From the sequence record MN655998.1: 64,000 bases of DNA; one strand, written 5' to 3'. Positions within the stretch are counted from its first letter, which is position 1. Each line of letters starts with the position of its first letter. Source of the DNA: Escherichia phage E26. The notes beneath the pieces were generated by a model. That model had not been told where the DNA came from, searched no databases, and saw nothing but the letters and a program-made list of their open reading frames with translations. Shown piece after piece: positions 1-64,000 of the stretch. The position numbers and the translations under genes were made by a program.

Positions 1-169
1 TTTTAGTGAAAGTCGCATAGGCTATTCCCTTAGAATCTGCAAATGCTTTAGCTGTCATGCCTTTGGCTTTTGCCTTCGCAAATTCTACACCCAATTCGAC
101 CCACTGTTTAGACTTTCGTTTTTGGGGAGACGGCTTTTCGTCTTCTGTGATTATTTCAAATACGCTCAT
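1..169 (-). CDS. 5' part of a gene running off the window start; gp2-like (DNA end protector) by position only
   Basis: ATG at complement(167..169), frame open 56 codons to position 1 (MSVFEIITEDEKPSPQKRKSKQW...); lies immediately downstream of gp4 as in T4. Confidence 0.4.
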   Translation of the reverse strand, partial: MSVFEIITEDEKPSPQKRKSKQWVELGVEFAKAKAKGMTAKAFADSKGIAYATFTK

Positions 170-180
170 AATATTATCCT

Positions 181-654
181 CTATTTGTTAAGCCCTTTAA
201 AGCCAAATACTTTCTTTAATGCGTGTTCAGTTATGATCTTAAACTCCATGTTATACTTTTGGCATAATTTCACGGCAGCCAACCATTTTTCGGTATTTTT
301 TGTGTACGTCCATACTTCATGCATATACCGTTGCTTTGTCTTCGCGGTCATTCTTTTTGGCTTTTCCGGTGGCCTTGTCTCTTTAGCTGGTTTAACTTCC
401 CATAAATGCTCCTTGCCATCATCAAACTTAACGTAAAAATCCATAAAGTATCTGTGTCTTTTTCCGTCTGTTGATGACTCATAAGGAATTACTACGGTCT
501 CAGATCCCCATTTTGCAACTCTAGGATTGCGGTCTAGCCACTGCATGATCCATCTTTCCCAGCTTGAACGGTATGTGATTTTCCGTATATCCCCTTTATA
601 TTTTTCCTTATTCTCAGGAACATACTTGCCCTTATAAGTGTTAGATCCTCCCAT
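181..654 (-). CDS. 4: head completion protein gp4-like
   Basis: 157-aa ORF with ATG and GAGGA RBS, divergent from gene 53 as in T4; size fits T4 gp4. Confidence 0.65.
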   Translation of the reverse strand: MGGSNTYKGKYVPENKEKYKGDIRKITYRSSWERWIMQWLDRNPRVAKWGSETVVIPYESSTDGKRHRYFMDFYVKFDDGKEHLWEVKPAKETRPPEKPKRMTAKTKQRYMHEVWTYTKNTEKWLAAVKLCQKYNMEFKIITEHALKKVFGFKGLNK

Positions 655-669
655 TTTAGCACCCTTTAT

Positions 670-677
670 TATAAATA
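670..677 (+). promoter_or_regulatory. T4-type late promoter box (TATAAATA) for gene 53
   Basis: exact TATAAATA 32 nt upstream of the gp53 ATG. Confidence 0.55.
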
Positions 678-709
678 CATAATACTATTTATCAATTGAG
701 GGTGATAAA

Positions 710-1264
710 ATGCTCTTTTCTTTCTTCCCTGCCATAGAATACAACGGCAAGATGATTACTGACATTGTGCGCAATTACCGCGCATATTTCAACGCAATAA
801 TTTCTGATTATAACATACAAACATATTACATTCAAGGTAGTCCACGACCGGAACAAGTTGCATATGAAGTATACGGAAACCAGCAACTTTATTGGATCTT
901 GCTGATGCTTAATGACGTATACGATCCGTTTCATGACTGGATCACCGATCAAGAGACAGCATATGAATCAGCCGAACAACGATATGCAAATGTAGGAGGA
1001 AATCAAGTATTATACCACGTTGATATTGACGGAAACAAGTATTGGAATCTTACCGAATATCCGAAAGGATCAAGCAACTGGTATGATAAAGGGGATATTC
1101 ATCATCGTCATTTGCAGTTTCAAGGTGCATTATCGGCAGTAGACACACTGGAAGATGCGATCCTCCGTAATGAGGAACGACGCAAGATCAAGATCATAGA
1201 TCCTACACAAATTAAACAATTTATTAACGCATTCATTCGAGAAATGGAAAAGGCTGATGTGTAA
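710..1264 (+). CDS. 53: baseplate wedge protein gp53
   Basis: 184 aa; N-terminus MLFSFF and GSPRPE..LYW..DW motifs resemble T4 gp53; precedes gp5. Confidence 0.85.
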   Translation: MLFSFFPAIEYNGKMITDIVRNYRAYFNAIISDYNIQTYYIQGSPRPEQVAYEVYGNQQLYWILLMLNDVYDPFHDWITDQETAYESAEQRYANVGGNQVLYHVDIDGNKYWNLTEYPKGSSNWYDKGDIHHRHLQFQGALSAVDTLEDAILRNEERRKIKIIDPTQIKQFINAFIREMEKADV

Positions 1265-1275
1265 GGTGATTAATT

Positions 1276-3075
1276 ATGCTAATGTTTAATAACTCCGTTA
1301 AATGGTTTACCGGAATTGTAGAAAACAGGGAAGACCCATTAATGCTGGGGCGTGTTCAGGTTAGGATTCATGGTATACATCCTTCGCTATCCGCACACGG
1401 TGACATTCAAGGTCTTCCAACCGAAGATCTATTATGGATTACGCCAGTACAAGATATTACAAGCGCGGCGATCTCCGGTATAGGTCAAAGCCCTACTGGT
1501 ATTGTTGAAGGTTCAATGGTATTTGGTTTGGCTTTAGATGAACGTTATTTAAACTGCGTTATTCTGGGTACTATTGCCGGACAATATACAGAGAAACCAC
1601 TCACTACAGAAGGTTTTTGCGACCCTTCCGGTGCATATCCGCGTTATATCGGTAATGATGTTAATATTCTTGCCCGTGGCGGTATTAACCCAGAAACCGG
1701 ACAAACAACAAAACCTGATAGTGTCTATATTCGAGATGAAAACACTGGAGTTGCAGTAAATCCAGACGACGAGCCATTAGATCAAATTCCGGTTGATGAT
1801 AATCCTGATTTTACAATAGAAAAAATGCTTCGTGGCGATGAGGGATATCGTGAGAAATGGTATCTTGATTCAGAAGGATATCCGACAATAGGCATCGGGC
1901 ATTTGATCATTTATAAGAAAACCAGTGATCTGGGTATTATCAATAATGAACTTTCTAAGCTGGTAGGGCGTGAAGTTACAAACGGAAGACTTACCGCCGA
2001 AGAAGTTAGTAAAGTATTTGCCGACGATATAGAAAAGACTCGTCGTGATATGCGCAAACATCCACGAATTGCACCTGTCTATAATAAATGTAATGCCTCA
2101 CGTCGTATGGCATTAGAAAATATGGCGTTTCAAATGGGTGTTGGTGGATTGGGTAAATTTAAGAATAGTCTTGCTGCGATGTTAGCGGAAGAATGGAAAC
2201 AAGCCTATGATGGATTACGTCAATCGGTATGGGCTAACCAAACTCCAGGACGTTCAAGCCGTGTTTCTAAAATTATTTTAACTGGTAACTTAGAATCATA
2301 TGGCGTAATTGCTCCTAAGAAAGAGGAAACTGTTTCAGATGATCCGAGAGCACGTTTGAGAAATGCCCGTATTGCTGCCTATAAGACGCAGAGAGCAGAA
2401 GAAGACCCAGAAGCACCGTTTACCCCACAAGACACACGAATCATGTTTAAAGAGCCTAAGAGTTCGTATTCTGCGAGGTATCCTTATAACCATGTGTACG
2501 AGTCAGAGAGCGGTCATATTATCGAGATTGATGATACTCCTTCTCATGAGCGATATCATCGCAAACATCCTTCTGGTACATTTGAAGAAACCAGACCGGA
2601 CGGAACGAGGGTAGAAAAGATTGAAGGTGATGATTATCTGATCGTTAAACAAGGCCGGAAAGTAAACGTTAAGGGTAATTTGCAAGTTGTTGTTGAAGGT
2701 GACGCGCAAGTTTATTATATGGGTAATGTGATGCAAACCGTTGATGGTAACGTCACTGAATTTATTCGTGGCAATGTTAATCAGACCGTTGAAGGTACTG
2801 CTAACATGCATGTTGTTGGTGATGTTATCGCACAGCTTGACGCTAATTTGACGGCTAACGTCAAGGGTAATGCTGAATTAATGATCGAGGGTAACACTAC
2901 AGAGACAATTAAAGGTAACTATGATTTAACCGTTGAGGGTAATTTTAATATGACCGTCAATGGCACTAAATCAGATCAGGTTAATGGTGACTGGTCCCGT
3001 AATTGTGGTGCAAGCGTTAAAGATATTGCATCTGGTACAGTTAAAATTGATGGTAGCCGTATTGATCTTGGGTGA
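1276..3075 (+). CDS. 5: baseplate central spike / tail lysozyme gp5
   Basis: 599 aa; internal lysozyme signature (EGYREKWYLDSEGYPTIGIGHL) and C-terminal V-x-G-N beta-helix repeats. Confidence 0.9.
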   Translation: MLMFNNSVKWFTGIVENREDPLMLGRVQVRIHGIHPSLSAHGDIQGLPTEDLLWITPVQDITSAAISGIGQSPTGIVEGSMVFGLALDERYLNCVILGTIAGQYTEKPLTTEGFCDPSGAYPRYIGNDVNILARGGINPETGQTTKPDSVYIRDENTGVAVNPDDEPLDQIPVDDNPDFTIEKMLRGDEGYREKWYLDSEGYPTIGIGHLIIYKKTSDLGIINNELSKLVGREVTNGRLTAEEVSKVFADDIEKTRRDMRKHPRIAPVYNKCNASRRMALENMAFQMGVGGLGKFKNSLAAMLAEEWKQAYDGLRQSVWANQTPGRSSRVSKIILTGNLESYGVIAPKKEETVSDDPRARLRNARIAAYKTQRAEEDPEAPFTPQDTRIMFKEPKSSYSARYPYNHVYESESGHIIEIDDTPSHERYHRKHPSGTFEETRPDGTRVEKIEGDDYLIVKQGRKVNVKGNLQVVVEGDAQVYYMGNVMQTVDGNVTEFIRGNVNQTVEGTANMHVVGDVIAQLDANLTANVKGNAELMIEGNTTETIKGNYDLTVEGNFNMTVNGTKSDQVNGDWSRNCGASVKDIASGTVKIDGSRIDLG

Positions 3076-3083
3076 GGTAACTA

Positions 3084-3650
3084 ATGGTTGAAATTCTTCC
3101 GATGAGTTCAAAATTGGAGGATATCAGCGAGCGAGAAATCTTTGAGGTGGTGTTCTCTTATAAAGCAACGCCACCGGATGCAAATACCACATACACGATT
3201 AAAGAGTTTAAGATCAGCGAGTATCGCCCTAATAAGGGCGTTACCGTTGAAGAAACTAAAATATCTGGTGAGTATAGGGATAGTTTTTCGCTTGGCGCGG
3301 ATTCTCTTAAATATATAACGAAAGATCGAATTAAAAAATCTGCCGGAAGTTTTGATGATTTACCAGATCCAACTACCGCAGATCTATATTATTTTAACGC
3401 TCCTACACGTCTACAGGAGGTTTATACTTATAAAGTAACCCTAACCTATATCCAATCTGTTTCAGAGTCTTCTGGTGGTTCTGGTGAAGGAAATAGTGGT
3501 GGTTCCAATAGCCGAGAGGGTTCTGGTGAAACTAATCCTCCTCCGGTAGTAACCGAGCACACAATAGAGAAAGTTTATACTCAAACCGTTTTTGGAAATT
3601 GGGATGTGTGGGCGCAGCAACTAAGAGATTATGTACATAGGGGTGTTTAA
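3084..3650 (+). CDS. hypothetical protein in the T4 gene 5.1 position
   Basis: 188-aa ORF with RBS, between gp5 and the PAAR gene; Gly/Ser-rich linker [20 protein letters not shown]. Confidence 0.5.
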
Positions 3651-3943
3651 TGGCTGGATTATCCTACGATAAAGCTAAAACTACAGGGCACGGAAACTAC
3701 CCACCTACGGTAATTAATGCAACTCAATCTAAGGTATTTGTTGAGGGTATCCCTGTATTAGTCGAAGGAGACCCAATTACACCACACACAAAAACAACAA
3801 AGCCTTATGATACACACGGGGGAACTACGGTCGCCAGTACCCCGAAAGTATTTGTTACCGGAAAGAAAGCAATTCAAATGGCAGATCGTATTAGCTGTGG
3901 CGATACCGTCGCTATGGCATCACCGAAGGTATTCATAAAATGA
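3650..3943 (+). CDS. 5.4: PAAR-repeat spike tip protein (gp5.4-like)
   Basis: 97 aa, same length and position as T4 gp5.4; start overlaps upstream stop. Confidence 0.6.
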
Positions 3944-5844
3944 CAAAGCAAAAGATTACACAAATTCCTGATATTTTTAATGCTGCTACATTCGATGAAA
4001 TTAAAAGCGCATTAACAGACTGGATGAGAAACCAGGAAGAATTTAAAGATTTTGATTTTAATGGTGCTGGTATTAACGTATTGATGGACTTGCTCGCATA
4101 TAACACTCTGTATATTCAGCAATTCGCTAACGCCGCGCTATATGAATCTTTTATCAGAACGGCAATTAAGCGTAGTTCAGTTGTTCAAGCCGCGCAAGAT
4201 TTAGGATATTTGCCAGCAAGTAAAACTAGTGCATCGACTACAATTATGTTGCACGTAACACATCCGCGAAATCCGGCAAGTATTCGAATCCCACGAGGAA
4301 CTAAATTTATTGCAAGTGTGGATCGCCAGACGTCTTATCCGTTTGTGACTACCGAAGACGTTGTGAGCGTTTTAGGTTCAAATGGTTTATATACGCCTAT
4401 GCTTAAAGTCGCACAAGGTCGTATTGTTCGTACAGAAATGTTATTTGATCCGAAGAAACAAATTCTGATCCGCGATCCTGATATTGACCGCGCTCAGGTT
4501 AAATTGTGGGTAGACGGTGCTGAATGGAAAGACTGGACGCGAGAAAGCATTGTTAATGCAACTGGCGCTAGTAATATTTTCTATATGCGTGAAACCGTAG
4601 ACGGTCATACAGAAATCTTCTTTGGTGAGGGTGAATCAACTTTATCTGCTGCTGGCGGTGCACTGGAAGCAAATTATATTGGTGGACTTAAGCCGTCAAC
4701 TGGCGCTAATATTGTTATCGAATATATCAGCACTAAAGGCGCGGAAGCAAACGGTTCAGTTAATTTCACATACGCGGATACCCTTGCATCTATCTCTATT
4801 GTTAAAATTATTGAGAATCCGACAAATGATCGTGATTATGTCGGTGCGGATGGTGGTGGTGATCCTGAATCAATCGAACGTATCCGTGAACTTGCTCCGG
4901 TAATGCGTGAATCTCAGCGTCGTTGTGTAACTGCTTCCGACTATGAGGCTTTTGTGTCTAGCCGTTTTGGTAGTATTGTTCAGGCGGTACAATGTTTCAC
5001 CGACCGAGAAAAACCGGGTTATGCTTTTGTTGCTGTTAAGCCTAAATCTGGCTTGCGCTTGACAACCGTTCAAAAAGAAGATATGCGGGATTATCTGGCA
5101 AAATATAACCTTGCCCCTATCACGCCGAGCATCATTGACCCTAACTATCTGTATATTAAACAGAATATTAAAGTTTCCTATTCAATCAACGACTTGTCAG
5201 AATCAGAGCAGTGGTTGCGCGGTGCGGTTATTGATCAGATTGATGCATATTATACCGACGAAGTGGAAATTTTTAACCAGACCTTTAGTAAGTCTAAAAT
5301 GCTTGCGCGTATTGACAAAGCTGATGTATCTGTGATAGGTTCTAGTGCAGAAATCGAGATGGTGCGAGAGATCGACAACTTCTATAAAGCACCGATGGCT
5401 GGAATCAAGTTTTTAAACCAGTATAAGAGCGGAATCAAGTCTAGTTCATTCAACTTCGAAAAGGACGACAAGCAATATCCGATCCATTATGTAAGTACAG
5501 AAATGAACAAAGAATCCGGTTTAGCTAAATTGCTGGTTGGACCTTTCCCTGTTGATTCTACAATCGCTTTACCGCACTATTCCGGCACTGATTTTGATAA
5601 AGAGGTTATCGACGGTGCGGACCTATACTTTGAGGTTGGAGAGGTTAAGCATTATGACGACCTTATTTCATGGGATCTGGGTAAACTGAATATCAATAGC
5701 GATCGCTTTACTGGTTCATATATTGAGTTGACAGCTAAACCGATTGCTGATAACATCTTTACTAAAGACGGTTCTTTGATCGTGTTTGAAAACGATCTCC
5801 GTCCTCAGTACACAACTATTAGTCTGGAGGCAATTGCTCAATGA
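3940..5844 (+). CDS. 6: baseplate wedge protein gp6
   Basis: 634 aa; strongly T4 gp6-like ([33 protein letters not shown]). Confidence 0.9.
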
Positions 5845-8800
5845 TTAAAGCGCCTAGTGTAACTAGCTTGACAATAGAAAAATTGTCTGCTAATCAGGCG
5901 TATATCACATGGGATGACGTAGGCGAAAACTTCTTTTATTTTGTGGAGTTAGCCGAAACCAGAACACGAGACGGGGAGATCATCCCCGTCGATGAGTTAA
6001 GCTGGGTAAACCTGGGATATACTGCCGAACAAAACTGGTTTGAGGATAAAAACCTTTTTCCAGAATATTATTACAAGTTTCGTGTAGCAGTAGCCGCAGA
6101 AGGATTTGAACAAAGTAAATGGGTTGAAACAGAAGAGTTTCAGACATTTAAAACAAACGCATATAATTTTTCTATGATGCGAGAGTTCAACCTTGCAAAT
6201 GAGTTTATAAAGGAAAAATTTACATACGATAATCGAGAGTATGTCAAGTTTAATACTGACCTGATTCAAGCATCATTGATGAAGGAAGATTTTGTCTTTA
6301 GTCCTGAATATGCAAACATGACAAATATCTCAAACTACATTGTAGTTGATGAGAACTTTCATGAAATACAGGATCACATAGAAAAAGTTTGTATTGATAT
6401 AAACCGCACTATGTTAGCGGAAATGAACGGTGTTTTGTACCTTTTCGAACGGTTCCAGCCGATCGTGAAAGTGTCAAATGATAAAGGTCAATCATGGAAA
6501 GCATACAAGGCTTTTAATGACCGTGTAGGCAATCCGGTTTCCCGTACATGCGTTTATCAGTCTAAAACAACTACTTACGTTTTAGGTTATGACCGAATCT
6601 TTTACGGACGACAAGCGAGCGATACTCGATGGAGCGCGGACGATGTTCGATTTAGTGATGATACGATCACTTTTGCAAAGGTTGGTGACGAGAACGATTT
6701 AGGGTTTGATGTTGAGGTATTTGGCGTATTTTCCCGATTAACAGGCGACACCACAAAATACGCCGAAGCGATGGCGTGTAGTGACGATTATTTGTGGGTT
6801 GGTGCTAAGGATGTTATTCGCAGGATTCGCCTTAAGAATACTCCGGTCGATACCGTACAGGGTTCGCCTACGTTTGGAGAAAAAATATTCGATCCTGATG
6901 TTATCAGAGTAACAGGAAATGATAAAGCTGTCATTCAGAAAATGGATGTGATCGACGGTAAATTGCTTGTATTTGTTACGGGTGAAGTTAAACAGCGTTA
7001 TCAAGATCCAACTAAACCAGAAAACGTTGTTCCGTCAGATGATGCGGGTGTATACTTAATAGGGAGTGATGGTCTGTCTTTTCAGAGAGTATTTGGCAAC
7101 ACTCCGCAGGAAAGGGAATATATTCAGCATGGGTTCAGTAATATGTCAACCAATGGTGATGAGGTGTTCATAAGCCATTATAATCATCACTTCGAAAGCA
7201 TTTTACCTGATCCAGAAACTGCCGCGAAATATGAATTAGGCGAAGCTGTGAAATATTCTCAGGAGCCAACTTATCTAACTGATAAGAAAATACATCAAAC
7301 TACTTTCAGAGCAAGTTATGATGATTTGCGTATTTGGGAGTTAGGACCGCAAGCGTATTATAATGAGGCTGATTATACATGGATGCGTCGAAACGGTGTC
7401 CGTGTGTGGATCACAAATGATAATCGCCCGTTGGTTGTTTATCCAGAGGTTATCTATACTCAAGAAGTTGATACGTCCGGCATTCTTGATCAAAATAGGG
7501 TCAACCGAGAAGTTTATGATAAAGGGACCGTGACCTGTTATCTTAACAATGTTAAATTTGAAGGATTCAAACAATATGCATCCGGTGTAATGTTCCATAA
7601 AAACACGGGAGAGATCATAGGATTCTATCAATTTAACTATCGCGTTCGTGATCAGGTTGGTGTATATTGGAAACCTACAAATGTAGCATTTGTTGCTGAA
7701 TTGCAAAATCAGGTTCGAGAGGTTCCCTGGGTTCCGGTTCACTACGATCGAGAGCAAGATCCAGATTTGCGACCTTTACTGAATAAGATGACACCTGATA
7801 GCTTTTTACTTGAGAACGAAAATTTCAGAAAATTCTCTGAATATTATCTGCAATTCTTAAGTGATGGTTCAGGAACATATTATAATAAACTAAAAAATCT
7901 GATTAAAAACAAATATCCACGCGAGCAAGATGCATATGAGTATCTTTGGTCAGAGATGAACAAACGAAACATCTATGCAGATAAAAACAAGCGAGATGCG
8001 GTAGTAAGATTCTTTGAATCCCGCAAATCAGATTTTTATTCCACTAAGGGCGTGGAGGCTTCTTATAAGTTCTTGTTTAAGTTACTTTATAATGAAGATG
8101 TGGAAATTGAGGTTGAATCACAAGCCGGACTAGAGTATGATATTGTTGTTAGTTCAACGAACATTGACGAGGATATCGTAGGTCGCACGATTTATACTCC
8201 AACCGGACGGGCTAACGTGACTTATCTTGAAAGGGAATATGAAGGTGGTCGCCTACGCTGGCGAGTAACCATTCATAACCTGATCGGGCGGTTCGAAGAA
8301 GGTCAAGTGATCAAATCAGAGAAAACAGCGTTTGAAGGGATGATCCTTGTTGGTGTACGTGGTAAAGAGTTGTTGAGTAGTTCAATCGACTATATCAACC
8401 GCTCACGAAGCCAATACACCATGAAGATTAAAAGTGCATTGCCAGTTTCTCGCTATGCAAATGATGTAATGCGATTCGTTCATCCTGTCGGCTTTGGGTT
8501 TATCGGTGTTACCCTGCTTACGATGTTCATTAACAGCGGGTTAAGCATGAAACACACAGAGACGATAATTCAATCTCTAAAAAATTATAAGTTTGACAGC
8601 GGATTGCCTAGCGTGTATCCTGATCGGGTGGCAGACCTTGACGTTGACGGAAACATTAAGAAAGACCCGCTTACCGGAAAAGCATTATATTTGACTTCAC
8701 CTTTAATTGGTGAAGAATTTCCGGTTCCCCCTGAATATGATCAGGAGAACAGCGAATTGTTCCACGGACTTAAAGCAAGCGAACGAAGATTTGCAATGAG

Positions 8801-8927
8801 TCCACTGTTTGACCAGTCGGCGGTAACATTCTCTATGTTCCGTGAACTTGTAGATAAACGGTTGAAGGATAATATAGGGAATCCACGCGATCCGAAGAAT
8901 CCGACACAGAGGAAAATTAATGGCTAA
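5841..8927 (+). CDS. 7: baseplate wedge protein gp7
   Basis: 1028 aa, size and position as T4 gp7 (1032 aa); start overlaps gp6 stop. Confidence 0.85.
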   Translation: MIKAPSVTSLTIEKLSANQAYITWDDVGENFFYFVELAETRTRDGEIIPVDELSWVNLGYTAEQNWFEDKNLFPEYYYKFRVAVAAEGFEQSKWVETEEFQTFKTNAYNFSMMREFNLANEFIKEKFTYDNREYVKFNTDLIQASLMKEDFVFSPEYANMTNISNYIVVDENFHEIQDHIEKVCIDINRTMLAEMNGVLYLFERFQPIVKVSNDKGQSWKAYKAFNDRVGNPVSRTCVYQSKTTTYVLGYDRIFYGRQASDTRWSADDVRFSDDTITFAKVGDENDLGFDVEVFGVFSRLTGDTTKYAEAMACSDDYLWVGAKDVIRRIRLKNTPVDTVQGSPTFGEKIFDPDVIRVTGNDKAVIQKMDVIDGKLLVFVTGEVKQRYQDPTKPENVVPSDDAGVYLIGSDGLSFQRVFGNTPQEREYIQHGFSNMSTNGDEVFISHYNHHFESILPDPETAAKYELGEAVKYSQEPTYLTDKKIHQTTFRASYDDLRIWELGPQAYYNEADYTWMRRNGVRVWITNDNRPLVVYPEVIYTQEVDTSGILDQNRVNREVYDKGTVTCYLNNVKFEGFKQYASGVMFHKNTGEIIGFYQFNYRVRDQVGVYWKPTNVAFVAELQNQVREVPWVPVHYDREQDPDLRPLLNKMTPDSFLLENENFRKFSEYYLQFLSDGSGTYYNKLKNLIKNKYPREQDAYEYLWSEMNKRNIYADKNKRDAVVRFFESRKSDFYSTKGVEASYKFLFKLLYNEDVEIEVESQAGLEYDIVVSSTNIDEDIVGRTIYTPTGRANVTYLEREYEGGRLRWRVTIHNLIGRFEEGQVIKSEKTAFEGMILVGVRGKELLSSSIDYINRSRSQYTMKIKSALPVSRYANDVMRFVHPVGFGFIGVTLLTMFINSGLSMKHTETIIQSLKNYKFDSGLPSVYPDRVADLDVDGNIKKDPLTGKALYLTSPLIGEEFPVPPEYDQENSELFHGLKASERRFAMSPLFDQSAVTFSMFRELVDKRLKDNIGNPRDPKNPTQRKING

Positions 8928-9915
8928 TGAAAATAGTGTGATCTATCGCTCAATCATTACTAGTAAATTCAGAACGGAAAAACTTCTGAATTTCTATAAT
9001 TCTGTAGGCGATGAGGCAAATCAAATTACAATTTATGGAACGTTTGGACGTTCGGAGCCGTGGTCAGAAAACGAAAAAGAGGTGGGCTTTGCCCCACCTT
9101 ATCCGACCGATTCAACGGCTGGTGTTGTTGACATGTGGACCCATATGATGGGGGCGGTTAAGATTAACAAATCACTTCTTGATGCGGTTATCCCTCGTAA
9201 AGATTGGGGTGATACCGGACAGGATAACCCGCGCACATTCTTTATCAATGACATTGTTGTTGTCAACTCAGCACCATATAACCGAACTGATGTTGGTAGC
9301 GGCTGGATGGTGTATCGCGTAACCGATGTTCCTGATCGCGGTTACTGCTCGATTTCAAGCATTGATGCTAAAGTAGAGTGTTTGAAGTTGGGCGGAAAGT
9401 GGACCCCCACTCATGAATCAATTGCGCCACCTGTAGGAAAGGGCGATTCTATTGATATGGGTGATGGGTATCGTTGGGAATATCTGTACACAATTCCACC
9501 TGATGCGGCGATCAACCGTTGCACCAATGAACATATTGTTGTACCGTTCCCCGATGAACTGCGACAAGATCCGGCGCGTTGGGGCTATGACAATGTGATC
9601 ACCTGGTATAATGACTATAATCTGCTTTATCGGCTGAAAGTAGTAACTTTGCGTTTTCAGGCTTATATGGACTCTGCGCAATTCCCAACTACCGCGTTAG
9701 TGGGTAATACTGGTTTCCGTCAGTTAAGCATTATCCTTAACCCATTGGAAAAGAAAGCACGCCCTAGCGATCCAGACGTTAAAGCGGTTAACGATAAGTA
9801 CCGACCGCAAGACTTAGAGCCACACTCAGGAGAAATGATCTACATGGAAAACCGACAACCTATCGTTCGGTCATTAGATCAAACAGAACTTGTTTCTGTA
9901 TTGTTTGAGTTCTAA
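8920..9915 (+). CDS. 8: baseplate wedge protein gp8
   Basis: 331 aa; T4 gp8-like throughout (FGRSEPWS, GEMIYMENR). Confidence 0.88.
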   Translation: MANENSVIYRSIITSKFRTEKLLNFYNSVGDEANQITIYGTFGRSEPWSENEKEVGFAPPYPTDSTAGVVDMWTHMMGAVKINKSLLDAVIPRKDWGDTGQDNPRTFFINDIVVVNSAPYNRTDVGSGWMVYRVTDVPDRGYCSISSIDAKVECLKLGGKWTPTHESIAPPVGKGDSIDMGDGYRWEYLYTIPPDAAINRCTNEHIVVPFPDELRQDPARWGYDNVITWYNDYNLLYRLKVVTLRFQAYMDSAQFPTTALVGNTGFRQLSIILNPLEKKARPSDPDVKAVNDKYRPQDLEPHSGEMIYMENRQPIVRSLDQTELVSVLFEF

Positions 9916-9930
9916 GTGTATGATTTAAAA

Positions 9931-9957
9931 AGCCAATTCGAGAGAGTTGGCTTTTTC
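9931..9957 (+). terminator. rho-independent terminator after gene 8
   Basis: AGCCAA / TTGGCT stem with 10-nt loop followed by TTTTT. Confidence 0.6.
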
Positions 9958-9968
9958 TATTTTGGGTG

Positions 9969-9997
9969 TTGACAGTCTTGTCTGGTAAAGGTATAAT
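9969..9997 (+). promoter_or_regulatory. sigma70-type (early) promoter for the inserted methyltransferase cassette
   Basis: TTGACA, 17-bp spacer, TATAAT; about 30 nt upstream of the 10027 ATG. Confidence 0.65.
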
Positions 9998-10026
9998 GCT
10001 CACATCTAAACAACGGAGGATAAATT

Positions 10027-10284
10027 ATGGCACGTCGTAAATTTACAGATAATTGTGAAGCAATTCAGGTATCCCCTTGCGGTTGGGATGTGATCGCGAA
10101 CGGTGAAAAGATCGGCGAGATCATCGATCATACTCATTCATCACTAGCCGATTACACCGATGAACTATGGGAGGGTATCAACTTCATGAATGACACTAAA
10201 CGATTCAAGACTATCGACGAAGCTATCTATTTTGTGTATAATCCAACTTTCGGTATGTGGGGAACTAGAAAATGGCACGCGTAA
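10027..10284 (+). CDS. hypothetical protein (cassette gene 1)
   Basis: 85-aa ORF with GGAGGA RBS; no recognisable motif. Confidence 0.5.
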   Translation: MARRKFTDNCEAIQVSPCGWDVIANGEKIGEIIDHTHSSLADYTDELWEGINFMNDTKRFKTIDEAIYFVYNPTFGMWGTRKWHA

Positions 10285-10601
10285 ATATTAAATTGCATTA
10301 CACAATGGGTAAACCAAAACATCCAATGCATAAAGTGTTTTGGGGCTTGCATCTTCAAGAAAAATGGCATGATAACTATTGGTTTTGTGACCATGATAAG
10401 AAGTGGCATTCTCAAGATGAAGTTAATGCGATGATGGAACAGGGTATAAAATTTAATTACTCTAATTATGACCATAGCATTACTTGTATTCGAAAATTGA
10501 AACGGTTTATTCGAAAGAATCCGCAATTTAAAAACTTTGTGTTCTTTATGTCTCATGTTTATTTGGGGCATAGCGTTACAGTAACAGCAAAGGTTAAATA
10601 A
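10272..10601 (+). CDS. hypothetical His/Trp-rich protein (cassette gene 2)
   Basis: 109-aa ORF overlapping neighbours at both ends (coupled). Confidence 0.45.
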   Translation: MARVNIKLHYTMGKPKHPMHKVFWGLHLQEKWHDNYWFCDHDKKWHSQDEVNAMMEQGIKFNYSNYDHSITCIRKLKRFIRKNPQFKNFVFFMSHVYLGHSVTVTAKVK

Positions 10602-11440
10602 TGGCACGACTTTCTAAACAAGAACAAAAATTACACGATCGGGTGATGGAGTTGATTAATTCAGATCGCCCATTGACATATGAAGAAAAAGAATTTTGCT
10701 ATAATAACTATCATGGCGATGGGCTAGGTGGTTCCGGTGCATTCTTTACCCCAGAAGGGCTTGCATGGGATTTTACCATCGATGCACATTGCACAGGAAA
10801 AGTATTAGATCTTTGTGCTGGGATCGGTCGCTTATCTTTTTGTATGTTACATCGTTGTAAGTCAGAAAAGATCGTATGCGTCGAACTCAATCCAGAATTT
10901 GCGCGGATTGGCAAGCGACTATTACCGGAAGCAGAATGGATCACCAGCGATGTATTCGAATTTGAGTCAAACGAAAAATTCGATGTTGTAATTAGCAATC
11001 CACCTTTCGGGAAAATCAATACAACCGACACAAAGGATGTATTTGAGTACACTGGCGGCGAATTTGAATTTAAGGTTATGACGCTAGGGCAAAAGTTTGC
11101 CGATGTTGGCTATTTTATTGTTCCTGTGGGTTCCGCTGGTTTTGCTTATTCCGGCAGACCTTATTATGACGGGACCATGAAGTCTAATAAATATCTAAAA
11201 TGGAGCAAACAAACTGGTTTGGTGACTTATGCCGGATGTGGGATCGATACATCAATCTATCGCGATGAATGGCACAGTACCAACGTTTTAACAGAAGTGG
11301 TTGAGGTTCGGTATTACGAGAAAGAAGCCGTAGAAGCGCCTAAATCGCGTCCTAACAAACAAATAGAAGAAAGTAAGGAGATTACCTTACCGAAACAGGA
11401 AAGCGAGTCTGGGACGCTCTCAGATTTGTTTGGCATTTAA
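10601..11440 (+). CDS. putative DNA N6-adenine methyltransferase
   Basis: 279 aa; AdoMet motif I VLDLCAGIGRL followed by catalytic NPPF; unlike T4 Dam in sequence. Confidence 0.7.
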   Translation: MARLSKQEQKLHDRVMELINSDRPLTYEEKEFCYNNYHGDGLGGSGAFFTPEGLAWDFTIDAHCTGKVLDLCAGIGRLSFCMLHRCKSEKIVCVELNPEFARIGKRLLPEAEWITSDVFEFESNEKFDVVISNPPFGKINTTDTKDVFEYTGGEFEFKVMTLGQKFADVGYFIVPVGSAGFAYSGRPYYDGTMKSNKYLKWSKQTGLVTYAGCGIDTSIYRDEWHSTNVLTEVVEVRYYEKEAVEAPKSRPNKQIEESKEITLPKQESESGTLSDLFGI

Positions 11441-11444
11441 TTAT

Positions 11445-11470
11445 AAGCCGTCCTTGTGGGCGGCTTTTTT
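11445..11470 (+). terminator. rho-independent terminator after the methyltransferase gene
   Basis: AAGCCG / CGGCTT stem followed by TTTTTT. Confidence 0.6.
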
Positions 11471-11480
11471 GTATGTATTT

Positions 11481-11488
11481 TATAAATA
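11481..11488 (+). promoter_or_regulatory. T4-type late promoter box (TATAAATA) for gene 9
   Basis: exact TATAAATA 27 nt upstream of the gp9 ATG. Confidence 0.6.
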
Positions 11489-11515
11489 ATACATCATAAC
11501 ATGAGGAATTAAACA

Positions 11516-12370
11516 ATGGCACAAGTTCCAAAGAAAAGAATAGACACCGGTACTGTCGGCAATCCATCGACTGGCGATATCTTATATGATGGCGGCAATA
11601 AAATTAACGATAACTTTGATTCAATATATGACGCATTTGCTGATCAGCGGTTTAAAGACGTAGACCACGGTGTGGGAAGAATGGTTATTCATGCAACCGG
11701 ATACTATCAGAAGCATCCACGTCAAAGCTACGCGGGTTCCGCTGTTGAGATTGGGAGTCTACACGATATCGATACAACTCAAGGCGCACTTATTGCTATT
11801 CTACCTAAAGCAAAGGTCGGCGAGGGTGTTGTATTCATAAATAGTAACGGTAGCCTTTCAACGACGACACCGCTCAATATTCGAACTCAAGCAGGTGATT
11901 CTATTAGCGGTTATTCCGGTGATGCTACAATAACACAACCATTTTCAAAAGTCACTGTTTGGTGTACTGCCGTTGAAGGTAGTCGCGTAACGTGGCGATT
12001 GGGTATCGAAAGTATGTTTACCGATACAACAACGCCATTAGATAAAACAGTTAACGTAACTGGAGTAGCAACAAACGTTGCTATTGCCGCAAAAACAGAA
12101 TACGTTTCCATCAAATTATTAACTACCGCTAGCAATACATCCGGTTCAAAAATGCGTTCAAGTGAAACGCTACTGATGATTGATTCTAAAGCCGGAAAAG
12201 TTTATGCGACGGAATATGCAGTTTTGCAGAAGACAGAAGATGAACTATACATGGTTCGTTATTTCATCGGTTCCGGCGATAAAGTATATGCAGAGTATAA
12301 GGCTACTGGCGAAAATATTCGTTTAGCAGTTAAAGCCGTAGACACTATTAAAATCGGGGTTGCTACATGA
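11516..12370 (+). CDS. 9: baseplate wedge / long tail fiber socket protein gp9
   Basis: 284 aa; N-terminal GDILYDGGNKIN motif as in T4 gp9. Confidence 0.85.
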   Translation: MAQVPKKRIDTGTVGNPSTGDILYDGGNKINDNFDSIYDAFADQRFKDVDHGVGRMVIHATGYYQKHPRQSYAGSAVEIGSLHDIDTTQGALIAILPKAKVGEGVVFINSNGSLSTTTPLNIRTQAGDSISGYSGDATITQPFSKVTVWCTAVEGSRVTWRLGIESMFTDTTTPLDKTVNVTGVATNVAIAAKTEYVSIKLLTTASNTSGSKMRSSETLLMIDSKAGKVYATEYAVLQKTEDELYMVRYFIGSGDKVYAEYKATGENIRLAVKAVDTIKIGVAT

Positions 12371-14169
12371 AACAATTAATTAATATCGGTAACGTTGTTG
12401 ATGACGGTACAGGTGATTATTTAAGAAAAGGTGGTCAAAAGATTAATGACAACTTTTCTGAACTTTATACTAAGCTGGGGGATGGTGATATCCCTCATGC
12501 ATCCGGCGCGTGGAAAACTCACACACAACCAGTATTAAAACCAAATTTTGGTGATGCATGGGCGATTAATACAACGAACAACTCTGTTTCTGTTGAATTG
12601 CCTAAAGGAAGCGCGAGTGATTACAATAAAACAATTAAACTTCGTGATGTTTGGCGCTCATGGGCTGCACATAACGTAACATTGAAGCCAGCACAAGGTG
12701 ATACCATTAAGGGATCTCCAATCGACCGTGAGTTGTATAAAGATTTCATGGATGTTGAATTGGTTTATTGTGCTCCTGGACGTTGGGAATATGTCGAAAA
12801 TAAACGAGTAGATACTATCACCACTTCCGATTTAAGCACAGTCGCCAAAGAAGTTTATATTGCAACCGAAGGACAAACAGACTTCCCCAATGTGTTTGGT
12901 TCCAATACTTACAATATTCGAAATGTTGAAGTGTATTATCGCGGTAACTTGCTTTATTATGGCAAGGATTTAACCGATGATTCTAACTATGGTTCAATCG
13001 GTGAAAACGGTGATATTGTTCCGCTGGACGGTAAAAGCATTAAATTACGCTTCCCTTGTTCGGCGGGTGATACCATTCAAATCATAACTTATATGGACGG
13101 TATCGCATCCTTCCGGTCAAGCTATATTACTCATACAATCCGCGTTTATGAAACAGGAATGACCACTTTGGAATCCATCCCTGGTGAAGTTTGGGTTGGT
13201 GAACTAGCTAATAAGAAAGAATTTACTAATGCTGAATTAGGCGTAAGTAAGCGAGATCTTATTAATCCAAATTCATTTGAATTGCTAATCAACGGCACAC
13301 AAATGATTAAAGCGGGTGATGCGGATTTACCTTCCTTTATTTGTGAAGGCGCTGACGGTGAAACGGAAGAAACCTGCGTACTTGCTGGCGGTCAATGGGT
13401 GGAATCTGGGGAAGATTATTCATTGATGTTCGACGAAAACAGCGTGGTGACTGGTATTAAATTATCTAAAGCACTAGATAACCGAGATACTATCACAATT
13501 CGCTGGTTTAATAATGATATCGGAACATTAATGGAATGGGACGGTGTAGGCGGTATTAAAGAAAAAGCAGATAAAATCTATCTTAATAACGAAGATGAAG
13601 TTACTCTGACAAATCGAATTGAATATACCGATTTCCAGAATCCAAGCCAAGCAACTAAACGCCCAATGGAAGATTATACAGGTCGTGTGATGGATATCTA
13701 TTCCATATTCGATATTTTCTATCCTATAGGCACAATTTATGAAAATGCGCATAACCCAGCTAACCCAGCGACCTATATGGGATTTGGTACATGGGTACGG
13801 TATGCGGAAGGTGAATTTTTGGTTGGTTGGTCATCCGATGCAAGCGATCAAAACTTCGCACTAAACAATAACGATCTTGATACACATGGTCAACCTACAC
13901 ACACCGCAGGTGGTAACGGTGGTGATGTTGCATATCAGATCAAGAAAAATATGATTCCTGAATTACAGAGCAGCGATCGAGTTCTTGTAAAAGATGATAA
14001 CGGAAATATTATTATCGGTGGTTGTCAGGTAGATCCTGATGCAGTAGGTCCAGCGTTTACCAAATATCGCGAAGATAATGTTAAAGTTAATCAGGGAAAT
14101 ACTGACCCATCAATGATGGGTATTCTTCCTCCATACAGAACTGTCTATCGTTGGCTAAGGGTAGGTTAA
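12367..14169 (+). CDS. 10: baseplate wedge protein gp10
   Basis: 600 aa; N-terminus IGNVVDDGTGDYLRKGG matches T4 gp10. Confidence 0.9.
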   Translation: MKQLINIGNVVDDGTGDYLRKGGQKINDNFSELYTKLGDGDIPHASGAWKTHTQPVLKPNFGDAWAINTTNNSVSVELPKGSASDYNKTIKLRDVWRSWAAHNVTLKPAQGDTIKGSPIDRELYKDFMDVELVYCAPGRWEYVENKRVDTITTSDLSTVAKEVYIATEGQTDFPNVFGSNTYNIRNVEVYYRGNLLYYGKDLTDDSNYGSIGENGDIVPLDGKSIKLRFPCSAGDTIQIITYMDGIASFRSSYITHTIRVYETGMTTLESIPGEVWVGELANKKEFTNAELGVSKRDLINPNSFELLINGTQMIKAGDADLPSFICEGADGETEETCVLAGGQWVESGEDYSLMFDENSVVTGIKLSKALDNRDTITIRWFNNDIGTLMEWDGVGGIKEKADKIYLNNEDEVTLTNRIEYTDFQNPSQATKRPMEDYTGRVMDIYSIFDIFYPIGTIYENAHNPANPATYMGFGTWVRYAEGEFLVGWSSDASDQNFALNNNDLDTHGQPTHTAGGNGGDVAYQIKKNMIPELQSSDRVLVKDDNGNIIIGGCQVDPDAVGPAFTKYREDNVKVNQGNTDPSMMGILPPYRTVYRWLRVG

Positions 14170-14170
14170 T

Positions 14171-14815
14171 ATGATTTCGAAAACACGTTCAAAAGCTAGT
14201 GTATTTTCCAGCGATGCGGCGTTTATTTCATACGATCCAGGATCGAAAGATCCTGTTATCGGTGGTTCTCGTCCAATTGGTGGCGTTAATGTCGATCAAT
14301 CAAGAAAAGGTTCCTATGTGAGCAACGTTCAATCTGCAATTGATGACCTTTATTCATTGTCAATGATCCGAATTGGTGATGTGTTGGTTACAACCAACTC
14401 AACTCCACCACAAGCCGCAGGACAGATTGAAACTCTGTCATTTTCTGGTTCTGTTAACAATCAGCATAATCCAGACGCAAACAAAGTATTAATTGATGTT
14501 TTGGGTTATCCATTTATTGTTGATGTTGGGTCTTCCGGCGTTTCTCTATGTGAGAAAGTAACGGAAAAATTTACCGAACTAATGAATAAAAACATTATGT
14601 TCAAAGAAGTAAAAAGAAAAGGAAGTAGCAACGACCAATTAGAAATTCATTATATCGATTCTCTTGAACATCCACCAACCGATATTAACAAGTACGGAAT
14701 TACAATCACAGGAAATGTTGATTCTCCTGCTCGTGTTGGTTATGGTTCATGGTCTCGAATGGGTACAGAAGAGAAATTTGGAACTACCCTATATTATTTC
14801 AAACGTATTGCATAA
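14171..14815 (+). CDS. 11: baseplate wedge protein gp11
   Basis: 214 aa between gp10 and gp12, as T4 gp11. Confidence 0.8.
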   Translation: MISKTRSKASVFSSDAAFISYDPGSKDPVIGGSRPIGGVNVDQSRKGSYVSNVQSAIDDLYSLSMIRIGDVLVTTNSTPPQAAGQIETLSFSGSVNNQHNPDANKVLIDVLGYPFIVDVGSSGVSLCEKVTEKFTELMNKNIMFKEVKRKGSSNDQLEIHYIDSLEHPPTDINKYGITITGNVDSPARVGYGSWSRMGTEEKFGTTLYYFKRIA

Positions 14816-14826
14816 GGTGATGTATA

Positions 14827-16227
14827 ATGGCAAACAATACTATTAACCATGTAAAAGACGATGCTCAATACGTCAAGTTTAACCCTGTAAATGATTGGCC
14901 TCAAAGCATTACCAACGTACAAGCGGCTTTAGCCGCTATTAATGGCTTTGCCGTAAATGGATTACCGGACGCTACGGAAGATACAGCCGGGATCGCTGCA
15001 ATCGCAACTCAGGAAGAAGTAAACGACGGGACAGTAGACAATAAGATCGTGACTCCAAAAACACTGGCTGTTAAAATGTCACGTCCAGATGCCACAAAAG
15101 AAGTAAAAGGCATTACCCGATTTGCCACGATGGAAGAATCGCTGCAAGAGAGCAACGAGAACATAGCAATCGGTCCAGACACACTAAACCATTACTTCAC
15201 CACTAAAAAGGCGTCAGAGAGCGTTCAGGGGACTATTAAGATATGTTCTCTTGAGGCGGCAAAGATTGGCAGTGATGACACAATGGCAGTAACACCGAAA
15301 AAGATGCACACTGCCATTGCACAGATTGTACCTGGATTAATTCCAGATCAAAACACAGCAACCGAAAGCGCACAGGGTTTAGTTCAGTTAGCAACCAATG
15401 CGCAAGTTTTACAAGGCCAGATTCGAGAAGGTTTTGCAATTAGTCCTTATGCATTTGCAAATGCTCGCGCCAATGAGAATCAGGCGGGTACTGTTAAGAT
15501 CGCCAGTCAGTCACAGATGAATGCTGGTTCAGATGATACTGTAGTTGTTTCTGCTAAGAAGTTTGCAAGCACTAAGGCAACAACGTCTCAATACGGTATT
15601 GTTAAACTACGAGACACCGTGGGAAGTGAGGCTAACGCTGCACTATCAGCAAATGCTAAGGTTCTTCCTAGCACTGGCGGTACGGTAAGCGGAAACGTCT
15701 ATAAAGGTTCAAACTCAGACGGCAACCAGTTTGTTACTAAAAATGAATTAGCGAATCACGCAATGCCAATTGGTGGTATTATCCTTTCTGGATTCAATGC
15801 CGATCGAGGTGACTTTCTGATCTGTAATGGTCGTTCGCTGAATAAAAATCAATATCCGCAATTATTTTCTGCGATTGGTTATACCTTTGGTGGTTCAGGT
15901 GACAATTTTAACATTCCTGATATGCGCGGTTTAGTTGCTCGTGGTTGCGATCATGGAAGAAACCTTGATCCAGGTCGTCGATTTGGTTCTTATCAAGAAG
16001 ACGCAATGCAGAGAATTACTGGTAAATTCCCTGTAGCTGACCGCTGGCGCGGTTGGTATGGTGGAGCATTTACTGCACAGCGCGGTCAATGGAGCACGAA
16101 CTATAAAAACGGTGGTGGTGATGATTGGGGTACTACTGTTAACTTTGACTCAGGAAGATCCGTAAGAACGGCTAACGAGACTCGCGTCAAGAGTCTGGCA
16201 TTAAACTATATCATAAGGGTGCGCTAA
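14827..16227 (+). CDS. 12: short tail fiber protein gp12
   Basis: 466 aa; repeated G(T)VKI..(G/A)SDDT..V..KK N-terminal repeats and C-terminal LNYIIRV as in T4 gp12. Confidence 0.9.
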   Translation: MANNTINHVKDDAQYVKFNPVNDWPQSITNVQAALAAINGFAVNGLPDATEDTAGIAAIATQEEVNDGTVDNKIVTPKTLAVKMSRPDATKEVKGITRFATMEESLQESNENIAIGPDTLNHYFTTKKASESVQGTIKICSLEAAKIGSDDTMAVTPKKMHTAIAQIVPGLIPDQNTATESAQGLVQLATNAQVLQGQIREGFAISPYAFANARANENQAGTVKIASQSQMNAGSDDTVVVSAKKFASTKATTSQYGIVKLRDTVGSEANAALSANAKVLPSTGGTVSGNVYKGSNSDGNQFVTKNELANHAMPIGGIILSGFNADRGDFLICNGRSLNKNQYPQLFSAIGYTFGGSGDNFNIPDMRGLVARGCDHGRNLDPGRRFGSYQEDAMQRITGKFPVADRWRGWYGGAFTAQRGQWSTNYKNGGGDDWGTTVNFDSGRSVRTANETRVKSLALNYIIRVR

Positions 16228-17996
16228 TGATTGAACAATTAAACATCCACGAGATCCCACATGTTGACGGTGTACCAAGCGAAGGACAGCACCGTATTAA
16301 CTGGATCAAGAATGGCGAATGTTTAAGCGCAGCAACGACACAGACTGGCAATGACGGGACGCTTAACCGCGCCCCTGTTGCAATTCAAGAAAACGTTGCA
16401 CGCGTAAACGAAAACGCAAAATCAACCGTCGCTAAAGTTAACGAGGTTGTAACGGCGGTTAACGATATTAAAACAACTTTAGGGGTAATTTCTGACGGAA
16501 GTATCATTGATGTGGTTAACCAGACTGTCGCAAAAGTTGAATCCGTCGAAGAGAACTTAGGAGAAACAGCAAGAACTCTGCAAACAACGGTAGACGCTGT
16601 GTCAGAACTTAACATCAAGATTGGTGATCGCCCCGCTGCCGATCCGAGCACAAGAACAATCTATGATGACATTTCTTTCATCAAACAAGAAATGGGTTCT
16701 TATCCTAACTTTAATATCAATGGTTCCCCTGATGCTGGCAGTTCCGGTTCTGGCATCAAATACCGAGTTATTCAGAATACCGCAGCATTAAATGACCACG
16801 GTCGCCGAATCGTTCAGCTTGAAAACGACTGGCAAGATTCTGACGTAGGCGAGTTAACAAGACAAGTTAACAAAATGCGCAGTGAGATCGGAGACACGTC
16901 TCTTGCCACACAAGAAAATGTGTATGTTCGTCTCCGCACCAACGCAAGAAACATTGCTAACTTATCAAACGAAGTTCTAGAAGTCAAGAAAGCAATTTTG
17001 TTTGATTCAATCCCTGATATCGGGACTAAAGTCACTACGCTGGGAACTAATTATGAACGTCTAAACAATGATGTTAATGGTGTAGATTCCGGTATTCGTC
17101 CTCGTCTTCTGGCTGTCGAGAATAAGATCGGAACGCCTCAATCGGCTGGAAGCATTGATTATCGATTAACCAACACAGAGCGAGAATTTTTAGATCTTAA
17201 ACAGGTTGTTGGTGTAAGCGGTGCTGACGGTTTGCGCGGTGAAGTTGTTCGACTTTCCAATGAGATTGGCACTGACAGCGATCGACATACTCTAGCCGGA
17301 CGTATTAAAGTTGTAGAAAACACTCAGGGTCGGTTAGAAGCAAGCGTACAGGACATGGAACAGATTGTAGGTGATCGCGAATCAGGTTTGACCGCTGGCG
17401 TTATTAAACTATCAAGTGATATCTATGGCGATGATGGTTCAGAAGATCCATTTACTCAGAAAGGCGTGATTAAAATCGTCAAAGAGCTACAAACATCTAA
17501 CGGAAACAAAGTAGATGATGTACCTGATGACGGTTTTCATTATCTGCGTAAGCACGGCGAATGGGTGCAAGTTGCATATGCTGCTGGAGCATTTAAAAAT
17601 ACCGCAGATATTACGGTTGAACTTGACGAACAGGATGTTTATAAACCGATTCCGCTAAACGATATGACCGAAGAAGTTCCTGCGCGTGGAATGGTTAAGA
17701 GCGAATCTCTTGTTACGGTTAACGACAAAGGCTTATTCCGTTGTGATTTCCGTTGTTCTGTAAATGCGGCACATAACGCTACTTTCGTAGTCGGTATTGC
17801 TAAAAATGGTCTGATTGTACATGAGGTACGAAATGGTCATTATGGAGCTGATGATTTAATTAGCTATTCTACCAGTGCTTTCCTAAATATTGAAAAGGGC
17901 GACCGGATCGATATTCGCATTAAGGGCGTATCCGAAGAAGCATTAGCGCAACAGCTACAAATTAAAGAGTTCCTCTTTGGGATTTCTCCGGTATAA
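16227..17996 (+). CDS. wac: fibritin (whisker) with internal foldon-like motif and extra C-terminal domain
   Basis: 589 aa; N-terminus PHVDGVPSEGQHRINWIKNGE as T4 Wac; foldon-like FHYLRKHGEWVQV is followed by about 140 further residues. Confidence 0.85.
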   Translation: MIEQLNIHEIPHVDGVPSEGQHRINWIKNGECLSAATTQTGNDGTLNRAPVAIQENVARVNENAKSTVAKVNEVVTAVNDIKTTLGVISDGSIIDVVNQTVAKVESVEENLGETARTLQTTVDAVSELNIKIGDRPAADPSTRTIYDDISFIKQEMGSYPNFNINGSPDAGSSGSGIKYRVIQNTAALNDHGRRIVQLENDWQDSDVGELTRQVNKMRSEIGDTSLATQENVYVRLRTNARNIANLSNEVLEVKKAILFDSIPDIGTKVTTLGTNYERLNNDVNGVDSGIRPRLLAVENKIGTPQSAGSIDYRLTNTEREFLDLKQVVGVSGADGLRGEVVRLSNEIGTDSDRHTLAGRIKVVENTQGRLEASVQDMEQIVGDRESGLTAGVIKLSSDIYGDDGSEDPFTQKGVIKIVKELQTSNGNKVDDVPDDGFHYLRKHGEWVQVAYAAGAFKNTADITVELDEQDVYKPIPLNDMTEEVPARGMVKSESLVTVNDKGLFRCDFRCSVNAAHNATFVVGIAKNGLIVHEVRNGHYGADDLISYSTSAFLNIEKGDRIDIRIKGVSEEALAQQLQIKEFLFGISPV

Positions 17997-18004
17997 GAAA
18001 TTAA

Positions 18005-18025
18005 AGGGGCGTTAAGCCCCTTTTT
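18005..18025 (+). terminator. rho-independent terminator after wac
   Basis: GGGGC-GTTAA-GCCCC hairpin followed by TTTTT. Confidence 0.7.
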
Positions 18026-18042
18026 CGTTTATAGGTGATATT

Positions 18043-18975
18043 ATGTCAGGATATGTAACCAATAACCCAAGAGAATTAAAAGACGCTATTCTGCGTCGTT
18101 TAGGCGCACCAGTAATTAACGTAGAAGTAACAGAAGACCAGATTTACGATTGTATTCAGAGAGCATTAGAACTCTATGGGGAATATCATTTCGATGGTGT
18201 GAATAAAGGATATAAAGTATTTCGTGTCAGTGCAGAGCAAGCGCAACATGGGGTATTTGATTTAAGCGATTCTGGAGTATTCGCAGTAACTAAAATAATT
18301 AGAACAAACGTAGGTAGCGCGGCTACGATGGATGGCACTGCCGTTTATCCGTGGTTTACTGACTTTCTGTTGGGTTTAGCGGGTGTAAATGGCGGTTTAG
18401 GATCTGGCTGTAGTAAATTTTATGGACCAAATGCAATGGGCGGTGATCTGGGATATTTCGAACAGCTTATGAGCTATCGAGCCACTATGCAAAATATGCT
18501 TAATCCGCTGCCAGATTATTGGTATAATAGCGCAAACGGACAACTTAAGATCACAGGAAACTTCCGAGAAGGCGATCTCATTGTTGTTGAATTGTATGTT
18601 AAAAGTTATGTTGATGTACCGGACATGATGGGGGCGGTTGCTGGTTATGCTCATGCGGGAGGATGTTCTACCGCTGGCGGGATTAGCGCCGTTTATGATA
18701 ATCCAACCGCCGGATTGAGCGGTATTGTTGCTGGCATGGGTCCGATCAGCGAGAACAAACAGGGCGCATATAATAACCGCTGGGTTAAAGACTGCGCGAC
18801 CGCGTTTACTCGTGAGCTATGGGGGCAGATCTTAGCTAAACATCAAGGGTTGCAATTACCAGGTGGTGTAACAGTTGATGGTGTCAGAATCATCGAAGAA
18901 GCACGCGCGGATATTGAGAAATTACGACAAGAATTGGAATTACTAGACCCACCGTTTGGGATCATTATGGTTTAA
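18043..18975 (+). CDS. 13: neck protein gp13
   Basis: 310 aa; T4 gp13-like ([29 protein letters not shown]). Confidence 0.88.
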
Positions 18976-19036
18976 TGTTTACAATCCGTTCTCGTTTATG
19001 TATAATCAAGGCGAGAACGGATATAGGAGTTTAACA

Positions 19037-19933
19037 ATGAATCATTATGTGTATAAAATAACCAACAAATTAAATGGTAAAATCTATATCGGCGTCCGTA
19101 GCTGTGATTGCGATATCGACAAAGATCCTTATATGGGTAGTGGGGTATTAATTAAAAAAGCTATCCATACTCATGGAGTTGAAAATTTTCACAAAGAAAT
19201 TCTCGAAACATTTGAAACAAGAGAAGAAGCTAATCAAGAAGAAGCCAGATTAGTGACACTAGATTTTGTTAACCGACAAGACACATACAATCTAATTGAA
19301 GGTGGTCTGGGTGGTTGCTACTGGAATACATTTTCAGAAGAAAAAAAGGAAGAGATCAAGAACAAATTAAGACAACATAAACCAGATCCAGAACAATTAA
19401 GAAAATTACATGAATCAAATAGAGGCGTTCCGCGTTCGGAAGAGACTAAATTGAAAGTTAGCCGAGCAAATAAAGGAAGAATCCACACGGAGCAGTCAAG
19501 AAAAAACATGTCCGAAGGGCGAAAAGGTATGGTGTTTTCAGAAGAACACAGAAAAAATATATCAAAAGCAAATGTAGGACGTGTACATTCTCCAGAAACA
19601 TTGGAAAAAATAAGATTAGGGAATTTAGGAAAAAAATTAAAACCAGAAACAATAGAAAAACTAAGAGAGGTTGCCAAGAATCGTCCTCCTGTCTCAGAAG
19701 AAACAAGAAGAAAACTATCAGAGGCAGCAAAGAAACAAATAAGAAACTTCGGGGATAAAATAAGTAAAGGGAAAATAGATAAACCTATATCAACGAGCAA
19801 AACAGTGTATGCGGAAGGTGTTGAATATCCTTCTGTTAGTGTTTGTGCAAGGGCATATGGGATTTCAAACACATCAATATTGAAGAGAATTAATTCAACG
19901 TCAGAAAAATGGAAGGAGTTTTATTATGTTTGA
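19037..19933 (+). CDS. GIY-YIG homing endonuclease (Seg-like)
   Basis: 298 aa from ATG with AGGAG RBS; GIY-YIG core [14 protein letters not shown]; repeated NUMOD3-like basic motifs; C-terminal HTH-like tail. ORF-track start at 18956 rejected (inside gp13). Confidence 0.8.
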
Positions 19934-20666
19934 TAATACCCTATTTGCTCGCCTTGAATCGCAAAAGGATTATGAGAATACACGACAATCAGAGATTCTT
20001 AATCCTTATGTGAACTTTCACAAATATACAAATACTCAGACGTTAGCCGACGTTATGGTCGCCGAAGCTATTCAGATGCGAGGTGTAGAATTATATTACA
20101 TCCCTCGTGAATTTGTCAAACCAGACATGATCTTTGGCGAGGATGTTCAAAGCAAATTTACTAAAGCATGGAAATTTGCTGCTTATATTAACTCATTTGA
20201 TGGGTATGAAGGCGCGGGTAATTTCTTCTCTAGTTTCGGTTATCAAGCCAATGATGAACTAACTTTTACGGTTAATCCTAACCTATTCAAACATCAAGTA
20301 GATGATCAAGAGCCAAAATCAGGTGACTTGATTTATATTCCAATGAGTAATGATTTATTTGAAATCAATTACGTCGAGCCATATCAGCCGTTTTTTCAGG
20401 CTGGCAAAAATGCCATGCGTAAAATTATTGCAGAGAAATTCGTATATAGCGGCGAGGAATTGCGACCAGAATTACAACGCAATGAGGGAATTAATGTTGA
20501 TGAGTTTGCGGATCTGGATCTTGCACCGATCACTAATCTGGACGGGTTAACAGATATCAACTTAGATCAGTACAAAGAAGATAAGCAATTCAGAAGCGAA
20601 GGACAAGATTTTATTGATCCGTTTGATCCTATTAATGGCAAGGGTTCACCTTTCGCCGATTTTTGA
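19926..20666 (+). CDS. 14: neck protein gp14
   Basis: 246 aa; position and size as T4 gp14. Confidence 0.8.
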
Positions 20667-20692
20667 TAAATACTCATAAACAAGGGGGTCAA

Positions 20693-21526
20693 ATGTTCGG
20701 TTGGCACTATAATTCGTCAATTAGAAGGTATATTGTATTGCTGGGTAATTTATTCTCCGGCGTACAAATTAAAAGGGTGCGTAGTGACGGTGAGCGGTTT
20801 ATTAAAGTTCCTATCACCTACGCAAAGAAAGAAAAATTCATGATGAGTCTGGACAAATATAACAATATCTCAAGCGAGGAAGACGTAGCAAAGGTAGAAA
20901 CTATTTTACCGCGTATGTGTCTTTCTTTGATTGATATGACATACGCCCAGAACTTTAAAACAAATATTGCAAATAAGACAGTACCAAAATATACGGCTGA
21001 TGGAATCAGGAGCGTAACACAATATAATCCTGTACCATATAAGTTTACTTTCGAGTTAGGGATTTATACGCGTAACGAAGATGATATGTTTCAGATAATT
21101 GAACAGATTCTTCCTTACTTCCAGCCTCATTTTAACTGCAAGATTAAAGAACTACACGGTAATGATGTATGGATTGACCGAGATATTCAGGTCACAATTA
21201 GTTCTATTACTCCAGATGAACAGGTAGGCGAAGATAAGTTTTCTCGTCGTCGTCTTGAGTGGACCATTATGTTCGAATTTATCGGGTTTATATATCCTCC
21301 AGCTACCGACGTTAAGGGGGAAATTAGAACGATTTATCTTGATTTTCATGCCAATTCTCGTGAATTGAATCCTAGCGGTAATTTTGAATCAGTGGACCAC
21401 GAGGTCGTTAAACGTGACGTCGAGCAAGAAGATTGGGACGGAACAATCAAAGAATCATATTCTAGTGATATTCCAATACCAGTTGCACCAACTCCACCGG
21501 GTCCACGTATTGTAAGAGAATTTTAA
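20693..21526 (+). CDS. 15: tail sheath stabiliser / tail completion protein gp15
   Basis: ATG with AAGGGGG RBS; MFGWHYNSS..RR start and PYFQPHFN motif resemble T4 gp15; ORF-track start at 20663 is a TTG extension. Confidence 0.85.
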   Translation: MFGWHYNSSIRRYIVLLGNLFSGVQIKRVRSDGERFIKVPITYAKKEKFMMSLDKYNNISSEEDVAKVETILPRMCLSLIDMTYAQNFKTNIANKTVPKYTADGIRSVTQYNPVPYKFTFELGIYTRNEDDMFQIIEQILPYFQPHFNCKIKELHGNDVWIDRDIQVTISSITPDEQVGEDKFSRRRLEWTIMFEFIGFIYPPATDVKGEIRTIYLDFHANSRELNPSGNFESVDHEVVKRDVEQEDWDGTIKESYSSDIPIPVAPTPPGPRIVREF

Positions 21527-21539
21527 GAGGTATTTTATT

Positions 21540-23860
<2,321 letters not shown>

Positions 23861-23891
23861 CGATAATGCATAAAAAGATGAGGAAATTCTA

Positions 23892-25892
23892 ATGACTCTA
23901 TTATCACCGGGTTTCGAAACGAAAGAAACTACTCTCTCCACTACCATTGTGCAATCTGCGACTGGTCGCGCGGCACTGGTGGGTAAATTCCAATGGGGTC
24001 CAGCTTTCCAGATTATTCAAGTAACTAATGAAGTTGAATTAGTTAATAAATTTGGTCAGCCGGATAATAACACCGCAGACTATTTCATGAGCGGGGCTAA
24101 CTTCCTCCAGTACGGTAATGATCTGCGTGTTGTTCGTGTACTCAATAAAGAAAAAGCAAAAAACGCAACTGCCCTAGCTGGTAACGTCGAGTTTGAAATC
24201 ACAAACGAAGGTTCAAACTATGAAGTAGGCGATACTATCAAGATTAAACATAACCGTCAAGATATTGAAACGGCGGGTAAAGTAACTAAAGTTGATGGTG
24301 ATGGTAAAGTTAAGGGCGTATTTATCCCAACTGGTAAAATTATCGCTCACGCTAAAGCAATCGGTGTATATCCAGAACTCGATGGCGGTTGGACGGCAGA
24401 GTTCACTTCTTCGTCAGGTAACGGTAGTGCGGCGCTGTCAGTAACTAAAATTGTCACTGATTCCGGTCTTCTGTTAACGGATCTGGAAACTTCCCGCGCC
24501 AATATCACAAATCAAACTTTCTTGACTAAACTCAAGAAATATGATATGCCAGCGGTAAGCGCGATCTATGCTGGTGAGATTGGAAACTCGCTGGAAGTTG
24601 AAATTCTGGCGCGTAGTGCGTTTAAGAACACTGCACCGGATCTGACCATGTATCCTTATGGTGGCGAGCGCACCGCAGCACGCAACCTGATTCCATATGC
24701 ACCGCAGAATGATAATCAATATGCGTTTATTGTTCGTCGTGATGGTGTTGTGGTAGAATCCTATGTACTGTCTACTCTGAAAGGGGATAAAGACGTATAC
24801 GGCAATTCTATCTATATGGACGACTTCTTTGCTCGTGGTTCTAGCCAGTACATCTATGCAACCGCTCAAGGGTGGGTAGATGGTTTCAGTGGTATTATCT
24901 CTCTTGCTGGTGGTGTTTCTGCTAACGAAGCAACGACTGCTGGTGTTGGTGCTGATCCGTTCATCGGTGCGATGATGCAAGGATGGGATCTGTTTGCTGA
25001 ACGTGAATCTATTCACGTAAACCTGTTGATTGCTGGTGCATGTGCTGGCGAAGGCGATGCGTTCTCTACCGTACAGAAACATGCTGTTTCCATCGGTGAT
25101 GAGCGTCAGGATTGCTTAGTAATGGTTTCTCCGCCGCGTAGCACTGTTGTTAATATTCCGGTGACTACTGCAATTGATAACCTGATTGCATGGCGCGAAG
25201 GTTCAGGAAACTATAATGAAAACAACATGAACATTAATACCACTTACGCGGTTATTGATGGTAACTACAAATATCAGTATGACAAATACAACGACGTAAA
25301 CCGTTGGGTTCCGTTGGCTGCTGATATTGCTGGTTTGTGCGCTCGTACTGATGCTGTATCCCAGCCGTGGATGAGTCCGGCAGGTTATAACCGTGGTCAG
25401 ATCATGAACGTGGTTAAACTGGCAATTGAGCCTCGCAAGGCGCACCGCGATCGTCTGTATCAGGCCGCAATTAACCCGGTGATCGGTGCTGGTGGTGAAG
25501 GGTTTATCCTGATGGGTGATAAAACCGCTACGACTGTTCCCAGCCCGTTTGACCGCATTAACGTTCGTCGTCTGTTTAACATGCTGAAAAAGAATATCGG
25601 CGATTCAAGCAAATACAAACTGTTTGAAAACAACGATAACTTTACTCGCGCTTCCTTCCGTATGGAGGTTTCGCAATATCTCAGCACGATTCGCTCTCTG
25701 GGTGGAATTTATGACTTCCGAGTACAATGCGACACCACGAATAACACGCCGGATGTAATTGATCGTAACGAATTTGTTGCTAGTATGTTCATCAAACCAG
25801 CAAAATCGATCAACTATATCATGCTCAATTTCACTGCTGTTGCAACTGGTTCTGATTTTGACGAAATTATCGGTCCAGCTAACCAGGCATAA
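23892..25892 (+). CDS. 18: tail sheath protein gp18
   Basis: 666 aa; size and position as T4 gp18 (659 aa). Confidence 0.93.
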   Translation: MTLLSPGFETKETTLSTTIVQSATGRAALVGKFQWGPAFQIIQVTNEVELVNKFGQPDNNTADYFMSGANFLQYGNDLRVVRVLNKEKAKNATALAGNVEFEITNEGSNYEVGDTIKIKHNRQDIETAGKVTKVDGDGKVKGVFIPTGKIIAHAKAIGVYPELDGGWTAEFTSSSGNGSAALSVTKIVTDSGLLLTDLETSRANITNQTFLTKLKKYDMPAVSAIYAGEIGNSLEVEILARSAFKNTAPDLTMYPYGGERTAARNLIPYAPQNDNQYAFIVRRDGVVVESYVLSTLKGDKDVYGNSIYMDDFFARGSSQYIYATAQGWVDGFSGIISLAGGVSANEATTAGVGADPFIGAMMQGWDLFAERESIHVNLLIAGACAGEGDAFSTVQKHAVSIGDERQDCLVMVSPPRSTVVNIPVTTAIDNLIAWREGSGNYNENNMNINTTYAVIDGNYKYQYDKYNDVNRWVPLAADIAGLCARTDAVSQPWMSPAGYNRGQIMNVVKLAIEPRKAHRDRLYQAAINPVIGAGGEGFILMGDKTATTVPSPFDRINVRRLFNMLKKNIGDSSKYKLFENNDNFTRASFRMEVSQYLSTIRSLGGIYDFRVQCDTTNNTPDVIDRNEFVASMFIKPAKSINYIMLNFTAVATGSDFDEIIGPANQA

Positions 25893-25926
25893 TCAGTAAA
25901 TTAGCATAGATTAAAAGTTAAATCAA

Positions 25927-25945
25927 GCGGGGAGAAAATCCCCGC
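25927..25945 (+). other. intercistronic stem-loop between genes 18 and 19
   Basis: GCGGGGA-GAAAA-TCCCCGC hairpin, no downstream T-run. Confidence 0.5.
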
Positions 25946-25965
25946 TCTATTAAGGAATATCAATT

Positions 25966-26460
25966 ATGGCACTCGATTTGAATGATATTACACGCGGTTT
26001 CGAGTCTGGCGATTTTGCTCGTCCTAACCTGTTTGAAGTTGAGATCCCGTATCTGGGGCAAAACTTTAAGCTGATGTGTAAGGCTGCGACTGTCCCGGCT
26101 GCTACCGTAGAAAAAATTGCTATAGGCTATCAAAACCGTAAAATTAACATCGCTGGCGACCGTGTATACGACGACTGGACCATCACTGTATTCAACGATG
26201 ACGCACACAAGATCCGTGATGCTATCGTTGCATGGAGCGATCAGACACACGGCACTGGTTCGGCGATCACTGGTGCAACTCCTGCACAATATAAGAAACA
26301 AGCTATTGTTCGTCAACTTAACCGTAACACCGAATCAACTAGCGAAAAAACATTGTACGGTATTTTCCCTACCAACGTTGGTGAAGTAACCCTCGATTGG
26401 GAACAAAACAACGAAGTTGAAACGTTTGAAGTTACTTTTGCTATCGATTGGGTAGAATAA
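25966..26460 (+). CDS. 19: tail tube protein gp19
   Basis: 164 aa; FESGDFARPNLF and NEVETFEVTFA motifs as T4 gp19. Confidence 0.92.
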   Translation: MALDLNDITRGFESGDFARPNLFEVEIPYLGQNFKLMCKAATVPAATVEKIAIGYQNRKINIAGDRVYDDWTITVFNDDAHKIRDAIVAWSDQTHGTGSAITGATPAQYKKQAIVRQLNRNTESTSEKTLYGIFPTNVGEVTLDWEQNNEVETFEVTFAIDWVE

Positions 26461-26472
26461 ATATATTATCAT

Positions 26473-26491
26473 GCGGGGAGAAGTTCCCCGC
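26473..26491 (+). other. intercistronic stem-loop between genes 19 and 20 (same family as 25927..25945)
   Basis: GCGGGGA-GAAGT-TCCCCGC hairpin. Confidence 0.5.
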
Positions 26492-26518
26492 CTAATTTCT
26501 CCCAATTCGAGGTGAATA

Positions 26519-28084
26519 ATGTTTAGTAGATTAAAAATGCTTGCGCGTTGGGCTGATTTTGACAACGACAAATACGAAGAACAAATTAAAGATAAAGCAG
26601 AGTCTATCGCCGCACCTAAAAACAATGATGGTGCTACGGAAGTAGAAATTAACGATAATTCACCTGCTAGCTCGTGGAACTCTCTTACCCAGCAATTTTA
26701 CAGCACAGACCAGAAAATCAGCACAACTAAGCAATTAGTTAACACATATCGCGGTTTGATGAATAACCATGAAGTCGAAAACGCTGTACAAAATATCGTT
26801 AACGATGCGATTGTATTTGAAGAAGGTCATGAAGTTGTTTCATTAAATCTTGAGGCGACTGGCTTTAGTGAATCTGTAAAAGAGCGCATTCATGAAGAAT
26901 TTAAAGATCTTTTAAACACTATCCAGTTTGATAGGCGCGGTCAGGATATGTTCCGCCGCTGGTATGTCGATTCGCGTATTTTCTTCCATAAAATCATCGG
27001 CAAAAATCCAAAAGATGGTATCGTAGAATTACGCCAGCTTGATCCACGAAATCTTGAATATGTTCGCGAGATCATTACAGAAGACACACCGGAAGGTAAA
27101 ATTTATAAAGCAACGAAAGAATATTTCATTTACACTGTAGGCAATAGCTCTTATTGCGCAGGTGGTCAAGTATTCTCTCCTAACAGTCGCGTTAAAATCC
27201 CGCGTAGTGCTATTACATACGCTCACAGCGGCTTGATGGATTGCGATGATAAATATATCATTGGTTATTTGCATCGGGCGGTTAAGCCAGCAAACCAGCT
27301 TAAATTGTTGGAAGACGCAATGGTCGTTTATCGTATCACGCGTGCACCGGAACGCCGAGTGTTCTTTATTGATACCGGAAACATGAACAACCGCAAGGCT
27401 GCACAGCACATGAACTCAGTGGCACAGTCTTTTAAAAACCGCGTTGTTTATGATGCATCGACTGGTAAACTTAAAAACCAGCAAGCAAATCTATCAATGA
27501 CAGAGGACTACTGGTTACAGCGTCGAGATGGTAAAGCAATCACCGACGTTACTACTTTACCTGGTGCATCCGGTATGAGTGATATCGATGATATTCGCTA
27601 CTTTAACCGTAAGTTGTATGAAGCGTTGCGTGTGCCATTGTCACGTAGTAATCTCTCCGATGCTAATATGGTGATCGGTGGTGACGGTTCAGAAATTACT
27701 CGCGATGAGTTGGAATTTTCGAAATTCATTAGAACTCTGCAATCACAGTTTTCGGAAGTATTGCGCGATCCTCTGAAATATAATCTGATTCTCAAAAATG
27801 TAATTACGGAAGACGATTGGGATCGTGAAATAAATAATATCAAGGTGGTTTTCCATCGGGACTCTTACTATACAGAAGTTAAAGACGCGGAAATTTTAGA
27901 ACGTCGAATCGGTCTAATCGAACGTATTACACCTTACATTGGTAAATATTTCTCTAACCAGACAGTGATGCGTGACATTCTGAAATATACCGATGACCAG
28001 ATGGACACCGAGAAGAAACAGATCGAAGAAGAAGCGAACGATCCGCGCTTTAAACAAACTCCCGATGAAATAGAGGATTTTTAA
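26519..28084 (+). CDS. 20: portal vertex protein gp20
   Basis: 521 aa; size and position as T4 gp20 (524 aa). Confidence 0.93.
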   Translation: MFSRLKMLARWADFDNDKYEEQIKDKAESIAAPKNNDGATEVEINDNSPASSWNSLTQQFYSTDQKISTTKQLVNTYRGLMNNHEVENAVQNIVNDAIVFEEGHEVVSLNLEATGFSESVKERIHEEFKDLLNTIQFDRRGQDMFRRWYVDSRIFFHKIIGKNPKDGIVELRQLDPRNLEYVREIITEDTPEGKIYKATKEYFIYTVGNSSYCAGGQVFSPNSRVKIPRSAITYAHSGLMDCDDKYIIGYLHRAVKPANQLKLLEDAMVVYRITRAPERRVFFIDTGNMNNRKAAQHMNSVAQSFKNRVVYDASTGKLKNQQANLSMTEDYWLQRRDGKAITDVTTLPGASGMSDIDDIRYFNRKLYEALRVPLSRSNLSDANMVIGGDGSEITRDELEFSKFIRTLQSQFSEVLRDPLKYNLILKNVITEDDWDREINNIKVVFHRDSYYTEVKDAEILERRIGLIERITPYIGKYFSNQTVMRDILKYTDDQMDTEKKQIEEEANDPRFKQTPDEIEDF

Positions 28085-28327
28085 ATGAAACAATTTATCG
28101 AAGCAATTAAAACTCGCGATCTAACGCTGATCGAAAAAGAATTTGATAAGATCATGGAGGCTAAAAAAGCCCAGATCATCGAATCCCAGCGTGTCGAAAT
28201 CGCATCCAGTATCATGATCGAAGGTGAAGAAGAAAAAGACCGCGATGATGAAGAAGATATGGAAGATGAGGACGACGAAGACGAAGATCGCAAAGACGAT
28301 AAAAAAGACAAAGAAGACGACGAATAA
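28085..28327 (+). CDS. 67: prohead core protein gp67-like (acidic)
   Basis: 80 aa with strongly acidic Asp/Glu tail; same length and position as T4 gp67. Confidence 0.65.
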   Translation: MKQFIEAIKTRDLTLIEKEFDKIMEAKKAQIIESQRVEIASSIMIEGEEEKDRDDEEDMEDEDDEDEDRKDDKKDKEDDE

Positions 28328-28339
28328 TAGGAAGCCAAC

Positions 28340-28747
28340 ATGATTAAAGATTTTACTCCTAAAGCTGACTTAGAAACTTTTCTGCCGGAAGCACAGGAAA
28401 AATTGGACATGTTGGCTATGTTTGAGTCAGAAGAACTATTGAAAATCGTTGAAGGTATCTCCGAGGATGAGCCTGAACTGGCGGTAGCAATGCTGTCTAT
28501 CATCGACGGAATTACTGTAAATGAAGCAATGGTTAAACATGTAAACTCACGCGGGGAAGTTGCACGTAAGAAAGATCGCAAAACCCGTGAGCGTAATGCT
28601 TACATGACTACTGGCCTAAGCAAAGCTAAACGCCGTCAAATTGCCCGTCGTGCTGCAAAAACCAAACGTGCAAATCCATCTATCGAACGTCATGCGGAAC
28701 GTAAGCGCAAAAAAGCAATGCGTAAACGTAAGGCGTTAGGATTATAA
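28340..28747 (+). CDS. 68: prohead core protein gp68-like
   Basis: 135 aa, basic C-terminus, between gp67 and gp21. Confidence 0.6.
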   Translation: MIKDFTPKADLETFLPEAQEKLDMLAMFESEELLKIVEGISEDEPELAVAMLSIIDGITVNEAMVKHVNSRGEVARKKDRKTRERNAYMTTGLSKAKRRQIARRAAKTKRANPSIERHAERKRKKAMRKRKALGL

Positions 28748-28758
28748 CAGGAAACAAC

Positions 28759-29454
28759 ATGGAAAAGAACGAATTACTGATCGAACAATGGGGCGTTCCT
28801 TGTGCTCGCGGTAGTTCGTCATTGCTTGAATCATTTGATGATAAGGCTACAGGAAATCTCTATATTCAAGGGATTTTCCTGCAAGCCGAAACAGTAAACC
28901 GCAATAAACGCTGGTATCCTCGCAGTGTTCTAGAAAATGCGGTTACTAAATACATACATGAACAAGTTGAGACACATCAAGCTCTAGGCGAACTTAATCA
29001 CCCAGCAAGAGCAATGCCAGATCCATCTAATGCTTGCATCATAATTGAAAAATTATGGTGGGAAGGTAATAACGTGATGGGTAAAGCCCGTGTTATTGAA
29101 GGGGATAAAGGCGCAGGTGATAAACTTGCTGCACTGATTCGCGCTGGCTGGATTCCTGGCGTTTCCTCCCGTGGGTTGGGTCGGTTGAAAGACTCTGGTC
29201 GCGGATACAATATTGTACAGGAAGGTTTTGTGTTGACGGTTGGTGTTGATGTTGTATGGGGTCCGAGCGCACCAGATGCGTGGGTAACTCCGGTGGTTGA
29301 GTCAACGGATAGCGATTCTAGCGCGTCAGACGCACCAGAAAGCGATAAAACCGAAAATGTGACTAACCCTACAGCCTCACAACAAAACATCGTAGAATCG
29401 AATAATAGCGCGTTTATGGCGCTCGCAGAAGCGTTATCTAAACGCTATAAATAA
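28759..29454 (+). CDS. 21: prohead core protease gp21
   Basis: 231 aa; LGELNHP and GVSSRG motifs as in the T4 prohead serine protease. Confidence 0.82.
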   Translation: MEKNELLIEQWGVPCARGSSSLLESFDDKATGNLYIQGIFLQAETVNRNKRWYPRSVLENAVTKYIHEQVETHQALGELNHPARAMPDPSNACIIIEKLWWEGNNVMGKARVIEGDKGAGDKLAALIRAGWIPGVSSRGLGRLKDSGRGYNIVQEGFVLTVGVDVVWGPSAPDAWVTPVVESTDSDSSASDAPESDKTENVTNPTASQQNIVESNNSAFMALAEALSKRYK

Positions 29455-29485
29455 TAACGTCGTTATCAACAAGAAGGTTATAACC

Positions 29486-30280
29486 ATGCTTAAAGAAATG
29501 CTGCTCGAAGAAGCAAAACAGATCACCGTAGACGTTGCTCTCGATGACCTGTTTGAATCCGTCGAACTGTCGCCGGAAGTAAAAGAAAATTTTGGTGCTA
29601 TCTACGCTCAGGCGGTAAAAGCTAATGCTGTTGCTCTGGCAGAAAGCCACATTGAAAAAATCGCCGCTAAAGCCGATGAACTGGTAGAATCAAAGGTCGA
29701 AGAAGCACGCACCGAGATTGAAACCAAACTGTACGAAGATGCAGATAAATTCCTGAATCACTTAGGCGCTAAATGGCTGGCAGAAAATAAAGAAGCCGTC
29801 ACCCGTAATATTAAAGCGGATCTGTGCGAATCCCTGATTGGTTCTCTGAAAGATGTTTTCGTTACTCACAATGTTGTAGTACCGGAAGAATCTGTGGACG
29901 TTGTTGCTGAACTGGACGAAGCACTCAAAGAAGAAAAAGAAAAAACCTCTGAACTCTTTGATGCCAAACTGCAACTCGAAAGCGAAATTCGCGGCATGAA
30001 GCGTGAACAAGCGATCAATGAAAGCACTCGCGATCTTTCCGATACTCAGAAAGAAAAAGTAACCGCGCTGATTGAAGGTCTGGAATATAGCGAAACTTTC
30101 GATAAGAAATTAACTGCAATTGTCGAAATGGTTGCTAAGAAAGAAGACAAACCAGCGAAGATTGAAGAATCACTAAATACTGATGCCGACAAGCTGAATG
30201 TTATTGCAGAAAATGTCGAAAAATCAGATAAAAAGGCAACTGTAGATTCCGGCGTATCCCGCTACCTGAATTTCATCTAA
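29486..30280 (+). CDS. 22: prohead core scaffold protein gp22
   Basis: 264 aa, highly charged, helical-looking; position as T4 gp22. Confidence 0.8.
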   Translation: MLKEMLLEEAKQITVDVALDDLFESVELSPEVKENFGAIYAQAVKANAVALAESHIEKIAAKADELVESKVEEARTEIETKLYEDADKFLNHLGAKWLAENKEAVTRNIKADLCESLIGSLKDVFVTHNVVVPEESVDVVAELDEALKEEKEKTSELFDAKLQLESEIRGMKREQAINESTRDLSDTQKEKVTALIEGLEYSETFDKKLTAIVEMVAKKEDKPAKIEESLNTDADKLNVIAENVEKSDKKATVDSGVSRYLNFI

Positions 30281-30298
30281 TGTAATTCAAATCTACTT

Positions 30299-30306
30299 TA
30301 TAAATA
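30299..30306 (+). promoter_or_regulatory. T4-type late promoter box (TATAAATA) for gene 23
   Basis: exact TATAAATA 33 nt upstream of the gp23 ATG. Confidence 0.6.
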
Positions 30307-30339
30307 CTTTAGGTTAACAACAAACAAGGTTTAAAGAAC

Positions 30340-31926
30340 ATGAAAACTACCAAAGAACTGATGGAAAAATGGTCCCCGCTGCTGGAAAACGAAAAACTGC
30401 CGGAAATCGCAACTGCGTCTAAGCAGAAACTGGTTGCTAAAATTCTGGAATCTCAGGAAGCGGACTTTGCTGTAGACCCGATCTATAAGGATGAAAAAGT
30501 TGTTGAAGCATTCGGTGGCTTTATCGCAGAAGCCGAAGTTGCTGGCGACCACGGTTATGACGCATCTAATATCGCGGCTGGTCAGACTACCGGTGCAATC
30601 ACCAACGTAGGTCCGGCTGTTATCGGTATGGTTCGCCGTGCTATCCCTAACCTGATCGCATTTGATATTTGTGGTGTTCAGCCGATGAGCACTCCGACTA
30701 GCCAGATCTTTGCAATCCGTTCTGTATACGGTGGCGACCCGCTGAAATCCGGTGCTCGCGAAGCATTCCATCCGATGTATGCACCTGATGCGTTCCATAG
30801 CTCTCTTGCTGCTAAAGAGGCAACTGTAGGTTCACCAACTGGTACTGCATTCGCTAAACTAACTCTTTCCCAGGCTATCGCTGCTGGTGATATCGTATAT
30901 CACACCTTCGCAGAAACTGGTATTGCTTATCTGCAAAACGTAACTGGTGATTCTGTAACACCACAGAAAGTAGGTAGCGAATCCGAAGATGAAGTAGTAA
31001 TGAAGCTGATTGAAGAAGGTAAATTGGCTGAAATCGCTTTCGGTATGGCTACTTCCATTGCCGAAATTCAGGAAGGCTTTAACGGTTCCAGCAATAACCC
31101 GTGGGCTGAAATGTCAATGCGTATTGACAAACAGGTTGTTGAAGCGAAATCTCGCCAACTGAAAGCCCGTTATTCTATCGAAGTTGCGCAGGATCTGCGT
31201 GCTGTACACGGTATGGATGCTGATGCCGAACTGAATGCTATCCTGGCTAACGAAGTTCTGCTGGAAATCAACCGTGAAATCGTTGACGTTATCAACTTTA
31301 CCGCTCAGGTTGGTAAAACTGGTATGACTCAGACCGTTGGTTCTAAAGCTGGTGTATTTGACCTGCAAGACCCGATCGATACTCGCGGTGCTCGTTGGGC
31401 TGGTGAATCCTTCAAATCTCTGATCTACCAGATCGACAAAGAAGCTGCTGAAATCGCTCGTCAGACTGGTCGCGGTGCTGGTAACTTTGTTATCGCTTCC
31501 CGTAACGTTGTAAACATTCTGGCTTCTGCTGATCAGGGTATCAGTCTTGCTATGCAGGGTGCTGCAAAAGGTCTGAATACCGACACCACTAAAGCTGTTT
31601 TCGCTGGTGTTCTGGCTGGTAAGTACAAAGTATTCATCGACCAGTATGCTCGTCAGGACTACTTCACCGTAGGTTACAAAGGCGACAACGAAATGGATGC
31701 TGGTATCTACTATGCTCCGTATGTTGCTCTGACTCCGCTGCGTGCAACTGATCCGCAGTCTTTCCACCCGGTTCTGGGCTTCAAGACTCGCTACGGCATC
31801 GGTATTAACCCGTTTGCAGACAGCAAATCCCAGGCACCGTCCGCTCGCATCACCTCCGGTATGTTGAGCAAAGACAGCGTAGGTAAAAACGCATACTTCC
31901 GTCGTGTATGGGTTAAAGGTTGCTAA
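30340..31926 (+). CDS. 23: major capsid protein gp23
   Basis: 528 aa; near-collinear with T4 gp23 (RRAIPNLIAFDICGVQPM, YFTVGYKG, GIYYAPYVALTPLR). Confidence 0.97.
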   Translation: MKTTKELMEKWSPLLENEKLPEIATASKQKLVAKILESQEADFAVDPIYKDEKVVEAFGGFIAEAEVAGDHGYDASNIAAGQTTGAITNVGPAVIGMVRRAIPNLIAFDICGVQPMSTPTSQIFAIRSVYGGDPLKSGAREAFHPMYAPDAFHSSLAAKEATVGSPTGTAFAKLTLSQAIAAGDIVYHTFAETGIAYLQNVTGDSVTPQKVGSESEDEVVMKLIEEGKLAEIAFGMATSIAEIQEGFNGSSNNPWAEMSMRIDKQVVEAKSRQLKARYSIEVAQDLRAVHGMDADAELNAILANEVLLEINREIVDVINFTAQVGKTGMTQTVGSKAGVFDLQDPIDTRGARWAGESFKSLIYQIDKEAAEIARQTGRGAGNFVIASRNVVNILASADQGISLAMQGAAKGLNTDTTKAVFAGVLAGKYKVFIDQYARQDYFTVGYKGDNEMDAGIYYAPYVALTPLRATDPQSFHPVLGFKTRYGIGINPFADSKSQAPSARITSGMLSKDSVGKNAYFRRVWVKGC

Positions 31927-32007
31927 TATAAGCCATTCCTGAAAACTCCTGTCGGGTGCAATGCCCGACTTATCATAAACCTTATGACAGTGTAAAGTGT
32001 TAATTCC

Positions 32008-32039
32008 AAAGGGAAGACTCGAAAGGGTCTTCCCTTTTT
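32008..32039 (+). terminator. rho-independent terminator after gene 23
   Basis: GGGAAGAC / GTCTTCCC 8-bp stem followed by TTTTT. Confidence 0.7.
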
Positions 32040-32239
32040 GCGTATTATATCCCGTTATAAATAAGGTTGCAAGCCTATATTCTATTGTGAGCGAAAATAG
32101 ATACACACAACAAAGACAGGAAGATGCAGAACATCGGTGGGTTGCTAGCCTAAATCCGGTGGCTATGATATGTGATTTCTTTTGATGCTGGATTTATTAA
32201 AACACAACAAACAATTCCACCAATTTTCGTAGTAACTGC

Positions 32240-32413
32240 ATGGCAAAGGGACCAATGAATGAAATGAGCGTTCATGTTGATATTGGGTCGGATAGATTTG
32301 GTAGATATACAGATCTGGTGTATGCCGACCTTGTTATGACATTCCAGTGTGACGCTAGCGGTATTTTTGGTTTTGGTACGCTGTTCCCTGAATTAACCCA
32401 AAATTCTCCATAA
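32240..32413 (+). CDS. hypothetical small protein (57 aa from 32240; 52 aa from ATG 32255)
   Basis: below ORF-track cutoff; its TAA lies inside the AAGGAGG RBS of the next ORF; a TTGCTA-16-TATGAT promoter-like site sits at about 32142..32169. Confidence 0.35.
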   Translation: MAKGPMNEMSVHVDIGSDRFGRYTDLVYADLVMTFQCDASGIFGFGTLFPELTQNSP

Positions 32414-32423
32414 GGAGGAATGC

Positions 32424-32576
32424 ATGAGTAAGAAAGAAAACAGCTATGTTATGACTCGTAAGGAATACAACAAATTGATGTTAGCATTAGCTTATGCAAT
32501 TATTCGTTCTGATCATGCAATTAATCTGGTAAACAAAGTTAACCGTAGCGTTGATAATGTTTCTAGGAAGAAGTAA
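32424..32576 (+). CDS. hypothetical small protein (50 aa)
   Basis: ATG 6 nt after AAGGAGG; followed directly by a terminator hairpin. Confidence 0.45.
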   Translation: MSKKENSYVMTRKEYNKLMLALAYAIIRSDHAINLVNKVNRSVDNVSRKK

Positions 32577-32585
32577 GTTTATTTT

Positions 32586-32607
32586 GGAATCCTTCGGATT
32601 CCTTTTT
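32586..32607 (+). terminator. rho-independent terminator (UUCG tetraloop)
   Basis: GGAATCC-TTCG-GGATTCC followed by TTTTT. Confidence 0.7.
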
Positions 32608-32614
32608 CTTTTTG

Positions 32615-32622
32615 TATAAATA
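32615..32622 (+). promoter_or_regulatory. T4-type late promoter box (TATAAATA) for gene 24
   Basis: exact TATAAATA 36 nt upstream of the gp24 ATG. Confidence 0.6.
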
Positions 32623-32658
32623 TGATATATCCATTAAGCAAATACAGGATTCATAAAC

Positions 32659-33900
32659 ATGACTCATATTTTTACTGAACTGTTGCGGGAATCTACTTCC
32701 TCAGTAGCTAACCAGACAGCGCGACCGCAACTATTATCATTAACTCGCGCGGTAAACAACCTGATTTTCTCTGATCTGGTAGCAATCCAGCCAACGGATC
32801 AACCAGTATCTGCATTGTACGGCCTACGTTATCTTAATCGTGATGGTCAGATGACTTTCCGAACTGCTACAACCTACGGTGGCGCGGCTGGTGATCGCAC
32901 AGAGATTGAAGAGTTTTCAAAAGAAAAATCTTATGACGAAGGCGCACTGTTCAAATCAGACGATGTTGTATACGAAGTTGTGACCGCTGGTACAGTCGGT
33001 GAAGATGCCGAAACTCCAGAAGCTGCAATCTTTAAAGGCGTAATGACAAACAAAATTCGTTTCTATAGCGATTGTGCATCGGTAGAATACTTTGAAGATA
33101 AAAACACCGAAATTTCGTCTACCTCTATGCAGTTTGATAAATGGCAGGTTAATGTAGGTTCTCGTAAACTGAAAACCTCATTCACGACCGAATTGATGCA
33201 GGATCTTGAGGCAAGCCAAATCAACTCTGAAAACTCTGTAATTGATCTTCTGGCTACGATCGCTTCCGAAGAGATCAACAAAGATATTATTCAGAAGTTG
33301 ATCACTGTATCATCTCGCTATAAAATTAAAGGGATCACCCCTGACGGCGTACTTTCTCTCGTTAGCGTTCAGGATGCACCAGCACAAGCGCGTGAACTTT
33401 ACCGCTATGCTTGCGAAATGAGCAATCAAATGTTGCGGACTTCCTCCTTTGCTGGTACATACGTTTTGGCGTCTTCTCGCGTGGTTGGCCTCCTGCAATC
33501 TTCCGGTTGGATGGAAGAAACCGACAATGCTCTAAGCGAAGGTCGTCTACGTTGCGGTCTGGAAGTGTACGCAGACACGACAACACCTTTCGATTATATG
33601 CTCGTTGGTTGTAAGCACATGATCGGTGATATGGAGAGTGTAGGTTCTCTGTTCTACTCCCCATATACAGAAGCCGACGGCGCTGGCGCGTATAAGAGTG
33701 TAATTGACCCTAATAGCTTCCAGCATCATGTAGCTATTATGAATCGTTATTCACTCTCTGTCAACCCATATACATCAAAAGTTGATCAGGAAGAACACCA
33801 GGTCATCAAGGGTGACGATTGGGGTAAAATGGCTGGACGCTCTGAAATGTCCTACATTTTAGGAATCGAACTGCCACCGCTTGAGATTGACAACGCTTAA
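32659..33900 (+). CDS. 24: head vertex protein gp24
   Basis: 413 aa; gp23-paralog features, size and position as T4 gp24. Confidence 0.9.
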   Translation: MTHIFTELLRESTSSVANQTARPQLLSLTRAVNNLIFSDLVAIQPTDQPVSALYGLRYLNRDGQMTFRTATTYGGAAGDRTEIEEFSKEKSYDEGALFKSDDVVYEVVTAGTVGEDAETPEAAIFKGVMTNKIRFYSDCASVEYFEDKNTEISSTSMQFDKWQVNVGSRKLKTSFTTELMQDLEASQINSENSVIDLLATIASEEINKDIIQKLITVSSRYKIKGITPDGVLSLVSVQDAPAQARELYRYACEMSNQMLRTSSFAGTYVLASSRVVGLLQSSGWMEETDNALSEGRLRCGLEVYADTTTPFDYMLVGCKHMIGDMESVGSLFYSPYTEADGAGAYKSVIDPNSFQHHVAIMNRYSLSVNPYTSKVDQEEHQVIKGDDWGKMAGRSEMSYILGIELPPLEIDNA

Positions 33901-34488
33901 CTAAATATCTAACCAAGACAAGTCAGATCCGCCCAAGATTTTTTCGACGGCGGATCTATTTTCTTGATGATATAAGTTAAAACATGGTATCCCATGTCTA
34001 CGGGCAACATAAACAGCAATTCTAGTTCCTCCCGAAACGATTCCATTAACTTCTTTCGCCCAGAATATCACACAATCTACAGGATCATCAAGTGTCTCAC
34101 CTAAGACTTGAGCAACATTTCTAGAAAACAGATTTTGCATGTATAACGGTATAGAACGAGGATTATCATAAACGTGTTCTAATTCATCCATCGCCAGATT
34201 TTTTTGTTCTAAGGTTTGCCATGCAATCACATCATGACCGTTATGCTTGTGGTCATAAAACTTCCAATTTGGAATGAAAATTTTTCTATAATCTGGATCG
34301 TAATACTTCATGAAAGCATTGTCCATACCGTAAGCCCCTCCAGAATGCGCTACAACGCGATTTTCTGACAATACCCTCCCAATGGTACTAGCCATTATCA
34401 AAATGTCGCTAGGCGCTTTTCTAGAGCCTATTAAAGCACATCTACGAAGTGGTTTTACTCCAAATAGATCTTGTAACTGGTCAAACAT
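33901..34488 (-). CDS. DprA/Smf-like (SLOG-type Rossmann fold) protein
   Basis: 195 aa; ALIGSRKAP...VVAHSGGAYGMDNAF fits the GSR / SGxAxGxD pattern of DprA-type domains; GGAGG RBS. Confidence 0.45.
   Translation of the reverse strand: MFDQLQDLFGVKPLRRCALIGSRKAPSDILIMASTIGRVLSENRVVAHSGGAYGMDNAFMKYYDPDYRKIFIPNWKFYDHKHNGHDVIAWQTLEQKNLAMDELEHVYDNPRSIPLYMQNLFSRNVAQVLGETLDDPVDCVIFWAKEVNGIVSGGTRIAVYVARRHGIPCFNLYHQENRSAVEKILGGSDLSWLDI
33925..33965 (+). terminator. terminator-like hairpin for gene 24, lying inside the 3' end of the convergent gene
   Basis: AGATCCGCC / GGCGGATCT 9-bp stem followed by ATTTTCTT. Confidence 0.45.
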
Positions 34489-34641
34489 AATATTTCCTCC
34501 ATAGAAAGCAATATCATACTACAAGTTAATAACAAATACAAGTATCCGCGTAGCGGAAGCGAGCACAGCGAGCAATAAAACACTTCCAGTAATTGATTAA
34601 TAAATGTTCGAAACAAATTTTTATTATTCTATAAGATAAGT

Positions 34642-34666
34642 CTTCGTTTTGATCATAATTTAATCA
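34642..34666 (+). repeat. direct repeat copy 1 (CTTCGTTTTGATCATAATTTAATCA)
   Basis: 25-nt exact copy; flanking bases also similar. Confidence 0.7.
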
Positions 34667-34791
34667 TACATGTAAAAAACTACACAAAAGGATATCGCTT
34701 CGCGAACTCCTACGGAGTATAACATTTGTGTTACAATATGTAGTGATTAATAATTAACCAAAGATACATTTTCTATGTTCTAAAGATCTTT

Positions 34792-34816
34792 CTTCGTTTT
34801 GATCATAATTTAATCA
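34792..34816 (+). repeat. direct repeat copy 2 (CTTCGTTTTGATCATAATTTAATCA)
   Basis: identical 25-mer 150 bp downstream of copy 1. Confidence 0.7.
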
Positions 34817-34868
34817 AACAGTATTAATATTGTGCACATGTAAACTAAAATTATGTTAATAACATATA

Positions 34869-34894
34869 CAAAAAAGCCGCCCCGAAGGACGGCT
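34869..34894 (-). terminator. rho-independent terminator (UUCG tetraloop) after the 145-aa gene
   Basis: minus strand AGCCGUCC-UUCG-GGGCGGCU then U-run. Confidence 0.65.
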
Positions 34895-34902
34895 AATGTT
34901 AA

Positions 34903-35340
34903 TTATTTGTTGATAACGATCTGATTTCGGCGAATGGTAACATTACTCTTAGAGATGATCAGATCATCCGGCACTACGTTAGTTTTGTATGGCTGGAAGC
35001 GAACAAGCATCTGATTGCGTTTAGACCCTTCCTTAATCTTGATTTCCATCTGGATATTGTTGCCTACGTGAGCAACCGCAATTTCACCTTTATTCTCATA
35101 GACCAACTTGCTGGTAACGTCTCCTGCAAAAGCCTTAATAACTTGCAATGCTTCGTCGTATGCGGTAGAGCTGTGAACTTTCAGAAGGCCAGCCGTAGCA
35201 AGACGGGAGCAAGTGATCGCCGGAGATTGCCAAACATCAACATTAATTTGCTCAATCAGAGTAACACCGCCCTGATCAACTGCTTTGAATGCTTCAAACA
35301 TTGCCTTTTTCATTGCTACGTGGTTTTTACGGAATTTCAT
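34903..35340 (-). CDS. hypothetical protein
   Basis: 145-aa ORF with GAGGTGA RBS; no recognisable motif. Confidence 0.55.
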   Translation of the reverse strand: MKFRKNHVAMKKAMFEAFKAVDQGGVTLIEQINVDVWQSPAITCSRLATAGLLKVHSSTAYDEALQVIKAFAGDVTSKLVYENKGEIAVAHVGNNIQMEIKIKEGSKRNQMLVRFQPYKTNVVPDDLIISKSNVTIRRNQIVINK

Positions 35341-35386
35341 AATTAGTCACCTCTATTGATTAGTTATTCAAAATATTAATTACAAA

Positions 35387-35662
35387 TCAGGACATTGCCC
35401 GTTTGAATGCGTCCATTATAACAGTGTTATTTGGCTTGTCAACACGTTTTTGAACTTTATTTTTAAATTTTTTGTTGATGTGGTGTTTACGATAAACAAC
35501 CTTTTCACGGTTGGCGTAAGCCTCGCGTGCGTCTTTTACCATCAACCATGCCTTAGCCGCATCTTGTCCGCTGATCCCGCCAATCTTCTTAGCAATATCA
35601 ACAAAATTAAGACCGTGGTCTTCGCGTAGCATGTAAACCATTAACGCTGTTTTCTTGTCCAT
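35387..35662 (-). CDS. hypothetical protein (91 aa), possible HTH
   Basis: ATG overlaps the upstream TGA (ATGA); ORF-track start at 35770 has no RBS. Confidence 0.5.
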   Translation of the reverse strand: MDKKTALMVYMLREDHGLNFVDIAKKIGGISGQDAAKAWLMVKDAREAYANREKVVYRKHHINKKFKNKVQKRVDKPNNTVIMDAFKRAMS

Positions 35663-35859
35663 CACTTCGCCCCATTGACGATTAACAGGATAGTGATCAG
35701 TACCGGAAACTGGATCATGACAGTACCAAAAAACCGGATAAACGCATTTTCCGACTTCCACACATGACATGCGACTAGCTGATAGACCATTGTTGCAACC
35801 AAAGCCAGAAAATACATCTCGATTGGTGCTTCTTTGATCAATCGTACAATCTCATTCAT
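35662..35859 (-). CDS. small hydrophobic (membrane) protein
   Basis: 65 aa with one or two predicted transmembrane stretches. Confidence 0.45.
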   Translation of the reverse strand: MNEIVRLIKEAPIEMYFLALVATMVYQLVACHVWKSENAFIRFFGTVMIQFPVLITILLIVNGAK

Positions 35860-35985
35860 ACTTCACCTCATACATTCATAAACACAACAACGAATAATAC
35901 AGTAACAGTTATCAACGCCATTTTCAACCCCATATTCATAATATTTTCTTCGCCTCACGATGACAGTAGCATGTCGATGCGTGCC

Positions 35986-36013
35986 ATTATAGGCATCTAA
36001 ATCGCTCTGTCAA
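35986..36013 (-). promoter_or_regulatory. sigma70-type promoter for the 65-aa/91-aa gene pair
   Basis: minus strand TTGACA, 16-bp spacer, TATAAT, just downstream of the hoc terminator. Confidence 0.5.
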
Positions 36014-36023
36014 GCACTAAAAA

Positions 36024-36049
36024 CAAAAAAGCCACCCCGAAGGATGGCT
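36024..36049 (-). terminator. rho-independent terminator after hoc (paralog of 34869..34894)
   Basis: minus strand AGCCAUCC-UUCG-GGGUGGCU then UUUUUU. Confidence 0.65.
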
Positions 36050-36060
36050 GATAGATTTCA

Positions 36061-37275
36061 TTAAGCAGGATGCGTTTCACGAATGCATAGAACTCGCTCT
36101 AACGTATCTCGGTCCAGTTTATGTAAATCTTTGGAATGATACATGAAACCATTGCGAGATTCCATGCAAGTGCAATCACTATATTTTTCTTCCGCTGCCG
36201 CGATTGTCTCCAGATCTTTGGCGTACTTGCTGGTAGAATAAACTTCTCGGTCACGCCACTCTAACCCAGCCTCATTGAATTTAACAATCTCGTCAAATAC
36301 CCACCATCCAATGTAGATAAATGAAGTTTTGCGCCACGGGATCGGGTGTACGTAACGAAACATTTTAACAACTTCCATTGAACATTTTCTACTTGTACTT
36401 GTTGCAACTTCTACTGTTTCATTTTCGATCTGTTGATATAGTTTAGCAACACACCAGAATTTGGCTGTGTCATCGTAAGTAGCACTCTCTTTGAACAGAT
36501 GACCGTCTGGAGTGATAGAAAATCCTTCCTGTGCTTCGCCGACCTCATTACCGATCAGAGTCGGTGACAGTTGCCCTTCGCGCTGCAAATACCAGTTATG
36601 TTTGATCGTCAATTCAGGCATACCGCTAGAATCGCCTACAATGTCCTCTGACACAACATAATTAAGTAAGATCTCATTACCTAGTGCCACGGTCTTTGAT
36701 TCCACCACATCCTGTTCTACGTTCATTGTTGCCAGCATGATTTTAGTCGATGCGCTATTGGCTGAATCTTCCGACTCACCCCACACTTTTACAGTATACA
36801 CGCCGTTTTTATCTGCTGTAAATTTTTGGATTGTAATATCCTGTTTTGTGTCTATAACTTCTTCGCCCTTACTCCAACTATAATGTAGTTCATAGTTGTC
36901 TGATGGAGTCTTCCCACCAGAAAAATTTACTGTTGCATGTAATTCTACGTCTGTTTGTGATGATACGTAGAAATGCTGCGGTTCGGTGATATTTACGATT
37001 AATTCCGCTTCTTCCATGAGGAAAACTTCAGATTCTACTGATGTCGTCGTATCGGTATCTTGTACCGTTACTTTATAGCTACCCGCATTTTCACTTGTTG
37101 CGCCTTCTACAGTTAGCGTAGCTGTGTTATTTTCATGCGGTTGGTCGTCTTTTGTCCATGTATATGTCAAATTGCTGGGTAATGGTTCGTCACCCTCTAC
37201 AGTCGCCGTTAAGGTGAAACCATCGCCAGCAAGAAAACATCTTTTGTCAGATTTAATTGATACTGTGAAAGCCAT
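36061..37275 (-). CDS. hoc: outer capsid decoration protein Hoc
   Basis: 404 aa; Ig-like domain repeats plus C-terminal capsid-binding motif (YVHPIPWRK..GWWVFDEI..ESRNGF) as T4 Hoc. Confidence 0.85.
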   Translation of the reverse strand: MAFTVSIKSDKRCFLAGDGFTLTATVEGDEPLPSNLTYTWTKDDQPHENNTATLTVEGATSENAGSYKVTVQDTDTTTSVESEVFLMEEAELIVNITEPQHFYVSSQTDVELHATVNFSGGKTPSDNYELHYSWSKGEEVIDTKQDITIQKFTADKNGVYTVKVWGESEDSANSASTKIMLATMNVEQDVVESKTVALGNEILLNYVVSEDIVGDSSGMPELTIKHNWYLQREGQLSPTLIGNEVGEAQEGFSITPDGHLFKESATYDDTAKFWCVAKLYQQIENETVEVATSTSRKCSMEVVKMFRYVHPIPWRKTSFIYIGWWVFDEIVKFNEAGLEWRDREVYSTSKYAKDLETIAAAEEKYSDCTCMESRNGFMYHSKDLHKLDRDTLERVLCIRETHPA

Positions 37276-37470
37276 ATAAAGCCACTCCCATCGAAAATCC
37301 GAATTTAATTAATTGAAATAGTTGATTGTCATCAACCAGATAACCATTGCGAGATTCCAATACATGAGTATTAGAATAGTGATGCAACGAGGCCGAAATA
37401 GTATCGATCTCGTCTGGGTATTTGTTCTGTTTGATGTAATACATTGATTTTGTTAGACATGTAGTATCCT
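37253..37470 (-). pseudogene. remnant of a duplicated hoc C-terminal segment
   Basis: 16-nt identity with hoc (CCATTGCGAGATTCCA); encodes HVLESRNGY like the Hoc tail; the only RBS-ATG is in another frame. Confidence 0.45.
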
Positions 37471-37540
37471 CTTTTTAATTGCATAACGGAACTACAATTA
37501 AAATTATAACAAATATTTCACAACTTTTATCACCCAAAAA

Positions 37541-38266
37541 TTACTTGAGTGTGTGGAATTGGCTATGTTTAGTCTCTCGCACCTTGACAGACCCATCGCG
37601 TTTGATATAATAGATCAGTGACTTGAGGGTGTCGTGTACATACGCGTGCGGGAAACGCTCTGGATACTTCTTCCAATCTGGAGTATTAACGATCCAGTCG
37701 AAAATCCACCACGGGCAGGAGTAGTAACCACGACCGCCACCGATCAAGCAAATGGTCGGACGGAAGCCAGTAAGATCGCAAAATGAATCAGTGTCATGTG
37801 ATGGGGAACGATGTTCTGCTTCGTCAGAGAAAATGTTTGCTACCGGAGATTTCACTTTAACTTCCGGTGCTTCTTCAACATCTGACTTAACTTCTTCGAC
37901 CACTGGTTCAACTGCTGGAGATTCTTCTTTTGTTTCTTCAATGACGATCTCAGTTTCTTTCATTGCTTCAACCAGAGACGGGTCAACTTCGTCGAATACC
38001 ACTTTATCATCTGCGGTGTCTGCTGCCAGAATAAGATCGTTAATACTGGTTCCTTCTGCCGGAGTTTCTTCTTCCATTTCGGAAGCCAGTTTAGTTAATT
38101 CGGTTTCTACGAACTCGATCATGTTCTCTAGTGATAAAGTCTTTTTGACCTTAATATCAAATTGTTTTGCGTAGTCAGCTAATTCTGTTTTAGCTGTTTT
38201 CTGTGCTTCTTTGTCGTCGGACGCCGCAATAGCGCGGAGTTCTTCGAAATATTCTTTATCAAACAT
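37541..38266 (-). CDS. inh: Inh-like protein (prohead protease inhibitor) sharing the Hoc-type C-terminal motif
   Basis: 241 aa; acidic centre; C-terminal PWWIFDWIV resembles Hoc GWWVFDEIV; position after hoc as in T4. Confidence 0.55.
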   Translation of the reverse strand: MFDKEYFEELRAIAASDDKEAQKTAKTELADYAKQFDIKVKKTLSLENMIEFVETELTKLASEMEEETPAEGTSINDLILAADTADDKVVFDEVDPSLVEAMKETEIVIEETKEESPAVEPVVEEVKSDVEEAPEVKVKSPVANIFSDEAEHRSPSHDTDSFCDLTGFRPTICLIGGGRGYYSCPWWIFDWIVNTPDWKKYPERFPHAYVHDTLKSLIYYIKRDGSVKVRETKHSQFHTLK

Positions 38267-38292
38267 GTTATTCTCCTGATTGGGGGTGTTTG

Positions 38293-38300
38293 TATAAATA
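38293..38300 (+). promoter_or_regulatory. TATAAATA late-promoter-like box upstream of uvsW
   Basis: exact TATAAATA 36 nt upstream of the uvsW ATG. Confidence 0.4.
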
Positions 38301-38336
38301 TTTGTATACTGTATTTATTGAGTGAGGCTATTCGCT

Positions 38337-39839
38337 ATGCAAGATATTAAAATTCACTTTCTGAACTACTCCCATGTTCAAATTGAATGTAGCGATTCAA
38401 TTTTATTAGAAATGCGAGATTATTTTAGTTTTGAAGTCGAGGGAGCGCGGTTCCAAAAAAGATTTAAGTATGGTGGATGGGATGGGCGTATTCGTCTTTT
38501 AGATTACAACGGAAAGCTGCCAATCGGCCTAACTAAAACCGTGGGAATCTTCGCTAAAAATATGGGCTATAGCGTATGGGTAGATCCTCGCTTATTCGAA
38601 AAAGAACAAGTTACAGAAGAAGAAATTACAAAATGGTGTAATGACTTAGAATTATATTCCGGTGCTAACAGGATCACCCCGCACTGGTATCAATCAAAGG
38701 CTGTCTTTGAAGGTATTCATCATAAACGCCGTATGTTAGTTTTGCCTACGTCCGCTGGTAAATCTGCGATTGCTTGTATGTTGTCTCGTTGGTACTTAGA
38801 GAACTACGAAGGGAAAGTGCTGATCATCGTTCCTACCACGTCGCTAGTGCTGCAAATGCGTGATGATTTTGTTGATTATCGCCAGTTTCCTTATGAAGCA
38901 ATTCATACTATCATGAGCGGTACTAGTAAACACGTAGGTGATCGCCTGATCGTTGTTAGTACGTGGCAATCAGCATGTAAACAGCCTCGTGAGTGGTTCC
39001 AACAATTCGGGATGGTTATTGTTGACGAATGTCACAAGGCTACTGCTAAAAACCTGCTAAACATCGTTACTGATATGGATCATTGCCAGTTTAAGATCGG
39101 CATGACTGGTTCCCCTCGTGACGGGAAAGCTAACATGATGCAGTATGTCGGGCTTTTCGGTGATATTTCTAAGATCGTGAGTATTGACCGCCTGATGGAA
39201 GAAGGGCAGGTGACAAAACTGAAAATTAACTGTCTTTTCCTTCGTTATACCGATGAGGAATGTAGCGCGGTTAAGGGTAGAGAATATGCGGAAGAGATCA
39301 AGTATATTACGTCTAACCCACGACGAAATAAGTTTGCTTGTAATTTGGCGCTAAAACTCGCTAAGAAGGGCGAAAACGTATTCCTGATGTTCCGCAATAC
39401 TAAGCACGGAAAACTTATGTATGATGCGTTACAGAAGGTACACGACAAGGTTTATTATATTGACGGTGGAGTTAAGACAGAAGAACGTGATGAATTTAAG
39501 AAAATGGCGGAGGGTGACACCGGGATCATTTGTGTTGCGTCTTATGGTGTGTTCTCTACTGGTGTTTCAATTAAGAATTTGCACCATGTTATTTTCGGTC
39601 ATCCAGTGAAGGAATCAACTATCGTTCGTCAGAGTATCGGTCGTGCATTGCGTAAACATGGTTCTAAGGATATTGCAACGGTCTGGGATCTTATCGATCA
39701 TCTGGCGGTGAAGACAAAGAGCAAGAATGCTAAGAAACAGTTTAGTCACCTTAATTATGCTCTTAAACATGCCCTTGAAAGAATAAAAATTTACAACACC
39801 GATCGATTCGAATATGTCACGAAAACCATCGAGATTTAA
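38337..39839 (+). CDS. uvsW: UvsW DNA/RNA helicase
   Basis: 500 aa from ATG; helicase motifs LPTSAGKS and DECH; N-terminus as T4 UvsW; ORF-track start at 38322 is GTG. Confidence 0.9.
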   Translation: MQDIKIHFLNYSHVQIECSDSILLEMRDYFSFEVEGARFQKRFKYGGWDGRIRLLDYNGKLPIGLTKTVGIFAKNMGYSVWVDPRLFEKEQVTEEEITKWCNDLELYSGANRITPHWYQSKAVFEGIHHKRRMLVLPTSAGKSAIACMLSRWYLENYEGKVLIIVPTTSLVLQMRDDFVDYRQFPYEAIHTIMSGTSKHVGDRLIVVSTWQSACKQPREWFQQFGMVIVDECHKATAKNLLNIVTDMDHCQFKIGMTGSPRDGKANMMQYVGLFGDISKIVSIDRLMEEGQVTKLKINCLFLRYTDEECSAVKGREYAEEIKYITSNPRRNKFACNLALKLAKKGENVFLMFRNTKHGKLMYDALQKVHDKVYYIDGGVKTEERDEFKKMAEGDTGIICVASYGVFSTGVSIKNLHHVIFGHPVKESTIVRQSIGRALRKHGSKDIATVWDLIDHLAVKTKSKNAKKQFSHLNYALKHALERIKIYNTDRFEYVTKTIEI

Positions 39840-39845
39840 TAAATA

Positions 39846-39867
39846 GGGACTTTAATGTCCCTTTATT
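39846..39867 (+). terminator. stem-loop after uvsW (leaky terminator)
   Basis: GGGAC-TTTAAT-GTCCC followed by TTTATT. Confidence 0.45.
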
Positions 39868-39882
39868 CTACGGAGATTAAAA

Positions 39883-40119
39883 ATGATTAGCTTTAAACGT
39901 TTTTTGGTTGAGGCCGCTATTGACGGTTTCATGAGTAAGATTTATTCTTGTAATACTATCGAGGGATTAAATGAACTTGAGGCATATTATGAGAAGCGCA
40001 AGAAAGAAACAGAATTGAAACCTGCTGATGATATTTCGATCCGTGATGCCATCGCTGGACGCCGTAAGCAATTGGAAGCGGACAACGAGCCAGAAGAGGA
40101 GCCGGAAGAGGATTTTTAA
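39883..40119 (+). CDS. uvsW.1: UvsW.1-like small acidic protein
   Basis: 78 aa, acidic C-terminus, directly after uvsW. Confidence 0.6.
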   Translation: MISFKRFLVEAAIDGFMSKIYSCNTIEGLNELEAYYEKRKKETELKPADDISIRDAIAGRRKQLEADNEPEEEPEEDF

Positions 40120-40124
40120 GATAT

Positions 40125-40149
40125 AAAAAAGCCCCATCATTGATGGGGC
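40125..40149 (-). terminator. rho-independent terminator at the end of the uvsY operon
   Basis: minus strand hairpin GCCCCA..TGGGGC followed by UUUUUU. Confidence 0.55.
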
Positions 40150-40182
40150 AAAATAAACCAATTAAAATCGGTTATCAACAAA

Positions 40183-40359
40183 TTACATTAACAGCATTGT
40201 TTGCTCTACGAGTTGTTCTTGTTCTTCGCCGTTCGCATCTTCACTAATCGAACGTTCTGTTACTAGCTGTAAGCAGTAGCCAGTGTGAACAACGCCGTTT
40301 TCTGTCTGGACGGCTAACGCATCCTCGACAGGTTGTTTACAACAAATACAGATTTTCAT
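40183..40359 (-). CDS. small Cys-rich protein (uvsY.-2 position)
   Basis: 58 aa, MKICICCKQ..., GGAGG RBS; below ORF-track cutoff. Confidence 0.45.
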   Translation of the reverse strand: MKICICCKQPVEDALAVQTENGVVHTGYCLQLVTERSISEDANGEEQEQLVEQTMLLM

Positions 40360-40379
40360 AAAATTCCTCCTGTATGTAT

Positions 40380-40787
40380 TTAGCGACCAGATTCCAGCAT
40401 ACGCAATTCTATAGCATTCTTGATCGCAAATCCACGAGATTTAACGATATCAAGTGCGCGACCAGCGAAATCCATTACCATCTGGTAATATGCAATTTTC
40501 GTATCAAGTGGTAAGATCTCGTCGTCTGCTGCCATGACAACTTTCAATTCTGATTTCTCATACTCAGCGCGACACCAGTCATCACTACGATTAGTGTAAA
40601 AGTCAAGACGATTTTTCATAGCCTTTTTCTTTTTAGCCTCAAGAGCAATCGTCTCTCTTTTCGCCTCGCTGTAAATCCTTAACCACTTTGAGTATACTAC
40701 CGGATTATTCAGCGCCTCCCATTGCAACTTAGTCGCATCGATCTTCATGTCAGCTTCTAATTGTTCTTTCAAATCGTTTAGGTCCAT
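40380..40787 (-). CDS. uvsY: recombination mediator UvsY
   Basis: 135 aa; KSRGFAIK and LDFYTNR motifs as T4 UvsY. Confidence 0.9.
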   Translation of the reverse strand: MDLNDLKEQLEADMKIDATKLQWEALNNPVVYSKWLRIYSEAKRETIALEAKKKKAMKNRLDFYTNRSDDWCRAEYEKSELKVVMAADDEILPLDTKIAYYQMVMDFAGRALDIVKSRGFAIKNAIELRMLESGR

Positions 40788-40834
40788 AATATCCCCTTAT
40801 TCACACTAAGACCTATATCATATCACACACAAAA

Positions 40835-41221
40835 TCACTTTGCAAGTCTTATGCGTAGTTGTTCAAGATCATCTGGGTTATCTATTACTGAAAAGTAGAT
40901 TGATACTATGATTGAGTTATCGTCGTACTGCGGAGTTACTTCTACTGTCAGGTTTCGGACCCGTGGTTCATAGTTTCGGATCGCCTCATTGATGTTTTTT
41001 GATAAGGTATCCACTGTCAGTGGGTTCATGTTCTCAAACAGTGATTTATTGAGATCGCATCCAAACAGTGGATCAAATGGACGAGATCCCTTGCGAGTAG
41101 TAACGATCAGTAGAATAGAATCCTTAACCGCTTTAATCCCTATGTTCTTTTTAACGTCGTTATTCCACGATCTGGATATATTGAGATCCAAATCAGTATA
41201 CATCTGATTAATAGTTGCCAT
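40835..41221 (-). CDS. 25: baseplate wedge protein gp25
   Basis: 128 aa from ATG (MATINQMYTDLDL); TTRKGSRPFDP and SVIDNPDD motifs; ORF-track start at 41233 is TTG. Confidence 0.88.
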   Translation of the reverse strand: MATINQMYTDLDLNISRSWNNDVKKNIGIKAVKDSILLIVTTRKGSRPFDPLFGCDLNKSLFENMNPLTVDTLSKNINEAIRNYEPRVRNLTVEVTPQYDDNSIIVSIYFSVIDNPDDLEQLRIRLAK

Positions 41222-41229
41222 GTTATACC

Positions 41230-41859
41230 TCAAAGAATTTTAAGGAAACTGGATAGACCTGATAATGAATATACACCAGATTCCCCGCATTCGCACTTGA
41301 TCGGTACTGCCAGCGTGATTTGATTTCTTGTTAGCTCGTCGATCACTTCTTCCACTTTATCCGTGGTAAGCATATCCAGCACGCGGTCAAAGTCCTGTGC
41401 GTTCAGGTCGTCTATATTGAATTGCTGATCGCCGATCACGATATATTCGATACATGCAATTACCATCTGCATAATATCAACATCTTCTGTAAACTTAGGT
41501 TGACGAAACTTGATTTTTACTTGTCCTAAGTCCAGAATATACGGTTCAACTTCTGGTATCTGTGTGCGTGAAACATCAAGAGAATATACTTTCTCTTTAT
41601 TGCATACACCGCATACCCAAGTAGCATCAATTTTCATCTTATTGAGGCTGTGACACCATAAGAGAAGAAAAATATATTCTGCTTCGCATTTCTCTAGCTC
41701 TAATGCATTGATCCCCGTACATTCATGTATGATCTCTATAACAACCTCTGACAGCTTGCCAGTCTCTTTTGCTGCTACCAGTTTTTGAAATTCGCCGAAG
41801 GTGAAAGCACGGGCGTGTATCAACTTTTCGCCTAATTGGATCTTGAAAAAGTATTGCAT
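41230..41859 (-). CDS. 26: baseplate hub protein gp26
   Basis: 209 aa; size and position upstream of gp25 as T4 gp26. Confidence 0.75.
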   Translation of the reverse strand: MQYFFKIQLGEKLIHARAFTFGEFQKLVAAKETGKLSEVVIEIIHECTGINALELEKCEAEYIFLLLWCHSLNKMKIDATWVCGVCNKEKVYSLDVSRTQIPEVEPYILDLGQVKIKFRQPKFTEDVDIMQMVIACIEYIVIGDQQFNIDDLNAQDFDRVLDMLTTDKVEEVIDELTRNQITLAVPIKCECGESGVYSLSGLSSFLKIL

Positions 41860-41901
41860 AATAAAACACCCTTTATAAACACATAGAATTATTTAGTATT
41901 T

Positions 41902-41909
41902 TATAAATA
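41902..41909 (+). promoter_or_regulatory. T4-type late promoter box (TATAAATA) for gene 51
   Basis: exact TATAAATA 20 nt upstream of the gp51 ATG. Confidence 0.55.
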
Positions 41910-41929
41910 CCCGAAAGGGGGATTATACC

Positions 41930-42700
41930 ATGAATATTATCCGAATAAAACTACCGGAAGGTGTGCAGAGATTTAAACCATTCACGGTAAAAGATTATAG
42001 AGATTTCCTTCTGGTGTCAACTGAAATTAAGATGAATCCAGAAGAAGAACAAACGATTCTTGATGAGCTATTAGAAGAAATATATCCAGAAGTAGATCCT
42101 GCATTTCGTGAATATATTTTCCTGAATGTCTTTACTAGTTCAATTGGTAAAACTAAGATACCGCTTTGTTTTACTTGCCCGACTTGCAACAAAGAAAGAA
42201 AAATGTTGCTTAACTTACAGATTGAAGCACTAAAACCAATCGTTCTGGAGGCCGCAGGGCTTAAAATAACTTTCCGGTATGTGAAACCATCAACCGACTA
42301 TGCAAAAACGTTTCTAGATGCGATAGAGCGTGTATCTGATGGTATTAATGATTATCTATGGACTGAATTACCGGAAGAAGTTAGAGAACAGGTTATCGAT
42401 TCAATCTCATTTGCTGAATTTGAAGAAGTTGTTAAGCAGATGCACACGATCAAGATCGAACAAAAGATATCTTGTTGTGAAAGTCATGATCTAAAATACA
42501 TAGGTCTTCTTCCATTATTCAAATTGTTGTTGAATCCAGATGAGTTATTCATCTTTTATCGAATAAACCATCTATTGGCAAAATCAAATTATTCTATCAG
42601 TGATCTTATGGATATGTTACCGATTGAGAGAAACATTGCATTGACACTGGTCGAGAAAGACGTAAAAGAGGCAAACAATGCAAAGAACGGGGTTTCCTAA
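41930..42700 (+). CDS. 51: baseplate hub assembly protein gp51
   Basis: 256 aa; divergent from gp26, precedes gp27. Confidence 0.7.
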   Translation: MNIIRIKLPEGVQRFKPFTVKDYRDFLLVSTEIKMNPEEEQTILDELLEEIYPEVDPAFREYIFLNVFTSSIGKTKIPLCFTCPTCNKERKMLLNLQIEALKPIVLEAAGLKITFRYVKPSTDYAKTFLDAIERVSDGINDYLWTELPEEVREQVIDSISFAEFEEVVKQMHTIKIEQKISCCESHDLKYIGLLPLFKLLLNPDELFIFYRINHLLAKSNYSISDLMDMLPIERNIALTLVEKDVKEANNAKNGVS

Positions 42701-43787
42701 TGTCTCAATAAAACTTTATCAGGATTATGAGGCGTTTCTAAATCATCGCTTTATAGAGTTGGGTGCTACCTTTGTTACAATGACTCTGCGTGATTCGATC
42801 CGTGGGGTCAATGAAGGATTGTTGCAATTCTATGATAATAAAGCGATGCATACAAAATTAAACGGACGAGAGATTATTCAGATTTCGCTATCCACTGCCA
42901 ACACAGATGAAGTGTTCAACCGAATCTATGGGATCTCTCATAGTAATGTAACTATTGACCAAAAATCTGACAACATTTTAACATTCCAGTTAAAGAGCTA
43001 TCACGAAACACTAAACCTTAAATTTTCTCGCGCATTGACAAATAACGCTGTTAATAACGTAACCAGTATGATTGATGCCATCTATAAGGAAGTTCCTTTA
43101 TGGAAACCTACTATAAAGGGCGATAACGTTGTTATTCCTCGTTGCCCGTGGGTTAGTACCATAAATGACTATATGGATTTTGTTAGGGCATACGGGCAAA
43201 GCGTAGAAACCGAGTCTTTCGTGTATTGCTGGGAAGATTTTGATGGTATAACGATCGCTGGACACGATACAATATTAAAAAATGAGCCAATACCAGCTAT
43301 AATCTGTGAGCCTAGACTCATGGGGCAATTTATTGATATGTCGCCTAATCTGATGGTTTTTAATTTCGAGTGGCAGACTAAGAGCAATGCTAAAGTTAAA
43401 AATTCATTTAGCAATGTGACATACACAACTATTGATTTTGTTACTAAGCAGTATAATAAAATTGTTGTTGGTAATGGGGATAATATTGCACACTTTGCTC
43501 ATGGTGGCGCTTATGGTAATTTAACTTATAAGAATGCGTTTTTGGAAGGTTCTAAACTTGCCATAATAGAACAATATGATTCATATGCTACCGCCGTGTG
43601 TCACGGTAATTTTTCGTTGCGCCCCGGTATGGTTATTCGATTCTTTGATGAGAAACAACAAGCACGCAATGATTTTATTGTTGACGAAGTTGTGCATGAA
43701 ATTAGCCGAGAGCAATCATTAACTCACCTGTATATGATCGGTAACAGCGAAGAATTACAGGAAGTAAAATTTGAAGGTAAGATATAA
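42678..43787 (+). CDS. 27: baseplate hub protein gp27
   Basis: 369 aa; N-terminus and SLTHLYMIGN motif resemble T4 gp27. Confidence 0.88.
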   Translation: MQRTGFPNVSIKLYQDYEAFLNHRFIELGATFVTMTLRDSIRGVNEGLLQFYDNKAMHTKLNGREIIQISLSTANTDEVFNRIYGISHSNVTIDQKSDNILTFQLKSYHETLNLKFSRALTNNAVNNVTSMIDAIYKEVPLWKPTIKGDNVVIPRCPWVSTINDYMDFVRAYGQSVETESFVYCWEDFDGITIAGHDTILKNEPIPAIICEPRLMGQFIDMSPNLMVFNFEWQTKSNAKVKNSFSNVTYTTIDFVTKQYNKIVVGNGDNIAHFAHGGAYGNLTYKNAFLEGSKLAIIEQYDSYATAVCHGNFSLRPGMVIRFFDEKQQARNDFIVDEVVHEISREQSLTHLYMIGNSEELQEVKFEGKI

Positions 43788-44305
43788 TGACAGAAACTAA
43801 ACCTATGTTAAAATTTGTTGTTCCTGTAAAAAAATTAGAGATAAACGGGAAACATATTAAGATCCCAAAAATGGGGATTAAGCAACATCGATTATTAAAA
43901 GATGTTCGTAGCTGTGATGAAACATTAAAGATTCTTCTTGATTCAATCTGTCCTGGGTTAAACGCTGCCGAGTCTGAATTGGTTATGCTTAACCTTTGTG
44001 CGTTTAATGGTAAGTGTCTGGAAGAAAAAGATGGTCTTAAGCTGTCTGATGTGTATATTTGTACAGAGACCGAATTTACTTTAAATGGTAAAGTCTTTAA
44101 ATTTAAAAATCCAATGTATACTTCTGACCCCATTATCGATGACGCTGATTTCTTGAGTCATCATTATCACGATCCTAGCGTAGACTTCCATGATTTCCCA
44201 GCTTTTATTATGGATTGGGCTACAGGATTAAGAAAAACTATTGCACTGGATACACCGGAAGGTACTATCTATGGTGGAATTAACATATTGGATCGCCTAT
44301 CATGA
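43787..44305 (+). CDS. 28: baseplate hub distal protein gp28
   Basis: 172 aa between gp27 and gp29. Confidence 0.75.
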   Translation: MTETKPMLKFVVPVKKLEINGKHIKIPKMGIKQHRLLKDVRSCDETLKILLDSICPGLNAAESELVMLNLCAFNGKCLEEKDGLKLSDVYICTETEFTLNGKVFKFKNPMYTSDPIIDDADFLSHHYHDPSVDFHDFPAFIMDWATGLRKTIALDTPEGTIYGGINILDRLS

Positions 44306-46035
44306 ATGACGCATTAACATCATTTCGCGGGATGCGCAAGGAAGCGGAAGAAAACCCGATTGATAAACTTAACAAATTAGATAAACTTGATTCTATTGAT
44401 AATTTGCAAGCCGCTACCGAATTGGTGGCAGAGACAGTAGAACAAAAATCTAATGAAGTTGTTGGTGCGGTAGAGGATAACACCGCAGCCAATGAATTGA
44501 CGGCAGAGAATACCCAATCTACCGCTGGCAATACCCAAAAAACTTATGAAGAATTGCAAAAACTCAATAATTTCTCTTCTCAGATGAATGAGAAATTACG
44601 TGGTTTTGGTGTTATGATGGAACGTAGATTTGGTGTTGTCAGTAAAATGGCTAGCGGTATTGGTGCGATTGAAGAAGCACTGAAAAAACCGGAACAACCG
44701 CAAACAATGCCATCACCTCAGCCAGTTTTGCCTACTGTACCGGAACAGCCTAATAATGACAACTATCAAGGTCTTCCAAAGAAAAAACCAGATGTTGAGG
44801 AACGGAAGAAAAAGAACGCCGCAGATAAGCGTAATGCGGATTCTATGGAAAATCTTCTTAAAGTTGTTCGTGGAGGATTTAAAGAAACCATAGGCATCTC
44901 TAATAAGGTCTTAGGGATGTTATTTAAGATCACCTTGACCGCTATGGCAGAAGCCGCAAAATGGGGCGCTATTTTGATGGGTATTGTTTTTGCCATCGAT
45001 ACCCTTATGATTCATTTCAGATATTGGAGTGATTTATTCGAAACACAATTCGATGAATTTATGGATAAGGCCGGAGAATGGGCTGGACCAATTAGTGATA
45101 TTCTAACAACTATTCGTCAAGTTCGAGATTATTGGTCTAAAGGTGAATATGGAGAATTAATTAAATCGCTGGTTATGGGTATTGGTGATGCATTCTATAA
45201 AACCTTTATCCAACTTGATCGAATTATCACTACTGGTATTGCTAAAATTCTTCGCATGATCCCTGGTATGGGTGATTATGCCGATAAGTTAGAATATGGT
45301 GCTTTAAAATCTGCTGTCGCTCAAGGCTATACGCCAAATGAAAGAGAACTCGAATTAATGGATAAGGTCGAGTCTGAACACGAAGAGGACAAATACGGGG
45401 AGCGCACAGGGTGGACCGGAAAAGCCCGTGATATTGGCGAAGCTATTGGGGATTCTATTAAGGATAAAGTTAACGAAGGTCTTGTTAGTCTGGGTTGGAG
45501 AGATCAAAAGGATGTTGACGCAGAGAAACGACAAGAAGAGTTAAAGCGCGGGGAATACAAGTCTGTTTCTGCTGAACAACGATCTGCTAGTCGTAAACTT
45601 AAAATTAAAAGCGAGGGAGCGATCAATAATATTAATGAAGTTATGGAGAATTTGAGCGGTGACTATGACAAAGAAAGAATGGGAGAGTTGAAAAAGGATA
45701 TTGATGTTTACCGTGAGAAAGTTCAAGATCCTACATTAGTTGAAAGTGATCGTTCTCAGTTAGAGCGTCTTATTGAAAAATTTGATGAGATGTATGCTGA
45801 TAAAACTAAGGGTGTTGTGCAAACACAGCCAGTTCCGGCAACTGAAACGGAAACAGCAAAACAAGCGGAGCGTACTGAACAAATGCAGAAACAAGCTGCA
45901 ATCCAGCAACAAACGACAAATCAGACCTCAAACGTAAATAATACACAAATTGTAACAAACAATAGAACTATTAAACAGGGTGCACCAACAACTAGAATTG
46001 ATGCCCCCGGTACAATTAATATGGGGAACTTTTAA
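44302..46035 (+). CDS. 29: baseplate hub / tail length determinator gp29
   Basis: 577 aa; size and position as T4 gp29 (590 aa). Confidence 0.85.
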   Translation: MNDALTSFRGMRKEAEENPIDKLNKLDKLDSIDNLQAATELVAETVEQKSNEVVGAVEDNTAANELTAENTQSTAGNTQKTYEELQKLNNFSSQMNEKLRGFGVMMERRFGVVSKMASGIGAIEEALKKPEQPQTMPSPQPVLPTVPEQPNNDNYQGLPKKKPDVEERKKKNAADKRNADSMENLLKVVRGGFKETIGISNKVLGMLFKITLTAMAEAAKWGAILMGIVFAIDTLMIHFRYWSDLFETQFDEFMDKAGEWAGPISDILTTIRQVRDYWSKGEYGELIKSLVMGIGDAFYKTFIQLDRIITTGIAKILRMIPGMGDYADKLEYGALKSAVAQGYTPNERELELMDKVESEHEEDKYGERTGWTGKARDIGEAIGDSIKDKVNEGLVSLGWRDQKDVDAEKRQEELKRGEYKSVSAEQRSASRKLKIKSEGAINNINEVMENLSGDYDKERMGELKKDIDVYREKVQDPTLVESDRSQLERLIEKFDEMYADKTKGVVQTQPVPATETETAKQAERTEQMQKQAAIQQQTTNQTSNVNNTQIVTNNRTIKQGAPTTRIDAPGTINMGNF

Positions 46036-47093
46036 TGAAAATTAGTGTTATCAATGATGCCGTTGATAGCTTTAAAGCGGGGGTTAAAACCTCCGCTGGT
46101 TTTACCTCAAAAAATAAAGGGAAAACATTAACCGCTCAATTCCCCGCTGAACGTGCTAGCGGTAATGATGCTAGCGGTTATTATATCAACGACTTATATA
46201 ATAATGGTCTGTTATTCACTGCATACGATTATACATCTCGTACTACTGGATCGTTGCGTGATTTCAGGAAAAAGAAAAATGTTGCTAGCGGTTTTGGCGG
46301 TAGCGTTAATATCGCTGGTTTTGATTTAAATTTGGGTGGGAGAAATGCTGCATTTGACCGAGAGGCAATTGCTAATATTCTTCTTCCTCGTAGTCAATCT
46401 GACGTTGACGCTGCTAGCCATAAGTTTAATGATGTTGGTGAATCTGTCATTTCTCGCGGCGGTGGTACTTTAGGCGGTGCTCTTTCTAATATGGCATCTA
46501 CTGCCGTTTTTGGTGGTATCGAAAGTATTACTGGTGGATACCTTGCCGATCACGGTGAACAGATTTATAATACTGCGCGAAGCATGTATGCGGGTGCTGA
46601 CGCACGAACTAAAAACTACGTATGGCATCTAACCCCACGTAGTATTGAAGACCTTCGCAATATTCTGATCATATACGAAACGTTTTTAGAATTGTCTTAT
46701 GGTTCTAGTGGTATTTCCAGCACCGCAAAAGAATTAAAAGCGGAAGTTGATGCGTGGTATAAAAATACACTATTGAGAAAATCCACCCCAGAGGAAGCGA
46801 AGAGAAATGATACTCTGTTTGAAGGGATCACCGATTTTCTATCAAACGCAATTACTGTATCTAACCCGACAATATGGATGATCTCTAACTTCGGTAAGCG
46901 TACATCGTTTGAAGGGCGTAGCGATGTATTTGGTCCCGCTCAGATCTCAAGTGTACGTCTGGACAAGTCGCCTGATGGTAAGTTTAATGGCCTTGCTATT
47001 TCTCCTAACTTGCCGAGTACCTTTGTTCTGGAAGTATCATTTAGAGAGATCTTGACACTTTCCCGTGGTACTATATTTGGGAGTGCGGCATAA
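46035..47093 (+). CDS. 48: baseplate tail tube junction protein gp48
   Basis: 352 aa; position and size as T4 gp48. Confidence 0.85.
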   Translation: MKISVINDAVDSFKAGVKTSAGFTSKNKGKTLTAQFPAERASGNDASGYYINDLYNNGLLFTAYDYTSRTTGSLRDFRKKKNVASGFGGSVNIAGFDLNLGGRNAAFDREAIANILLPRSQSDVDAASHKFNDVGESVISRGGGTLGGALSNMASTAVFGGIESITGGYLADHGEQIYNTARSMYAGADARTKNYVWHLTPRSIEDLRNILIIYETFLELSYGSSGISSTAKELKAEVDAWYKNTLLRKSTPEEAKRNDTLFEGITDFLSNAITVSNPTIWMISNFGKRTSFEGRSDVFGPAQISSVRLDKSPDGKFNGLAISPNLPSTFVLEVSFREILTLSRGTIFGSAA

Positions 47094-48025
47094 TGTTTGA
47101 TTTAAATGACTTTAACGAACAAGCCGCTAACCTTGACTTTCAGCGATCTAACTTATTCAGCGTGGCATTTGCCACCACTCCAAGTAATAAGACACAAGCG
47201 ATCCTAGAAAGTATGGGCGGTGCGGTATATGATATTATACCAAATGCATTAAATGACTATTTCGGGATTACTCGTGGTGATTATACTGACGCATTAACAA
47301 ATCTTGCTGTACAGGGTGTTAGGCGTGCTGTTGATTCATCTGGTGTCAAAAAGTATCTTTTAGGTGCAATGTCATCCCGCGTAGTTCAATCTCTTCTGGG
47401 GCAATTTGATGTTGGTACATATGCGCTTGACTGGTTCAATATGGCATATAAGACAAGCGGTCTTCTGGTGTATGCTGTTAAGGTTCCAGAAAACAGATTG
47501 AATTATGAAATGGACCGTAACCACAATGCGCCAAACATTCGAATTACCGGACGTGATTTCGATCCGCTTGTATTGAGCTTTAGAATGGACTCTAGCGCAT
47601 CAAACTATCGAGCAATGCAGGATTGGGTTAACTCAGTAGAAGACCCCGTTACAGGGCTTCGTGCGCTTCCTGTTGACGTTGAAGCAGATATTCAGGTCAA
47701 CTTACATAACCGAATGGGAGTTCCTCACACGATCATGATGTTTAATGGTTGTGTTCCTGTTGGTGTGAGTGCACCGGAATTAAACTATGAAAACAACAAC
47801 GAAATCACAACATTCGATGTTACTTTCGCATATCGTTCTATGCAAACTGGTGCTGTAGGAGAGCAAGCCGCGCGAGAATGGATTGAGGATAAGGCAATAA
47901 ACGCAATAACAAACACGTTCGGCAATAATTTACTTGATAGTGGGTTATCTGCTGCTGGTAATGCTTTATCGCGTCTAAATGGCGTTGGTGGGCGTGTGGT
48001 GAATACTGTCACTAACTGGTTCTGA
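47093..48025 (+). CDS. 54: baseplate tail tube initiator gp54
   Basis: 310 aa; tube-like C-terminal motif (TTFDVTFAYRS) as T4 gp54. Confidence 0.85.
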   Translation: MFDLNDFNEQAANLDFQRSNLFSVAFATTPSNKTQAILESMGGAVYDIIPNALNDYFGITRGDYTDALTNLAVQGVRRAVDSSGVKKYLLGAMSSRVVQSLLGQFDVGTYALDWFNMAYKTSGLLVYAVKVPENRLNYEMDRNHNAPNIRITGRDFDPLVLSFRMDSSASNYRAMQDWVNSVEDPVTGLRALPVDVEADIQVNLHNRMGVPHTIMMFNGCVPVGVSAPELNYENNNEITTFDVTFAYRSMQTGAVGEQAAREWIEDKAINAITNTFGNNLLDSGLSAAGNALSRLNGVGGRVVNTVTNWF

Positions 48026-48034
48026 TAAGCGAAA

Positions 48035-48058
48035 GGCGGGGATAATCCCCGCCTTTTT
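48035..48058 (+). terminator. rho-independent terminator after gene 54
   Basis: GGCGGGGA-TAA-TCCCCGCC followed by TTTTT. Confidence 0.7.
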
Positions 48059-48569
48059 ATTTGATTAAATCATCACATTGTTTGCGTAGTTTATAGCGAT
48101 ACTGTTTTGATTGTAGCAATTGAAGTTTTTCATAATCCCCTTCCTCATATGCAGCCGAAAGATCATCTTGATATGCTGCTTCCGTCCCGATTACACATAC
48201 TCCAAATTTTCTACGACGGTCGGCATCTTCCATTGCTTTGCGATTCATTTCTTCAATTGAATTTTCATGACCATAATAATATTCGTAAATGCGTTTCTTC
48301 TCTGCTTCTTTATCTGCCTTAATCTTTGCGATCTGTTCTGCTGATTCCGGTTGACGACCTAAACGCTGTAATGAGGCGTCTTTCTTTTCAAGGTAGTCAA
48401 TCACGCAATCTTCAACGCTATTAAATGGAAAACGTGACTCTTTCTGCCATCGTTCACATGACCGTACAAACTCGTGTGTATTCTTAGATGCAAGTGCCAG
48501 ATCATGCACAGCGCACCCATTAAGCATAGCCACTAAAGCCGCAAGACCAATCAGTTTAATCATTTTCAT
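48057..48569 (-). CDS. predicted secreted protein / lipoprotein
   Basis: 170 aa; signal peptide ending in a lipobox-like LNGC; start overlaps upstream stop (ATGA). Confidence 0.55.
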   Translation of the reverse strand: MKMIKLIGLAALVAMLNGCAVHDLALASKNTHEFVRSCERWQKESRFPFNSVEDCVIDYLEKKDASLQRLGRQPESAEQIAKIKADKEAEKKRIYEYYYGHENSIEEMNRKAMEDADRRRKFGVCVIGTEAAYQDDLSAAYEEGDYEKLQLLQSKQYRYKLRKQCDDLIK

Positions 48570-49390
48570 TTAGTCACCTCACCGAAAATTGTAAATTGTC
48601 TACGATTCTCATCACCGAAAGATTCTACTACGTCGTTTACCTTGACGCAAGTCCCGCGCGGTAAAATTACTTCACATTCGCAAGGATTCCATGCAATTGA
48701 CCCAACAACAAAACCTTTATGATCTTTTACGTCAATTACCCACGATACATTACAAGAATGTTGCATCTTTCCGGTCATGGATTCATATCGATTCTCACAA
48801 TAAAGGCTAGTGCTGTTTGATAGCCAGCCTCCAAAGATGATCGGTGTCATGCTGGTTGACACAAAGTTTTTAAAGGTAAATTCCTTATCTTCAATAATAC
48901 GCTCTATTGTCTGAATGTCAAGATGTTGACCGCGATAAAGAGTACCGTTTAACTTTTCGGTTTTATCCATGACGCAATCCATCAAATCAACAATCTCTGA
49001 TATCTCATCGGTCATGTCTTCTTCCCCTAAGAGAGCACCATTTACCCATTCGTATTGTTCAGACACATAATCACAGATTGCATTATATTCTGCTGGGGTT
49101 ATGTTGTTATGTTTGTAATGTTTGAATACATTATCTCCAAAGTCTTCGGAGTGTACTTCATACATCACATTAATGATTTTCTTGACAAATCCATAATCTT
49201 GTGTCTCACGCTCAAGGAAGCGGATAACCTTCACATAATCATCAAAGTTAATCTGATCGCTGATCATCTCAGTGATCATGTAACCATTAATCCCCTCAAT
49301 GTCATATGTTTCGATGTAATTATCCATACGTTCCATCATTGATTCGCGTGATTCTTCTGAAAGACGAAAATCCTGTAATTTCTTGAACAT
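48566..49390 (-). CDS. ADP-ribosyltransferase, short Alt paralog (Mod-like)
   Basis: 274 aa; R-S-E triad motifs LYRG, FVSTS and CECEVILPRG in the same order as in the adjacent Alt. Confidence 0.7.
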   Translation of the reverse strand: MFKKLQDFRLSEESRESMMERMDNYIETYDIEGINGYMITEMISDQINFDDYVKVIRFLERETQDYGFVKKIINVMYEVHSEDFGDNVFKHYKHNNITPAEYNAICDYVSEQYEWVNGALLGEEDMTDEISEIVDLMDCVMDKTEKLNGTLYRGQHLDIQTIERIIEDKEFTFKNFVSTSMTPIIFGGWLSNSTSLYCENRYESMTGKMQHSCNVSWVIDVKDHKGFVVGSIAWNPCECEVILPRGTCVKVNDVVESFGDENRRQFTIFGEVTK

Positions 49391-49468
49391 TTTAAGCCTC
49401 CCATATAACAGAAAACGGGGCTAGTATAAAACTAGTCCCCGTTTGAGTCAACCATTATTTCTTAAAAA

Positions 49469-51520
49469 TTACATTTTAAATTTATCTGGCATTGCGTCTA
49501 CAGATACCAGATCAGCGATAAGCTGACGTAGAGTTGCCTTATCTGCTTTCTTACGTTCGGTTTTAGCTTCGCTAATGAAGCTGGAGAAAGACAGGTCAGA
49601 AGCAGGTTTAACAACACCTTCACGGATGAATGCATCACCGTCCGCGATCATCTCGCCAGATTCTTGTAATGCTGCCAGTTCATTTTTGTTCATAATATGT
49701 GCCTCAATGTAATAAGTTTCTTGTGAATCCGTCGATGCCGTAGCACGAGTTACCGTATCAAAGGATAACACAACACCGCGAGGAAGTAAAATCTCGCATT
49801 CTTTGTAAGCAAATGCTTTGTTACCTACTGGCAAGACAGGGATGTTTTCCGCGCCAGCAATGGAGAAAGCAACATTAGCGCCACCTTCACCGCGAGAGCC
49901 AGCCATAGAATCAACACCAGCAACGGCACTAGCCACGTTTGCATTCCAGCCGCCAAAAATGTTAGGTGCAAGGGAAGTGCTCACATAGTTTTTAAAGTAA
50001 AACGCTTTTTGCTTACGTGCAGTTTCCCACATTTGCGACCGGAAGTCCATACCACGATACAGAATAGTACCCGGATCAAGTTTAACTCCATAGTTGGAGA
50101 AGGCATTATCCAGTGCATCGCACATCTTGACCAATTCTTCTGGATCTGCGATGCCTTCAAACTCTTCCAGCTTACGATCAGTTAGGAAGTTGTTCATATT
50201 GATGTATGCTGCATCGGCATATTCGCTCAATACAAAACCTTCCGCGCCAGGCAGATCAAGATCAATATCTGCCATCATTTCACCCATGTTGCTAGCAATT
50301 GCTTCAAACATACCGGAAGCAACATTACGTAGGGCATCGGTTTTAATCTGTGTGATGTGACTACGCAGCATTTCAGCTTTTACATCTGCTGGCATAGACT
50401 GGTCTACTCGATCCATTGCCAGGGCGGTGATCTTGTTTTCGAATACTTCCTCGCTCATGATTTCTTTTAAGCGTTTGATTGATGCTGCGATAACTTCCGC
50501 AGACAACGGATCATATTGATCCTGAACTTTTACCAGTTCGCTTACTGCGTATTTTGCATCGGCTTCGCTTTCAAAAATAGTACGCATGAAACCATAGCGA
50601 GTGATAATATCACTTGTCCAGTCATTCAGAGAACGGGCGGTTGAACGTTCTAAGGCTTGACGATCAATCAGAGTATTAAACTGTTTCTTAGGTTCGGCTT
50701 CGGTGATATCTTCTTCTGGTTTAAGATTAATTTTTTCTGGATGATTCACGTAGTCGCTGTTATATGTCGCTTGAGTTTTCAGCATTTCTTCTTTAGTCAA
50801 ACGAGATTTAGCCGCTACGCGTTGTTCTGCTTCCGCGTTTCGTTCTTCTTCTGACACAAGACTAGCCGCATATGCCTCATCTTTAGTCAGAGATTCACCA
50901 GTAGCCTTAGATACCCAGCGATCACCTAAATCACTTTCTACTTTAGTGAACAAGGATTCATCAAGTTTAATCCCTTTAATCTTATCAATCGCCATCCCGC
51001 GACGCTTGACAACAACTAAAGCGATCTTTTTGCTGGTCATTACTTCCTGCTGGAATACTTCAAACTTCGGTGTACGACGCACCAAACGCTCTATAACGCG
51101 CTTAACCAGTTCGGTCTTACCTTTCATGCGGGATACGTTAAAACGGAACATAACAGCGTCTAATTGCGCTTTACGGGCTGTTTCCATAACCACATCAAAA
51201 GCACTTGCCATAACTGCAATCGGGTTATCGCCTAGACCATTTTTAAGCTGTACAATACGACCGCTTTTGTTCATTTCGCACAGTACAACATGTGCGGTTT
51301 TGTCACCCATACGAATGATTTTAGGTGTTTTGTTGGTGAAGTTACAAAGACGGACAATCACATCTTTATCGCGTGTCTGTACTGCAAAAAGCTGTTTAGG
51401 ATTCTGCTTAGGCTTTAAGCACTGTACCGGAGCAATACTGCCAAAGTTTTCTTCCTCTTCCGTCAACAGCCATTTCTCGAAAGATTCAATCATTAGATCG
51501 TCGATTTCTAAGTTAAACAT
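49469..51520 (-). CDS. alt: ADP-ribosyltransferase Alt
   Basis: 683 aa; motifs LYRGMDF, YVSTSLAPNIFGG and YKECEILLPRG; size as T4 Alt (682 aa). Confidence 0.85.
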   Translation of the reverse strand: MFNLEIDDLMIESFEKWLLTEEEENFGSIAPVQCLKPKQNPKQLFAVQTRDKDVIVRLCNFTNKTPKIIRMGDKTAHVVLCEMNKSGRIVQLKNGLGDNPIAVMASAFDVVMETARKAQLDAVMFRFNVSRMKGKTELVKRVIERLVRRTPKFEVFQQEVMTSKKIALVVVKRRGMAIDKIKGIKLDESLFTKVESDLGDRWVSKATGESLTKDEAYAASLVSEEERNAEAEQRVAAKSRLTKEEMLKTQATYNSDYVNHPEKINLKPEEDITEAEPKKQFNTLIDRQALERSTARSLNDWTSDIITRYGFMRTIFESEADAKYAVSELVKVQDQYDPLSAEVIAASIKRLKEIMSEEVFENKITALAMDRVDQSMPADVKAEMLRSHITQIKTDALRNVASGMFEAIASNMGEMMADIDLDLPGAEGFVLSEYADAAYINMNNFLTDRKLEEFEGIADPEELVKMCDALDNAFSNYGVKLDPGTILYRGMDFRSQMWETARKQKAFYFKNYVSTSLAPNIFGGWNANVASAVAGVDSMAGSRGEGGANVAFSIAGAENIPVLPVGNKAFAYKECEILLPRGVVLSFDTVTRATASTDSQETYYIEAHIMNKNELAALQESGEMIADGDAFIREGVVKPASDLSFSSFISEAKTERKKADKATLRQLIADLVSVDAMPDKFKM

Positions 51521-51561
51521 TTTATATCCTCTAGTTGATAACCTATAAACCTATATTTATG

Positions 51562-51582
51562 AAAAGGGGGCTTAACGCCCCC
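51562..51582 (-). terminator. rho-independent terminator (GGGGGCGUUAAGCCCCC family)
   Basis: minus strand hairpin then UUUU, downstream of the 70-aa gene. Confidence 0.6.
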
Positions 51583-51587
51583 ATTTA

Positions 51588-51800
51588 TTATAATGCACCA
51601 TCGAGCAATTGCTCTAATGTGTATCCTGAATAGTCTTTTTCAATCAGGATATATTTTCCTACTCGTTTAATACAACCGCGCATTTCAACGTATTCTGCGT
51701 AGTTGATGGTGCGAGTTGTTCCATCTTCTAGCAAAGCAGTACCGATTTCGTTAATGCGGTCATAAGTTACGTCGGTAATGATGATTTCGATGTTAGCCAT
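51588..51800 (-). CDS. hypothetical protein (70 aa)
   Basis: ORF with conserved cassette leader and RBS. Confidence 0.55.
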   Translation of the reverse strand: MANIEIIITDVTYDRINEIGTALLEDGTTRTINYAEYVEMRGCIKRVGKYILIEKDYSGYTLEQLLDGAL

Positions 51801-51865
51801 TTGATACTCCTTAGTAGTTCGTTTCGGTATGGGTGTATTATGATATACACCCTCTGTTATGTCAA
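51801..51865 (-). promoter_or_regulatory. PeSL-like early promoter/stem-loop cassette a
   Basis: minus strand TTGACA, 17 nt, CATAAT with GGGTGTAT..ATACACCC inverted repeat, then conserved leader CCGAAACGAACTAGGAGAATCAA-ATG. Confidence 0.6.
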
Positions 51866-51871
51866 CAACTT

Positions 51872-52051
51872 TTAGAACATTTTTGAAATTAATTCTGCTT
51901 TGATTTCGCAGAGAACATCTAAAGATTTCTCGTCACCCGCTTTTGCTGCTTCTGATTGCATTTTTGAAATGGCTTCAACGTAAGTGCAATTATAAGCCGC
52001 TTGAACTTTAGCGATTGCGATGATTGCCGATTCGATGGTTAAGTGTTTCAT
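51872..52051 (-). CDS. hypothetical small protein (58 aa)
   Basis: below ORF-track cutoff; ATG preceded by the cassette leader RBS (GGAGAATCAAAC). Confidence 0.45.
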   Translation of the reverse strand: MKHLTIESAIIAIAKVQAAYNCTYVEAISKMQSEAAKAGDEKSLDVLCEIKAELISKMF

Positions 52052-52112
52052 GTTTGATTCTCCTTTCGTTTCGGTATGTGTGCATTATAGGGGATCACCG
52101 ATCCCCTGTCAA
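52052..52112 (-). promoter_or_regulatory. PeSL-like cassette b
   Basis: TTGACA, palindromic 17-bp spacer GGGGATCGGTGATCCCC (two GATC sites), TATAAT, conserved leader; -35 overlaps the end of the DUF262 gene. Confidence 0.6.
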
Positions 52113-52640
52113 CAACTTTTTTGAATTATTTTTTAATTGCTCATCTTGTAATAGAGCAATAACATGCTGGCGATGTTCTTCCGATTGAGGCACACCGAAA
52201 AAGTTTGTTTTGTAGAAATATTCTAATCGATCTTCTCGTGTGCTCTCTTCCATCATGATCGCGGGTAGTCCGAGATTTCGGAAACGTCGCTTTTCTGCTG
52301 GCGTAAAATCACTGTAATACAACATAGAATCATCATTACCAGCAATGCTAAACTCATCTTTCATAAAGGAGAATATTGCGTTTAAACGCTGTTTACCGTC
52401 CACGATTTCGATCTCATAGCGAGAGCCATCATCAATCTTAGCCATTGCGATAGCACCAACCGGAAAATCATTAATCAGGTTTTCGATAAACATACGTTTG
52501 TTTTCGGTGTCCCATACCAAAGGACGCTGATAATCTGGGTTCATGTTGATATAGCCATCTTCTAACCACGCCTCATAAACAGAGATGACAAAGTTTTTAG
52601 TATTGGTATAGTAACGGCGTTTAGGCGTTAAACGGTTCAT
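52095..52640 (-). CDS. DUF262 / ParB-like nuclease-domain protein (GmrSD N-terminal-domain-like)
   Basis: 181 aa from ATG (MNRL, AGGAGA RBS); motifs DYQRPLVW and DGKQRL; ORF-track start at 52676 is TTG. Confidence 0.6.
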   Translation of the reverse strand: MNRLTPKRRYYTNTKNFVISVYEAWLEDGYINMNPDYQRPLVWDTENKRMFIENLINDFPVGAIAMAKIDDGSRYEIEIVDGKQRLNAIFSFMKDEFSIAGNDDSMLYYSDFTPAEKRRFRNLGLPAIMMEESTREDRLEYFYKTNFFGVPQSEEHRQHVIALLQDEQLKNNSKKLLTGDR

Positions 52641-52641
52641 G

Positions 52642-52971
52642 TTATAGTCTCCTGAATGGATCATCACGTAAATCAATATCTTTTAAGAACTCATCCCATG
52701 AATGGCGGATATTGTTCTTAATTCTCCAGATAAGCGCAGGGATTGAACGCTCTCCCATCTGGAAGTAAGGATCATATGATCCATATGCCCAATATGCTAC
52801 TACAATTCCACAATCAGCGCAATAATATTCTATTTCACTTGCTGGCGACCAAAGTCCATCAATATGATCGGTGATCCTGCTTTCGATGTTATGGCTATGG
52901 CAATCAGGGCAACGGATGCAATGACCTTGTTTATCGTAATTTGACGTTAGCGAATACTTAAACAATCTCAT
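52642..52971 (-). CDS. Zn-ribbon protein
   Basis: 109 aa; CxxC..H and CxxC pairs (CIRCPDCHSH, CADCG); start overlaps upstream stop by 1 nt. Confidence 0.5.
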   Translation of the reverse strand: MRLFKYSLTSNYDKQGHCIRCPDCHSHNIESRITDHIDGLWSPASEIEYYCADCGIVVAYWAYGSYDPYFQMGERSIPALIWRIKNNIRHSWDEFLKDIDLRDDPFRRL

Positions 52972-53687
52972 TATAGATCCTTATTTGCTTCAAATACTGC
53001 CTTTGCGAATCCTCGCGGGGTAAGTGACCTTATAGTCTTTGTTTTCGTTCCTTTCCCGCCTAGCTTAGAATGCTGTTTACTGTACCCTTTATTAATCTGC
53101 AACGGTTTCTTTTCTGGCATTATAAAGCCTTGTCCGGTCCATAAGCAAGTCCTTTTCGGGTACATATCACGGGCGGCAATATACTCAGGAAAAGTAGGAT
53201 GTTTATCATCTTCCGGCAAATAACCGCCATATTCCCACGGATGGAACATATAATCAGGCTTACGCCACATGCTAGAGATAACGCTTACAGGATTCTCTAT
53301 CATGTAGGGAACTCCTAGCCATTCACCCAAATAAGCGGTTATTTTAGCTGCCCGTACATCATGAACTTGAATCAATGGTCCTTGCTCTCGTTTCTTTCGT
53401 TCAAAGTGTGCAGCGCCACTAACAGCTAAATTGGTGCACGGTGGGAATGCAAATATAATATCCGGTTTCCCCCATTCAAGGTCCATTGCTCTTTCTAGCC
53501 AGTTCAAATCAATCCATGTGTTTACATATGTAATGTTTGGATGTTCAAATCGGGTATTATATTTTTTGTATGTACCGTGGTCGCCATCGTCAGCATTAAA
53601 GCAGATCACCTTATGACCTGCTTTAGCCCATTCTAACCCCATTATCCCCGATCCGTCAAAGTTGCAGAATATTAATTTTTGTTTCAC
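52971..53687 (-). CDS. compact DNA (cytosine-5)-methyltransferase-like protein
   Basis: 238 aa; motif I FDGSG, PC motif FPPCTNLAVSG, ENV-like MIENPV; GTG start overlapping upstream TGA with GGGGG as RBS. Confidence 0.5.
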   Translation of the reverse strand: MKQKLIFCNFDGSGIMGLEWAKAGHKVICFNADDGDHGTYKKYNTRFEHPNITYVNTWIDLNWLERAMDLEWGKPDIIFAFPPCTNLAVSGAAHFERKKREQGPLIQVHDVRAAKITAYLGEWLGVPYMIENPVSVISSMWRKPDYMFHPWEYGGYLPEDDKHPTFPEYIAARDMYPKRTCLWTGQGFIMPEKKPLQINKGYSKQHSKLGGKGTKTKTIRSLTPRGFAKAVFEANKDL

Positions 53688-53935
53688 GCTGCCCCCATTG
53701 GTTTGATAGTAACAGAATCTAAAAGACCTTTGTTAGCCAGTTCGCGGCAAGTTTTCAGATCCGCAACTTCCCAGCCAGCCGCAATCAGGTTATCAATCAG
53801 GCTGTTAGCAATTTCTTCGCTCATGAAAGAGCACTGTTTGCCGATGGTGTAGCGTACACGCTGTAATTTCAGTTTACGGAAGCCTTTAACGTTCAGGTCT
53901 TTAGCGATTTTCTTTGCGGTTTCGATGTTAGCCAT
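53684..53935 (-). CDS. hypothetical protein (83 aa), first gene of the operon
   Basis: ORF with cassette leader RBS. Confidence 0.5.
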   Translation of the reverse strand: MANIETAKKIAKDLNVKGFRKLKLQRVRYTIGKQCSFMSEEIANSLIDNLIAAGWEVADLKTCRELANKGLLDSVTIKPMGAA

Positions 53936-54004
53936 TGTTTGATTCTCCTAAGTGGTATCTCGTCTTGATGGTTGTATTGTAGGGGAGTTATCCTCCCCTG
54001 TCAA
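53936..54004 (-). promoter_or_regulatory. PeSL-like cassette c
   Basis: TTGACA, spacer GGGGAGGATAACTCCCC (inverted repeat), TACAAT, leader. Confidence 0.55.
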
Positions 54005-54018
54005 CACTTTTTATAAAA

Positions 54019-54186
54019 TTATTTGTTAATTTCCGGTGCGTTGCTTGGATAGTAACCTTCTTTAACTCCGAGGTATTTCGCAACCATCCCTACAATCTTC
54101 TGTGCTACTACAATGTCAAATTTCAGATAATCTTCACCGTAGGTTTCAATGATATATGCTTCACATGCTGCTTTAGTCTCGAACAT
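54019..54186 (-). CDS. small protein (55 aa), paralog copy 1
   Basis: MFETKAACEAYIIETYGEDYLKFDIVVAQKIVGMVAKYLGVKEGYYPSNAPEINK; near-identical second copy at 57287..57454. Confidence 0.6.
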   Translation of the reverse strand: MFETKAACEAYIIETYGEDYLKFDIVVAQKIVGMVAKYLGVKEGYYPSNAPEINK

Positions 54187-54249
54187 TTTGATTCTCCTAT
54201 TTCGTTTCGGTATGTGTGTATTATAGGGGATCTCCCGATCCCCGTCAAC
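54187..54249 (-). promoter_or_regulatory. PeSL-like cassette d
   Basis: TTGACG-like -35, spacer GGGGATCGGGAGATCCCC, TATAAT, leader. Confidence 0.55.
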
Positions 54250-54263
54250 AACTTTTTTTAAAA

Positions 54264-54545
54264 TTATTCGTGATTAGTTTCGATGTTGTGCATTTTGCAC
54301 CAGTTCAGCCAATCGCCCAGTTCTTGATAGTTGATGCTTTTATCTGCTGCCATCGTTTTTGTCTTGATACCCATATGTGCGTTATGAGTAAGCATTTTTA
54401 CAGTGAACTCGATTTTATCGCCTTTAGCTTTAACATCAACCAGTTTGGTCCACTGGCTACCAGCACCGCGAATGTTCATGCCAACGATGTTTCCGATGTA
54501 TGCTTCTTTGTTTTTCAGGATTTCGGTTGCTTTGATGAATTTCAT
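54264..54545 (-). CDS. hypothetical protein (93 aa)
   Basis: ORF with cassette leader RBS. Confidence 0.5.
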   Translation of the reverse strand: MKFIKATEILKNKEAYIGNIVGMNIRGAGSQWTKLVDVKAKGDKIEFTVKMLTHNAHMGIKTKTMAADKSINYQELGDWLNWCKMHNIETNHE

Positions 54546-54607
54546 TTTTGATTCTCCAGTTCGTTTCGGTATGGGTGTATTATGCTATGTTCTTACTTTG
54601 GTGTCAA
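54546..54607 (-). promoter_or_regulatory. PeSL-like cassette e
   Basis: TTGACA, 17 nt, CATAAT, leader; no spacer palindrome in this copy. Confidence 0.5.
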
Positions 54608-54615
54608 CAACTTTT

Positions 54616-54885
54616 TTAGATATTTTCAGAAATAAATTTTAAAACTTGACGTAAATGTTTCTCATCTTTGATAGTCGCCGGAAGTTCTTCTTTTACTTCC
54701 TGTGCAAGATAGATATTTCCGTTCCAAGTGAAAGATCCGTCTTCGTTTACGCGATAGCTGAACATCCACTCGCAATCATTTTCGATTTCATATACACACA
54801 GAAGAGTGTAATCTTCAAAGCTATTGAGTTCAAGGTCGAAGCCGTGACGTTTTGCAAAGTTGGTAGTGGTTTTAGTCAGTGCCAT
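54616..54885 (-). CDS. hypothetical protein (89 aa)
   Basis: ORF with cassette leader RBS. Confidence 0.5.
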   Translation of the reverse strand: MALTKTTTNFAKRHGFDLELNSFEDYTLLCVYEIENDCEWMFSYRVNEDGSFTWNGNIYLAQEVKEELPATIKDEKHLRQVLKFISENI

Positions 54886-54954
54886 TGTTTGATTCTCCTA
54901 AGTGGTATCTCGTTTCGATGTGTGTATTATGCTATAGGCGTGTTCTGGTGTCAA
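54886..54954 (-). promoter_or_regulatory. PeSL-like cassette f
   Basis: TTGACA, 17 nt, CATAAT, leader. Confidence 0.5.
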
Positions 54955-54978
54955 TTCTTTTTTTAAAATTTTATGCAA

Positions 54979-55004
54979 TAAAAAAGCCGACGCTAAGGTC
55001 GGCT
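54979..55004 (-). terminator. rho-independent terminator after paralog A1
   Basis: minus strand AGCCGAC-CUUAGC-GUCGGCU then UUUUUU. Confidence 0.6.
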
Positions 55005-55011
55005 AATAAAA

Positions 55012-55320
55012 TCATTTAGACAAATAATCATTCTGTGCAATCCGGTCAGCATGTTCCGGCGTTACGTCAATTGCAATCACTTTAACGCGTGCTTTCTTGC
55101 GACCTGGGTTTTCTCGTAGCCAGTGCGTGTGACCGTACAAATTTTTATACTTTGATGCTTCTTCGAAGGTACGGATCGGACCTGGGTAATCAGCGTAAAG
55201 GATCTCTAGATCTTCGGTGATGTAAAAATATACATCGTAATTGCTGTTCTCTAGCTTAAGCAGAGACTTTCGGAACATTGGGAGATTTTCGCGGGTAAAT
55301 TCAAAGATATTATCTTTCAT
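55012..55320 (-). CDS. HxHW-family paralog A1
   Basis: 102 aa from ATG (MKDN, GAGGA RBS); GHTHWL then VKVIAIDV. Confidence 0.55.
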   Translation of the reverse strand: MKDNIFEFTRENLPMFRKSLLKLENSNYDVYFYITEDLEILYADYPGPIRTFEEASKYKNLYGHTHWLRENPGRKKARVKVIAIDVTPEHADRIAQNDYLSK

Positions 55321-55344
55321 AGTATTATCCTCAATAGTTGGATG

Positions 55345-55367
55345 AAAAGGGGGGCTTAACGCCCCCA
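55345..55367 (-). terminator. rho-independent terminator (GGGGGCGUUAAGCCCCC family)
   Basis: same hairpin as at 51562..51582 and, on the other strand, after wac. Confidence 0.6.
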
Positions 55368-55371
55368 TATA

Positions 55372-55659
55372 TTAAAACAGTCCTTCCTGTACACCGTAAT
55401 AGAGTTCGTCGCTGATAATTTCATTAATGCGACGGTGTGCATATTCCTGATTTGCGAAGTTGTCAGCAAGTTCTACTTTAGTTTCTCCGTCATGAGTCCA
55501 TTTAGTGATAACTTTACCATCTGCAAATTTGAAGTTGAACTCTTTAGCTACCGCATCGCGTACCAGACGTGCAAACTTATTGTTGCGGATTGCATTGTCG
55601 GTTTCGTGTGCAGCGTGAGCGAATTTGTTAACTTTCAGAGTGATAGTAATGTATGCCAT
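55372..55659 (-). CDS. small protein, family C paralog 1
   Basis: 95 aa; RLVRDAVAKEFNFK matches REVRKALAKEFNTK in 58672..58983. Confidence 0.5.
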   Translation of the reverse strand: MAYITITLKVNKFAHAAHETDNAIRNNKFARLVRDAVAKEFNFKFADGKVITKWTHDGETKVELADNFANQEYAHRRINEIISDELYYGVQEGLF

Positions 55660-55734
55660 AATTTGATTCTCCTAGTTAGAAAGTGTATCTCGTTTCGATG
55701 GGTGTATTATGCTATACACCCGACCTTATGTCAA
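55660..55734 (-). promoter_or_regulatory. PeSL-like cassette g
   Basis: TTGACA, 17 nt, CATAAT flanked by GGGTGTAT..ATACACCC, leader. Confidence 0.55.
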
Positions 55735-55740
55735 CACTTT

Positions 55741-56019
55741 TTATAAAATAATTTTTTGATATTTTTCTATGATGTTCGTGTAAGTCACATCAACCGCTAG
55801 CACCGTTGCTTCGAATCCACCGTTTAGCCAATGGCTATGGTCATGATCGTGAAAGAAACCAAGACCAGTACGAAGACCTTCTTTATATTCTGCGCGTACA
55901 TTTAGATCATCATCGATAAACAGATAAAACCATGAATTTTTACTAGGATTGATGATACAACCTTTCAGATTAGGGAGAATATCACGACTAAGAATAAACT
56001 TATCACCTACTTTGAACAT
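55741..56019 (-). CDS. HxHW-family paralog A2
   Basis: 92 aa from ATG (MFKVGDKF, GAGGA RBS); HSHWL then VLAVDV. Confidence 0.55.
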   Translation of the reverse strand: MFKVGDKFILSRDILPNLKGCIINPSKNSWFYLFIDDDLNVRAEYKEGLRTGLGFFHDHDHSHWLNGGFEATVLAVDVTYTNIIEKYQKIIL

Positions 56020-56033
56020 AATATTTTCCTCAC

Positions 56034-56342
56034 TTATAAAGTTTGACCGTTGTTTTTCGCGTAATGCTGAATGCGTGCTTGATCTGCTTCCGCTGGTGAT
56101 AGATTCCATGCAACCACTACAACTTCTGACGCATCGTCATCCGTTTTTGATACCCAATGATTATGATTCATACAATTGTTTGCTATCGCGTGAGCAAATG
56201 ATTTCATCACTGGAGATGTATAATCATAGTAACGGATTTTCAGATTTTCATCAACATACAAGTAGATCGTATAAGGTTTATATTCAGTAACCAGTAACAG
56301 ACAGTTACGCAATTCTGGGAAAATCTTTTTAGTTAATTTCAT
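56034..56342 (-). CDS. HxHW-family paralog A3
   Basis: 102 aa from ATG (MKLTKK, GAGGA RBS); HNHWV then VVVVAWNL. Confidence 0.5.
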   Translation of the reverse strand: MKLTKKIFPELRNCLLLVTEYKPYTIYLYVDENLKIRYYDYTSPVMKSFAHAIANNCMNHNHWVSKTDDDASEVVVVAWNLSPAEADQARIQHYAKNNGQTL

Positions 56343-56343
56343 T

Positions 56344-56553
56344 TTATAATCCTCGGTCGCGGCTATAGTACACGGTACGCCATACAATTTCATGTTTCGT
56401 GTCGCTCCAGCACACGATCTCATTTACTCTTAAATCTTTGTTATCAACAAAAGATGAACATTGTGACGTTTCTTTCATCATTTTATCTGCTGTTTTCTCA
56501 TCAAATACAGCACAGATTTCTTTATACACTCGATAATCTTTAAACTTGCTCAT
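56344..56553 (-). CDS. small protein, family B tandem paralog 1
   Basis: 69 aa; MSKFKDYRVYKEICAVFDEKTADKMMKETSQCSSF against MSKFKDYKAYQQILRVYEPEFAEKMMEDASKCPSF in the neighbour. Confidence 0.55.
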   Translation of the reverse strand: MSKFKDYRVYKEICAVFDEKTADKMMKETSQCSSFVDNKDLRVNEIVCWSDTKHEIVWRTVYYSRDRGL

Positions 56554-56555
56554 AA

Positions 56556-56765
56556 TTAACACCAATCAAGAGTTTTTGAAAACACATCTATCCATTGTTG
56601 AGTATATGCGGTTTCTTTCCATGATACAATACCGGTAGAATAATGGTTTTTGTTTCCAGAAAAGGACGGGCATTTTGATGCATCTTCCATCATCTTTTCG
56701 GCGAACTCTGGTTCGTATACTCGCAAGATCTGTTGATATGCTTTGTAGTCTTTAAATTTGCTCAT
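56556..56765 (-). CDS. small protein, family B tandem paralog 2
   Basis: 69 aa; see paralog 1. Confidence 0.55.
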   Translation of the reverse strand: MSKFKDYKAYQQILRVYEPEFAEKMMEDASKCPSFSGNKNHYSTGIVSWKETAYTQQWIDVFSKTLDWC

Positions 56766-57030
56766 AATCGTTAACTACCTTATCAGCTTCTTTTATTGTT
56801 TTTACATCAACTGCGATAACCCGTAAAGGTTCGTCGTGGTTCCACCAATGATCGTGAATATCAGCTTGTGATTTATCACCAAAGGAATCACGAATATCAT
56901 TTTTACATTTATAGCTAATGTGACCGTCATAGTCAACATAAAGGTAATTATCGAAAATCGGCGTTTTTAAGATCATACCGAAAAATCTTTCTTTGTGTGT
57001 CTTATCCAGCGTTGCAGTAATTCGCATCAT
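56752..57030 (-). CDS. HxHW-family paralog A4
   Basis: 92 aa; HDHWW then VIAVDV; GAGGA RBS. Confidence 0.55.
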   Translation of the reverse strand: MMRITATLDKTHKERFFGMILKTPIFDNYLYVDYDGHISYKCKNDIRDSFGDKSQADIHDHWWNHDEPLRVIAVDVKTIKEADKVVNDYEQI

Positions 57031-57042
57031 AATATATTCCTC

Positions 57043-57222
57043 TTAGAAAGGGATGGTCATTTCTTGAGCTTGTACATTCTCGTTAGGATTAAACTTCATC
57101 CAACCGATATTGTCTACCAGCATATGTACATTTTTATCATACCCTACGTGAGTAGTCAACACTAAATGTGCTTTACCTTCAACGATGATTTCCATGTACT
57201 TCTGAACTTCGATAGCTTTCAT
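57043..57222 (-). CDS. hypothetical small protein (59 aa)
   Basis: below ORF-track cutoff; cassette leader RBS. Confidence 0.45.
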   Translation of the reverse strand: MKAIEVQKYMEIIVEGKAHLVLTTHVGYDKNVHMLVDNIGWMKFNPNENVQAQEMTIPF

Positions 57223-57283
57223 TTTGATTCTCCGTTTGTTGTCTTGATGGGAGTATCTTACTACTCCCTTTAATCATTGTCAA
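57223..57283 (-). promoter_or_regulatory. PeSL-like cassette h
   Basis: TTGACA followed by GGGAGTA..TACTCCC inverted repeat around a weak -10, leader. Confidence 0.45.
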
Positions 57284-57286
57284 CTA

Positions 57287-57454
57287 TTATTTGTTAATTT
57301 CCGGTGCGTTGCTTGGATAGTAACCTTCTTTAACACCCAGATATTTTGCAACCATTCCGGTGATCTTCTGTGCTACTACGATATCGAATTTCAGGTAGTC
57401 TTCACCGTGGGTTGCTACAATGTATGCTTCGCATTCTGCTTTAGTCTGGAACAT
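57287..57454 (-). CDS. small protein (55 aa), paralog copy 2
   Basis: MFQTKAECEAYIVATHGEDYLKFDIVVAQKITGMVAKYLGVKEGYYPSNAPEINK; last ~47 nt identical to copy 1. Confidence 0.6.
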   Translation of the reverse strand: MFQTKAECEAYIVATHGEDYLKFDIVVAQKITGMVAKYLGVKEGYYPSNAPEINK

Positions 57455-57518
57455 TTTTGATTCTCCTATATCTCGTTGGTATGTGTGTATTATAGGGGAT
57501 CTCCCGATCCCCTGTCAA
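57455..57518 (-). promoter_or_regulatory. PeSL-like cassette i
   Basis: TTGACA, spacer GGGGATCGGGAGATCCCC, TATAAT, leader. Confidence 0.6.
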
Positions 57519-57526
57519 CAACTTTT

Positions 57527-57835
57527 TTATTCTTCATCTTCATTTTTATCTTTATATGCGTACTTCATAAATTTGTCTGCTACTTTGTCCGCGTTTTCAG
57601 GTTCTACGTCTGACGCTAGGACAACAGCTAGTTCGGTTTTGTCGTTTCCATCATACCAATGATTATGAGTGTCGTTTTCTTTGATATAAAACGAATCATT
57701 TGGAGTTGTGCGACAATATACGTCTAAATTCCCATCGATATAAAAGATCCAATCCGAATACAAAATGATTGTTTTAGCCAGATTTTTATTGTCTCTTACA
57801 AAAGGTTCCGCGACAAATAGCTTAGTTTGTTCCAT
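57527..57835 (-). CDS. HxHW-family paralog A5
   Basis: 102 aa from ATG (MEQTK, GAGGA RBS); HNHWY then VVLASDV. Confidence 0.5.
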   Translation of the reverse strand: MEQTKLFVAEPFVRDNKNLAKTIILYSDWIFYIDGNLDVYCRTTPNDSFYIKENDTHNHWYDGNDKTELAVVLASDVEPENADKVADKFMKYAYKDKNEDEE

Positions 57836-57851
57836 AGTAATTTCCTCAAAA

Positions 57852-58043
57852 TTATACAGCTTCGTAAACTTCCCAATGTCCAACACCAGCACGCTTAACG
57901 AAAAGGTTTTCTTTGATGTTATTCATAAACGTCTGGATGGATTTAATGCGGTTGGAAGGTTTCCAGTCTTCGTTAGCATTGCGGCGATACATTATAACAT
58001 TACCAGATCGCTTATATTCAGCAACCATTTTAAGACCACACAT
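57852..58043 (-). CDS. hypothetical protein (63 aa)
   Basis: ORF with GAGGA RBS. Confidence 0.45.
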   Translation of the reverse strand: MCGLKMVAEYKRSGNVIMYRRNANEDWKPSNRIKSIQTFMNNIKENLFVKRAGVGHWEVYEAV

Positions 58044-58099
58044 AATAATATCCTCAATTTGTGGGAGAGTATTACCCTCCCAATTATTGTTATACTACA

Positions 58100-58402
58100 T
58101 TACGCAAAATGGCGTGTCAATGCTTCTTTTGCTGTTCCGCTAAGATTCTCGATCTCTCCTGGCATAACATCAACCGCCAGAACTTCTACAACATCCTCTG
58201 ATCCTAACCAGTGAGTATGACCTTTGTAGAACTTGATATCCCATTTAACGCTATCGCTAGCCCACCACACATCACCGTCGATAAAGTTGATGTAAAGCAC
58301 ACTACGACACATTGAATTAATTACTTTCAATACTGCGCCTTTCATCTCTTCCACGGTATGGTCTTCCATTTTGAAGACCTCACCTACCTGAACTTTTGCC
58401 AT
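58100..58402 (-). CDS. HxHW-family paralog A6
   Basis: 100 aa; GHTHWL then VLAVDV; GAGAGGTGA RBS. Confidence 0.55.
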   Translation of the reverse strand: MAKVQVGEVFKMEDHTVEEMKGAVLKVINSMCRSVLYINFIDGDVWWASDSVKWDIKFYKGHTHWLGSEDVVEVLAVDVMPGEIENLSGTAKEALTRHFA

Positions 58403-58419
58403 TTAGTCACCTCTCTTTA

Positions 58420-58599
58420 TTACATAACAATCACGCCAGCCGTTGAAAGTTGATGTTTCAACTGAGCATTTTCTGCTACCGTCAAATCAATGATTTCTTG
58501 TGACGCTGCAATCATATAGCCATTGGTGATATTGTTTTGCATCAGTTCAATGGTTTCTTCGTTGTAGCGGATTTTAGCGATGATTTCGTTGAAGTTCAT
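58420..58599 (-). CDS. hypothetical small protein (59 aa)
   Basis: below ORF-track cutoff; cassette leader RBS. Confidence 0.45.
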   Translation of the reverse strand: MNFNEIIAKIRYNEETIELMQNNITNGYMIAASQEIIDLTVAENAQLKHQLSTAGVIVM

Positions 58600-58663
58600 A
58601 ATTGATTCTCCTAGTTCGTTTCGGTATGTGTGTATTATAGGGGAGTTTAGCCTCCCCTGTCAA
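58600..58663 (-). promoter_or_regulatory. PeSL-like cassette j
   Basis: TTGACA, spacer GGGGAGGCTAAACTCCCC, TATAAT, leader. Confidence 0.6.
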
Positions 58664-58671
58664 CAACTTTT

Positions 58672-58983
58672 TTAAAGTTTTTCCATGATAACGGTCATAA
58701 TTACATCTTCTGCGCGAGCGGTCAGATTATCAGCGTCAGCATGTGGGCGGTTGGTTGTTACAGAGATAACACCGTTGCGCACTGGTTTGATATTGATATC
58801 AAGATGATCCGCGAAACGTTCGCCAGTTACAGAATGAATTTTGGTGTTAAATTCTTTTGCCAGTGCCTTGCGAACTTCACGAATCAGGATAGCGTTTTTC
58901 AGTTGGTTCTCCGCGCTCATGGTCTTCTGGGTGTTCATGGTTCCGTCGAAGTCAATCATTGGCAGCGTTACGATGTATTTCAT
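58672..58983 (-). CDS. small protein, family C paralog 2
   Basis: 103 aa; shares the VRxAxAKEFN motif with 55372..55659. Confidence 0.5.
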   Translation of the reverse strand: MKYIVTLPMIDFDGTMNTQKTMSAENQLKNAILIREVRKALAKEFNTKIHSVTGERFADHLDINIKPVRNGVISVTTNRPHADADNLTARAEDVIMTVIMEKL

Positions 58984-59057
58984 TTTTGATTCTCCGTTTA
59001 AGAAAGTGTGTTTCGTTTTGATGTGTGTAGTATAGGGGATCGGTGATCCCCTGTCAA
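58984..59057 (-). promoter_or_regulatory. PeSL-like cassette k
   Basis: TTGACA, palindromic spacer GGGGATCACCGATCCCC, TATACT, leader. Confidence 0.55.
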
Positions 59058-59070
59058 CAACTTTTTTGAA

Positions 59071-59415
59071 TTATTTTTTCATGAGCTTAATTGCTTCTTC
59101 CATAGCCAACACATTTCGATAGTTAGGGTATCGTGTTAGATCGTCATACATTCGCTTAAGGGTGGAAACTTCCTCAAACTCTGGGTTTTCTAGATACAGT
59201 TGAACAAATTGTTTCTCTATCATCTCTGCTTTTAGCTTGTCTGCTTGTTCCTGTTCATATGATTTAGTTGGACCCAACACCAACAAAATGATAAAGGTGA
59301 TCAACGGGCTAATGATCAACGATAGGATAACATAACCGATAACGCTACGGTTTAAACGGCTTGCATACATGCCTACCAGGAAAACAAAAAGGATATAGAT
59401 AAACAGAAAGAACAT
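59071..59415 (-). CDS. small membrane protein
   Basis: 114 aa; two N-terminal hydrophobic helices then charged tail. Confidence 0.5.
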   Translation of the reverse strand: MFFLFIYILFVFLVGMYASRLNRSVIGYVILSLIISPLITFIILLVLGPTKSYEQEQADKLKAEMIEKQFVQLYLENPEFEEVSTLKRMYDDLTRYPNYRNVLAMEEAIKLMKK

Positions 59416-59422
59416 ATAATGG

Positions 59423-59896
59423 TTACTCCTTATTTTCGCGCTCGTACTTTTCGAAATAAAATTCTACTGGCTGGTCATTAATTGACAGCAAGCCAAAGCG
59501 TTTAGCCGCTCGCAATCCCATATTGCGCTGAATGTACTTCTGGAAGTTCTCGCGTATACACTTACGCCAGTATTCTAAGCCCATACAGCTTTTATAAAGA
59601 TTGCATTGCACACACGCCGGATTCATGTTATCAAGTATATCATGTTCCGGTTTATGCATTCCTACAACCTTATACTTCCACGATCCATCATCATTACGGG
59701 CAATTCGTCCATTTTCATCATAGACTACCTTTGAGCGTCGCAATACTGGTTTGATGTGGTCTGCGTGCCAGCGATCCCCTAGTTCCTCGCCACAATAGGC
59801 ACAACGTCCACCATATTTCATTTTCAGGATCTGGCGTTGCTCTTTCTTTGACAATTTTTTAGGTTTAGGGGCTTTTGCCCCTTCATTATCACACAT
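59423..59896 (-). CDS. small HNH endonuclease
   Basis: 157 aa; HNH core CAYCGEEL..WHADHIKPV..NMNPACVQCN. Confidence 0.65.
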   Translation of the reverse strand: MCDNEGAKAPKPKKLSKKEQRQILKMKYGGRCAYCGEELGDRWHADHIKPVLRRSKVVYDENGRIARNDDGSWKYKVVGMHKPEHDILDNMNPACVQCNLYKSCMGLEYWRKCIRENFQKYIQRNMGLRAAKRFGLLSINDQPVEFYFEKYERENKE

Positions 59897-61385
59897 CGAA
59901 TACCTCTTTTACTGTATTTGCAGTGGTCTTGTCGTAGCGAATACGTTTGATGATTGGGAGAAATAAAGAGAACTCCGGTTCATCTTCTTTACGTGATTTG
60001 CTGCGGATATACCCGTTGCATGTCATCTCAATGACTTTTCCAATCAGGTTATGACGATCAGCCCATAACATTTCTCGGTCGAGTTCATTTCTACGATCGA
60101 ACGGAATTACACGTTCAATACCATCATCACCTTTTTCGGTTGTAGTGTCGGTTAATCCAGATCCGGTGTTAGTCATCATTCGTCCGCACGCACTACGGAC
60201 AGTAAAACCGCCTACCTTATTGGGGTCTTTACTATGCGGATATACATCAACAATTTCCGCGTCGAAGTCAATCACTTCTTTAAATTTAACCTGATCTTTA
60301 CTACGGCGATCTTCAAATACACCATGTAAATTTTTAAGGATAATACCTTCTAAGCCCATGTTTACATAGCGATGATATACTTCGCGAGCTTCGTCTATAT
60401 TGTTAACTACAGTGTTTTCGATTATCTGAACACGAGGATCGTTAAGTTCTTCAACAATCTGTTTTAGTTCTTCGAATCGATCTTTATATTGCTTCGTTGC
60501 TTTCTCGTTTCCGTAATACACATCACGGTCGATAACATCCCAGACAGTGTAAACAATACATTGGGCTTCTTCTTTTGGAATAGTTCCTTTCAGTGATTTG
60601 TTGAGGATACCATTTCCGGTCTGACGATCTGCAACAACGGATTCTTTTACTGCTTCCGCTACTGGAGTTAATGGCATTTCCTCTTCTTCAAATATCCATG
60701 ACAGAGTACCATCATAAACGCTCTCAACGAAGTTCTGCGCTGGTGTTTGTGAAAGGGTAGGCATATATACCAATTCGCCATCTAGAACAATTCCACGGCC
60801 TCGTAGACGCTCTAAAACCGCAAACAAATCATCAAGCCCTTGATAGGTATTACCTGAGCGGGTATAGATTGCTAATGTTTCCCCGTCAATATCAGCCATA
60901 CCACGAGCGCCATCGCTTTTAAGTTGTGCATACGCCGGATATTTGATATTGGCAATAGTCTTATCAGAACATGACGATGCAAGGTGGCACGGTTGCTGAG
61001 GAATCAGTTTCTTCCATACCTTGTTTGCAGTGGTAGCGGAACAGCCGCATTCCAGATCACGATTCAGGACCATCATCGCAACTTTAGCATCATCCTCTGA
61101 CAAGCAAGTCAGAGTATCGGTAACTAGCTGTAATGCTGCATTACCAGTTACTTGACGCGTGGCAAGTTTATTTTTAAAGACCTGTAATGCACCGGATAAA
61201 GACAATACAGACGAATAGCGAGATGGTTTATCGTATTTCTTTACGCCAAACGTAACCTGTTTGCAATATGCCAGATAAAAGCATTCTTTCAGCGTTTCAT
61301 TGCTCGCGGATTCTTTCAGGATCTTTTCTTTCAGCGATGTTTTGTCGGTTGCTGCAAGCTGATTAATGATATTAAGAATTGACAT
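59889..61385 (-). CDS. 30: ATP-dependent DNA ligase gp30
   Basis: 498 aa from ATG (MSIL); adenylation motif KSDG (AYAQLKSDGARG); EGIILKN, FLPI..R..DK; ORF-track start at 61391 is GTG. Confidence 0.95.
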   Translation of the reverse strand: MSILNIINQLAATDKTSLKEKILKESASNETLKECFYLAYCKQVTFGVKKYDKPSRYSSVLSLSGALQVFKNKLATRQVTGNAALQLVTDTLTCLSEDDAKVAMMVLNRDLECGCSATTANKVWKKLIPQQPCHLASSCSDKTIANIKYPAYAQLKSDGARGMADIDGETLAIYTRSGNTYQGLDDLFAVLERLRGRGIVLDGELVYMPTLSQTPAQNFVESVYDGTLSWIFEEEEMPLTPVAEAVKESVVADRQTGNGILNKSLKGTIPKEEAQCIVYTVWDVIDRDVYYGNEKATKQYKDRFEELKQIVEELNDPRVQIIENTVVNNIDEAREVYHRYVNMGLEGIILKNLHGVFEDRRSKDQVKFKEVIDFDAEIVDVYPHSKDPNKVGGFTVRSACGRMMTNTGSGLTDTTTEKGDDGIERVIPFDRRNELDREMLWADRHNLIGKVIEMTCNGYIRSKSRKEDEPEFSLFLPIIKRIRYDKTTANTVKEVFDV

Positions 61386-61851
61386 TTTCACCTCGTTTTG
61401 TTAAACGTTCACGAATATCATTGAGGATACTACAAAATTCCGATTCAGTCAATATAGTCTTTAACGGATCAGTTCCACCTATACTATGACGTAATTTCTT
61501 ATTTCCGGTCGAGAGTAATGCTTTACAAAATTCTGGGTTATTCCGTGCCATCGTAACAAATGCCAGATGTACCAGTCTGTAATAATGCTCACTCATTCGA
61601 TGAATCGGGCGACCCTGAAAATATAACATGTGATTCTCAATCTTTTCAGTTCTTCCGGTTCTTTTTGCTTTGCCACCATGCATCAAAAAGATTTCTCTTT
61701 GTCTCTGAGGGTTCTTAAATCTTAGCCCCTGTAAAAATCCTTCTGTGCTGTTAATATCGCAACCAAATAGACGGAATGGTCTTTTATTGAAATTACTCAA
61801 TTCACCAGATGGATAAGGTCCACCCGCATAGATATCAATTTCAGAAGTCAT
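61372..61851 (-). CDS. NADAR (YbiA-like, DUF1768) domain protein
   Basis: 159 aa; GELSNF...STEGFLQGLRF and HSIGGTD..L.....ILNDIRERL fit the YbiA/NADAR pattern. Confidence 0.5.
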   Translation of the reverse strand: MTSEIDIYAGGPYPSGELSNFNKRPFRLFGCDINSTEGFLQGLRFKNPQRQREIFLMHGGKAKRTGRTEKIENHMLYFQGRPIHRMSEHYYRLVHLAFVTMARNNPEFCKALLSTGNKKLRHSIGGTDPLKTILTESEFCSILNDIRERLTKRGENVNS

Positions 61852-62005
61852 TGAAACTAATCTCGCTAATCAGAGAGAACGGATCATAATCGTCATGAGG
61901 AATATCGACAGTAATCGAATGAGGATTTACCCATACACCAAACTGGTCTTCTTCGGTGAATACTTCGGTATGGATTTCGTGGATGTTTACATTCATAGTT
62001 TTCAT
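61843..62005 (-). CDS. hypothetical small protein (about 53 aa)
   Basis: AAGGA RBS and ATG; stop overlaps the NADAR start; below ORF-track cutoff. Confidence 0.3.
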
Positions 62006-62057
62006 AATAAAATTCCTTAATAATCAATAACTTACAAAATCATATAGCCAAAATATA

Positions 62058-62076
62058 GGCGGGATTATTTCCCGCC
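62058..62076 (-). terminator. stem-loop after gene 31
   Basis: minus strand GGCGGGA-AATAA-TCCCGCC then U-rich tract. Confidence 0.45.
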
Positions 62077-62087
62077 GTTTAAAATCA

Positions 62088-62411
62088 TTAACCGTAAACT
62101 ACCACAATATTCTGTTTGTGCGTTACAGTCCATTTCAGGTCGATCTCTTCTTCCTTCTTAACGCCGTTAATAACGTCTGGATGAGGAACTTTATTAAGTT
62201 TCCCATGAGGAAGCAATACAGTCTTGCCCAGCAATTCTTTATCAACGTTATCACCGATATCAATAATCTTACCGACTAAAGGAATCTCTCCCATAGTTCG
62301 TTTTTGCTCGATGATAATACCAAAATCGCTCTTTACTTCGGTCCCTGCGCTTTCCGCTTTAGCTTCAATGATCACATAGTCACCAAGTGCTTTAGGAGTT
62401 TTAACGGTCAT
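62088..62411 (-). CDS. 31: co-chaperonin gp31 (GroES-like)
   Basis: 107 aa; GroES-like size; VPHP motif as T4 gp31; position between ligase and cd. Confidence 0.8.
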   Translation of the reverse strand: MTVKTPKALGDYVIIEAKAESAGTEVKSDFGIIIEQKRTMGEIPLVGKIIDIGDNVDKELLGKTVLLPHGKLNKVPHPDVINGVKKEEEIDLKWTVTHKQNIVVVYG

Positions 62412-62447
62412 AATTTTCTTACCTCTTCAATTCATCTCAATAGTAAA

Positions 62448-63065
62448 TTATTTATATTTCGCGACCTTTGGATTTCTCCGCAGACCGGAATGTATTTGCG
62501 CTATACAACAATAAGAAACATTAAACATATCAGCTATAATTTGCTTCTTAACTTTTCCTTTAAGCCGCATTATTTCTTCGACTTGCGCATTTGTCAGTTT
62601 TGCCCGTGAGTGGTTTTCACCGACATTGTTATTGAGTCCAGTTCTAAATGAATGTCTCATATTTTCTAGTAAGGTTACTATTTCTAGATTCCACACATAA
62701 TTGCAGGTTTTTACACCATTGATGTGATTAACCTCAAGTCCGGTAACGTCTCCTAGAAATGCATTTGCTACAAGTCGATGTATCTTTTCGGCTTTAACTG
62801 AGATTTTACCATTGTCTTTTTGTTTTGACAATGTTGAATAATAATATCCATATCGGTCTAAAATTGGTTTTATTATTTTACCAGCACGTTTTTGTTTTAC
62901 GAGCTTAATATTACCGGGAGAAACTTCTCTATAAAATTCGATACTTCGGTCAATAGATCTCAATCTACCATAATTAGAGATTTCATACCACGGATAACCT
63001 ACAGCTTGTCTCCATTCTTCCGGCGCTGGTAATACGATATTATCATCTTTTGTTTCCATTGTCAA
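62448..63065 (-). CDS. HNH homing endonuclease (NUMOD4 + HNH type)
   Basis: 205 aa; WYEISNYGRLRS (NUMOD4-like) and VNHINGVKTCNYVWNLE (HNH) motifs. Confidence 0.75.
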   Translation of the reverse strand: MTMETKDDNIVLPAPEEWRQAVGYPWYEISNYGRLRSIDRSIEFYREVSPGNIKLVKQKRAGKIIKPILDRYGYYYSTLSKQKDNGKISVKAEKIHRLVANAFLGDVTGLEVNHINGVKTCNYVWNLEIVTLLENMRHSFRTGLNNNVGENHSRAKLTNAQVEEIMRLKGKVKKQIIADMFNVSYCCIAQIHSGLRRNPKVAKYK

Positions 63066-63388
63066 CTGCCACCGTAAATTTCGACGATCTGCGCTGGAGT
63101 CAGCCCGTCTACATTAATCAGACTATCAAGCCCAAAACTACGGAAACCTTCAACTGCAATTTCATATACTGGCAAAGATGTTTCTGAGTCTTTACGCGGT
63201 TTTTCAACATTCGGAACTAACCACTTTTCGTATGTTTCGAAAGGCATCAGTGCCGGATCTCGCGTGGCGATCATCTCACGGACAGTACCATCTTTCTTAG
63301 TAAACTGCAAAGAGTGAGTACCGACCGAAAACATTTTCTTTAGTGCTTCACGAAGTGCGATATTATCAACTTGTTCAGTCATTATCAA
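63062..63388 (-). CDS. hypothetical protein (T4 31.1/31.2 position)
   Basis: 108-aa ORF coupled to both neighbours. Confidence 0.5.
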   Translation of the reverse strand: MIMTEQVDNIALREALKKMFSVGTHSLQFTKKDGTVREMIATRDPALMPFETYEKWLVPNVEKPRKDSETSLPVYEIAVEGFRSFGLDSLINVDGLTPAQIVEIYGGS

Positions 63389-63881
63389 TACCCTTCAAAT
63401 CAGTCAATAATGCTTTTGGAATACGCGTGATCGTAATATCTGCATTATTCAGAATATCAGCCCAATCACGCCCACCATTTCGATCATATGTGTCGCAATA
63501 GTATAGATGTTTAATTCCACTGTTTGCAATTGCTTTAGCGCAATCTGGACACGGTGAAGCAGTACACCACATACTAGCGCCTTCAATCGATACACCGCTA
63601 CGGGCAGCAAACAAAATAGCATTTAATTCAGCGTGGATCTCGTTTTTCTGTGACCATGCACTATGCTCTGGTCGTTTTTCTGGGATCATTTTGCCGTCAT
63701 CATCCAGCCAACCGTTTTTATGTGCATGACAGCTACAATTTACTTGCCCTGCTGGAGTTCCGTTAAATCCAGTAGAAATGATTCGCCCGTCTTTTTCGAT
63801 CAGTGCGCCTACCTTCCACGAAACACATTTAGAGTTCTTTGCGATCAGATAGGCGATCTGCATGTAAGTTTGTGACAACAT
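63375..63881 (-). CDS. cd: dCMP deaminase
   Basis: 168 aa; zinc-binding HAELNAI ... PCPDC signature; N-terminus as T4 Cd. Confidence 0.92.
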   Translation of the reverse strand: MLSQTYMQIAYLIAKNSKCVSWKVGALIEKDGRIISTGFNGTPAGQVNCSCHAHKNGWLDDDGKMIPEKRPEHSAWSQKNEIHAELNAILFAARSGVSIEGASMWCTASPCPDCAKAIANSGIKHLYYCDTYDRNGGRDWADILNNADITITRIPKALLTDLKGIDND

Positions 63882-64000
63882 AATATAATCCTCACATATT
63901 AATTAACCGTATACGCGAAAGTATTCTACTGACCCGTCGCTATACTGTTTTACATTGAATGTATTCACACCATGATTATTTCTCATGATGACATATACAC

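Follow-up and report, generated by a model that had tools for sequence, protein, structure and literature searches.

Promoter-early stem-loops (PeSLs) were described in hyperplastic region 3 (HPR3) of the coliphages RB49 and phi1 (Arbiol, Comeau, Kutateladze, Adamia & Krisch 2010, Genome Biol Evol 2:140; PMC2839356), each comprising an AT-rich tract, consensus sigma-70 boxes, a G(n)-loop-C(n) stem, a Shine-Dalgarno (SD) sequence and an ATG, with the stem placed between the two boxes or across the -10 (five stem positions were defined). The RB49/phi1 signature has been given as this stem together with TTGACA-N17-TATAAT (PMC4122927), and the RB49 early promoter consensus, with T or C at -12, agrees with mapping of early-transcript 5' ends (PMC1524935). 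A lacZ fusion of phi1 PeSL206/205 gave about 13,000 Miller units, and termination was assayed for one PeSL only, RB49 PeSL211/210, whose stem-loop alone, in uninfected E. coli, matched rrnB T1 in reducing downstream lacZ (PMC2839356). The same authors sequenced recombination mini-circles whose crossovers mapped within these very PeSLs, to the loop, the A-tract or the interval from -10 to ATG, and proposed a gene-shuffling role for PeSLs (PMC2839356). Elements of this kind in other T4-like phages, namely PeSLs and PmSLs (T4/PST, KVP40/nt-1; Comeau, Arbiol & Krisch 2014; PMC4122927) and the PeSL-like elements of the T-even internal-protein loci, likewise unite a promoter and a stem-loop in one repeat, cluster in hyperplastic regions and are tied to gene replacement.

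Here, we analyzed a 64-kb stretch of DNA (the window) from a Krischvirus (RB49-like) coliphage. Its identity was 95-97% with Delraymugoa, 011D4, KFS-EC and Makalu, and 93-96% with RB49 and Phi1. The initial annotation had described eleven PeSL-like cassettes in an early region. This region is flanked by alt and DNA ligase, and all 11 ORFs downstream of the cassettes are orthologues of phi1/RB49 HPR3 ORFans (ORFs 185, 186, 190, 191, 193, 194, 198, 204, 205, 209 and 210; 93-100% identity). The locus is HPR3, and the repeats are the published PeSLs in the strict sense: window cassettes were 90-100% identical to PeSL206/205, PeSL211/210, PeSL193/191 and PeSL194/193, and the orthologous sites in the GenBank record of GEC-3S carry promoter annotation with -35 and -10 signals. 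All defining features matched, including the AT-rich tract, TTGACA-N17/18-TATAAT, stem placement, an ORFan downstream with its SD and ATG, a locus between alt and gene 30, orthologous flanking genes and the association with gene indels. Allelic detail alone differed: compared with phi1/RB49, the window lacks ORF189.1, ORF192 and ORF195/196 and has ORF211, and several sites carry another loop or -10 allele (for example, GGGA/TATAAT upstream of ORF205, against ACC/TATACT in phi1). The other T4-like elements differ in having T4-type early (TTTACW...TAYWAT) or Mot boxes, with stems richer in AT (AGNA...TCNT, A3-4G3...C3T3-4; PMC4122927), whereas here the sigma-70 boxes are of the RB49 consensus type and the stems are G4/C4. 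The cassette family was found solely in 58 Krischvirus-type records, with 7-11 copies per record. Thus, the observation was correct but ordinary, because the repeats are PeSLs in the very region where these were defined and tested in 2010.

The pattern TTGAC[AGT]-N15-19-(T/C)AnnnT-N10-45-GGAG[AT]ATCAA-N0-6-ATG, run over the 64-kb window, matched exactly 11 times, always on the minus strand (51798 to 59057; the cassettes lie within 51798-59074). Leave-one-out nhmmer recovered all 11 copies (E = 1e-11 to 1e-16 for ten, 4e-3 for the divergent copy at 57283), and the full HMM revealed no further strong copies across the window. In 10 of the 11, at least 11 of 12 TTGACA/TATAAT positions matched, whereas block shuffles of the whole window gave a mean of 2.7 such sites. 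A chance origin is excluded by these E-values and by consensus matches above the shuffle mean. The cassettes, referred to below by the start of the -35 hexamer, are as follows.

58981..59074, minus strand: ORF210-orthologue cassette (PeSL211/210), TTGACA 59057-59052, ATG 58983-58981; spacer palindrome GGGGATC-acc-GATCCCC (-12.8 kcal/mol), -10 TATACT, long leader, GGAGAATCAA; 85/87 identical to RB49 PeSL211/210
58597..58680, minus strand: ORF209-orthologue cassette (58663), 18-nt spacer with stem GGGGAG-gctaaa-CTCCCC (-13.9 kcal/mol), -10 TATAAT; GGGGATC-type core at this site in 5/10 relatives
57452..57535, minus strand: ORF205-orthologue cassette (57518; PeSL206/205), spacer palindrome GGGGATC-ggga-GATCCCC (-14.9 kcal/mol), -10 TATAAT; 67/74 identical to phi1 PeSL206/205
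57220..57300, minus strand: ORF204-orthologue cassette (57283), the most divergent copy, lacking a long A-tract; -10 TAAGAT bracketed by stem GGGAGTA/TACTCCC (-12.2 kcal/mol)
55657..55751, minus strand: ORF198-orthologue cassette (55734), -10 CATAAT, long leader; stem GGGTGTAT/ATACACCC around the -10 (-13.9 kcal/mol)
54883..55004, minus strand: ORF194-orthologue cassette (54954), promoter core without a stem; canonical terminator hairpin plus T-run (54985-55004) just upstream of the A-tract, the position of the published subclass 'SLS upstream of -35'
54543..54624, minus strand: ORF193-orthologue cassette (54607), promoter and leader intact, without any stem-loop (0 kcal/mol); 70/70 identical to phi1 PeSL194/193
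54184..54265, minus strand: ORF191-orthologue cassette (54248; PeSL193/191 of phi1, PeSL192/191 of RB49), -35 TTGACG overlapping stem GGGGATC-ggga-GATCCCC (-13.9 kcal/mol)
53933..54021, minus strand: ORF190-orthologue cassette (54004), -10 TACAAT, stem GGGGAG-gataa-CTCCCC (-13.6 kcal/mol); heads the operon ORF190, methyltransferase-like ORF189, ORF188 and GmrSD_N ORF187
52049..52129, minus strand: ORF186-orthologue cassette (52112), spacer palindrome GGGGATC-ggt-GATCCCC (-12.8 kcal/mol), -10 TATAAT
51798..51882, minus strand: ORF185-orthologue cassette (51865), -10 CATAAT bracketed by stem GGGTGTAT/ATACACCC (-12.1 kcal/mol), SD variant GGAGTATCAA

The established order is A-tract, TTGACA, 17-18 nt, -10 hexamer, A/C-rich leader, GGAG[A/T]ATCAA and ATG. 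The cassettes are not a uniform 65 nt as first estimated, but 64-78 nt from -35 to ATG and about 80-95 nt with the A-tract. A near-invariant leader had also been proposed, which holds for GGAGAATCAA (10/11 cassettes) but not for ACCGAAACGAA, present in five and replaced elsewhere by CGAAACGAGATAC, CAAGACGAGATAC, CAAAACGAAACAC, ACCAACGAGAT or CAAGACAACAAAC. Folding predicted stable core hairpins in nine copies (-12 to -15 kcal/mol; z = -2.3 to -4.6 against shuffles). The spacer, described earlier as usually a perfect inverted repeat, contains the stem in six (59057, 58663, 57518, 54248, 54004 and 52112); in three (55734, 51865 and 57283) the stem brackets the -10, and in two (54954 and 54607) no core stem was found. 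One stem had been misquoted as GGGGAGG/CCTCCCC and is actually GGGGAG/CTCCCC, 6 bp plus an A-T closing pair. It should be noted that the core stem is dispensable for a working cassette, because two cassettes lack it and one of these, 54607, has a spacer and -10 that are invariant in all 10 genomes having the site.

On the basis of these results, we are confident that the locus as a whole represents the PeSL cassettes of a Krischvirus HPR3, acting as expression units and recombination sites. Each cassette would be a self-contained unit serving a single small early gene or a short operon, and its A-rich, UP-like tract and near-perfect sigma-70 promoter could be used by unmodified host RNA polymerase immediately after infection. 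Promoter activity is documented for orthologous cassettes (PMC2839356), and all eleven copies are probably active. The transcript would begin with a conserved 5' leader of some 30-40 nt, A/C-rich and unstructured, and carry a strong SD, (A)GGAG, 6-9 nt upstream of the ATG. Since the G/C-rich hairpin, inside the spacer or around the -10, lies upstream of its own start site, only polymerases reading through from the upstream gene would transcribe it, hence its likely role as an attenuator or terminator insulating adjacent modules. Such hairpins may well terminate in vivo. However, the stems are followed by UAUAAU-ACACAC with no U-run, and a terminator scan called none of the six spacer stems while calling three canonical terminators in the same region, so termination is not predictable from sequence.

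With eleven direct-orientation copies of a 65-95 bp repeat in 7.3 kb, crossing-over between copies by the efficient homologous recombination of the phage is to be expected; it would delete, duplicate, insert or exchange whole gene modules, each bringing its own promoter, and would also convert cassette cores into each other. The comparison with ten relatives reproduces the published shuffling model, the role also suggested initially: whole-gene indels end in cassettes, and chimeric cassettes mark deletion junctions. A crossover between cassettes 51865 and 52112 deleted ORF186 in JK32, Cognac and Sf20 and left a chimeric cassette; JK32 lost ORF191 between 54004 and 54248; and a 3-kb deletion in Cognac has its ends in the cassette-plus-gene repeats of ORF191 and ORF205. 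The A-tract of cassette 54248 (54256-54264) is the site of ORF192 in RB49 and G2494 and of a different, unrelated 367-nt insert in JSE, and the ORF195/196 module of RB49, JK32 and Sf20 is inserted at cassette 54954, a duplicated copy of which flanks the module. Stem type, loop and -10 variant reassort between orthologous sites, and promoter cores swap. Breakpoints did not all coincide with cassettes: the ORF189.1 indel and a 261-nt insert at 58400 fall at gene junctions without a cassette, and the loss of ORF211 and the deletion of ORF210+211 each have a cassette at one end only. Against a null of any gene junction (11 of 25 have a cassette), enrichment at cassettes was p = 0.025 by a liberal and p = 0.31 by a conservative count.

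Shuffling may be an evolved function of the cassettes and not a by-product of homology. It is nevertheless quite conceivable, if not the reading to which we incline, that they are merely strong early promoters whose leader and ribosome-binding site have been optimised, recombining passively and carrying ordinary insulating hairpins; a similarity arising from selection for expression plus local gene duplication is credible to a like degree. The paralogues ORF191/ORF205 (87% nucleotide identity over 172 nt) and ORF198/ORF210 (both phrog_7474) were evidently duplicated together with their cassettes, breakpoints are only modestly more enriched at cassettes than at the remaining gene junctions, no recombinase is known, and T4-type recombination requires less than 50 bp of homology (PMC2839356). 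This explanation parts from the shuffling model solely on whether shuffling was selected, which sequence cannot decide, and core swaps at non-adjacent orthologous sites together with two different inserts at one A-tract show that cassette recombination is frequent whatever its evolutionary status. The comparison with integron cassettes (attC) and lambdoid 'morons', made by Arbiol et al. (PMC2839356), rests on small single-gene modules bounded by hairpin-forming repeats, gained and lost whole, with circular intermediates reported. In contrast to integrons, the PeSLs have no known integrase or other site-specific recombinase, and none was found here; the PeSL cassette carries its own promoter, whereas integron cassettes depend on Pc; crossovers spread over the repeat (A-tract, loop, -10 to ATG) are expected of homologous, not site-specific, recombination. 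The 'linker' sequences of Botstein and Campbell, conserved intergenic sequences that steer exchange to acceptable junctions, are a concept and not a sequence family, of which PeSLs are a concrete instance.

Selection on structure had been claimed from complementary stems, and 3-4 compensatory pair changes, no more, agree with it: two in the -10-bracketing class (the ORF198 site has GGGGATAT/ATATCCCC in Phi1, GEC-3S, RB49 and Sf20) and 1-2 in the spacer class. Most covariation measures did not exceed shuffle and slide controls, so this support is thin and a conserved DNA palindrome is a possible alternative. That the palindromes act as DNA, as operators or recombination targets bound by a dimeric protein of phage or host, and not as RNA hairpins, appears improbable. 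GGGGATC-N3-4-GATCCCC is a perfect palindrome between -35 and -10, and protein binding there would block RNA polymerase; near-invariant stem bases with freely variable loops, as seen across the compared genomes, are also expected of sequence-specific half-sites; and a GGGG...CCCC-binding recombination protein has been speculated upon (PMC2839356). On the other hand, the stems comprise at least four unrelated sequences (GGGGATC, GGGGAG, GGGTGTAT/GGGGATAT and GGGAGTA) in three registers relative to the hexamers, arm changes, where present, are compensatory, G-T wobble variants (GGGGGTC...GATCCCC) are tolerated, and the rrnB T1-like reduction of lacZ occurred without phage protein (PMC2839356). 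Finally, the suggestion that paired GATC sites make promoter activity dependent on Dam methylation is very hard to sustain. The E. coli host is Dam-positive, and the 'several' spacers said to hold two GATC sites in the palindrome are four of the 11. However, the 392 GATC sites observed in the window, against 360 expected, show neither avoidance nor enrichment, and the eight cassette sites are a single stem allele in four paralogous copies. GATC is also not strictly conserved in stems: in 11 genomes, one GATC was lost from 8 of 47 GATC-type stems without loss of the stem, 16 other spacer stems lack it, and at the orthologous site upstream of ORF209 stems with and without GATC alternate. The methyltransferase-like gene at 52971-53687, for which no Pfam match was found, has motifs, as read from its sequence, of the C5-cytosine type (FPPC, ENP) and not of the Dam type.

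In addition, one possible twelfth PeSL-type site lies outside the family.

58043..58120, minus strand: TTGACA-N17-TAGTAT (10/12 consensus positions), promoter within the ORF208 3' end, ORF207 downstream

The nhmmer search with the cassette HMM did not detect this site. Its hairpin GGGAGGG-taata-CTCTCCC, followed by a differing leader ATTGAGGATATTATTATG before ORF207, fits the published PeSL subclass 'SLS downstream of -10'.

The repeated unit can be read directly on the minus strand of 51500-59400. When the whole 64-kb window was searched with a regular expression (TTGAC[AGT], 15-19 nt, a -10-like hexamer, 10-45 nt, GGAG[AT]ATCAA, 0-6 nt and ATG), exactly 11 matches were obtained, every one of them on the minus strand. 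These cassettes, each named after the start of its -35 hexamer, precede orthologues of RB49/phi1 ORFs as follows.

Cassettes of the array and the orthologues that they precede
59057, minus strand: cassette before the ORF210 orthologue
58663, minus strand: cassette before the ORF209 orthologue
57518, minus strand: cassette before the ORF205 orthologue
57283, minus strand: cassette before the ORF204 orthologue
55734, minus strand: cassette before the ORF198 orthologue
54954, minus strand: cassette before the ORF194 orthologue
54607, minus strand: cassette before the ORF193 orthologue
54248, minus strand: cassette before the ORF191 orthologue
54004, minus strand: cassette before the ORF190 orthologue
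52112, minus strand: cassette before the ORF186 orthologue
51865, minus strand: cassette before the ORF185 orthologue

An HMM built from the 11 copies matched those 11 only with strong scores in the window (E = 1e-11 to 1e-19), together with two marginal sites at 9965-10027(+) and 35401-35458(-). Leave-one-out models built from the other ten copies recovered all copies (E = 1e-11 to 1e-16; 4e-3 for the divergent copy at 57283). At least 11 of the 12 positions of TTGACA/TATAAT were matched in ten cassettes and 10 of 12 in the remaining one, the spacer being 17-18 nt long; after block shuffling of the entire window, an average of 2.7 matches at 11 or more positions was obtained. A fixed-spacer promoter pattern search (11 matches versus 9.3 expected) was uninformative because it allowed one mismatch and an 18-nt spacer only. 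The eleven repeats are real and far beyond chance. The cassette alignment shows A-rich tracts upstream of the -35 hexamer, and all 11 copies end in GGAG[A/T]ATCAA-N0-3-ATG, the ATG being that of an ORF of 55-103 aa. The size of ~65 bp reported previously does not hold as a uniform value, since -35 and ATG lie 64-78 nt apart, and the near-invariance described for the leader applies to GGAGAATCAA only, the remainder falling into several sub-types. No Pfam family was found by a Pfam scan of the ORFs downstream of the cassettes, and when 49000-64000 was compared with Rfam, allowing E up to 1, a chance snoRNA match was the only outcome; the cassette and its leader are covered by no curated Rfam family. 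Cassettes with this leader were restricted to 58 Krischvirus-type records, at 7-11 places in each.

Promoter-early stem-loops (PeSLs) were first defined in RB49 and phi1 (Arbiol et al., 2010; PMC2839356) as an AT-rich tract, consensus sigma-70 boxes, a stem-loop, often of poly-G/poly-C, and the Shine-Dalgarno sequence and ATG of an ORFan; the stem is found most often between the boxes or overlapping the -10, other positions being upstream of the -35 and downstream of the -10. About 52 copies were reported per genome, with a concentration in hyperplastic regions. For RB49/phi1 the signature was later given as G(n)-loop-C(n) and TTGACA-N17-TATAAT (Comeau et al., 2014; PMC4122927). Megablast of the region against GenBank phages returned 63 records, nearly all of them ~164-kb genomes of Krischvirus (RB49-like Straboviridae, including RB49, Phi1, JSE and GEC-3S) at 93-97% identity. 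The array is flanked by the alt ADP-ribosyltransferase gene (49469-51520) and by the ORF212 HNH and DNA ligase genes (59423-61391), a placement that is the same in the Krischvirus relatives. Downstream of the cassettes lie ORFs that share 93-100% identity with phi1/RB49 ORFs 185, 186, 190, 191, 193, 194, 198, 204, 205, 209 and 210, and for the cassettes themselves the identity is 90-100% to the phi1/RB49 intergenic elements PeSL206/205, 211/210, 193/191 and 194/193, named after the ORFs on either side (for example, 85/87 to RB49 PeSL211/210, 67/74 to phi1 PeSL206/205 and 70/70 to phi1 PeSL194/193). Judged from these sequences, the cassettes are members of the PeSL family, beyond mere similarity. 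The initial annotation had called them PeSL-like; anatomy, locus, ORF orthology and cassette identity all match published PeSLs of RB49 and phi1, and its interpretation was therefore right, the observation being confirmed and the interpretation supported. It should be noted that this is a known feature, with the locus and even the individual elements on record: what the elements are built of, where they lie and what they are proposed to do was reported for RB49 and phi1 in 2010, with an extension in 2014, so that its discovery here adds almost nothing. The residual value is confirmatory and comes from ten further Krischvirus genomes, mostly sequenced after those papers.

By analogy with published work on the orthologue of cassette 57518, the cassettes would act as early promoters for host RNA polymerase. 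That orthologue, PeSL206/205, gave ~13,000 Miller units of lacZ, and in most other PeSL clones the -35 or the -10 had mutated, presumably since such promoters are too strong to clone (PMC2839356). Early 5' ends of RB49 have been mapped (PMC1524935), and in the GEC-3S record the orthologous sites are marked as promoters, each with its -35 and -10 signals.

We compared the alt-to-ligase interval of the window with that of ten relatives, using collinear alignments rebuilt by hand from the full list of BLAST HSPs. Eleven indel events were distinguished, of which six had both ends in cassettes, three had one end and two had none.

Indel events in ten relatives, relative to the window
ORF186 loss: JK32, Cognac and Sf20; crossover between cassettes 51865 and 52112; both ends
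ORF191 loss: JK32; between cassettes 54004 and 54248; both ends
ORF192 insertion: RB49 and G2494; A-tract of cassette 54248; both ends
367-nt insert unrelated to ORF192: JSE; same A-tract of cassette 54248; both ends
ORF195/196 module: RB49, JK32 and Sf20; flanked by a duplicated copy of cassette 54954; both ends
3-kb deletion: Cognac; exactly between the ORF191 and ORF205 cassette-plus-gene repeats; both ends
ORF211 loss: one end at a cassette
ORF210 and ORF211 loss: one end at a cassette
JSE replacement: one end at a cassette
ORF189.1 indel: no cassette end; bounded by a repeat of ~16 nt
261-nt insert at 58400: no cassette end

A comparison of cassette positions with breakpoints in related genomes, as proposed with the initial annotation, thus found at least one end in a cassette for 9 of the 11 events. 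Whole-gene indels must end at gene junctions, so the appropriate null is the share of junctions in the region that bear a cassette (11/25); against it, the enrichment of breakpoints at cassettes over other gene junctions was modest (p = 0.025 when breakpoints are counted liberally and p = 0.31 when they are counted conservatively). The qualitative evidence from the junctions is stronger than this statistic. On the basis of a table of spacer and -10 alleles at each orthologous site in eleven genomes, chimeric cassettes could be recognized: an ORF186-type core (the promoter part of the cassette) stands before ORF185 in all three genomes with the ORF186 deletion, and an ORF191-type core stands before ORF190 in JK32. 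At the sites before ORF209, 205, 210 and 186, stem type, loop triplet and -10 allele (TATAAT/TATACT) reassort independently of the flanking genes. Together these patterns are what recombination and gene conversion among cassettes should leave behind, and the distribution of alleles indicates frequent gene conversion between non-adjacent ones. The chimeric cassettes at deletion junctions and the reassorting promoter cores in the ten genomes provide independent support for cassette-mediated shuffling. Previously, inverse PCR in RB49 and phi1 had detected circles of ORF191-194, ORF192-193 and ORF210; within the flanking PeSLs, the crossovers had been mapped to the stretch from the -10 to the ATG, to the loop or to a position beside the AT-rich tract (PMC2839356). 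Shuffling without PeSLs also occurs: ORF189.1 (226 nt), present in 8 of 10 relatives and missing in the window genome (53671-53686) and JSE, lies at a tight gene junction with an imperfect ~16-nt direct repeat (GAAAcAAAAATTAAT).

The core could be folded into a hairpin of -12 to -15 kcal/mol in nine of the 11 cassettes (z = -2.3 to -4.6). The spacer had been described as usually a perfect inverted repeat, which is the case in 6/11 cassettes; in three others the stem lies around the -10 (GGGTGTAT/ATACACCC twice and GGGAGTA/TACTCCC once), and the cores of cassettes 54954 and 54607 have no stem. Cassette 54954 has a canonical hairpin and T-run at 54985-55004, directly upstream of its A-tract. Cassette 54607 lacks any hairpin, yet it is 70/70 identical to the orthologous phi1 ORF194/193 intergenic sequence, and its spacer and -10 are unchanged in all ten genomes having the site. 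One stem given earlier as GGGGAGG/CCTCCCC is actually GGGGAG/CTCCCC.

Among the eleven genomes, at least four unrelated stems occur; they take up three registers with respect to the hexamers, and their loops vary. Compensatory changes amount to two pairs between GGGTGTAT/ATACACCC and GGGGATAT/ATATCCCC and to one or two pairs between GGGGATC/GATCCCC and GGGGAG/CTCCCC; in formal covariation counts for two stem classes, most measures were not above shuffle and slide controls, and we therefore make no claim of statistical proof of structural selection. Selection on structure, as argued in the initial annotation, is suggested by a qualitative pattern: stems differ in sequence and in register, with compensation in a few pairs. 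Since each stem lies ahead of the start site of its own cassette, any action as RNA would be limited to read-through transcripts. PeSL211/210 is the orthologue of cassette 59057, and its stem-loop lowered downstream lacZ approximately as much as rrnB T1 (PMC2839356). In the window, the spacer stems are followed by UAUAAUACAC with no U-run, and a terminator scan called none of them and three canonical terminators in the same region. With this one published assay and the variety of stems and registers, a predicted RNA attenuator is the best-supported role of the stem, not proven for these copies. A role at the DNA level, as a protein target or as an extruded hairpin in recombination, is a minor possibility that was also raised by the original authors (PMC2839356). 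Evidence is thin for three of the published claims: termination by stems without U-tracts, structural selection rather than mere conservation of a palindrome, and breakpoint enrichment over ordinary gene junctions.

One form of the DNA-level reading is that the GGGG(ATC)...(GAT)CCCC palindromes are actively recognized, as extruded hairpins or duplex half-sites, by a nicking or pairing phage protein, which might be the HNH endonuclease (ORF212, 59423-59896, immediately upstream of the array) or a structure-specific nuclease. Stem bases are nearly invariant while loops vary, and core exchange between distant sites is far more frequent than flank exchange; we nevertheless regard such recognition as very unlikely. 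Were it to occur, PeSL shuffling would be a targeted, integron-like process, and Dam methylation of the paired GATC could modulate promoter firing or cleavage. An integron attC site depends on a dedicated tyrosine recombinase, and its crossover takes place at one fixed point of a folded single strand. No integrase or recombinase was found among ten ORFs in and beside the region by a Pfam scan, and none is named in the published annotations of the ten relatives. A site-specific gene cassette of the attC kind was rejected on the lack of a tyrosine recombinase among the scanned ORFs and on the scatter of crossovers within the repeat. The attenuator remains the preferred reading of the stem.

Methylation-sensitive promoter activity had been raised as a possibility, should GATC be modified, on account of paired GATC sites inside the palindromes of several spacers. 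Such pairs are present in 4/11 cassettes, and all eight GATCs come from one stem allele. Over the eleven genomes, two GATC are found in 39 spacer stems, one in 8 and none in 16; variants with one retain the hairpin via a G-T pair or a shortened stem, and the site before ORF209 alternates between GATC and non-GATC stems. The window contains 392 GATC (360 expected); with neither depletion nor enrichment, the chief indirect ground for suspecting a role of Dam falls away. ORF189, the methyltransferase-like gene of the region, carries, as read from its sequence, motifs of the C5-cytosine type (FPPC and ENP), not of the Dam type; it had no Pfam match, and its PHROGs name is 'DNA methyltransferase' only. 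No observation here supports methylation sensitivity of the cassette promoters, which is improbable.

Several other features of the window were observed. The methyltransferase-like gene belongs to a four-gene operon (52095-54021, minus strand) that is headed by cassette 54004 and starts with ORF190.

Other genes of the region
52971-53687, minus strand: methyltransferase-like protein (phrog_757; FPPC and ENP motifs; no Pfam match)
52642-52971, minus strand: zinc-ribbon protein, member of the cassette-54004 operon
52095-52676, minus strand: GmrSD_N/DUF262 protein (PF03235, E = 3e-20)
55012-55320, 55741-56019, 56034-56342, 56752-57030, 57527-57835 and 58100-58402, minus strand: ORFs of one paralogous family

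The GmrSD N-terminal domain, without the C-terminal nuclease and beside a methyltransferase, is reminiscent of a module for anti-restriction or counter-defence. In the whole window GGCC is strongly scarce (18 observed, 73 expected, ratio 0.25), AGCT is moderately scarce (ratio 0.61), and GATC, CCGG and other 4-bp palindromes are near expectation, suggesting that a restriction specificity of the HaeIII type (and of the AluI type) is avoided.

The six paralogous ORFs (92-102 aa; orthologues of phi1 ORFs 197, 199, 200, 203, 206 and 208) have in common an H-x-H-W motif and, after it, V-x-A-x-D-V; their pairwise identities are 27-35%, with E down to 2e-12; thus, the hyperplastic region is partly an array of diverged duplicates. 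Two gene-plus-cassette duplications were also found: ORF191/ORF205 (54018-54189 versus 57286-57457; 87% nucleotide identity over 172 nt) and ORF198/ORF210 (55372-55659 versus 58672-58983; both phrog_7474).

A second, smaller type of repeat occurs at 55320-55366 (-), 58043-58082 (-) and also 51520-51582. It consists of a G-rich hairpin (GGGGGCGTTAAGCCCCC at 55366 and 51582; GGGAGGGTAATACTCTCCC at 58082), followed by a T-run in two of the three copies and, at 55366 and 58082, by a different conserved leader, ATTGAGGATAwTAyTATG. This repeat resembles a terminator joined to an RBS, with no consensus promoter; the copy at 58082, however, is preceded by a promoter match of 10 of 12 positions at 58120. 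Outside the array, near-consensus sigma-70 promoters without the conserved leader were found at 18978(+), 9969(+), 36013(-), 35442(-) and 695(-). The one at 18978 has a stem of -22.5 kcal/mol around the -10 (ATCCGTTCTCG...CGAGAACGGAT), and those at 9969 and 36013 directly follow terminator hairpins. These promoters are probably PeSLs of other subclasses, which fits the published number of ~50 PeSLs of several subclasses per genome.

Follow-up and report, generated by a model that had tools for sequence, protein, structure and literature searches.

Translationally coupled genes for a compact C5-methyltransferase-like protein and a nuclease-less DUF262 protein in the RB49-like Escherichia phage E26

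A preliminary description of DNA of Escherichia phage E26 (record MN655998.1; the window analyzed here is the whole stretch of 64,000 nt) drew attention to four tightly coupled genes, in which a compact C5-methyltransferase-like protein is encoded beside a zinc-ribbon protein and a DUF262 protein. The group was read as a phage-borne modification or anti-restriction/exclusion module, which raises the question of whether these genes do act together or merely share a promoter. We favor the latter, with a probability of roughly 0.5: the genes would be independent, co-transcribed accessory genes, of which one encodes an orphan C5-transferase devoid of a target-recognition domain (TRD; the 238-aa protein) and another a nuclease-less switch or decoy (the 181-aa protein).

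Organization of the locus and its promoters

Sequence comparison placed the window within the Krischvirus (RB49-like) group, with approximately 98% identity to RB49-type phages. Four translationally coupled ORFs (83, 238, 109 and 181 aa) are located on the minus strand between two PeSL cassettes (Table 1). Direct reading of the sequence confirmed both the coordinates and the junctions given in the preliminary description: (i) the stop codon of the 83-aa ORF and the start codon of the 238-aa ORF overlap in GTGA, (ii) the stop codon of the 238-aa ORF and the start codon of the 109-aa ORF overlap in TAATG, and (iii) a 1-nt gap separates the 109-aa ORF from the 181-aa ORF, whose ATG codon is preceded by an AGGAG Shine-Dalgarno sequence.

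Table 1. Features of the four-gene unit and the flanking cassettes (positions in the 64,000-nt window)
Feature	Position	Strand	Description
PeSL early promoter cassette	53976..54013	-	TTGACA (-35), stem-loop GGGGAGGATAACTCCCC, TACAAT (-10)
83-aa ORF	53935..53684	-	RB49p190 orthologue, PHROG 14908
238-aa ORF	53687..52971	-	GTG start; RB49p189 orthologue, PHROG 757
109-aa ORF	52971..52642	-	RB49p188 orthologue, PHROG 2993
181-aa ORF	52640..52095	-	RB49p187 orthologue
Next PeSL cassette	52084..52121	-	TTGACA-17-TATAAT, stem-loop GGGGATCGGTGATCCCC

Each of the ORFs has conserved homologues (PHROG E values from 6.6e-34 to 7e-90), and they are therefore real genes and not chance ORFs; they also form part of the annotation of RB49, GEC-3S and TB34. 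Judged by its 98-99% identity to the genes deposited with RB49, the locus is already known, and several database records carry the labels "DNA methyltransferase" and "DUF262" for these genes. A fifth gene (RB49p189.1, 81 aa), present between the 83-aa and 238-aa genes in RB49, GEC-3S, TB34 and SAP, is lacking in the E26 window.

The promoter scan agreed with the earlier proposal that a single cassette promoter serves all four genes. A sigma-70-type promoter (TTGACA-17-TACAAT, 54004..53976), scoring 11/12, was found upstream of the 83-aa gene, with a stem-loop (GGGGAG...CTCCCC) inside it. The second promoter (52112..52084), which scores 12/12, overlies the 3' end of the DUF262 gene, and the stop codon of this gene falls within the second cassette. 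The first cassette drives the four-gene unit, while the second one ends it and drives the downstream 59-aa gene; both positions are annotated as promoters in GEC-3S. The cassette core (TGTCAACAAYTTTTT) occurs in 12 copies in the window, compared with 0.9 expected.

PeSL cassettes have been described for the phages RB49 and phi1 (PMC2839356, PMC4122927). Those of E26 are the same element: their architecture is identical (-35 hexamer, GC-rich hairpin, -10 hexamer, conserved leader and RBS), they are found in the same genomic region as RB49 ORFan192, and the window departs from RB49 solely in the insertion or deletion of entire ORFs between cassettes. The four genes would be transcribed early as a single unit bounded by PeSL cassettes, within a hyperplastic region of the RB49-type genome.

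The 238-aa C5-methyltransferase-like protein

All of the short motifs originally singled out were found in the ORFs: FDGSG, FPPCTNLAVSG and MIENPV in the 238-aa protein, and DYQRPLVW and DGKQRL in the 181-aa protein. The first three represent motifs I, IV and VI of the C5-methyltransferases. A set of 50 homologues (56-64% identity) showed no variation in these motifs, which contain the catalytic Cys and Glu. Motif I (residues 10-14; F10, G12, S13 and G14 invariant) was aligned by hhalign to F18-A-G-L-G-G of M.HhaI. Motif IV (residues 81-91; P82-P83-C84-T85 invariant) aligns with GFPCQ of M.HhaI and with SPPCS of CmoX, a phage DNA cytosine C5-carboxymethyltransferase (PDB 8YF3; PMC12783734), whose sequence was taken for this comparison from phage S-B43. 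In motif VI (residues 129-134), E131-N132-P133-V134 comes after a strand (128-131) and parallels FMENV of M.HhaI. Motif IX (R220-S-L-T-P-R225) is part of a segment, RSLTPRGFAK, which corresponds to RKLHPRECAR of M.HhaI position for position. The order of motifs I (FxGxG), IV (PC), VI (EN[VP]) and IX (RxL[TH]PR) is that of the catalytic domains of M.HhaI and DNMT3A/B, and the protein has the catalytic-domain fold of the C5-cytosine DNA methyltransferases.

The C5-methyltransferase assignment of this protein failed the sequence thresholds. Pfam PF00145 scored 14.3 bits, short of its cut-off of 22 (E = 0.028), with a match to residues 10-100 only, and hhalign against an M.HhaI family profile gave a probability of only 7%. 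Searches of the PDB sequences (phmmer, and hmmsearch with a profile) and of NCBIfam returned no match.

The earlier statement that the protein has no obvious TRD was borne out. In the strand that probably corresponds to motif VIII (Y-P-K178-[KR]-T180-C-L-W), K178 and T180 are invariant and QxRxR is absent; from T180 of this strand to R220 of motif IX there are only about 40 residues, compared with approximately 107 in M.HhaI (R165 to R272). No motif X of the GN type was found after motif IX, and since the chain stops 13 residues past motif IX, this motif is missing. It holds the residue which faces the transferred group (N304 in M.HhaI, R350 in CmoX; PMC12783734). The absence of motif X had been overlooked in the preliminary description. 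Compared with the 327 aa of M.HhaI, the E26 protein is about 90 residues shorter, without TRD and motif X, a lack that could point to another cofactor or substrate, or to the need for a partner.

The family retains the catalytic core of the C5-cytosine DNA methyltransferases, with the loop that binds SAM, the PC motif and its catalytic Cys, the Glu of ENV, and motif IX, and has lost the TRD and motif X. The 238-aa protein would be an orphan C5-cytosine transferase that depends on SAM and modifies DNA at targets which are sparse or unusual, most plausibly as a means of blunting host restriction.

HpaII and NheI, both of them sensitive to 5mC, cut virion DNA of RB49 (PMC4041780, Fig. S1), and HPLC/MS revealed no modified nucleoside in the DNA of TB34 (PMC13390438), a phage that carries an intact gene for the 238-aa homologue, with all catalytic residues kept. 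These findings make dense or dinucleotide-level methylation of the packaged DNA unlikely; 5mC at a few specific sites would have gone unnoticed in bulk assays of virion DNA. Neither dCMP hydroxymethylase nor glucosyltransferases are encoded by RB49-type phages, and the DNA of RB49 and TB34 contains ordinary cytosine (PMC4041780; PMC13390438). The phage is not hmC-type, which makes moot the earlier concern that a C5-methyltransferase fold would be unexpected in an hmC-type phage.

These properties can also be explained if the 238-aa protein is no conventional DNA m5C methylase and acts on RNA or tRNA, on ssDNA or, transiently, on host DNA, or transfers a group other than methyl. DNMT2 (RNA/tRNA) and CmoX (carboxy-SAM) are precedents, and the lack of detected cytosine modification in the virion DNA of the carriers (PMC4041780; PMC13390438), the missing TRD, the loss of motif X with its group-facing residue (PMC12783734) and the PPC doublet, similar to 'SPPC' of CmoX, are all consistent with this explanation. 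We nevertheless consider it fairly unlikely. DNMT3B and other DNA enzymes outscore DNMT2, and the methylase-like genes of phage D6 and of Arthrobacter phage Amelia show translational coupling with a bona fide DNA methyltransferase of the amino type, which is a DNA-modification context. Moreover, sparse site-specific 5mC would have escaped the bulk assays as well.

CmoX uses carboxy-SAM, which is made by E. coli. It shares with the E26 locus the PPC double-proline catalytic motif, a phage origin and a nearby gene of the ParB superfamily. In contrast to the 238-aa protein, CmoX (372 aa) has a full TRD and a motif X with R350 (GRMVPP), its doublet is found in SPPC and not in FPPC, and it is encoded beside cmoA and a ligase gene, neither of which occurs in the E26 unit. 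R225 was considered as the counterpart of R350, i.e. as a carboxy-SAM signature; this candidate was rejected, because R225 aligns to motif IX and motif X is absent.

The DUF262, zinc-ribbon and 83-aa proteins

GmrSD enzymes are modification-dependent nucleases composed of DUF262 and DUF1524, and GmrS is the split subunit. The last protein of the unit had been assigned to DUF262, and Pfam GmrSD_N supports this assignment well above the gathering score (PF03235; E = 2.8e-20, 73.7 bits versus a cut-off of 33.2). The protein contains the motifs YQRxxVW, DGKQRL and NFxGVPQSEEH, with D81-G-K-Q-R85 invariant in homologues, and has a ParB-N/BrxU/SspE-like fold of the ParB/Srx superfamily. Its closest relatives are 126-344 aa long. 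The domain is shortened, as approximately 130 residues cover the 199-position Pfam profile in relatives. Pfam and other profile searches detected no second domain in the 181-aa protein and no DUF1524 or HNH nuclease in any of the four proteins, and the unit contains no GmrD-like gene. The 181-aa protein is a complete but minimal DUF262/ParB-like domain without a nuclease domain.

With GmrSD, BrxU and SspE it has in common the N-terminal DUF262 NTPase-type domain with the motifs (Y)QR..VW and DG[KQ]QR, and it resembles BrxU and SspE in structure. In contrast to these systems, it lacks the DUF1524/His-Me nuclease domain and is encoded in a lytic phage genome instead of a defence island. It also differs from the ParB-N proteins (pNOB8 ParB-N, PadC and KorB), since it has neither an HTH nor a centromere-binding domain and its sequence family is DUF262, not ParBc (PF02195). 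We infer that this minimal nucleotide-binding domain of the DUF262/ParB-N type, which lacks the DUF1524 nuclease seen in GmrSD enzymes, serves as an NTP-dependent DNA-binding switch or decoy, and not as a restriction nuclease.

The DUF262 gene might even be the key gene of the unit, encoding a dominant-negative decoy or inhibitor of host enzymes of the GmrSD, BrxU or SspE type, or else a sensor for the exclusion of competing T-even phages whose cytosine is modified. Such a role would fit the clear DUF262 domain with its DGKQR motif, the similarity of its structure to BrxU and SspE, its early expression, and the PADLOC matches to the defence proteins NsnA and PD-T4-2_A, as well as the occurrence of orthologues in several T4-like genera (the RB43, RB16 and KP15 groups) and the unmodified DNA of RB49-type phages (PMC4041780). 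It is made improbable by the lack of a nuclease domain in the 181-aa protein, whose companions in the unit gave no nuclease match either, and by the observation that TB34, with its unmodified DNA, is not a target of BrxU (PMC13390438), so that a decoy is not obviously needed.

In the case of the 109-aa protein (PHROG 2993, E = 6.6e-34), Pfam zinc-ribbon models gave matches only below their cut-offs, among them Zn_Ribbon_TF (E = 8.5e-4). The original zinc-ribbon assignment is sustained by two CxxC pairs (C21, C24, C51 and C54), all four cysteines being invariant in the homologues of phages 9g and wV8; a WAYGxYxP motif is also conserved. Members of the family occur in Felixounavirus and Nonagvirus-type phages. 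The homologues of 9g and wV8, the two loci that were inspected, adjoin a primase gene and frd/td, respectively, and lie away from any methyltransferase. The protein would be a small zinc-ribbon protein whose relatives in these two phages lie near replication/nucleotide-metabolism genes. The possibility that it is a hidden HNH/GmrD-like nuclease was set aside, as profile searches gave it no support. Among the examined loci, those of Krischvirus alone contain the 83-aa protein (PHROG 14908, E = 1.3e-58); its resemblances to PPR-like proteins (one PPR-type hairpin) and to RT_UG35 (one segment) were both too weak to be retained.

One module or separate genes

PHROG 757-type genes are present in 1,515-1,579 phage records and in roughly 3% of sequenced phage genomes, and always encode a protein of about 230 aa, kept at 45-65% identity across unrelated phage groups. 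The methylase-like and DUF262 families are both common in phages. Literature searches for a biochemical or structural study of the 238-aa family gave nothing specific.

By analogy with split C5-methyltransferases and ParB-domain/methyltransferase fusions, the three proteins could be parts of one machine, in which the zinc-ribbon and/or the ParB-like DUF262 NTPase would target or load the TRD-less methylase core. The reading frames overlap or abut, the four genes are strictly co-inherited in all of approximately 56 Krischvirus genomes, and the enzyme lacks TRD and motif X. Furthermore, ParB-domain proteins have been reported to be frequent neighbors or fusion partners of phage DNA methyltransferases, including CmoX (PMC12783734), and in two Vequintavirinae phages (Mydovirus and Henunavirus) a compact methyltransferase is encoded about 1 kb upstream of a DUF262 orthologue. 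The latter was rejected as a second case of the pairing, since it is an unrelated NPPY-type amino-methyltransferase.

The distribution of the families makes such a machine decidedly unlikely. None of the 79 non-Krischvirus methylase-like loci has a DUF262, zinc-ribbon or 83-aa homologue within 4 kb. The DUF262 orthologues of RB43, KP15 and ST64B have other neighbors, with neither partner nearby and no methyltransferase within 2.5 kb, and the zinc-ribbon family occurs away from methyltransferases in Nonagvirus and Felixounavirus phages. No fusions were found among the best 120 members of PHROG 757, all of which are 219-259 aa long, and unrelated ORFs are shuffled by design in PeSL regions (PMC2839356). 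Krischvirus is the only group in which the three families are linked, and because the methylase-like and DUF262 genes are not found together elsewhere, they do not resemble a dedicated module. The functional modification/anti-restriction module originally proposed, for which adjacency was the sole basis, is therefore not supported. Since the partners are absent from 79/79 other loci, the methylase-like family must work alone. The same loci, together with the occurrence of the zinc-ribbon family away from methyltransferase genes, also led us to reject the zinc-ribbon as a TRD acting in trans in a split methyltransferase.

We therefore prefer four accessory genes that would be co-transcribed and translationally coupled, yet functionally independent, with tight coupling and the co-inheritance in Krischvirus leaving a residual case for functional coupling. 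There is a small likelihood that PHROG 757 proteins are no conventional sequence-specific DNA m5C methylases and have a substrate or chemistry which bulk assays miss, in Krischvirus possibly with the aid of the zinc-ribbon and DUF262 proteins. The substrate may be RNA, host DNA, DNA during replication, or sites that are rare or defined by structure; the transferred group may be one other than methyl, accommodated in the pocket which the absence of motif X leaves open.

The noteworthy part of the locus is the enzyme family itself, a minimal C5-methyltransferase core without a recognition domain or motif X, carried by two phages whose packaged DNA has no detectable cytosine modification. Definition of its substrate would provide either a DNA methylase that is very small and has an unusual specificity, of interest as a tool and for phage host range, or a new use of the C5-methyltransferase fold.

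The locus also bears on a 2026 report of T6-type cytosine modifications in the Krischvirus SAP, which were not observed in its near-identical sibling TB34. Within the locus, two poly-T indels and a duplicated PeSL segment of 79 bp are all that distinguishes SAP from TB34. The compared coding sequences, and hence the proteins, are identical, and the locus was therefore rejected as the source of the modified DNA of SAP. The modification profile of SAP equals that of the Tequatrovirus phages analyzed alongside, which leads us to suspect cross-contamination of the SAP sample.

Gene layout and promoter cassettes

The region between 51.5 and 54.3 kb of the window is 97–98% identical over its full length to approx. 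56 Krischvirus genomes (RB49, phi1, GEC-3S, TB34 and others). The 83-, 238-, 109- and 181-aa genes correspond to RB49p190, p189, p188 and p187, respectively; p189 is labeled "DNA methyltransferase" in RefSeq and "putative C-5 cytosine DNA methylase" or "Dcm" elsewhere, and p187 is named "DUF262 domain protein" in one record. The four-gene locus is already in public records, and the new aspect is the enzyme family of the 238-aa protein.

The four ORFs of a preliminary description were confirmed at their coordinates by ORF calling, on the minus strand, and the sequence bore out their junctions (GTGA, TAATG, then a 1-nt gap with AGGAG ahead of it). In RB49, GEC-3S, TB34 and SAP an 81-aa ORF, RB49p189.1 (5182-5427 of L001; L-numbers denote comparison loci with their own coordinates), lies between the 83- and 238-aa genes. 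Because this ORF is deleted from the window, the 238-aa gene starts here with GTG, overlapping the upstream stop codon, and not with ATG as in RB49 and TB34. ORFan192, the mini-circle gene of RB49 (PMC2839356), is also missing from the window.

A promoter scan and reading of the sequence revealed that two promoter-stem-loop (PeSL) cassettes bracket the unit; the GEC-3S record annotates promoters at both positions. The PeSL core TGTCAACAAYTTTTT (≤2 mismatches) occurs in 12 copies in the window (0.9 expected), 10 of which form a cluster that marks a hyperplastic region of single-gene or few-gene cassettes. Published work on RB49 and phi1 describes PeSL elements as mobile promoter cassettes by which ORFs are shuffled within hyperplastic regions (PMC2839356, PMC4122927), and the lack of two RB49 ORFs in the window is consistent with such shuffling. 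The DUF262 gene runs into the next PeSL, whose −35 box and hairpin contain its final codons and stop; cassette exchange therefore alters the C-terminus of the DUF262 protein (181 aa in the window vs 172 aa annotated in RB49). Two single-gene cassettes (59- and 70-aa ORFs) separate the unit from the gene of a 683-aa Alt-like RNA polymerase ADP-ribosyltransferase, placed three genes downstream of the unit, as in RB49.

Features of the four-gene unit and its surroundings in the window
Feature	Position	Strand	Remark
Upstream PeSL	54004..53976	-	TTGACA-GGGGAGGATAACTCCCC-TACAAT; promoter scan, sequence read
83-aa ORF	53935..53684	-	RB49p190
Junction of 83-aa and 238-aa genes	53684-53690	-	81-aa RB49p189.1 missing here
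238-aa ORF	53687..52971	-	RB49p189
109-aa ORF	52971..52642	-	RB49p188
181-aa ORF	52640..52095	-	RB49p187
Downstream PeSL	52112..52084	-	TTGACA-GGGGATCGGTGATCCCC-TATAAT; promoter scan, sequence read
DUF262 3′ end/PeSL overlap	52084-52121		−35 box and hairpin
Alt-like gene	49469-51520	-	683 aa
Cluster of PeSL cores	51800-59100		51.8-59.1 kb

A compact C5-methyltransferase-like family

The 238-aa protein matched PHROG 757 "DNA methyltransferase" (E = 7e-90). Its naming as a C5-methyltransferase (C5-MTase) holds for the catalytic-core motifs, which are present, but not for formal membership of PF00145, where the match is marginal (14.3 bits vs a cut-off of 22; residues 10-100 only). There was no NCBIfam match, and PDB sequence searches with the single sequence or a 50-sequence profile found nothing relevant. 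In profile–profile alignments with M.HhaI, the M.HhaI family alignment and the phage C5-carboxymethyltransferase CmoX, only motifs I-IV aligned, with 2-7% probability. An AlphaFold model built from the homologue alignment was confident (pLDDT 90.2, pTM 0.89); a Foldseek search of the PDB gave no more than generic hits to class-I MTase/Rossmann folds (TM approx. 0.35).

Comparison with M.HhaI (reference sequence perfectly matching 10mh_A) clarified the architecture. Motif IX, R220-S-L-T-P-R225-G-F-A-K, aligns position by position with R272-K-L-H-P-R-E-C-A-R of M.HhaI, and since the chain stops 13 residues later, a GN-type motif X is absent. Between the motif-VIII strand and motif IX there are only approx. 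40 residues, where M.HhaI has its target-recognition domain (TRD) of approx. 107 residues, which agrees with the earlier remark that no TRD is obvious. Because of this motif comparison, we assign the protein as a predicted catalytic core of the C5-MTase type, in which nucleophile, glutamate and SAM loop are intact and TRD and motif X are missing; it is treated as probably working like a C5-MTase and is not filed under PF00145.

It would be an orphan C5-cytosine transferase whose specificity may lie in a strongly conserved basic loop, KLGGKxxKTKxIRSLTPRG, and a conserved insert (141-178), and not in a TRD. PK[KR]T appears to replace the QxRxR of motif VIII, and 44 positions are invariant among 50 homologues, including F10/G12/S13/G14, P82-P83-C84-T85 and E131-N132-P133. 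A methylase-like protein with a non-canonical substrate or chemistry seems unlikely.

The lasting interest lies in this very widespread C5-MTase-like family without TRD and motif X. At 90% identity its members fall into more than 7,000 clusters; among the best 120, lengths are uniformly 219-259 aa and identities 55-65%. By tblastn it was found in 1,515 of 50,697 phage records (1,579 with a more distant member as query), from phages of hosts including Escherichia, Klebsiella, Salmonella, Shigella, Vibrio and Arthrobacter, and in Krischvirus, Dhillonvirus-type, T1-like, rV5-like, phAPEC8-like and N15-like groups. In P1-like phage D6 (L091 2276-3854) and Arthrobacter phage Amelia (L095 98-2148) the compact gene overlaps, and is translationally coupled to, a genuine amino-type DNA methylase gene (D12 Dam and PF01555, respectively). 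Finding two methylase genes in tandem in phages as distant as these supports a DNA-modification context for the family.

The family's neighbors were analyzed in 80 IMG/VR loci (4 kb either side), 79 of them non-Krischvirus. None of the 79 contained a zinc-ribbon, DUF262 or 83-aa homologue by tblastn, nor was any positive with a DUF262-relative HMM or zinc-ribbon phmmer; the neighbors were varied small ORFs, an SNF2-type helicase or a primase. The features of the preliminary description are real; its modification or anti-restriction "module" is not upheld, the arrangement being Krischvirus-specific and located in a shuffling-prone region. A true three-protein machine, encoded by these closely joined genes, is the least probable reading. 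Most likely (probability approx. 0.5), the unit consists of independent accessory genes on one shared early PeSL promoter.

DNA modification in carrier phages

RB49 has neither dCMP hydroxymethylase nor glucosyltransferase, and hmC and glucosyl-hmC were judged to be absent from its DNA (PMC4041780), so the earlier concern that a C5-MTase fold would be unexpected in an hmC-type phage does not apply. RB49 DNA was cut by HpaII and NheI, two enzymes that 5mC blocks (PMC4041780, text and Fig. S1), and HPLC/MS found no modified nucleoside in TB34 DNA (PMC13390438); the TB34 238-aa protein is intact, differing from the window's copy at five non-catalytic positions. It is therefore unlikely that packaged DNA is densely methylated, CpG or GpC type included; methylation confined to sparse specific sites would probably be missed by both assays.

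For SAP, which shares 99.96% identity with TB34, the same study reports hmC, glucosyl and gentiobiosyl modifications of the T6 type, for which no pathway is known (PMC13390438, 2026). At this locus, SAP differs from TB34 only by a 79-bp tandem PeSL duplication between the DUF262 and 59-aa genes (L003 1554-1713 vs L004 1554-1634) and by one additional T in each of two other PeSL poly-T tracts. The compared coding sequences are identical, including that of the 238-aa protein, and the locus thus gives no explanation for the SAP modification.

The DUF262, zinc-ribbon and 83-aa proteins

The DUF262 naming of the 181-aa protein was upheld by Pfam GmrSD_N (E = 2.8e-20, over threshold); PADLOC matched the DUF262 portions of NsnA (1.4e-20) and PD-T4-2_A (5e-12). 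Its relatives share the invariant blocks YQRxxVW, DGKQRL and NxxGVPQSEEH, and approx. 130 of their residues cover nearly all of the 199-position Pfam profile, which indicates a complete but shortened domain rather than a fragment. Pfam, NCBIfam and PADLOC detected no nuclease domain in this or the other three proteins. The protein would be a DNA-binding, nucleotide-dependent switch or decoy.

An exhaustive HMMER search retrieved 442 representatives (E ≤ 1e-10); the closest are 126-344 aa long and either stand alone or are extended at the N-terminus by approx. 120 unassigned residues. Such an extension is fused to the compact module in many metagenomic relatives (P0265-P0396). Orthologues with 35-39% identity occur in RB43/RB16, KP15-type Klebsiella phages, prophage ST64B and Vequintavirinae; in RB43, KP15 and ST64B none has a methylase or zinc-ribbon neighbor. 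A DUF262-centered role in anti-defense or exclusion is, in our estimate, unlikely. In RB43 (L086 2140-2478) and KP15 (L087 2157-2480), the DUF262 gene is preceded by an overlapping ORF (approx. 110 aa) whose product has a hydrophobic helix at its C-terminus.

In Mydovirus VLCpiM5b (L089 2306-4513) and Henunavirus pEp_SNUABM_01 (L090 2396-4516), a "DNA methyltransferase" lies approx. 1 kb upstream of DUF262 on the same strand. It was rejected as a second case of the 238-aa/DUF262 pairing, being an unrelated compact (approx. 227 aa) NPPY-type enzyme with no significant Pfam match. An MTase/ParB-like association has been noted for CmoX (PMC12783734), and the NPPY methylases weakly hint that it recurs; they are no evidence for a specific pairing of the 238-aa and DUF262 proteins.

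The 109-aa protein (PHROG 2993) has invariant cysteines C21, C24, C51 and C54, as its designation as a Zn-ribbon protein had implied, followed by WAYGxYxP; homologues adjoin primase (phage 9g) and frd/td (Felix-O1-like wV8). The 83-aa protein (PHROG 14908) was confined to Krischvirus among the loci examined. Its residues 43-76 resemble a single pentatricopeptide-type helical hairpin (summed E of 2e-9 against designer PPR proteins, each individual repeat being insignificant), and it matched positions 722-785 of the PADLOC RT_UG35 model (E = 1.9e-5).

Follow-up and report, generated by a model that had tools for sequence, protein, structure and literature searches.

Probable old paralogs in the PeSL cassette array of a Krischvirus hyperplastic region, with indications of gene conversion in one pair

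PeSLs, which combine an early sigma-70 promoter, a GGGG..CCCC stem-loop and a Shine-Dalgarno (SD)/ATG end, were defined in the HPR3 locus by Arbiol et al. (2010, PMC2839356), who also demonstrated PeSL-to-PeSL recombination and the formation of mini-circles. Promoter activity, terminator activity and mini-circles were established experimentally in RB49 and phi1 with PeSL206/205, PeSL211/210, ORF192 and ORF210; the stem-loop of RB49 PeSL211/210 terminated transcription in vivo, and ORF210 was the ORF found to form PeSL mini-circles. The same authors proposed PeSL cassettes as transfer vehicles, reported no recombinase for RB49 or phi1, and themselves drew the analogy with integrons (PMC2839356). 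Paralogs, duplication and gene conversion go unmentioned both there and in Comeau et al. (2014, PMC4122927), and a search of the literature on Krischvirus paralogs or phage gene conversion returned nothing relevant. Integron arrays resemble the locus described here in carrying small, mostly ORFan genes between repeats that mediate circle excision, and the morons of lambdoid phages (Hendrix et al. 2000) in being single accessory genes with their own promoter and terminator. Ectopic gene conversion, as known from bacterial and eukaryotic multigene families, is recognised by mosaic divergence, shared polymorphisms and variable tract ends, all of which recur below.

The 64,000-nucleotide stretch of DNA analysed here (the window) comes from a Krischvirus, an RB49-like T4-type coliphage, and the interval 51.8–59.1 kb is its hyperplastic region HPR3. 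The region was 92–96% identical to the corresponding DNA of 58 Krischvirus genomes and showed gene-for-gene orthology with RB49 ORF190-211. All the genes considered lie on the minus strand, where at least 11 PeSLs split the small early genes into short transcription units. Location (HPR3, ORF190-211) and motif anatomy are the same as in the RB49/phi1 system, and the tested PeSL206/205 and PeSL211/210 have orthologs in the window; the region is an already published PeSL cassette locus and an ordinary case of a known system, to which a small new detail is added. Its features, with the paralogous genes lettered A, B, C and H (HxHW family), are the following.

54019..54186, minus strand: A1, early gene of 55 aa, ortholog of RB49 ORF191, phrog_8009
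57287..57454, minus strand: A2, 55-aa paralog of A1, ortholog of RB49 ORF205
54018..54066, minus strand: 3' tail of A1 (48 nt of CDS plus 1 nt), identical to that of A2 and lying in the putative gene-conversion zone (CDS 106-168)
57286..57334, minus strand: 3' tail of A2, identical to that of A1
54187..54266, minus strand: PeSL driving A1, with TTGACG, stem-loop GGGGATCGGGAGATCCCC, TATAAT, conserved leader, GGAGAATCAA and ATG
57455..57529, minus strand: PeSL driving A2, ortholog of RB49 PeSL206/205
56344..56553, minus strand: B1, 69 aa, MSKFKDY, RB49 ORF201, allele B1a, phrog_8471
56556..56765, minus strand: B2, 69 aa, MSKFKDY, RB49 ORF202, tandem partner of B1
55372..55659, minus strand: C1, 95 aa, RB49 ORF198, predicted beta-alpha-beta-beta-alpha fold, phrog_7474
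58672..58983, minus strand: C2, 103 aa, RB49/phi1 ORF210, phrog_7474
55660..55743, minus strand: PeSL driving C1, stem-loop GGGTGTAT..ATACACCC overlapping the -10 element
58984..59073, minus strand: PeSL driving C2, ortholog of RB49 PeSL211/210
57223..57289, minus strand: PeSL variant TTGACA..TAAGAT with a stem-loop over the -10 element, heading the six-gene operon g57043-H4-B2-B1-H3-H2
55012..55320, minus strand: H1, HxHW family, RB49 ORF197
55741-56019, 56034-56342, 56752-57030, 57527-57835 and 58100-58402: the other five HxHW members
55349..55366, minus strand: intrinsic terminator after C1, GGGGGCGTTAAGCCCCCC followed by a T run
54985..55004, minus strand: intrinsic terminator after H1, followed by the g54616 promoter

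When all ORFs of the 64-kb window were searched with family profiles, exactly two A, two B, two C and six HxHW genes were returned, the family members being placed within 55.0–59.0 kb and A1 itself at 54019..54186. Ten proteins of the region gave no significant match in Pfam.

The repeated cassettes that had been noticed in the initial annotation are real and belong to the published PeSL class. At its 5' end each PeSL has an AT-rich tract that includes the upstream stop codon. A sigma-70 promoter close to consensus follows, with a G/C stem-loop within or across it, and beyond the leader, which is conserved, come GGAGAATCAA with the Shine-Dalgarno sequence and the ATG start codon at the 3' end. 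From 51.8 to 59.1 kb the promoter scan found ten sigma-70 sites (TTGACA-N17-TATAAT) with 11–12 of 12 matches, every one of them on the minus strand, and GGAGAATCAA occurred 11 times against 0.16 expected. Stem-loops of -12 to -15 kcal/mol (z -2.6 to -4.3) were present at seven of the nine promoters tested; those leading to g54616 and g54264 were without one. Pairwise identity between PeSLs ranged from 58 to 92%, the upper value being that of the A1 and A2 PeSLs. In this genome the A2 PeSL is chimeric, with an A1-type stem-loop and an A2-type leader, and no copy of this chimera was found in IMG/VR. Promoter, stem-loop, tract and SD/ATG ends, and a hyperplastic location upstream of ORFans with indels, that is, every sequence-based hallmark of a PeSL, were found. 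Because the repeats between the cassettes are sigma-70 promoters with leader and SD rather than attC sites, each cassette is self-expressed and an integron array was rejected. The cassettes of integrons are usually promoterless. The locus further differs from integron arrays in having neither attI nor attC sites and in exchange by general homologous recombination; none of the relatives examined has a recombinase annotated in this region. It differs from morons in that the conserved PeSLs are recombination sites, although the siphophage homolog of the A genes does sit in a moron-like unit.

Within this array, three pairs of small genes had been proposed as paralogs, with similarity confined to the shared leader named as the outcome that would speak against it. 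Shuffle tests on trimmed sequences rejected leader-only similarity for all three pairs, and A, B and C are true homologs. A1 and A2 share 49 of 55 aa (89%) and 145 of 168 nt (86%). Their equal length of 55 aa, the separate cassette of each and the identical 3' end were as first described, with the protein identity corrected from about 85% to 89% and the identical end from 47 to 48 nt. All 23 nucleotide differences fall within the first 120 nt, and the last 48 nt including the stop codon, together with 1 nt past it, are identical; with 23 differences over 168 nt, a run of at least 48 identical nt has a chance probability of 0.005. Each copy has its own PeSL directly upstream, and the resulting PeSL plus ORF unit of ~245 nt occurs twice, 3,268 bp apart. 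B1 and B2, the tandem MSKFKDY pair at 56344..56765, are both 69 aa long and lie 2 nt apart with B2 upstream. Their identity was 38–42% (BLASTP E 1e-16, shuffle P 3e-14), and the shuffle P was still 2e-10 after the common first eight residues had been removed.

C1 and C2 do have in common the motif first noted as VRxAxAKEFN, here VR(D/K)A(V/L)AKEFN, and are 27–34% identical from end to end. Direct comparison of the two gives weak evidence (E 5e-4 against a tiny database; shuffle P 2e-4), and their homology was accepted because of a common PHROG, bridging homologs and similar predicted folds. Both proteins score e-43 against phrog_7474, Gaprivervirus VR20_140 matches C1 (45%) and C2 (32%), the 101-aa protein P0009 carries motifs of both, and independent structure models of the two are similar. 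The C family is narrow, with 3–4 clusters in large-database searches; a eukaryotic mucin with SEA repeats was rejected as a repeat-inflated chance match.

The initial annotation had taken the copies, together with the HxHW family, as signs of recent and ongoing duplication, and here the data spoke otherwise. A1 and A2 keep their two positions in ~50 of ~58 Krischvirus genomes and are separated by 12 position-specific fixed differences, all in CDS positions 7–99. The tandem B pair is present in 53 of 56 genomes at ~40% identity, C1 and C2 are ~30% identical with C1 closer to the Gaprivervirus protein, and the HxHW members are 20–31% identical to one another. At 20–43% identity, recent duplication was already refuted for the B, C and H genes. 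For the A pair, the 86% nucleotide identity, the 48-nt identical tail and the stem-loop common to both PeSLs in this genome might suggest recent, ongoing duplication by cassette recombination, with the 3' end as an undiverged remnant. This reading is very improbable in view of the copy-specific fixed differences across ~50 genomes and the high synonymous divergence over codons 1–40. Of the 20 codons that differ, 14 carry synonymous changes and six non-synonymous ones. Moreover, the tails differ at 1–7 positions in other genomes and are more polymorphic than the rest of the gene.

The distribution of these polymorphisms was examined along the A genes. Over the 5' part A1 and A2 diverged by 18.7%, against 0.6–1.8% among orthologs, and in the tail by 7.2%. 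No fixed difference lies beyond CDS position 99; A1 sites 108, 114 and 120 are polymorphic for the A2 allele, and sites 141 and 153 vary in A1 and A2 alike, three of their two-site haplotypes being common to both. Among A1 orthologs the tail is ~8 times more polymorphic than the 5' part. Nearest-neighbour assignment crossed the A1/A2 classes for 5 of 24 sequences in the tail and for none of 24 in the 5' part, and the A1 tail of LF73P4 is identical to the A2 tail of SFHK24. The region-specific drop in divergence and the polymorphisms and haplotypes shared across the 3' third indicate ectopic gene conversion between A1 and A2, as judged from 13 genomes, a 63-nt segment and few variable sites. 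What would set it apart from gene conversion in multigene families is its setting, a lytic phage with genes of 168 nt separated by 3.3 kb, and its confinement to ~60 nt.

The tail also adjoins the next PeSL and encodes the conserved peptide GVKEGYYPSNAPEINK, features that would suit selection on the nucleotide sequence itself, as an RNA element or as part of the next promoter. We consider this account of the identity very improbable, as identity between the PeSLs that follow A1 and A2 is only 63%, the whole window gave no match in Rfam, and no part of A1 is more polymorphic among genomes than the tail, with synonymous variants that are common to A2. With gene conversion as the preferred reading, the 48 nt would be identical in this genome because the 3' third has been repeatedly homogenised. 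What the identical 3' end records is not a recent duplication but the local state of a continually exchanged segment, and among the three pairs only A still exchanges sequence.

Relatives differ from one another by cassette-bounded insertions and deletions, and therefore the shuffling by recombination at PeSL repeats, part of the original proposal, is real, as also reported earlier (PMC2839356). PeSL-bounded indels were found in 12 relatives. Products of recombination in relatives include the absence of A1 in JK32 and MIZ4 and of C2 in JK32 and SFHK24, insertions of ORF192 or JSE_00199 at the A1 PeSL, and the loss of g51872 with a 42–56-nt PeSL overlap at the junction. The ORF189.1 indel and the L004 deletion are not PeSL-bounded. 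Cognac has a single A gene, in which the PeSL and leader are of A2 type and the CDS of A1 type. The junction falls within a 22-nt block of identity at the SD/ATG, and what is lost is the 3.27 kb separating the A copies, with 11 genes. This junction matches the crossover zones (SD/ATG to -10) of the RB49/phi1 system. The outgroup contig L015 carries PeSLs, one B gene, one C1-type gene and two H genes but no A gene, in shuffled order.

These results together make it likely that the pairs are old paralogs, or cassettes acquired twice, that reside in HPR3, where PeSLs and paralogs recombine and the A tail undergoes gene conversion. As to the direction and mechanism of the original duplications, we infer that the three pairs originated once more distant relatives had split off but before the genus radiated. 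For A, the whole PeSL plus ORF unit would have come to be present twice, and C would be a deeply diverged pair of single-gene cassettes. The B pair is a tandem duplication inside one operon; there is neither a promoter nor a PeSL between the copies, and the cassette-mediated origin first suggested for it was abandoned. Phage homologous recombination, which needs tens of bp of identity, would then act on PeSLs and paralogs alike: PeSLs may swap parts, and crossovers between direct repeats may delete the intervening cassettes, which the published mini-circle route could re-insert.

It may also be asked whether the pairs are xenologs captured separately at different PeSLs, for instance as mini-circles. 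Homologs of A with 72–74% identity occur in Swiduovirus and in Salmonella siphophages, C1 resembles the Gaprivervirus protein (45%) more than it does C2, ~15 Krischvirus genomes as well as L015 have no C2, and PeSL cassettes have been proposed as transfer vehicles (PMC2839356). Such independent horizontal acquisition is nevertheless unlikely. A1 and A2 (89% aa) resemble each other far more than either resembles any foreign homolog found, in a family that is itself narrow (five clusters in large-database searches; two loci in IMG/VR). B1 and B2 are adjacent in one operon with no cassette boundary and their family is confined to Krischvirus, and no donor lineage was identified for any copy. A duplication within the genome and a second acquisition of the cassette from a co-infecting phage are not distinguishable from each other.

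As for function, A, B and C appear to be early accessory genes under purifying selection, with a presumed role in host takeover or anti-defence. The C model, built from a five-sequence alignment (pLDDT 79), has a predicted DinI-like fold (PDB 7ywa_A), and tautomerase-fold proteins score almost as high. DinI, a modulator of the RecA filament, has no sequence relationship to C: Pfam at E<=10 gave noise only for the C family, DinI (PF06183) not being among the matches, the C profile matched no PDB sequence at E<=10, and hhalign against E. coli DinI gave a probability of 0.4% with an approximate DinI query sequence. Kinship with DinI was rejected at the sequence level and the resemblance of the predicted fold alone was kept. 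It is a remote possibility that the C proteins, with this modelled fold and with C2 corresponding to the mini-circle ORF210, modulate RecA/UvsX-type recombination. We also raise, as a rather doubtful proposition, that the A1 and A2 units act as a recombination hinge whose ends are kept alike by gene conversion. If so, the 3.27-kb, 11-gene block could be reversibly excised, lost, amplified or transferred as a mini-circle, and this would give heterogeneity in copy number and gene content for host-adaptation genes.

Beyond its field the finding matters little; the cassette array is the published PeSL system and the pairs are old, conserved paralogs. What goes beyond the RB49/phi1 PeSL papers is that the cassette genes form families (A x2, B x2, C x2 and H x6), that recombination also uses paralogous coding sequence as a substrate, and that one PeSL in this genome is chimeric. 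The finding is useful for the study of genome plasticity in T4-type phages, in that the ORFans of a hyperplastic region fall into a few families. Besides the PeSLs, coding sequence may serve as a substrate for recombination, as the putative A gene conversion and the Cognac deletion suggest, and the pattern of divergence gives the relative timing of the family expansions.

The 5.5 kb around the gene pairs showed 92-96% identity to 58 phage records, every one of them Krischvirus (RB49-like T4-type coliphages and Shigella phages). The region carries every gene on the minus strand and was mapped onto RB49 ORF190-ORF211; it is hyperplastic region 3, in which promoter-early stem-loops (PeSLs) were defined (Arbiol et al, 2010; PMC2839356). 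In that study, promoter activity was measured for PeSL206/205 and terminator activity for PeSL211/210, and mini-circles around ORF192 and ORF210 were sequenced, their origin being PeSL-to-PeSL recombination. The three pairs and the flanking genes are given below; the six HxHW (H) genes correspond to RB49 ORF197, 199, 200, 203, 206 and 208.

49469-51520, Alt ADP-ribosyltransferase gene, flanking the region
54019-54186, minus strand, A1, 55-aa gene (RB49 ORF191)
55372-55659, minus strand, C1, 95-aa gene (ORF198)
56344-56553, minus strand, B1, 69-aa gene (ORF201)
56556-56765, minus strand, B2, 69-aa gene (ORF202)
57287-57454, minus strand, A2, 55-aa gene (ORF205)
58672-58983, minus strand, C2, 103-aa gene (ORF210)
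59889-61391, DNA ligase gene, flanking the region on the other side

At 62448-63065 (minus strand), the window has a 205-aa HNH/NUMOD-like homing-endonuclease ORF where Phi1, Cognac and one IMG contig have a 640-nt gap; the free-standing endonuclease is polymorphic for presence or absence.

The intergenic repeats, read on the minus strand, have one constant order of parts: a stop codon within an A-rich tract, TTGACA, a spacer of 17-18 nt usually with a GGGG..CCCC hairpin, TATAAT or CATAAT, the conserved leader ACACACATACCGAAACGA, and GGAGAATCAA followed by ATG. A promoter scan found ten sigma-70 sites with 11-12 of 12 matches in 8 kb, on the minus strand only. The window holds 11 copies of the GGAGAATCAA motif where 0.16 would be expected, 10 of them in this region, and hairpins of -12 to -15 kcal/mol were found at seven of nine promoters tested and none at the other two. 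Pairwise identity among the PeSLs is 58-92%, with repeat families D1-D4. All the PeSL features that can be checked in silico are present in these repeats. An integron analogy was rejected because promoters take the place that attC sites have between the cassettes of an integron. In the PeSLs of 51800-59075, the 5' UTR that separates the -10 box from the SD (ACACACATACCGAAACGA and variants) has roughly the conservation of the promoter itself; it may act in mRNA stability or translation, or simply provide recombination homology. The A2 PeSL (57455-57529) has an A1-type hairpin, GGGGATCGGGAGATCCCC, joined to an A2-type leader; no copy of this chimera was found in 12 relatives or IMG/VR, and it suggests a lineage-specific exchange between PeSLs.

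The three pairs of similar genes described in the initial annotation were confirmed with slight corrections to the numbers. A1 and A2, given there as about 85% identical in protein with a 47-nt identical 3' end, are indeed a pair, with 49 of 55 aa and 145 of 168 nt identical; all 23 differences lie within the first 120 nt, and the final 48 nt and one base past the stop codon are the same (P = 0.005 for so long an identical run). The tandem pair also held, as B1 and B2, each of 69 aa and beginning with MSKFKDY, share 38-42% identity, and their similarity is still highly significant without the common N-terminus (P 2e-10). C1 and C2 align end to end at 27-34% identity with modest pairwise support (shuffle P 2e-4), and their homology is supported beyond this match by phrog_7474 (e-43 for both), by the 101-aa protein P0009 with a C2-like N-terminus and a C1-like C-terminal SDELYYGV, by Gaprivervirus VR20_140, which matches C1 (45%) and C2 (32%), and by superposition of our C1 model on the BFVD model of RB49 ORF210 (TM 0.64, probability 0.97). 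Profile searches of all ORFs of the 64-kb window returned two A, two B, two C and six HxHW members and no further one. The C2 ortholog RB49 ORF210 (7311-7640 of the RB49 locus) contains an 18-nt in-frame tandem duplication, giving ERFADH twice, which is not in the window or other relatives.

Across the 13 fetched loci, A1 and A2 are separated by 12 fixed copy-specific substitutions, at CDS positions 7-99 only, with zero fixed differences beyond position 99. Sites 108, 114 and 120 are polymorphic in A1, the alternative being exactly the allele of A2, and the extent of the mosaic differs among LF73P4, G2494, Cognac and JSE. Sites 141 (A/G/T) and 153 (A/G) vary within both copies, three two-site haplotypes are common to A1 and A2, and the A2 tail of SFHK24 is identical to the A1 tail of LF73P4. 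Polymorphism among A1 orthologs was 4.6% in the tail versus 0.6% in the 5' part (~8-fold), and the nearest neighbour lay across copies for 5 of 24 sequences in the tail and for none in the 5' part. The A2 of LF73P4 carries A1-type bases at positions 69-75, and thus exchange goes both ways. Judged from these sequences, the 3' third of A1 and A2 shows the pattern that repeated ectopic gene conversion leaves. Nucleotide-level constraint behind the identical tail is excluded by the polymorphism and haplotypes shared across copies.

The duplications had been called recent, which is wrong for all the sets. Two A copies are present in some 50 Krischvirus genomes and a single one in six (tblastn), two B copies in 53 of 56 records, C1 in 56 and C2 in 43. 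The 13 fetched loci have a common gene order, each copy being 96-100% identical to its positional ortholog. The 5' parts of A1 and A2 diverge by 18.7% compared with 0.6-1.8% among orthologs, and 14 of the 20 differing codons are synonymous, a pattern that indicates long divergence under purifying selection. HxHW members share 20-31% identity. A metagenomic contig of a more distant relative (ENA ERZ27235406 k119_4708) has the ligase-to-Alt region with PeSLs, its cassette order shuffled relative to the window, and contains one B, one C1-type and two H genes but no A or C2; this content places the expansions later than the split of that contig and earlier than the radiation of the genus. Its 298-nt "intergenic" stretch at 5327-5624, in which no gene is called, encodes a CxxC..CxxC peptide like that of g52642 (window genes are named by coordinate), possibly a pseudogene or missed gene.

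The A repeat unit spans the PeSL plus ORF (~245 nt, roughly 88% identity), and therefore the pair may have originated via PeSLs, through unequal crossing-over between them or by a PeSL mini-circle inserting again at a second one. Separate acquisition is less probable but not negligible, given A homologs at 72-74% identity in moron-like units of unrelated siphophages. These ~45-kb phages are Escherichia phage swi2 (2001-2156 of its locus) and Salmonella phages SeSz-2, D10 and Pu29; the swi2 homolog shares with one other gene a unit that adjoins the large terminase and has a promoter-like site and terminator of its own and no PeSL. A gap of 2 nt separates B1 from B2 in the six-gene operon g57043-H4-B2-B1-H3-H2, and no PeSL lies in it, so the cassette-mediated origin does not apply to this pair, which would have arisen by ordinary tandem duplication. 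B1 would then have split into two allelic forms, 59-63% identical in protein (window 56344-56553; loci L003, L006, L008-L010, L012 and L013 from relatives). B1a occurs in the window, RB49, LF73P4 and Delraymugoa and B1b elsewhere; H5 and H4 show a similar dimorphism, and JSE has other HxHW members at the H2/H3 positions and no B1. The dimorphism of B1, H4 and H5 and the swap in JSE point to alleles replaced at fixed positions. C1 and C2 are two single-gene cassettes too diverged to trace, and their separate acquisition is a live alternative because C1 resembles the Gaprivervirus homolog more than it does C2.

Of the interpretation as a whole, recent duplication and a cassette origin of B fall, the duplications being old, and shuffling by cassette-mediated recombination stands, being real and already described in print for this very locus. 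Cognac has one A gene only, with H5, PeSL and leader of A2 type upstream and A1-type coding sequence from codon 3; the crossover lies within a 22-nt identical SD/ATG block, 3.27 kb (11 genes) between the A copies is lost, and the crossover zone is that sequenced in the mini-circles of Arbiol et al (2010). The A1 cassette is precisely absent in JK32, and the missing block of MIZ4 ends with A1; the same single-copy pattern in tblastn suggests that MIZ5, Brandy and UPWr_E1 likewise keep A2 alone. Four phages lack g51872, with a PeSL overlap of 42-56 nt at the junction, the PeSL upstream of A1 is empty or carries either ORF192 (RB49, G2494) or JSE_00199, and C2, with or without g59071, is missing in JK32, SFHK24 and one IMG contig. 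Changes without PeSL boundaries include the absence of ORF189.1 and a deletion in an IMG contig. ORF189.1 (246 nt), which most relatives have with ORF190 (g53684) on one side and the DNA methyltransferase gene (g52971) on the other, is missing at 53671-53690 of the window and in JSE and JK32, the junction being a start/stop overlap with no PeSL. In the contig (IMG_UViG_3300045988_033703, 8428-8655), ~1.97 kb between the interiors of H2 and g53684 is deleted, taking out C1, H1, g54616, g54264 and A1, and this may create a fusion ORF.

These proteins belong to narrow families, and Pfam, PDB-sequence and Rfam searches gave no match for them or the region. Strong early promoters drive all the genes; ~13,000 Miller units were obtained with the RB49 ortholog of the A2 promoter (PMC2839356). 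An early accessory function, in host takeover or in anti-defence, is hence a reasonable inference. The PeSL system of this locus is already known, and neither PeSL paper (Arbiol et al, 2010, PMC2839356; Comeau et al, 2014, PMC4122927) mentions paralogs or conversion. The new points, which are minor, are that the cassette ORFans fall into families, that A1 and A2 appear to undergo ectopic gene conversion, and that the A repeats gave a natural 3.27-kb deletion.

Follow-up and report, generated by a model that had tools for sequence, protein, structure and literature searches.

Six small minus-strand genes of Escherichia phage E26 are recognized here, on sequence grounds, as members of one family. 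They lie within a 64,000-nucleotide stretch of record MN655998.1 (the window) and are termed w1 to w6 in order of position. The source phage is a Krischvirus, an RB49-like phage of the T4 type that infects E. coli, and the six genes correspond to RB49 ORF197c, 199c, 200c, 203c, 206c, and 208c. Their location is a variable region between the DNA ligase gene (gene 30) and alt, rich in early promoter/stem-loop (PeSL) cassettes; whereas this interval contains alt.1 alone in T4, it contains ∼30 small genes in Krischvirus. Variable regions of T4-type phages harbor dozens of small early genes of unknown function, several of which have since been found to inhibit bacterial immunity or host machinery, and the family sits where such host-interaction genes are expected, in keeping with the original prediction.

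Identification of the Six Paralogs

All six open reading frames were confirmed at their predicted positions, and the gene starts match those of the CDS annotated in Krischvirus records, RB49 and JSE among them. Each gene has an ATG start, a GAGG Shine-Dalgarno sequence 6–9 nt upstream, and a stop codon at its end. The copies, all on the minus strand, are w1 (55012..55320, 102 aa, with the motifs HTHW and VIAIDV; ortholog of ORF197c; phrog_9345), w2 (55741..56019, 92 aa, HSHW and VLAVDV; ORF199c; phrog_17255), w3 (56034..56342, 102 aa, HNHW and VVAWNL; ORF200c; phrog_9345), w4 (56752..57030, 92 aa, HDHW and VIAVDV; ORF203c; phrog_15972), w5 (57527..57835, 102 aa, HNHW and VLASDV; phrog_15965), and w6 (58100..58402, 100 aa, HTHW and VLAVDV; ORF208c; phrog_16486). 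The w5 protein has an acidic tail (pI 4.5) and occupies the slot of RB49 ORF206c, which in RB49 carries a ∼70%-identical allele with SNHW in place of HNHW.

The six proteins (92–102 aa) share a pairwise identity of only ∼25%, and evidence for their common origin comes from profile searches in which each paralog clade was removed from the profile in turn and the five others did the searching. Among the 969 six-frame open reading frames of the window, the omitted paralog was recovered at E-values of 4e-9 to 1.5e-18, while the best unrelated reading frame reached an E-value of about 1 against the family profile. By this measure, the similarity among the six copies far exceeds chance, and the proposal of one paralogous family of six, as opposed to chance motif matches, is upheld. 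A seventh copy was found neither in the window nor in the whole RB49 genome, which has exactly six.

Each copy matches a PHROG over its full length (E 6.8e-47 to 1.4e-64), and the five PHROGs concerned (9345, 17255, 15972, 15965, and 16486) are all annotated as "unknown function." The PHROG classification thereby divides the family into five groups; the link between them is hinted at by weak cross-matches (E 1e-7 to 8e-3), but becomes firm with the leave-one-out profiles. The motif architecture originally described holds in part: H-x-H-W and a strand of the form (Y/F)-x-(Y/F)-(I/V)-(D/T/N) are present in all six copies, but the VxAVDV motif is exact in only three (VLAVDV or VIAVDV), with VIAIDV, VLASDV, and VVAWNL occurring once each, and its distance C-terminal to the Trp of H-x-H-W varies from 8 to 13 residues.

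Distribution and Selection

In each of the 11 Krischvirus loci examined, the six slots occur in the same order, and all six copies are intact in nine of these; the other two (JSE and locus L019) show decay, loss, or replacement at some slots, w1 being frameshifted in JSE and absent in L019, and w2 being replaced in JSE. This comparison of copy number had been proposed with the original prediction. What varies is that some slots have lost their copy or carry a replaced allele, with allele swaps at w5 (between-allele dS up to 1.3), w3, and w2. The broken or missing w1, together with these swaps, points to an accessory role.

Beyond these loci, the family is restricted almost wholly to Krischvirus and a few uncultured relatives. 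An exhaustive HMMER search of 1.84 billion representative sequences returned 24 matches, a tblastn search of 50,697 phage records, with divergent members as queries, returned Krischvirus matches only, and a scan of IMG/VR returned two loci, both Krischvirus-like. The divergent members are mostly on contigs of 1–3 kb, where the context is uninformative; one 20-kb contig from a relative (ligase identity 72%) has two copies in the same ligase–alt region. The family profile had no match in the T4 alt-to-pseT region (T4 positions 115000–135000).

All six copies are coding genes. Within orthologs, the dN/dS is 0.20 for w1, 0.12 for w2, 0.24 for w3, 0.16 for w4, 0.20 for w5, and 0.14 for w6, a range (0.12–0.24) that refers to orthologs because synonymous sites between the paralogs are saturated at ∼25% protein identity. 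Each paralog is individually kept by purifying selection. Because the slots are fixed and selection is purifying, the family is an old, fixed expansion as opposed to one undergoing diversification, and the earlier suggestion of repeated duplication under diversifying selection is not borne out in view of the low paralog identity, the fixed gene order, and the ortholog dN/dS.

These data also bear on whether the genes are mere passengers without a function, owing their spread and retention solely to PeSL-mediated recombination and the shuffling of mini-circles. Modular shuffling is documented for this PeSL-rich variable region (PMC2839356, PMC4122927), and individual copies are frameshifted or missing in JSE and L019; however, dN/dS is well below 1 in all six copies, slot order is conserved across the genus, orthologs at 36–60% identity persist in divergent uncultured relatives, and the predicted fold is a confident one (see below). 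We consider it very improbable that the genes are passengers of this kind.

Promoters and Gene Units

Perfect or near-perfect TTGACA-N17/18-TATAAT promoters, accompanied by stem-loops, recur throughout the locus, with eight strong minus-strand matches between 53976 and 59057, and the repeat families D1, D2, and D4 are all present, as in a PeSL region. A PeSL-type early promoter of repeat D1 (58634..58663, minus strand; TTGACA-18-TATAAT, 12/12) heads the w6/w5 unit, in which a 59-aa gene is followed by w6, a 63-aa gene, and w5. Another PeSL early promoter (57489..57518, minus strand; 12/12) lies directly 3' of w5, within the intergenic space between ORF206 and ORF205; from its gene order we equate it with PeSL206/205, which experiments in phi1/RB49 identified as a very strong promoter (PMC2839356). 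A promoter-like site of repeat D4 (57255..57283, minus strand; 10/12) heads the unit composed of a 59-aa gene, w4, two overlapping phrog_8471 genes (56344..56765, minus strand; 73 and 69 aa, tightly packed against both w4 and w3), w3, and w2. The last unit, headed by a PeSL early promoter of repeat D2 (55706..55734, minus strand; 11/12), consists of a phrog_7474 gene (55372–55659, minus strand) and w1, and directly 3' of w1 there is a terminator-like hairpin with a T-run (54985..55004, minus strand), where a terminator is annotated in Ec_Makalu_003 and in genome G2248. Judging from these promoter sequences, the six genes are internal members of short, putatively PeSL-driven sigma-70 early units.

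The closest known systems are the PeSL-flanked ORFans from hyperplastic regions of RB49 and phi1 (Arbiol et al., 2010, PMC2839356; Comeau et al., 2014, PMC4122927), which come from the same phages and the same locus: ORF197c to ORF208c lie between ORFan192 and ORFan210, both studied in PMC2839356. That work described the PeSL class and showed that, in phi1/RB49, one PeSL acts as a strong promoter and a second as a terminator (PMC2839356). The genes studied here resemble these ORFans in being small early genes amid sigma-70 promoter/stem-loop cassettes. In contrast to PeSL-shuffled ORFans, however, the six-gene set is stable across the genus, without the variable presence among close phages that marks ORFans, and the gene immediately following a PeSL is never one of the six. 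Furthermore, while the genes figure in both papers as ORFans with no relation to one another, and neither PMC2839356 nor PMC4122927 mentions paralogy, six of them are here shown to form one family. A search for functional or transcriptomic literature on Krischvirus accessory genes yielded nothing relevant.

Predicted Fold and Conserved Residues

AlphaFold2 models of w2 (pLDDT 88, pTM 0.82) and w6 (pLDDT 88.1, pTM 0.82) predict a shared, compact alpha/beta fold in which five beta-strands precede helices at the C terminus. Conservation resides in the hydrophobic strands and an invariant His-Trp pair; His64 and Trp65 (w6 numbering) are the only residues that never vary across 33–39 family members, and the protein's two most variable stretches lie on either side of this motif. 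If the N-terminal part were a KOW/SH3-like beta-barrel acting on RNA or DNA, the proteins could be small nucleic-acid-binding regulators that modulate early host or phage gene expression, although we regard this as unlikely.

Searches of Pfam, PADLOC, and PDB sequences with single proteins and with profiles gave nothing significant and matched no enzyme family, so that the family corresponds to no named one, as had been supposed. Weak matches to PROCT, TTL, His-triad, Imm19, and T4_Y03C were each obtained from one member only and were set aside. Two of these, PROCT/MPN-like (E 0.0035) and His-triad (E 0.12), are compatible with small metal-dependent enzymes or metal-binding modules in which H-x-H would be joined by acidic residues from the strands YIDxD and AVDV, a reading also favored by the near-invariance of H-x-H and the proximity in sequence of Asp-rich strands. 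Since the first His is Ser in the RB49-type w5 allele and missing in one member (P0090), and several members have Asn or Gly in place of the AVDV Asp, an H-x-H...D metal site cannot be universal in the family. A metal-dependent role is quite improbable. A JAMM/MPN metalloprotease-like assignment was also rejected, as the proteins do not show the motif E...H-x-H-x7-S-x2-D within an MPN fold at least ∼120 aa long.

A relation to T4 gp30.3, raised in the original prediction, can be dismissed. The true gp30.3 of the window is a separate gene (61372–61851; 159 aa; PF08010 match at E 6.5e-38) on the opposite side of the ligase gene, unrelated in sequence and sharing with the family only the gene 30 neighborhood. 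No family member matched the PF08010 (Phage_30_3) profile, and hhalign of the family against this gp30.3 gave a probability of 0.5%.

Gene fusions provide hints about assembly. One member, P0089, is a tandem fusion of two family domains, one w2-like and the other w5-like, and on metagenome contig L004, two phrog_8471 domains and a w3-like domain are fused in a single 266-aa open reading frame. Family members would probably act as dimers or larger oligomers, which may also include the neighboring phrog_8471 proteins.

Proposed Function

Tad2/AcrIIA7 proteins (DUF2829, PF11195) are homotetramers that bind gcADPR or cyclic dinucleotides and inhibit Thoeris or CBASS. Their fold combines an N-terminal helix with an antiparallel sheet of five strands, the final two of which are separated by a helix, and their signature is F-G-x-A-x-E-x-L-K-x-G...W-N-G-K-G...W...D-W. 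The six paralogs could be remote structural relatives of these proteins, i.e., sponges that sequester nucleotides of host immune signaling (gcADPR and cyclic di- or trinucleotides), each tuned to a different signal. Yet the family has no sequence or profile similarity to Tad2/AcrIIA7, and its predicted N-terminal element differs: PF11195 matched none of the six copies at E-values up to 1, nor any of 33 members at E-values up to 10, and hhalign of the family alignment against an alignment of ModTad2, SptTad2, and AcrIIA7 gave a probability of 0.7% (the solved sequences of these three were taken from the PDB, with a DUF2829-like sequence serving as bait only). A sponge role of this type seems rather unlikely. 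Equally doubtful is the broader proposal of a previously unrecognized counter-defense family, with its own fold or as a very remote Tad2/AcrIIA7 offshoot, forming a fixed array whose copies, singly or as hetero-oligomers, would each neutralize a separate immune signal or effector of E. coli; if correct, it would give RB49-like phages a six-way anti-defense cassette.

The explanation that we tentatively prefer, with a likelihood somewhat short of even, is that these are small, soluble, early accessory proteins of an old and fixed family that bind host factors, a function inferred only. Each paralog would bind its target stoichiometrically at an early stage of infection, as either an inhibitor or a sequestering protein, and the target of each would be a different host factor or component of host defense. 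The conserved core would serve as a scaffold, whereas the variable loops around H-x-H-W and the variable C-terminal helices would confer specificity; the acting form may be a dimer or higher oligomer, perhaps including phrog_8471 proteins.

Until a phenotype is found, what we describe is an uncharacterized family of accessory genes rather than a new mechanism. Nonetheless, six "hypothetical proteins" from five database groups can now be viewed as one family, fixed in the genus and kept by selection. JSE and L019 offer natural knock-outs, and the invariant His-Trp pair provides a short list of mutations. Because it is a single family with a confidently predicted structure, invariant residues, and natural knock-outs, it would be a well-defined target for deletion and for screening against a panel of defense systems.

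A Six-Member Protein Family in the Ligase-alt Region

Six ORFs lie on the (-) strand of the window as the original prediction had placed them: w1 (55012-55320), w2 (55741-56019), w3 (56034-56342), w4 (56752-57030), w5 (57527-57835), and w6 (58100-58402). Each begins at an ATG behind a GAGG ribosome-binding site and closes with a stop codon. They correspond to RB49 ORF197c, 199c, 200c, 203c, 206c, and 208c, respectively, which are annotated as "hypothetical proteins" there, as are their counterparts in other records. The six proteins are 23-29% identical in a full-length alignment and have in common the motifs (Y/F)x(Y/F)(I/V)D, H-x-H-W, and V-(L/I)-A-x-(D/N)-(V/L). The proposed paralogy was confirmed with leave-one-out profiles, in which one paralog clade was omitted each time and the 969 six-frame ORFs of the window were searched: the omitted copy was recovered in every case (E 4e-9 to 1.5e-18), while the best unrelated ORF had an E-value of about 1. 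These genes form one real, six-member family. No seventh copy was found in the 64-kb window, and the complete RB49 genome (pieced together from five sequence segments) contains exactly six matches, all within the ligase-alt locus. In PHROGs, the six copies are split among five groups of unassigned function, joined by weak cross-hits alone; Pfam holds no model for the family, and every weak Pfam match comes from a single member among 33.

The window phage is a Krischvirus, an RB49-like T4-type coliphage. The 3.45-kb stretch of the six genes aligns with 58 phage records (92-96% nucleotide identity), each from a Krischvirus or from an unclassified Escherichia/Shigella phage of RB49-like type. The six genes occupy a variable region bounded by DNA ligase (gene 30, 59889-61391) and an HNH gene on one side and by alt ADP-ribosyltransferase genes on the other; in T4 this interval holds one small gene, alt.1, whereas in Krischvirus it holds ∼30 genes. 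Early promoter/stem-loop cassettes recur densely in the region, in repeat families D1, D2, and D4; they are the PeSLs known from RB49 and phi1. Between 53976 and 59057, the (-) strand has eight matches to TTGACA-N17/18-TATAAT, each at 10-12 of 12 positions. In the RB49/phi1 work, lacZ was expressed very strongly from PeSL206/205, the cassette directly downstream of w5, and the stem-loop of PeSL211/210 acted as a transcription terminator (PMC2839356). None of the six family genes directly follows a PeSL; they are the second to sixth genes in four short units, with gaps to the upstream neighbor of 1-17 nt (51 nt for w1). Given the promoter type and their position, w1-w6 would be expressed early.

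Two further (-)-strand elements were observed here. A promoter-like match (10 of 12) at 58092-58120, within the 3′ end of w6 and upstream of a 63-aa gene (57852-58043), could reflect either an internal promoter or coincidence. Between a phrog_7474 gene and w1, at 55350-55366 and within the longer alternative ORF of the latter, a GC-rich hairpin (GGGGGC...GCCCCC) precedes a T-run and might reduce read-through into w1.

Conservation, Selection, and Distribution

Slot order is the same in all 11 Krischvirus loci examined (the window and the relatives' loci L001, L007-L013, L019, and L020), and all six copies are intact in nine. The other two show decay or replacement: phage JSE (L009 6371-7761 and 8731-9025) has a frameshift in w1, a w5 broken into two CDS, and, in place of w2, another w3-like gene sharing 47-53% identity with w3; in the IMG/VR contig L019 (9687-10025), w1 is missing and w2 is truncated. 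Individual copies are demonstrably dispensable in nature. Each of the six is under purifying selection, with ortholog dN/dS (Nei-Gojobori) of 0.20 (w1), 0.12 (w2), 0.24 (w3), 0.16 (w4), 0.20 (w5), and 0.14 (w6), and a reading of the genes as functionless passengers is very improbable. Since the slots are kept in order and every copy is under purifying selection, the family represents an ancient expansion that has become fixed; the original idea of repeated duplication with diversifying selection does not agree with fixed slots and dN/dS values of 0.12-0.24. The w5 alleles are deeply diverged (about 70% protein identity, dS about 0.9-1.3), a pattern pointing to exchange of alleles rather than to rapid adaptive change.

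The distribution of the family is very narrow. Among 5.8 billion clusters, a word-indexed profile search picked out 88: close orthologs of single w copies, plus a w4-like variant sharing 55-58% identity. With an exhaustive HMMER profile search, 24 of 1.84 billion representatives matched at E up to 1e-3, including a few long repetitive proteins matched over a short stretch only. Searching 50,697 phage records with the divergent members (tblastn) found Krischvirus only, and the IMG/VR scan found two contigs, both Krischvirus-like. The contigs that yielded the divergent members are short and metagenomic. A 20-kb contig of a T4-type relative (72% ligase identity) carries two w5-like copies, again in the ligase-to-alt region, and a 2.1-kb metagenome contig (L003) encodes five family domains in four adjoining genes. 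One of these products, the 203-aa P0089 (L003 823-1434), is a tandem fusion of a w2-like N-terminal half and a w5-like C-terminal half. In another metagenome contig, L004, two phrog_8471-like domains and a w3-like domain are encoded as one 266-aa ORF (300-1100); this fusion may signal a functional connection or may stem from an assembly or frameshift artefact.

Neighboring Genes

Several neighbors are themselves duplicated on the (-) strand. Two overlapping phrog_8471 paralogs starting "MSKFKDY..." (56344-56565 and 56556-56765) occupy the space between w4 and w3, the overlaps being 10-14 nt. The phrog_7474 paralogs (55372-55659 and 58672-58983; 95 and 103 aa) lie directly upstream of w1 and one unit upstream of w6, the latter being RB49 ORF210, the "ORFan210" of Arbiol et al.; this pair may be what remains of an ancestral module of two genes, and its weak Pfam match to Tox-ART-HYD1 (E 0.06) is probably due to chance. 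Two copies of a 55-aa phrog_8009 gene (54019-54186 and 57287-57454), both also present in RB49 (ORF191c and ORF205c), are 87% identical over 172 nt, each preceded by a similar PeSL (repeats D1 and D3). This duplication is apparently of a whole PeSL-plus-gene module and looks much more recent than that of the H-x-H-W family. Furthermore, a 205-aa homing-endonuclease-like gene with NUMOD4 and HNH_3 domains (62448-63065, (-) strand) lies between gene 31 (62088-62411) and 31.1 (63062-63388). Because RB49 and JSE have no gene at this position, it resembles a mobile insertion confined to the lineage of the window phage.

Predicted Structure and Possible Function

AlphaFold2 models built from the family alignment (39 sequences) are confident for both w6 (pLDDT 88.1, pTM 0.82) and w2 (pLDDT 88.0, pTM 0.82), and predict a compact fold without a close structural relative: a short strand, a short helix, three to four more strands, and a variable loop, then a helical turn with H-x-H-W, a last strand (VLAVDV), and C-terminal helices. 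By column analysis, the hydrophobic strands are conserved and the His-Trp of H-x-H-W is invariant, flanked by the two most variable, indel-rich segments (w6 residues 46-61 and 66-73).

In its published topology, Tad2 is a tetramer whose subunits have a helix at the N-terminus, five strands in one sheet, and a further helix between the last strands; the w6 and w2 models parallel this only in part. When the family profile was compared by hhalign with aligned PDB-derived Tad2 and AcrIIA7 sequences, the probability was 0.7%, and no family member matched PF11195; this resemblance is a lead, not membership, and a nucleotide-signal sponge with a Tad2-related fold is an unlikely function. Nucleic-acid binding is doubtful, the proteins being neutral to acidic (pI 4.5-6.9). 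The possible metal site of the original prediction drew on H-x-H-W. In the RB49-type w5 allele, Ser takes the place of the first His of this motif; family member P0090 lacks that His altogether, and several members have Asn or Gly where AVDV has its Asp. Because neither residue is universal, a family-wide H-x-H...D metal site is unlikely, while possible for subsets, and a metal-dependent activity is decidedly improbable. JAMM/MPN, considered from a weak PROCT match, was rejected on motif spacing. The suggested relation to T4 30.3 likewise fails, as the true gp30.3 of the window (61372-61851; PF08010, E 6.5e-38) is a separate gene unrelated to the family.

We tentatively favor, at slightly less than even odds, a general binder or inhibitor role, in which w1-w6 would be cytoplasmic proteins expressed early in infection, each binding a different host factor and neutralizing or redirecting it. 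The conserved core would serve as a scaffold, with specificity coming from the variable loops around H-x-H-W and the C-terminal helices. As the P0089 and L004 fusions suggest, family members probably work as oligomers, possibly with the adjacent phrog_8471 proteins.

These genes were already deposited as hypothetical proteins in what has been described as a PeSL-rich variable region; paralogy of the ORFs goes unmentioned in both PeSL papers (PMC2839356 and PMC4122927), and we found no functional literature on them. New here are the merging of five PHROGs into one six-member family, a copy number of six fixed across the genus with purifying selection on each copy, a very narrow taxonomic range, and a confidently predicted fold without a close structural relative. 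As an accessory family that is uncharacterized at present, it makes a good, clearly bounded target for screens for anti-defence or host-takeover activity.
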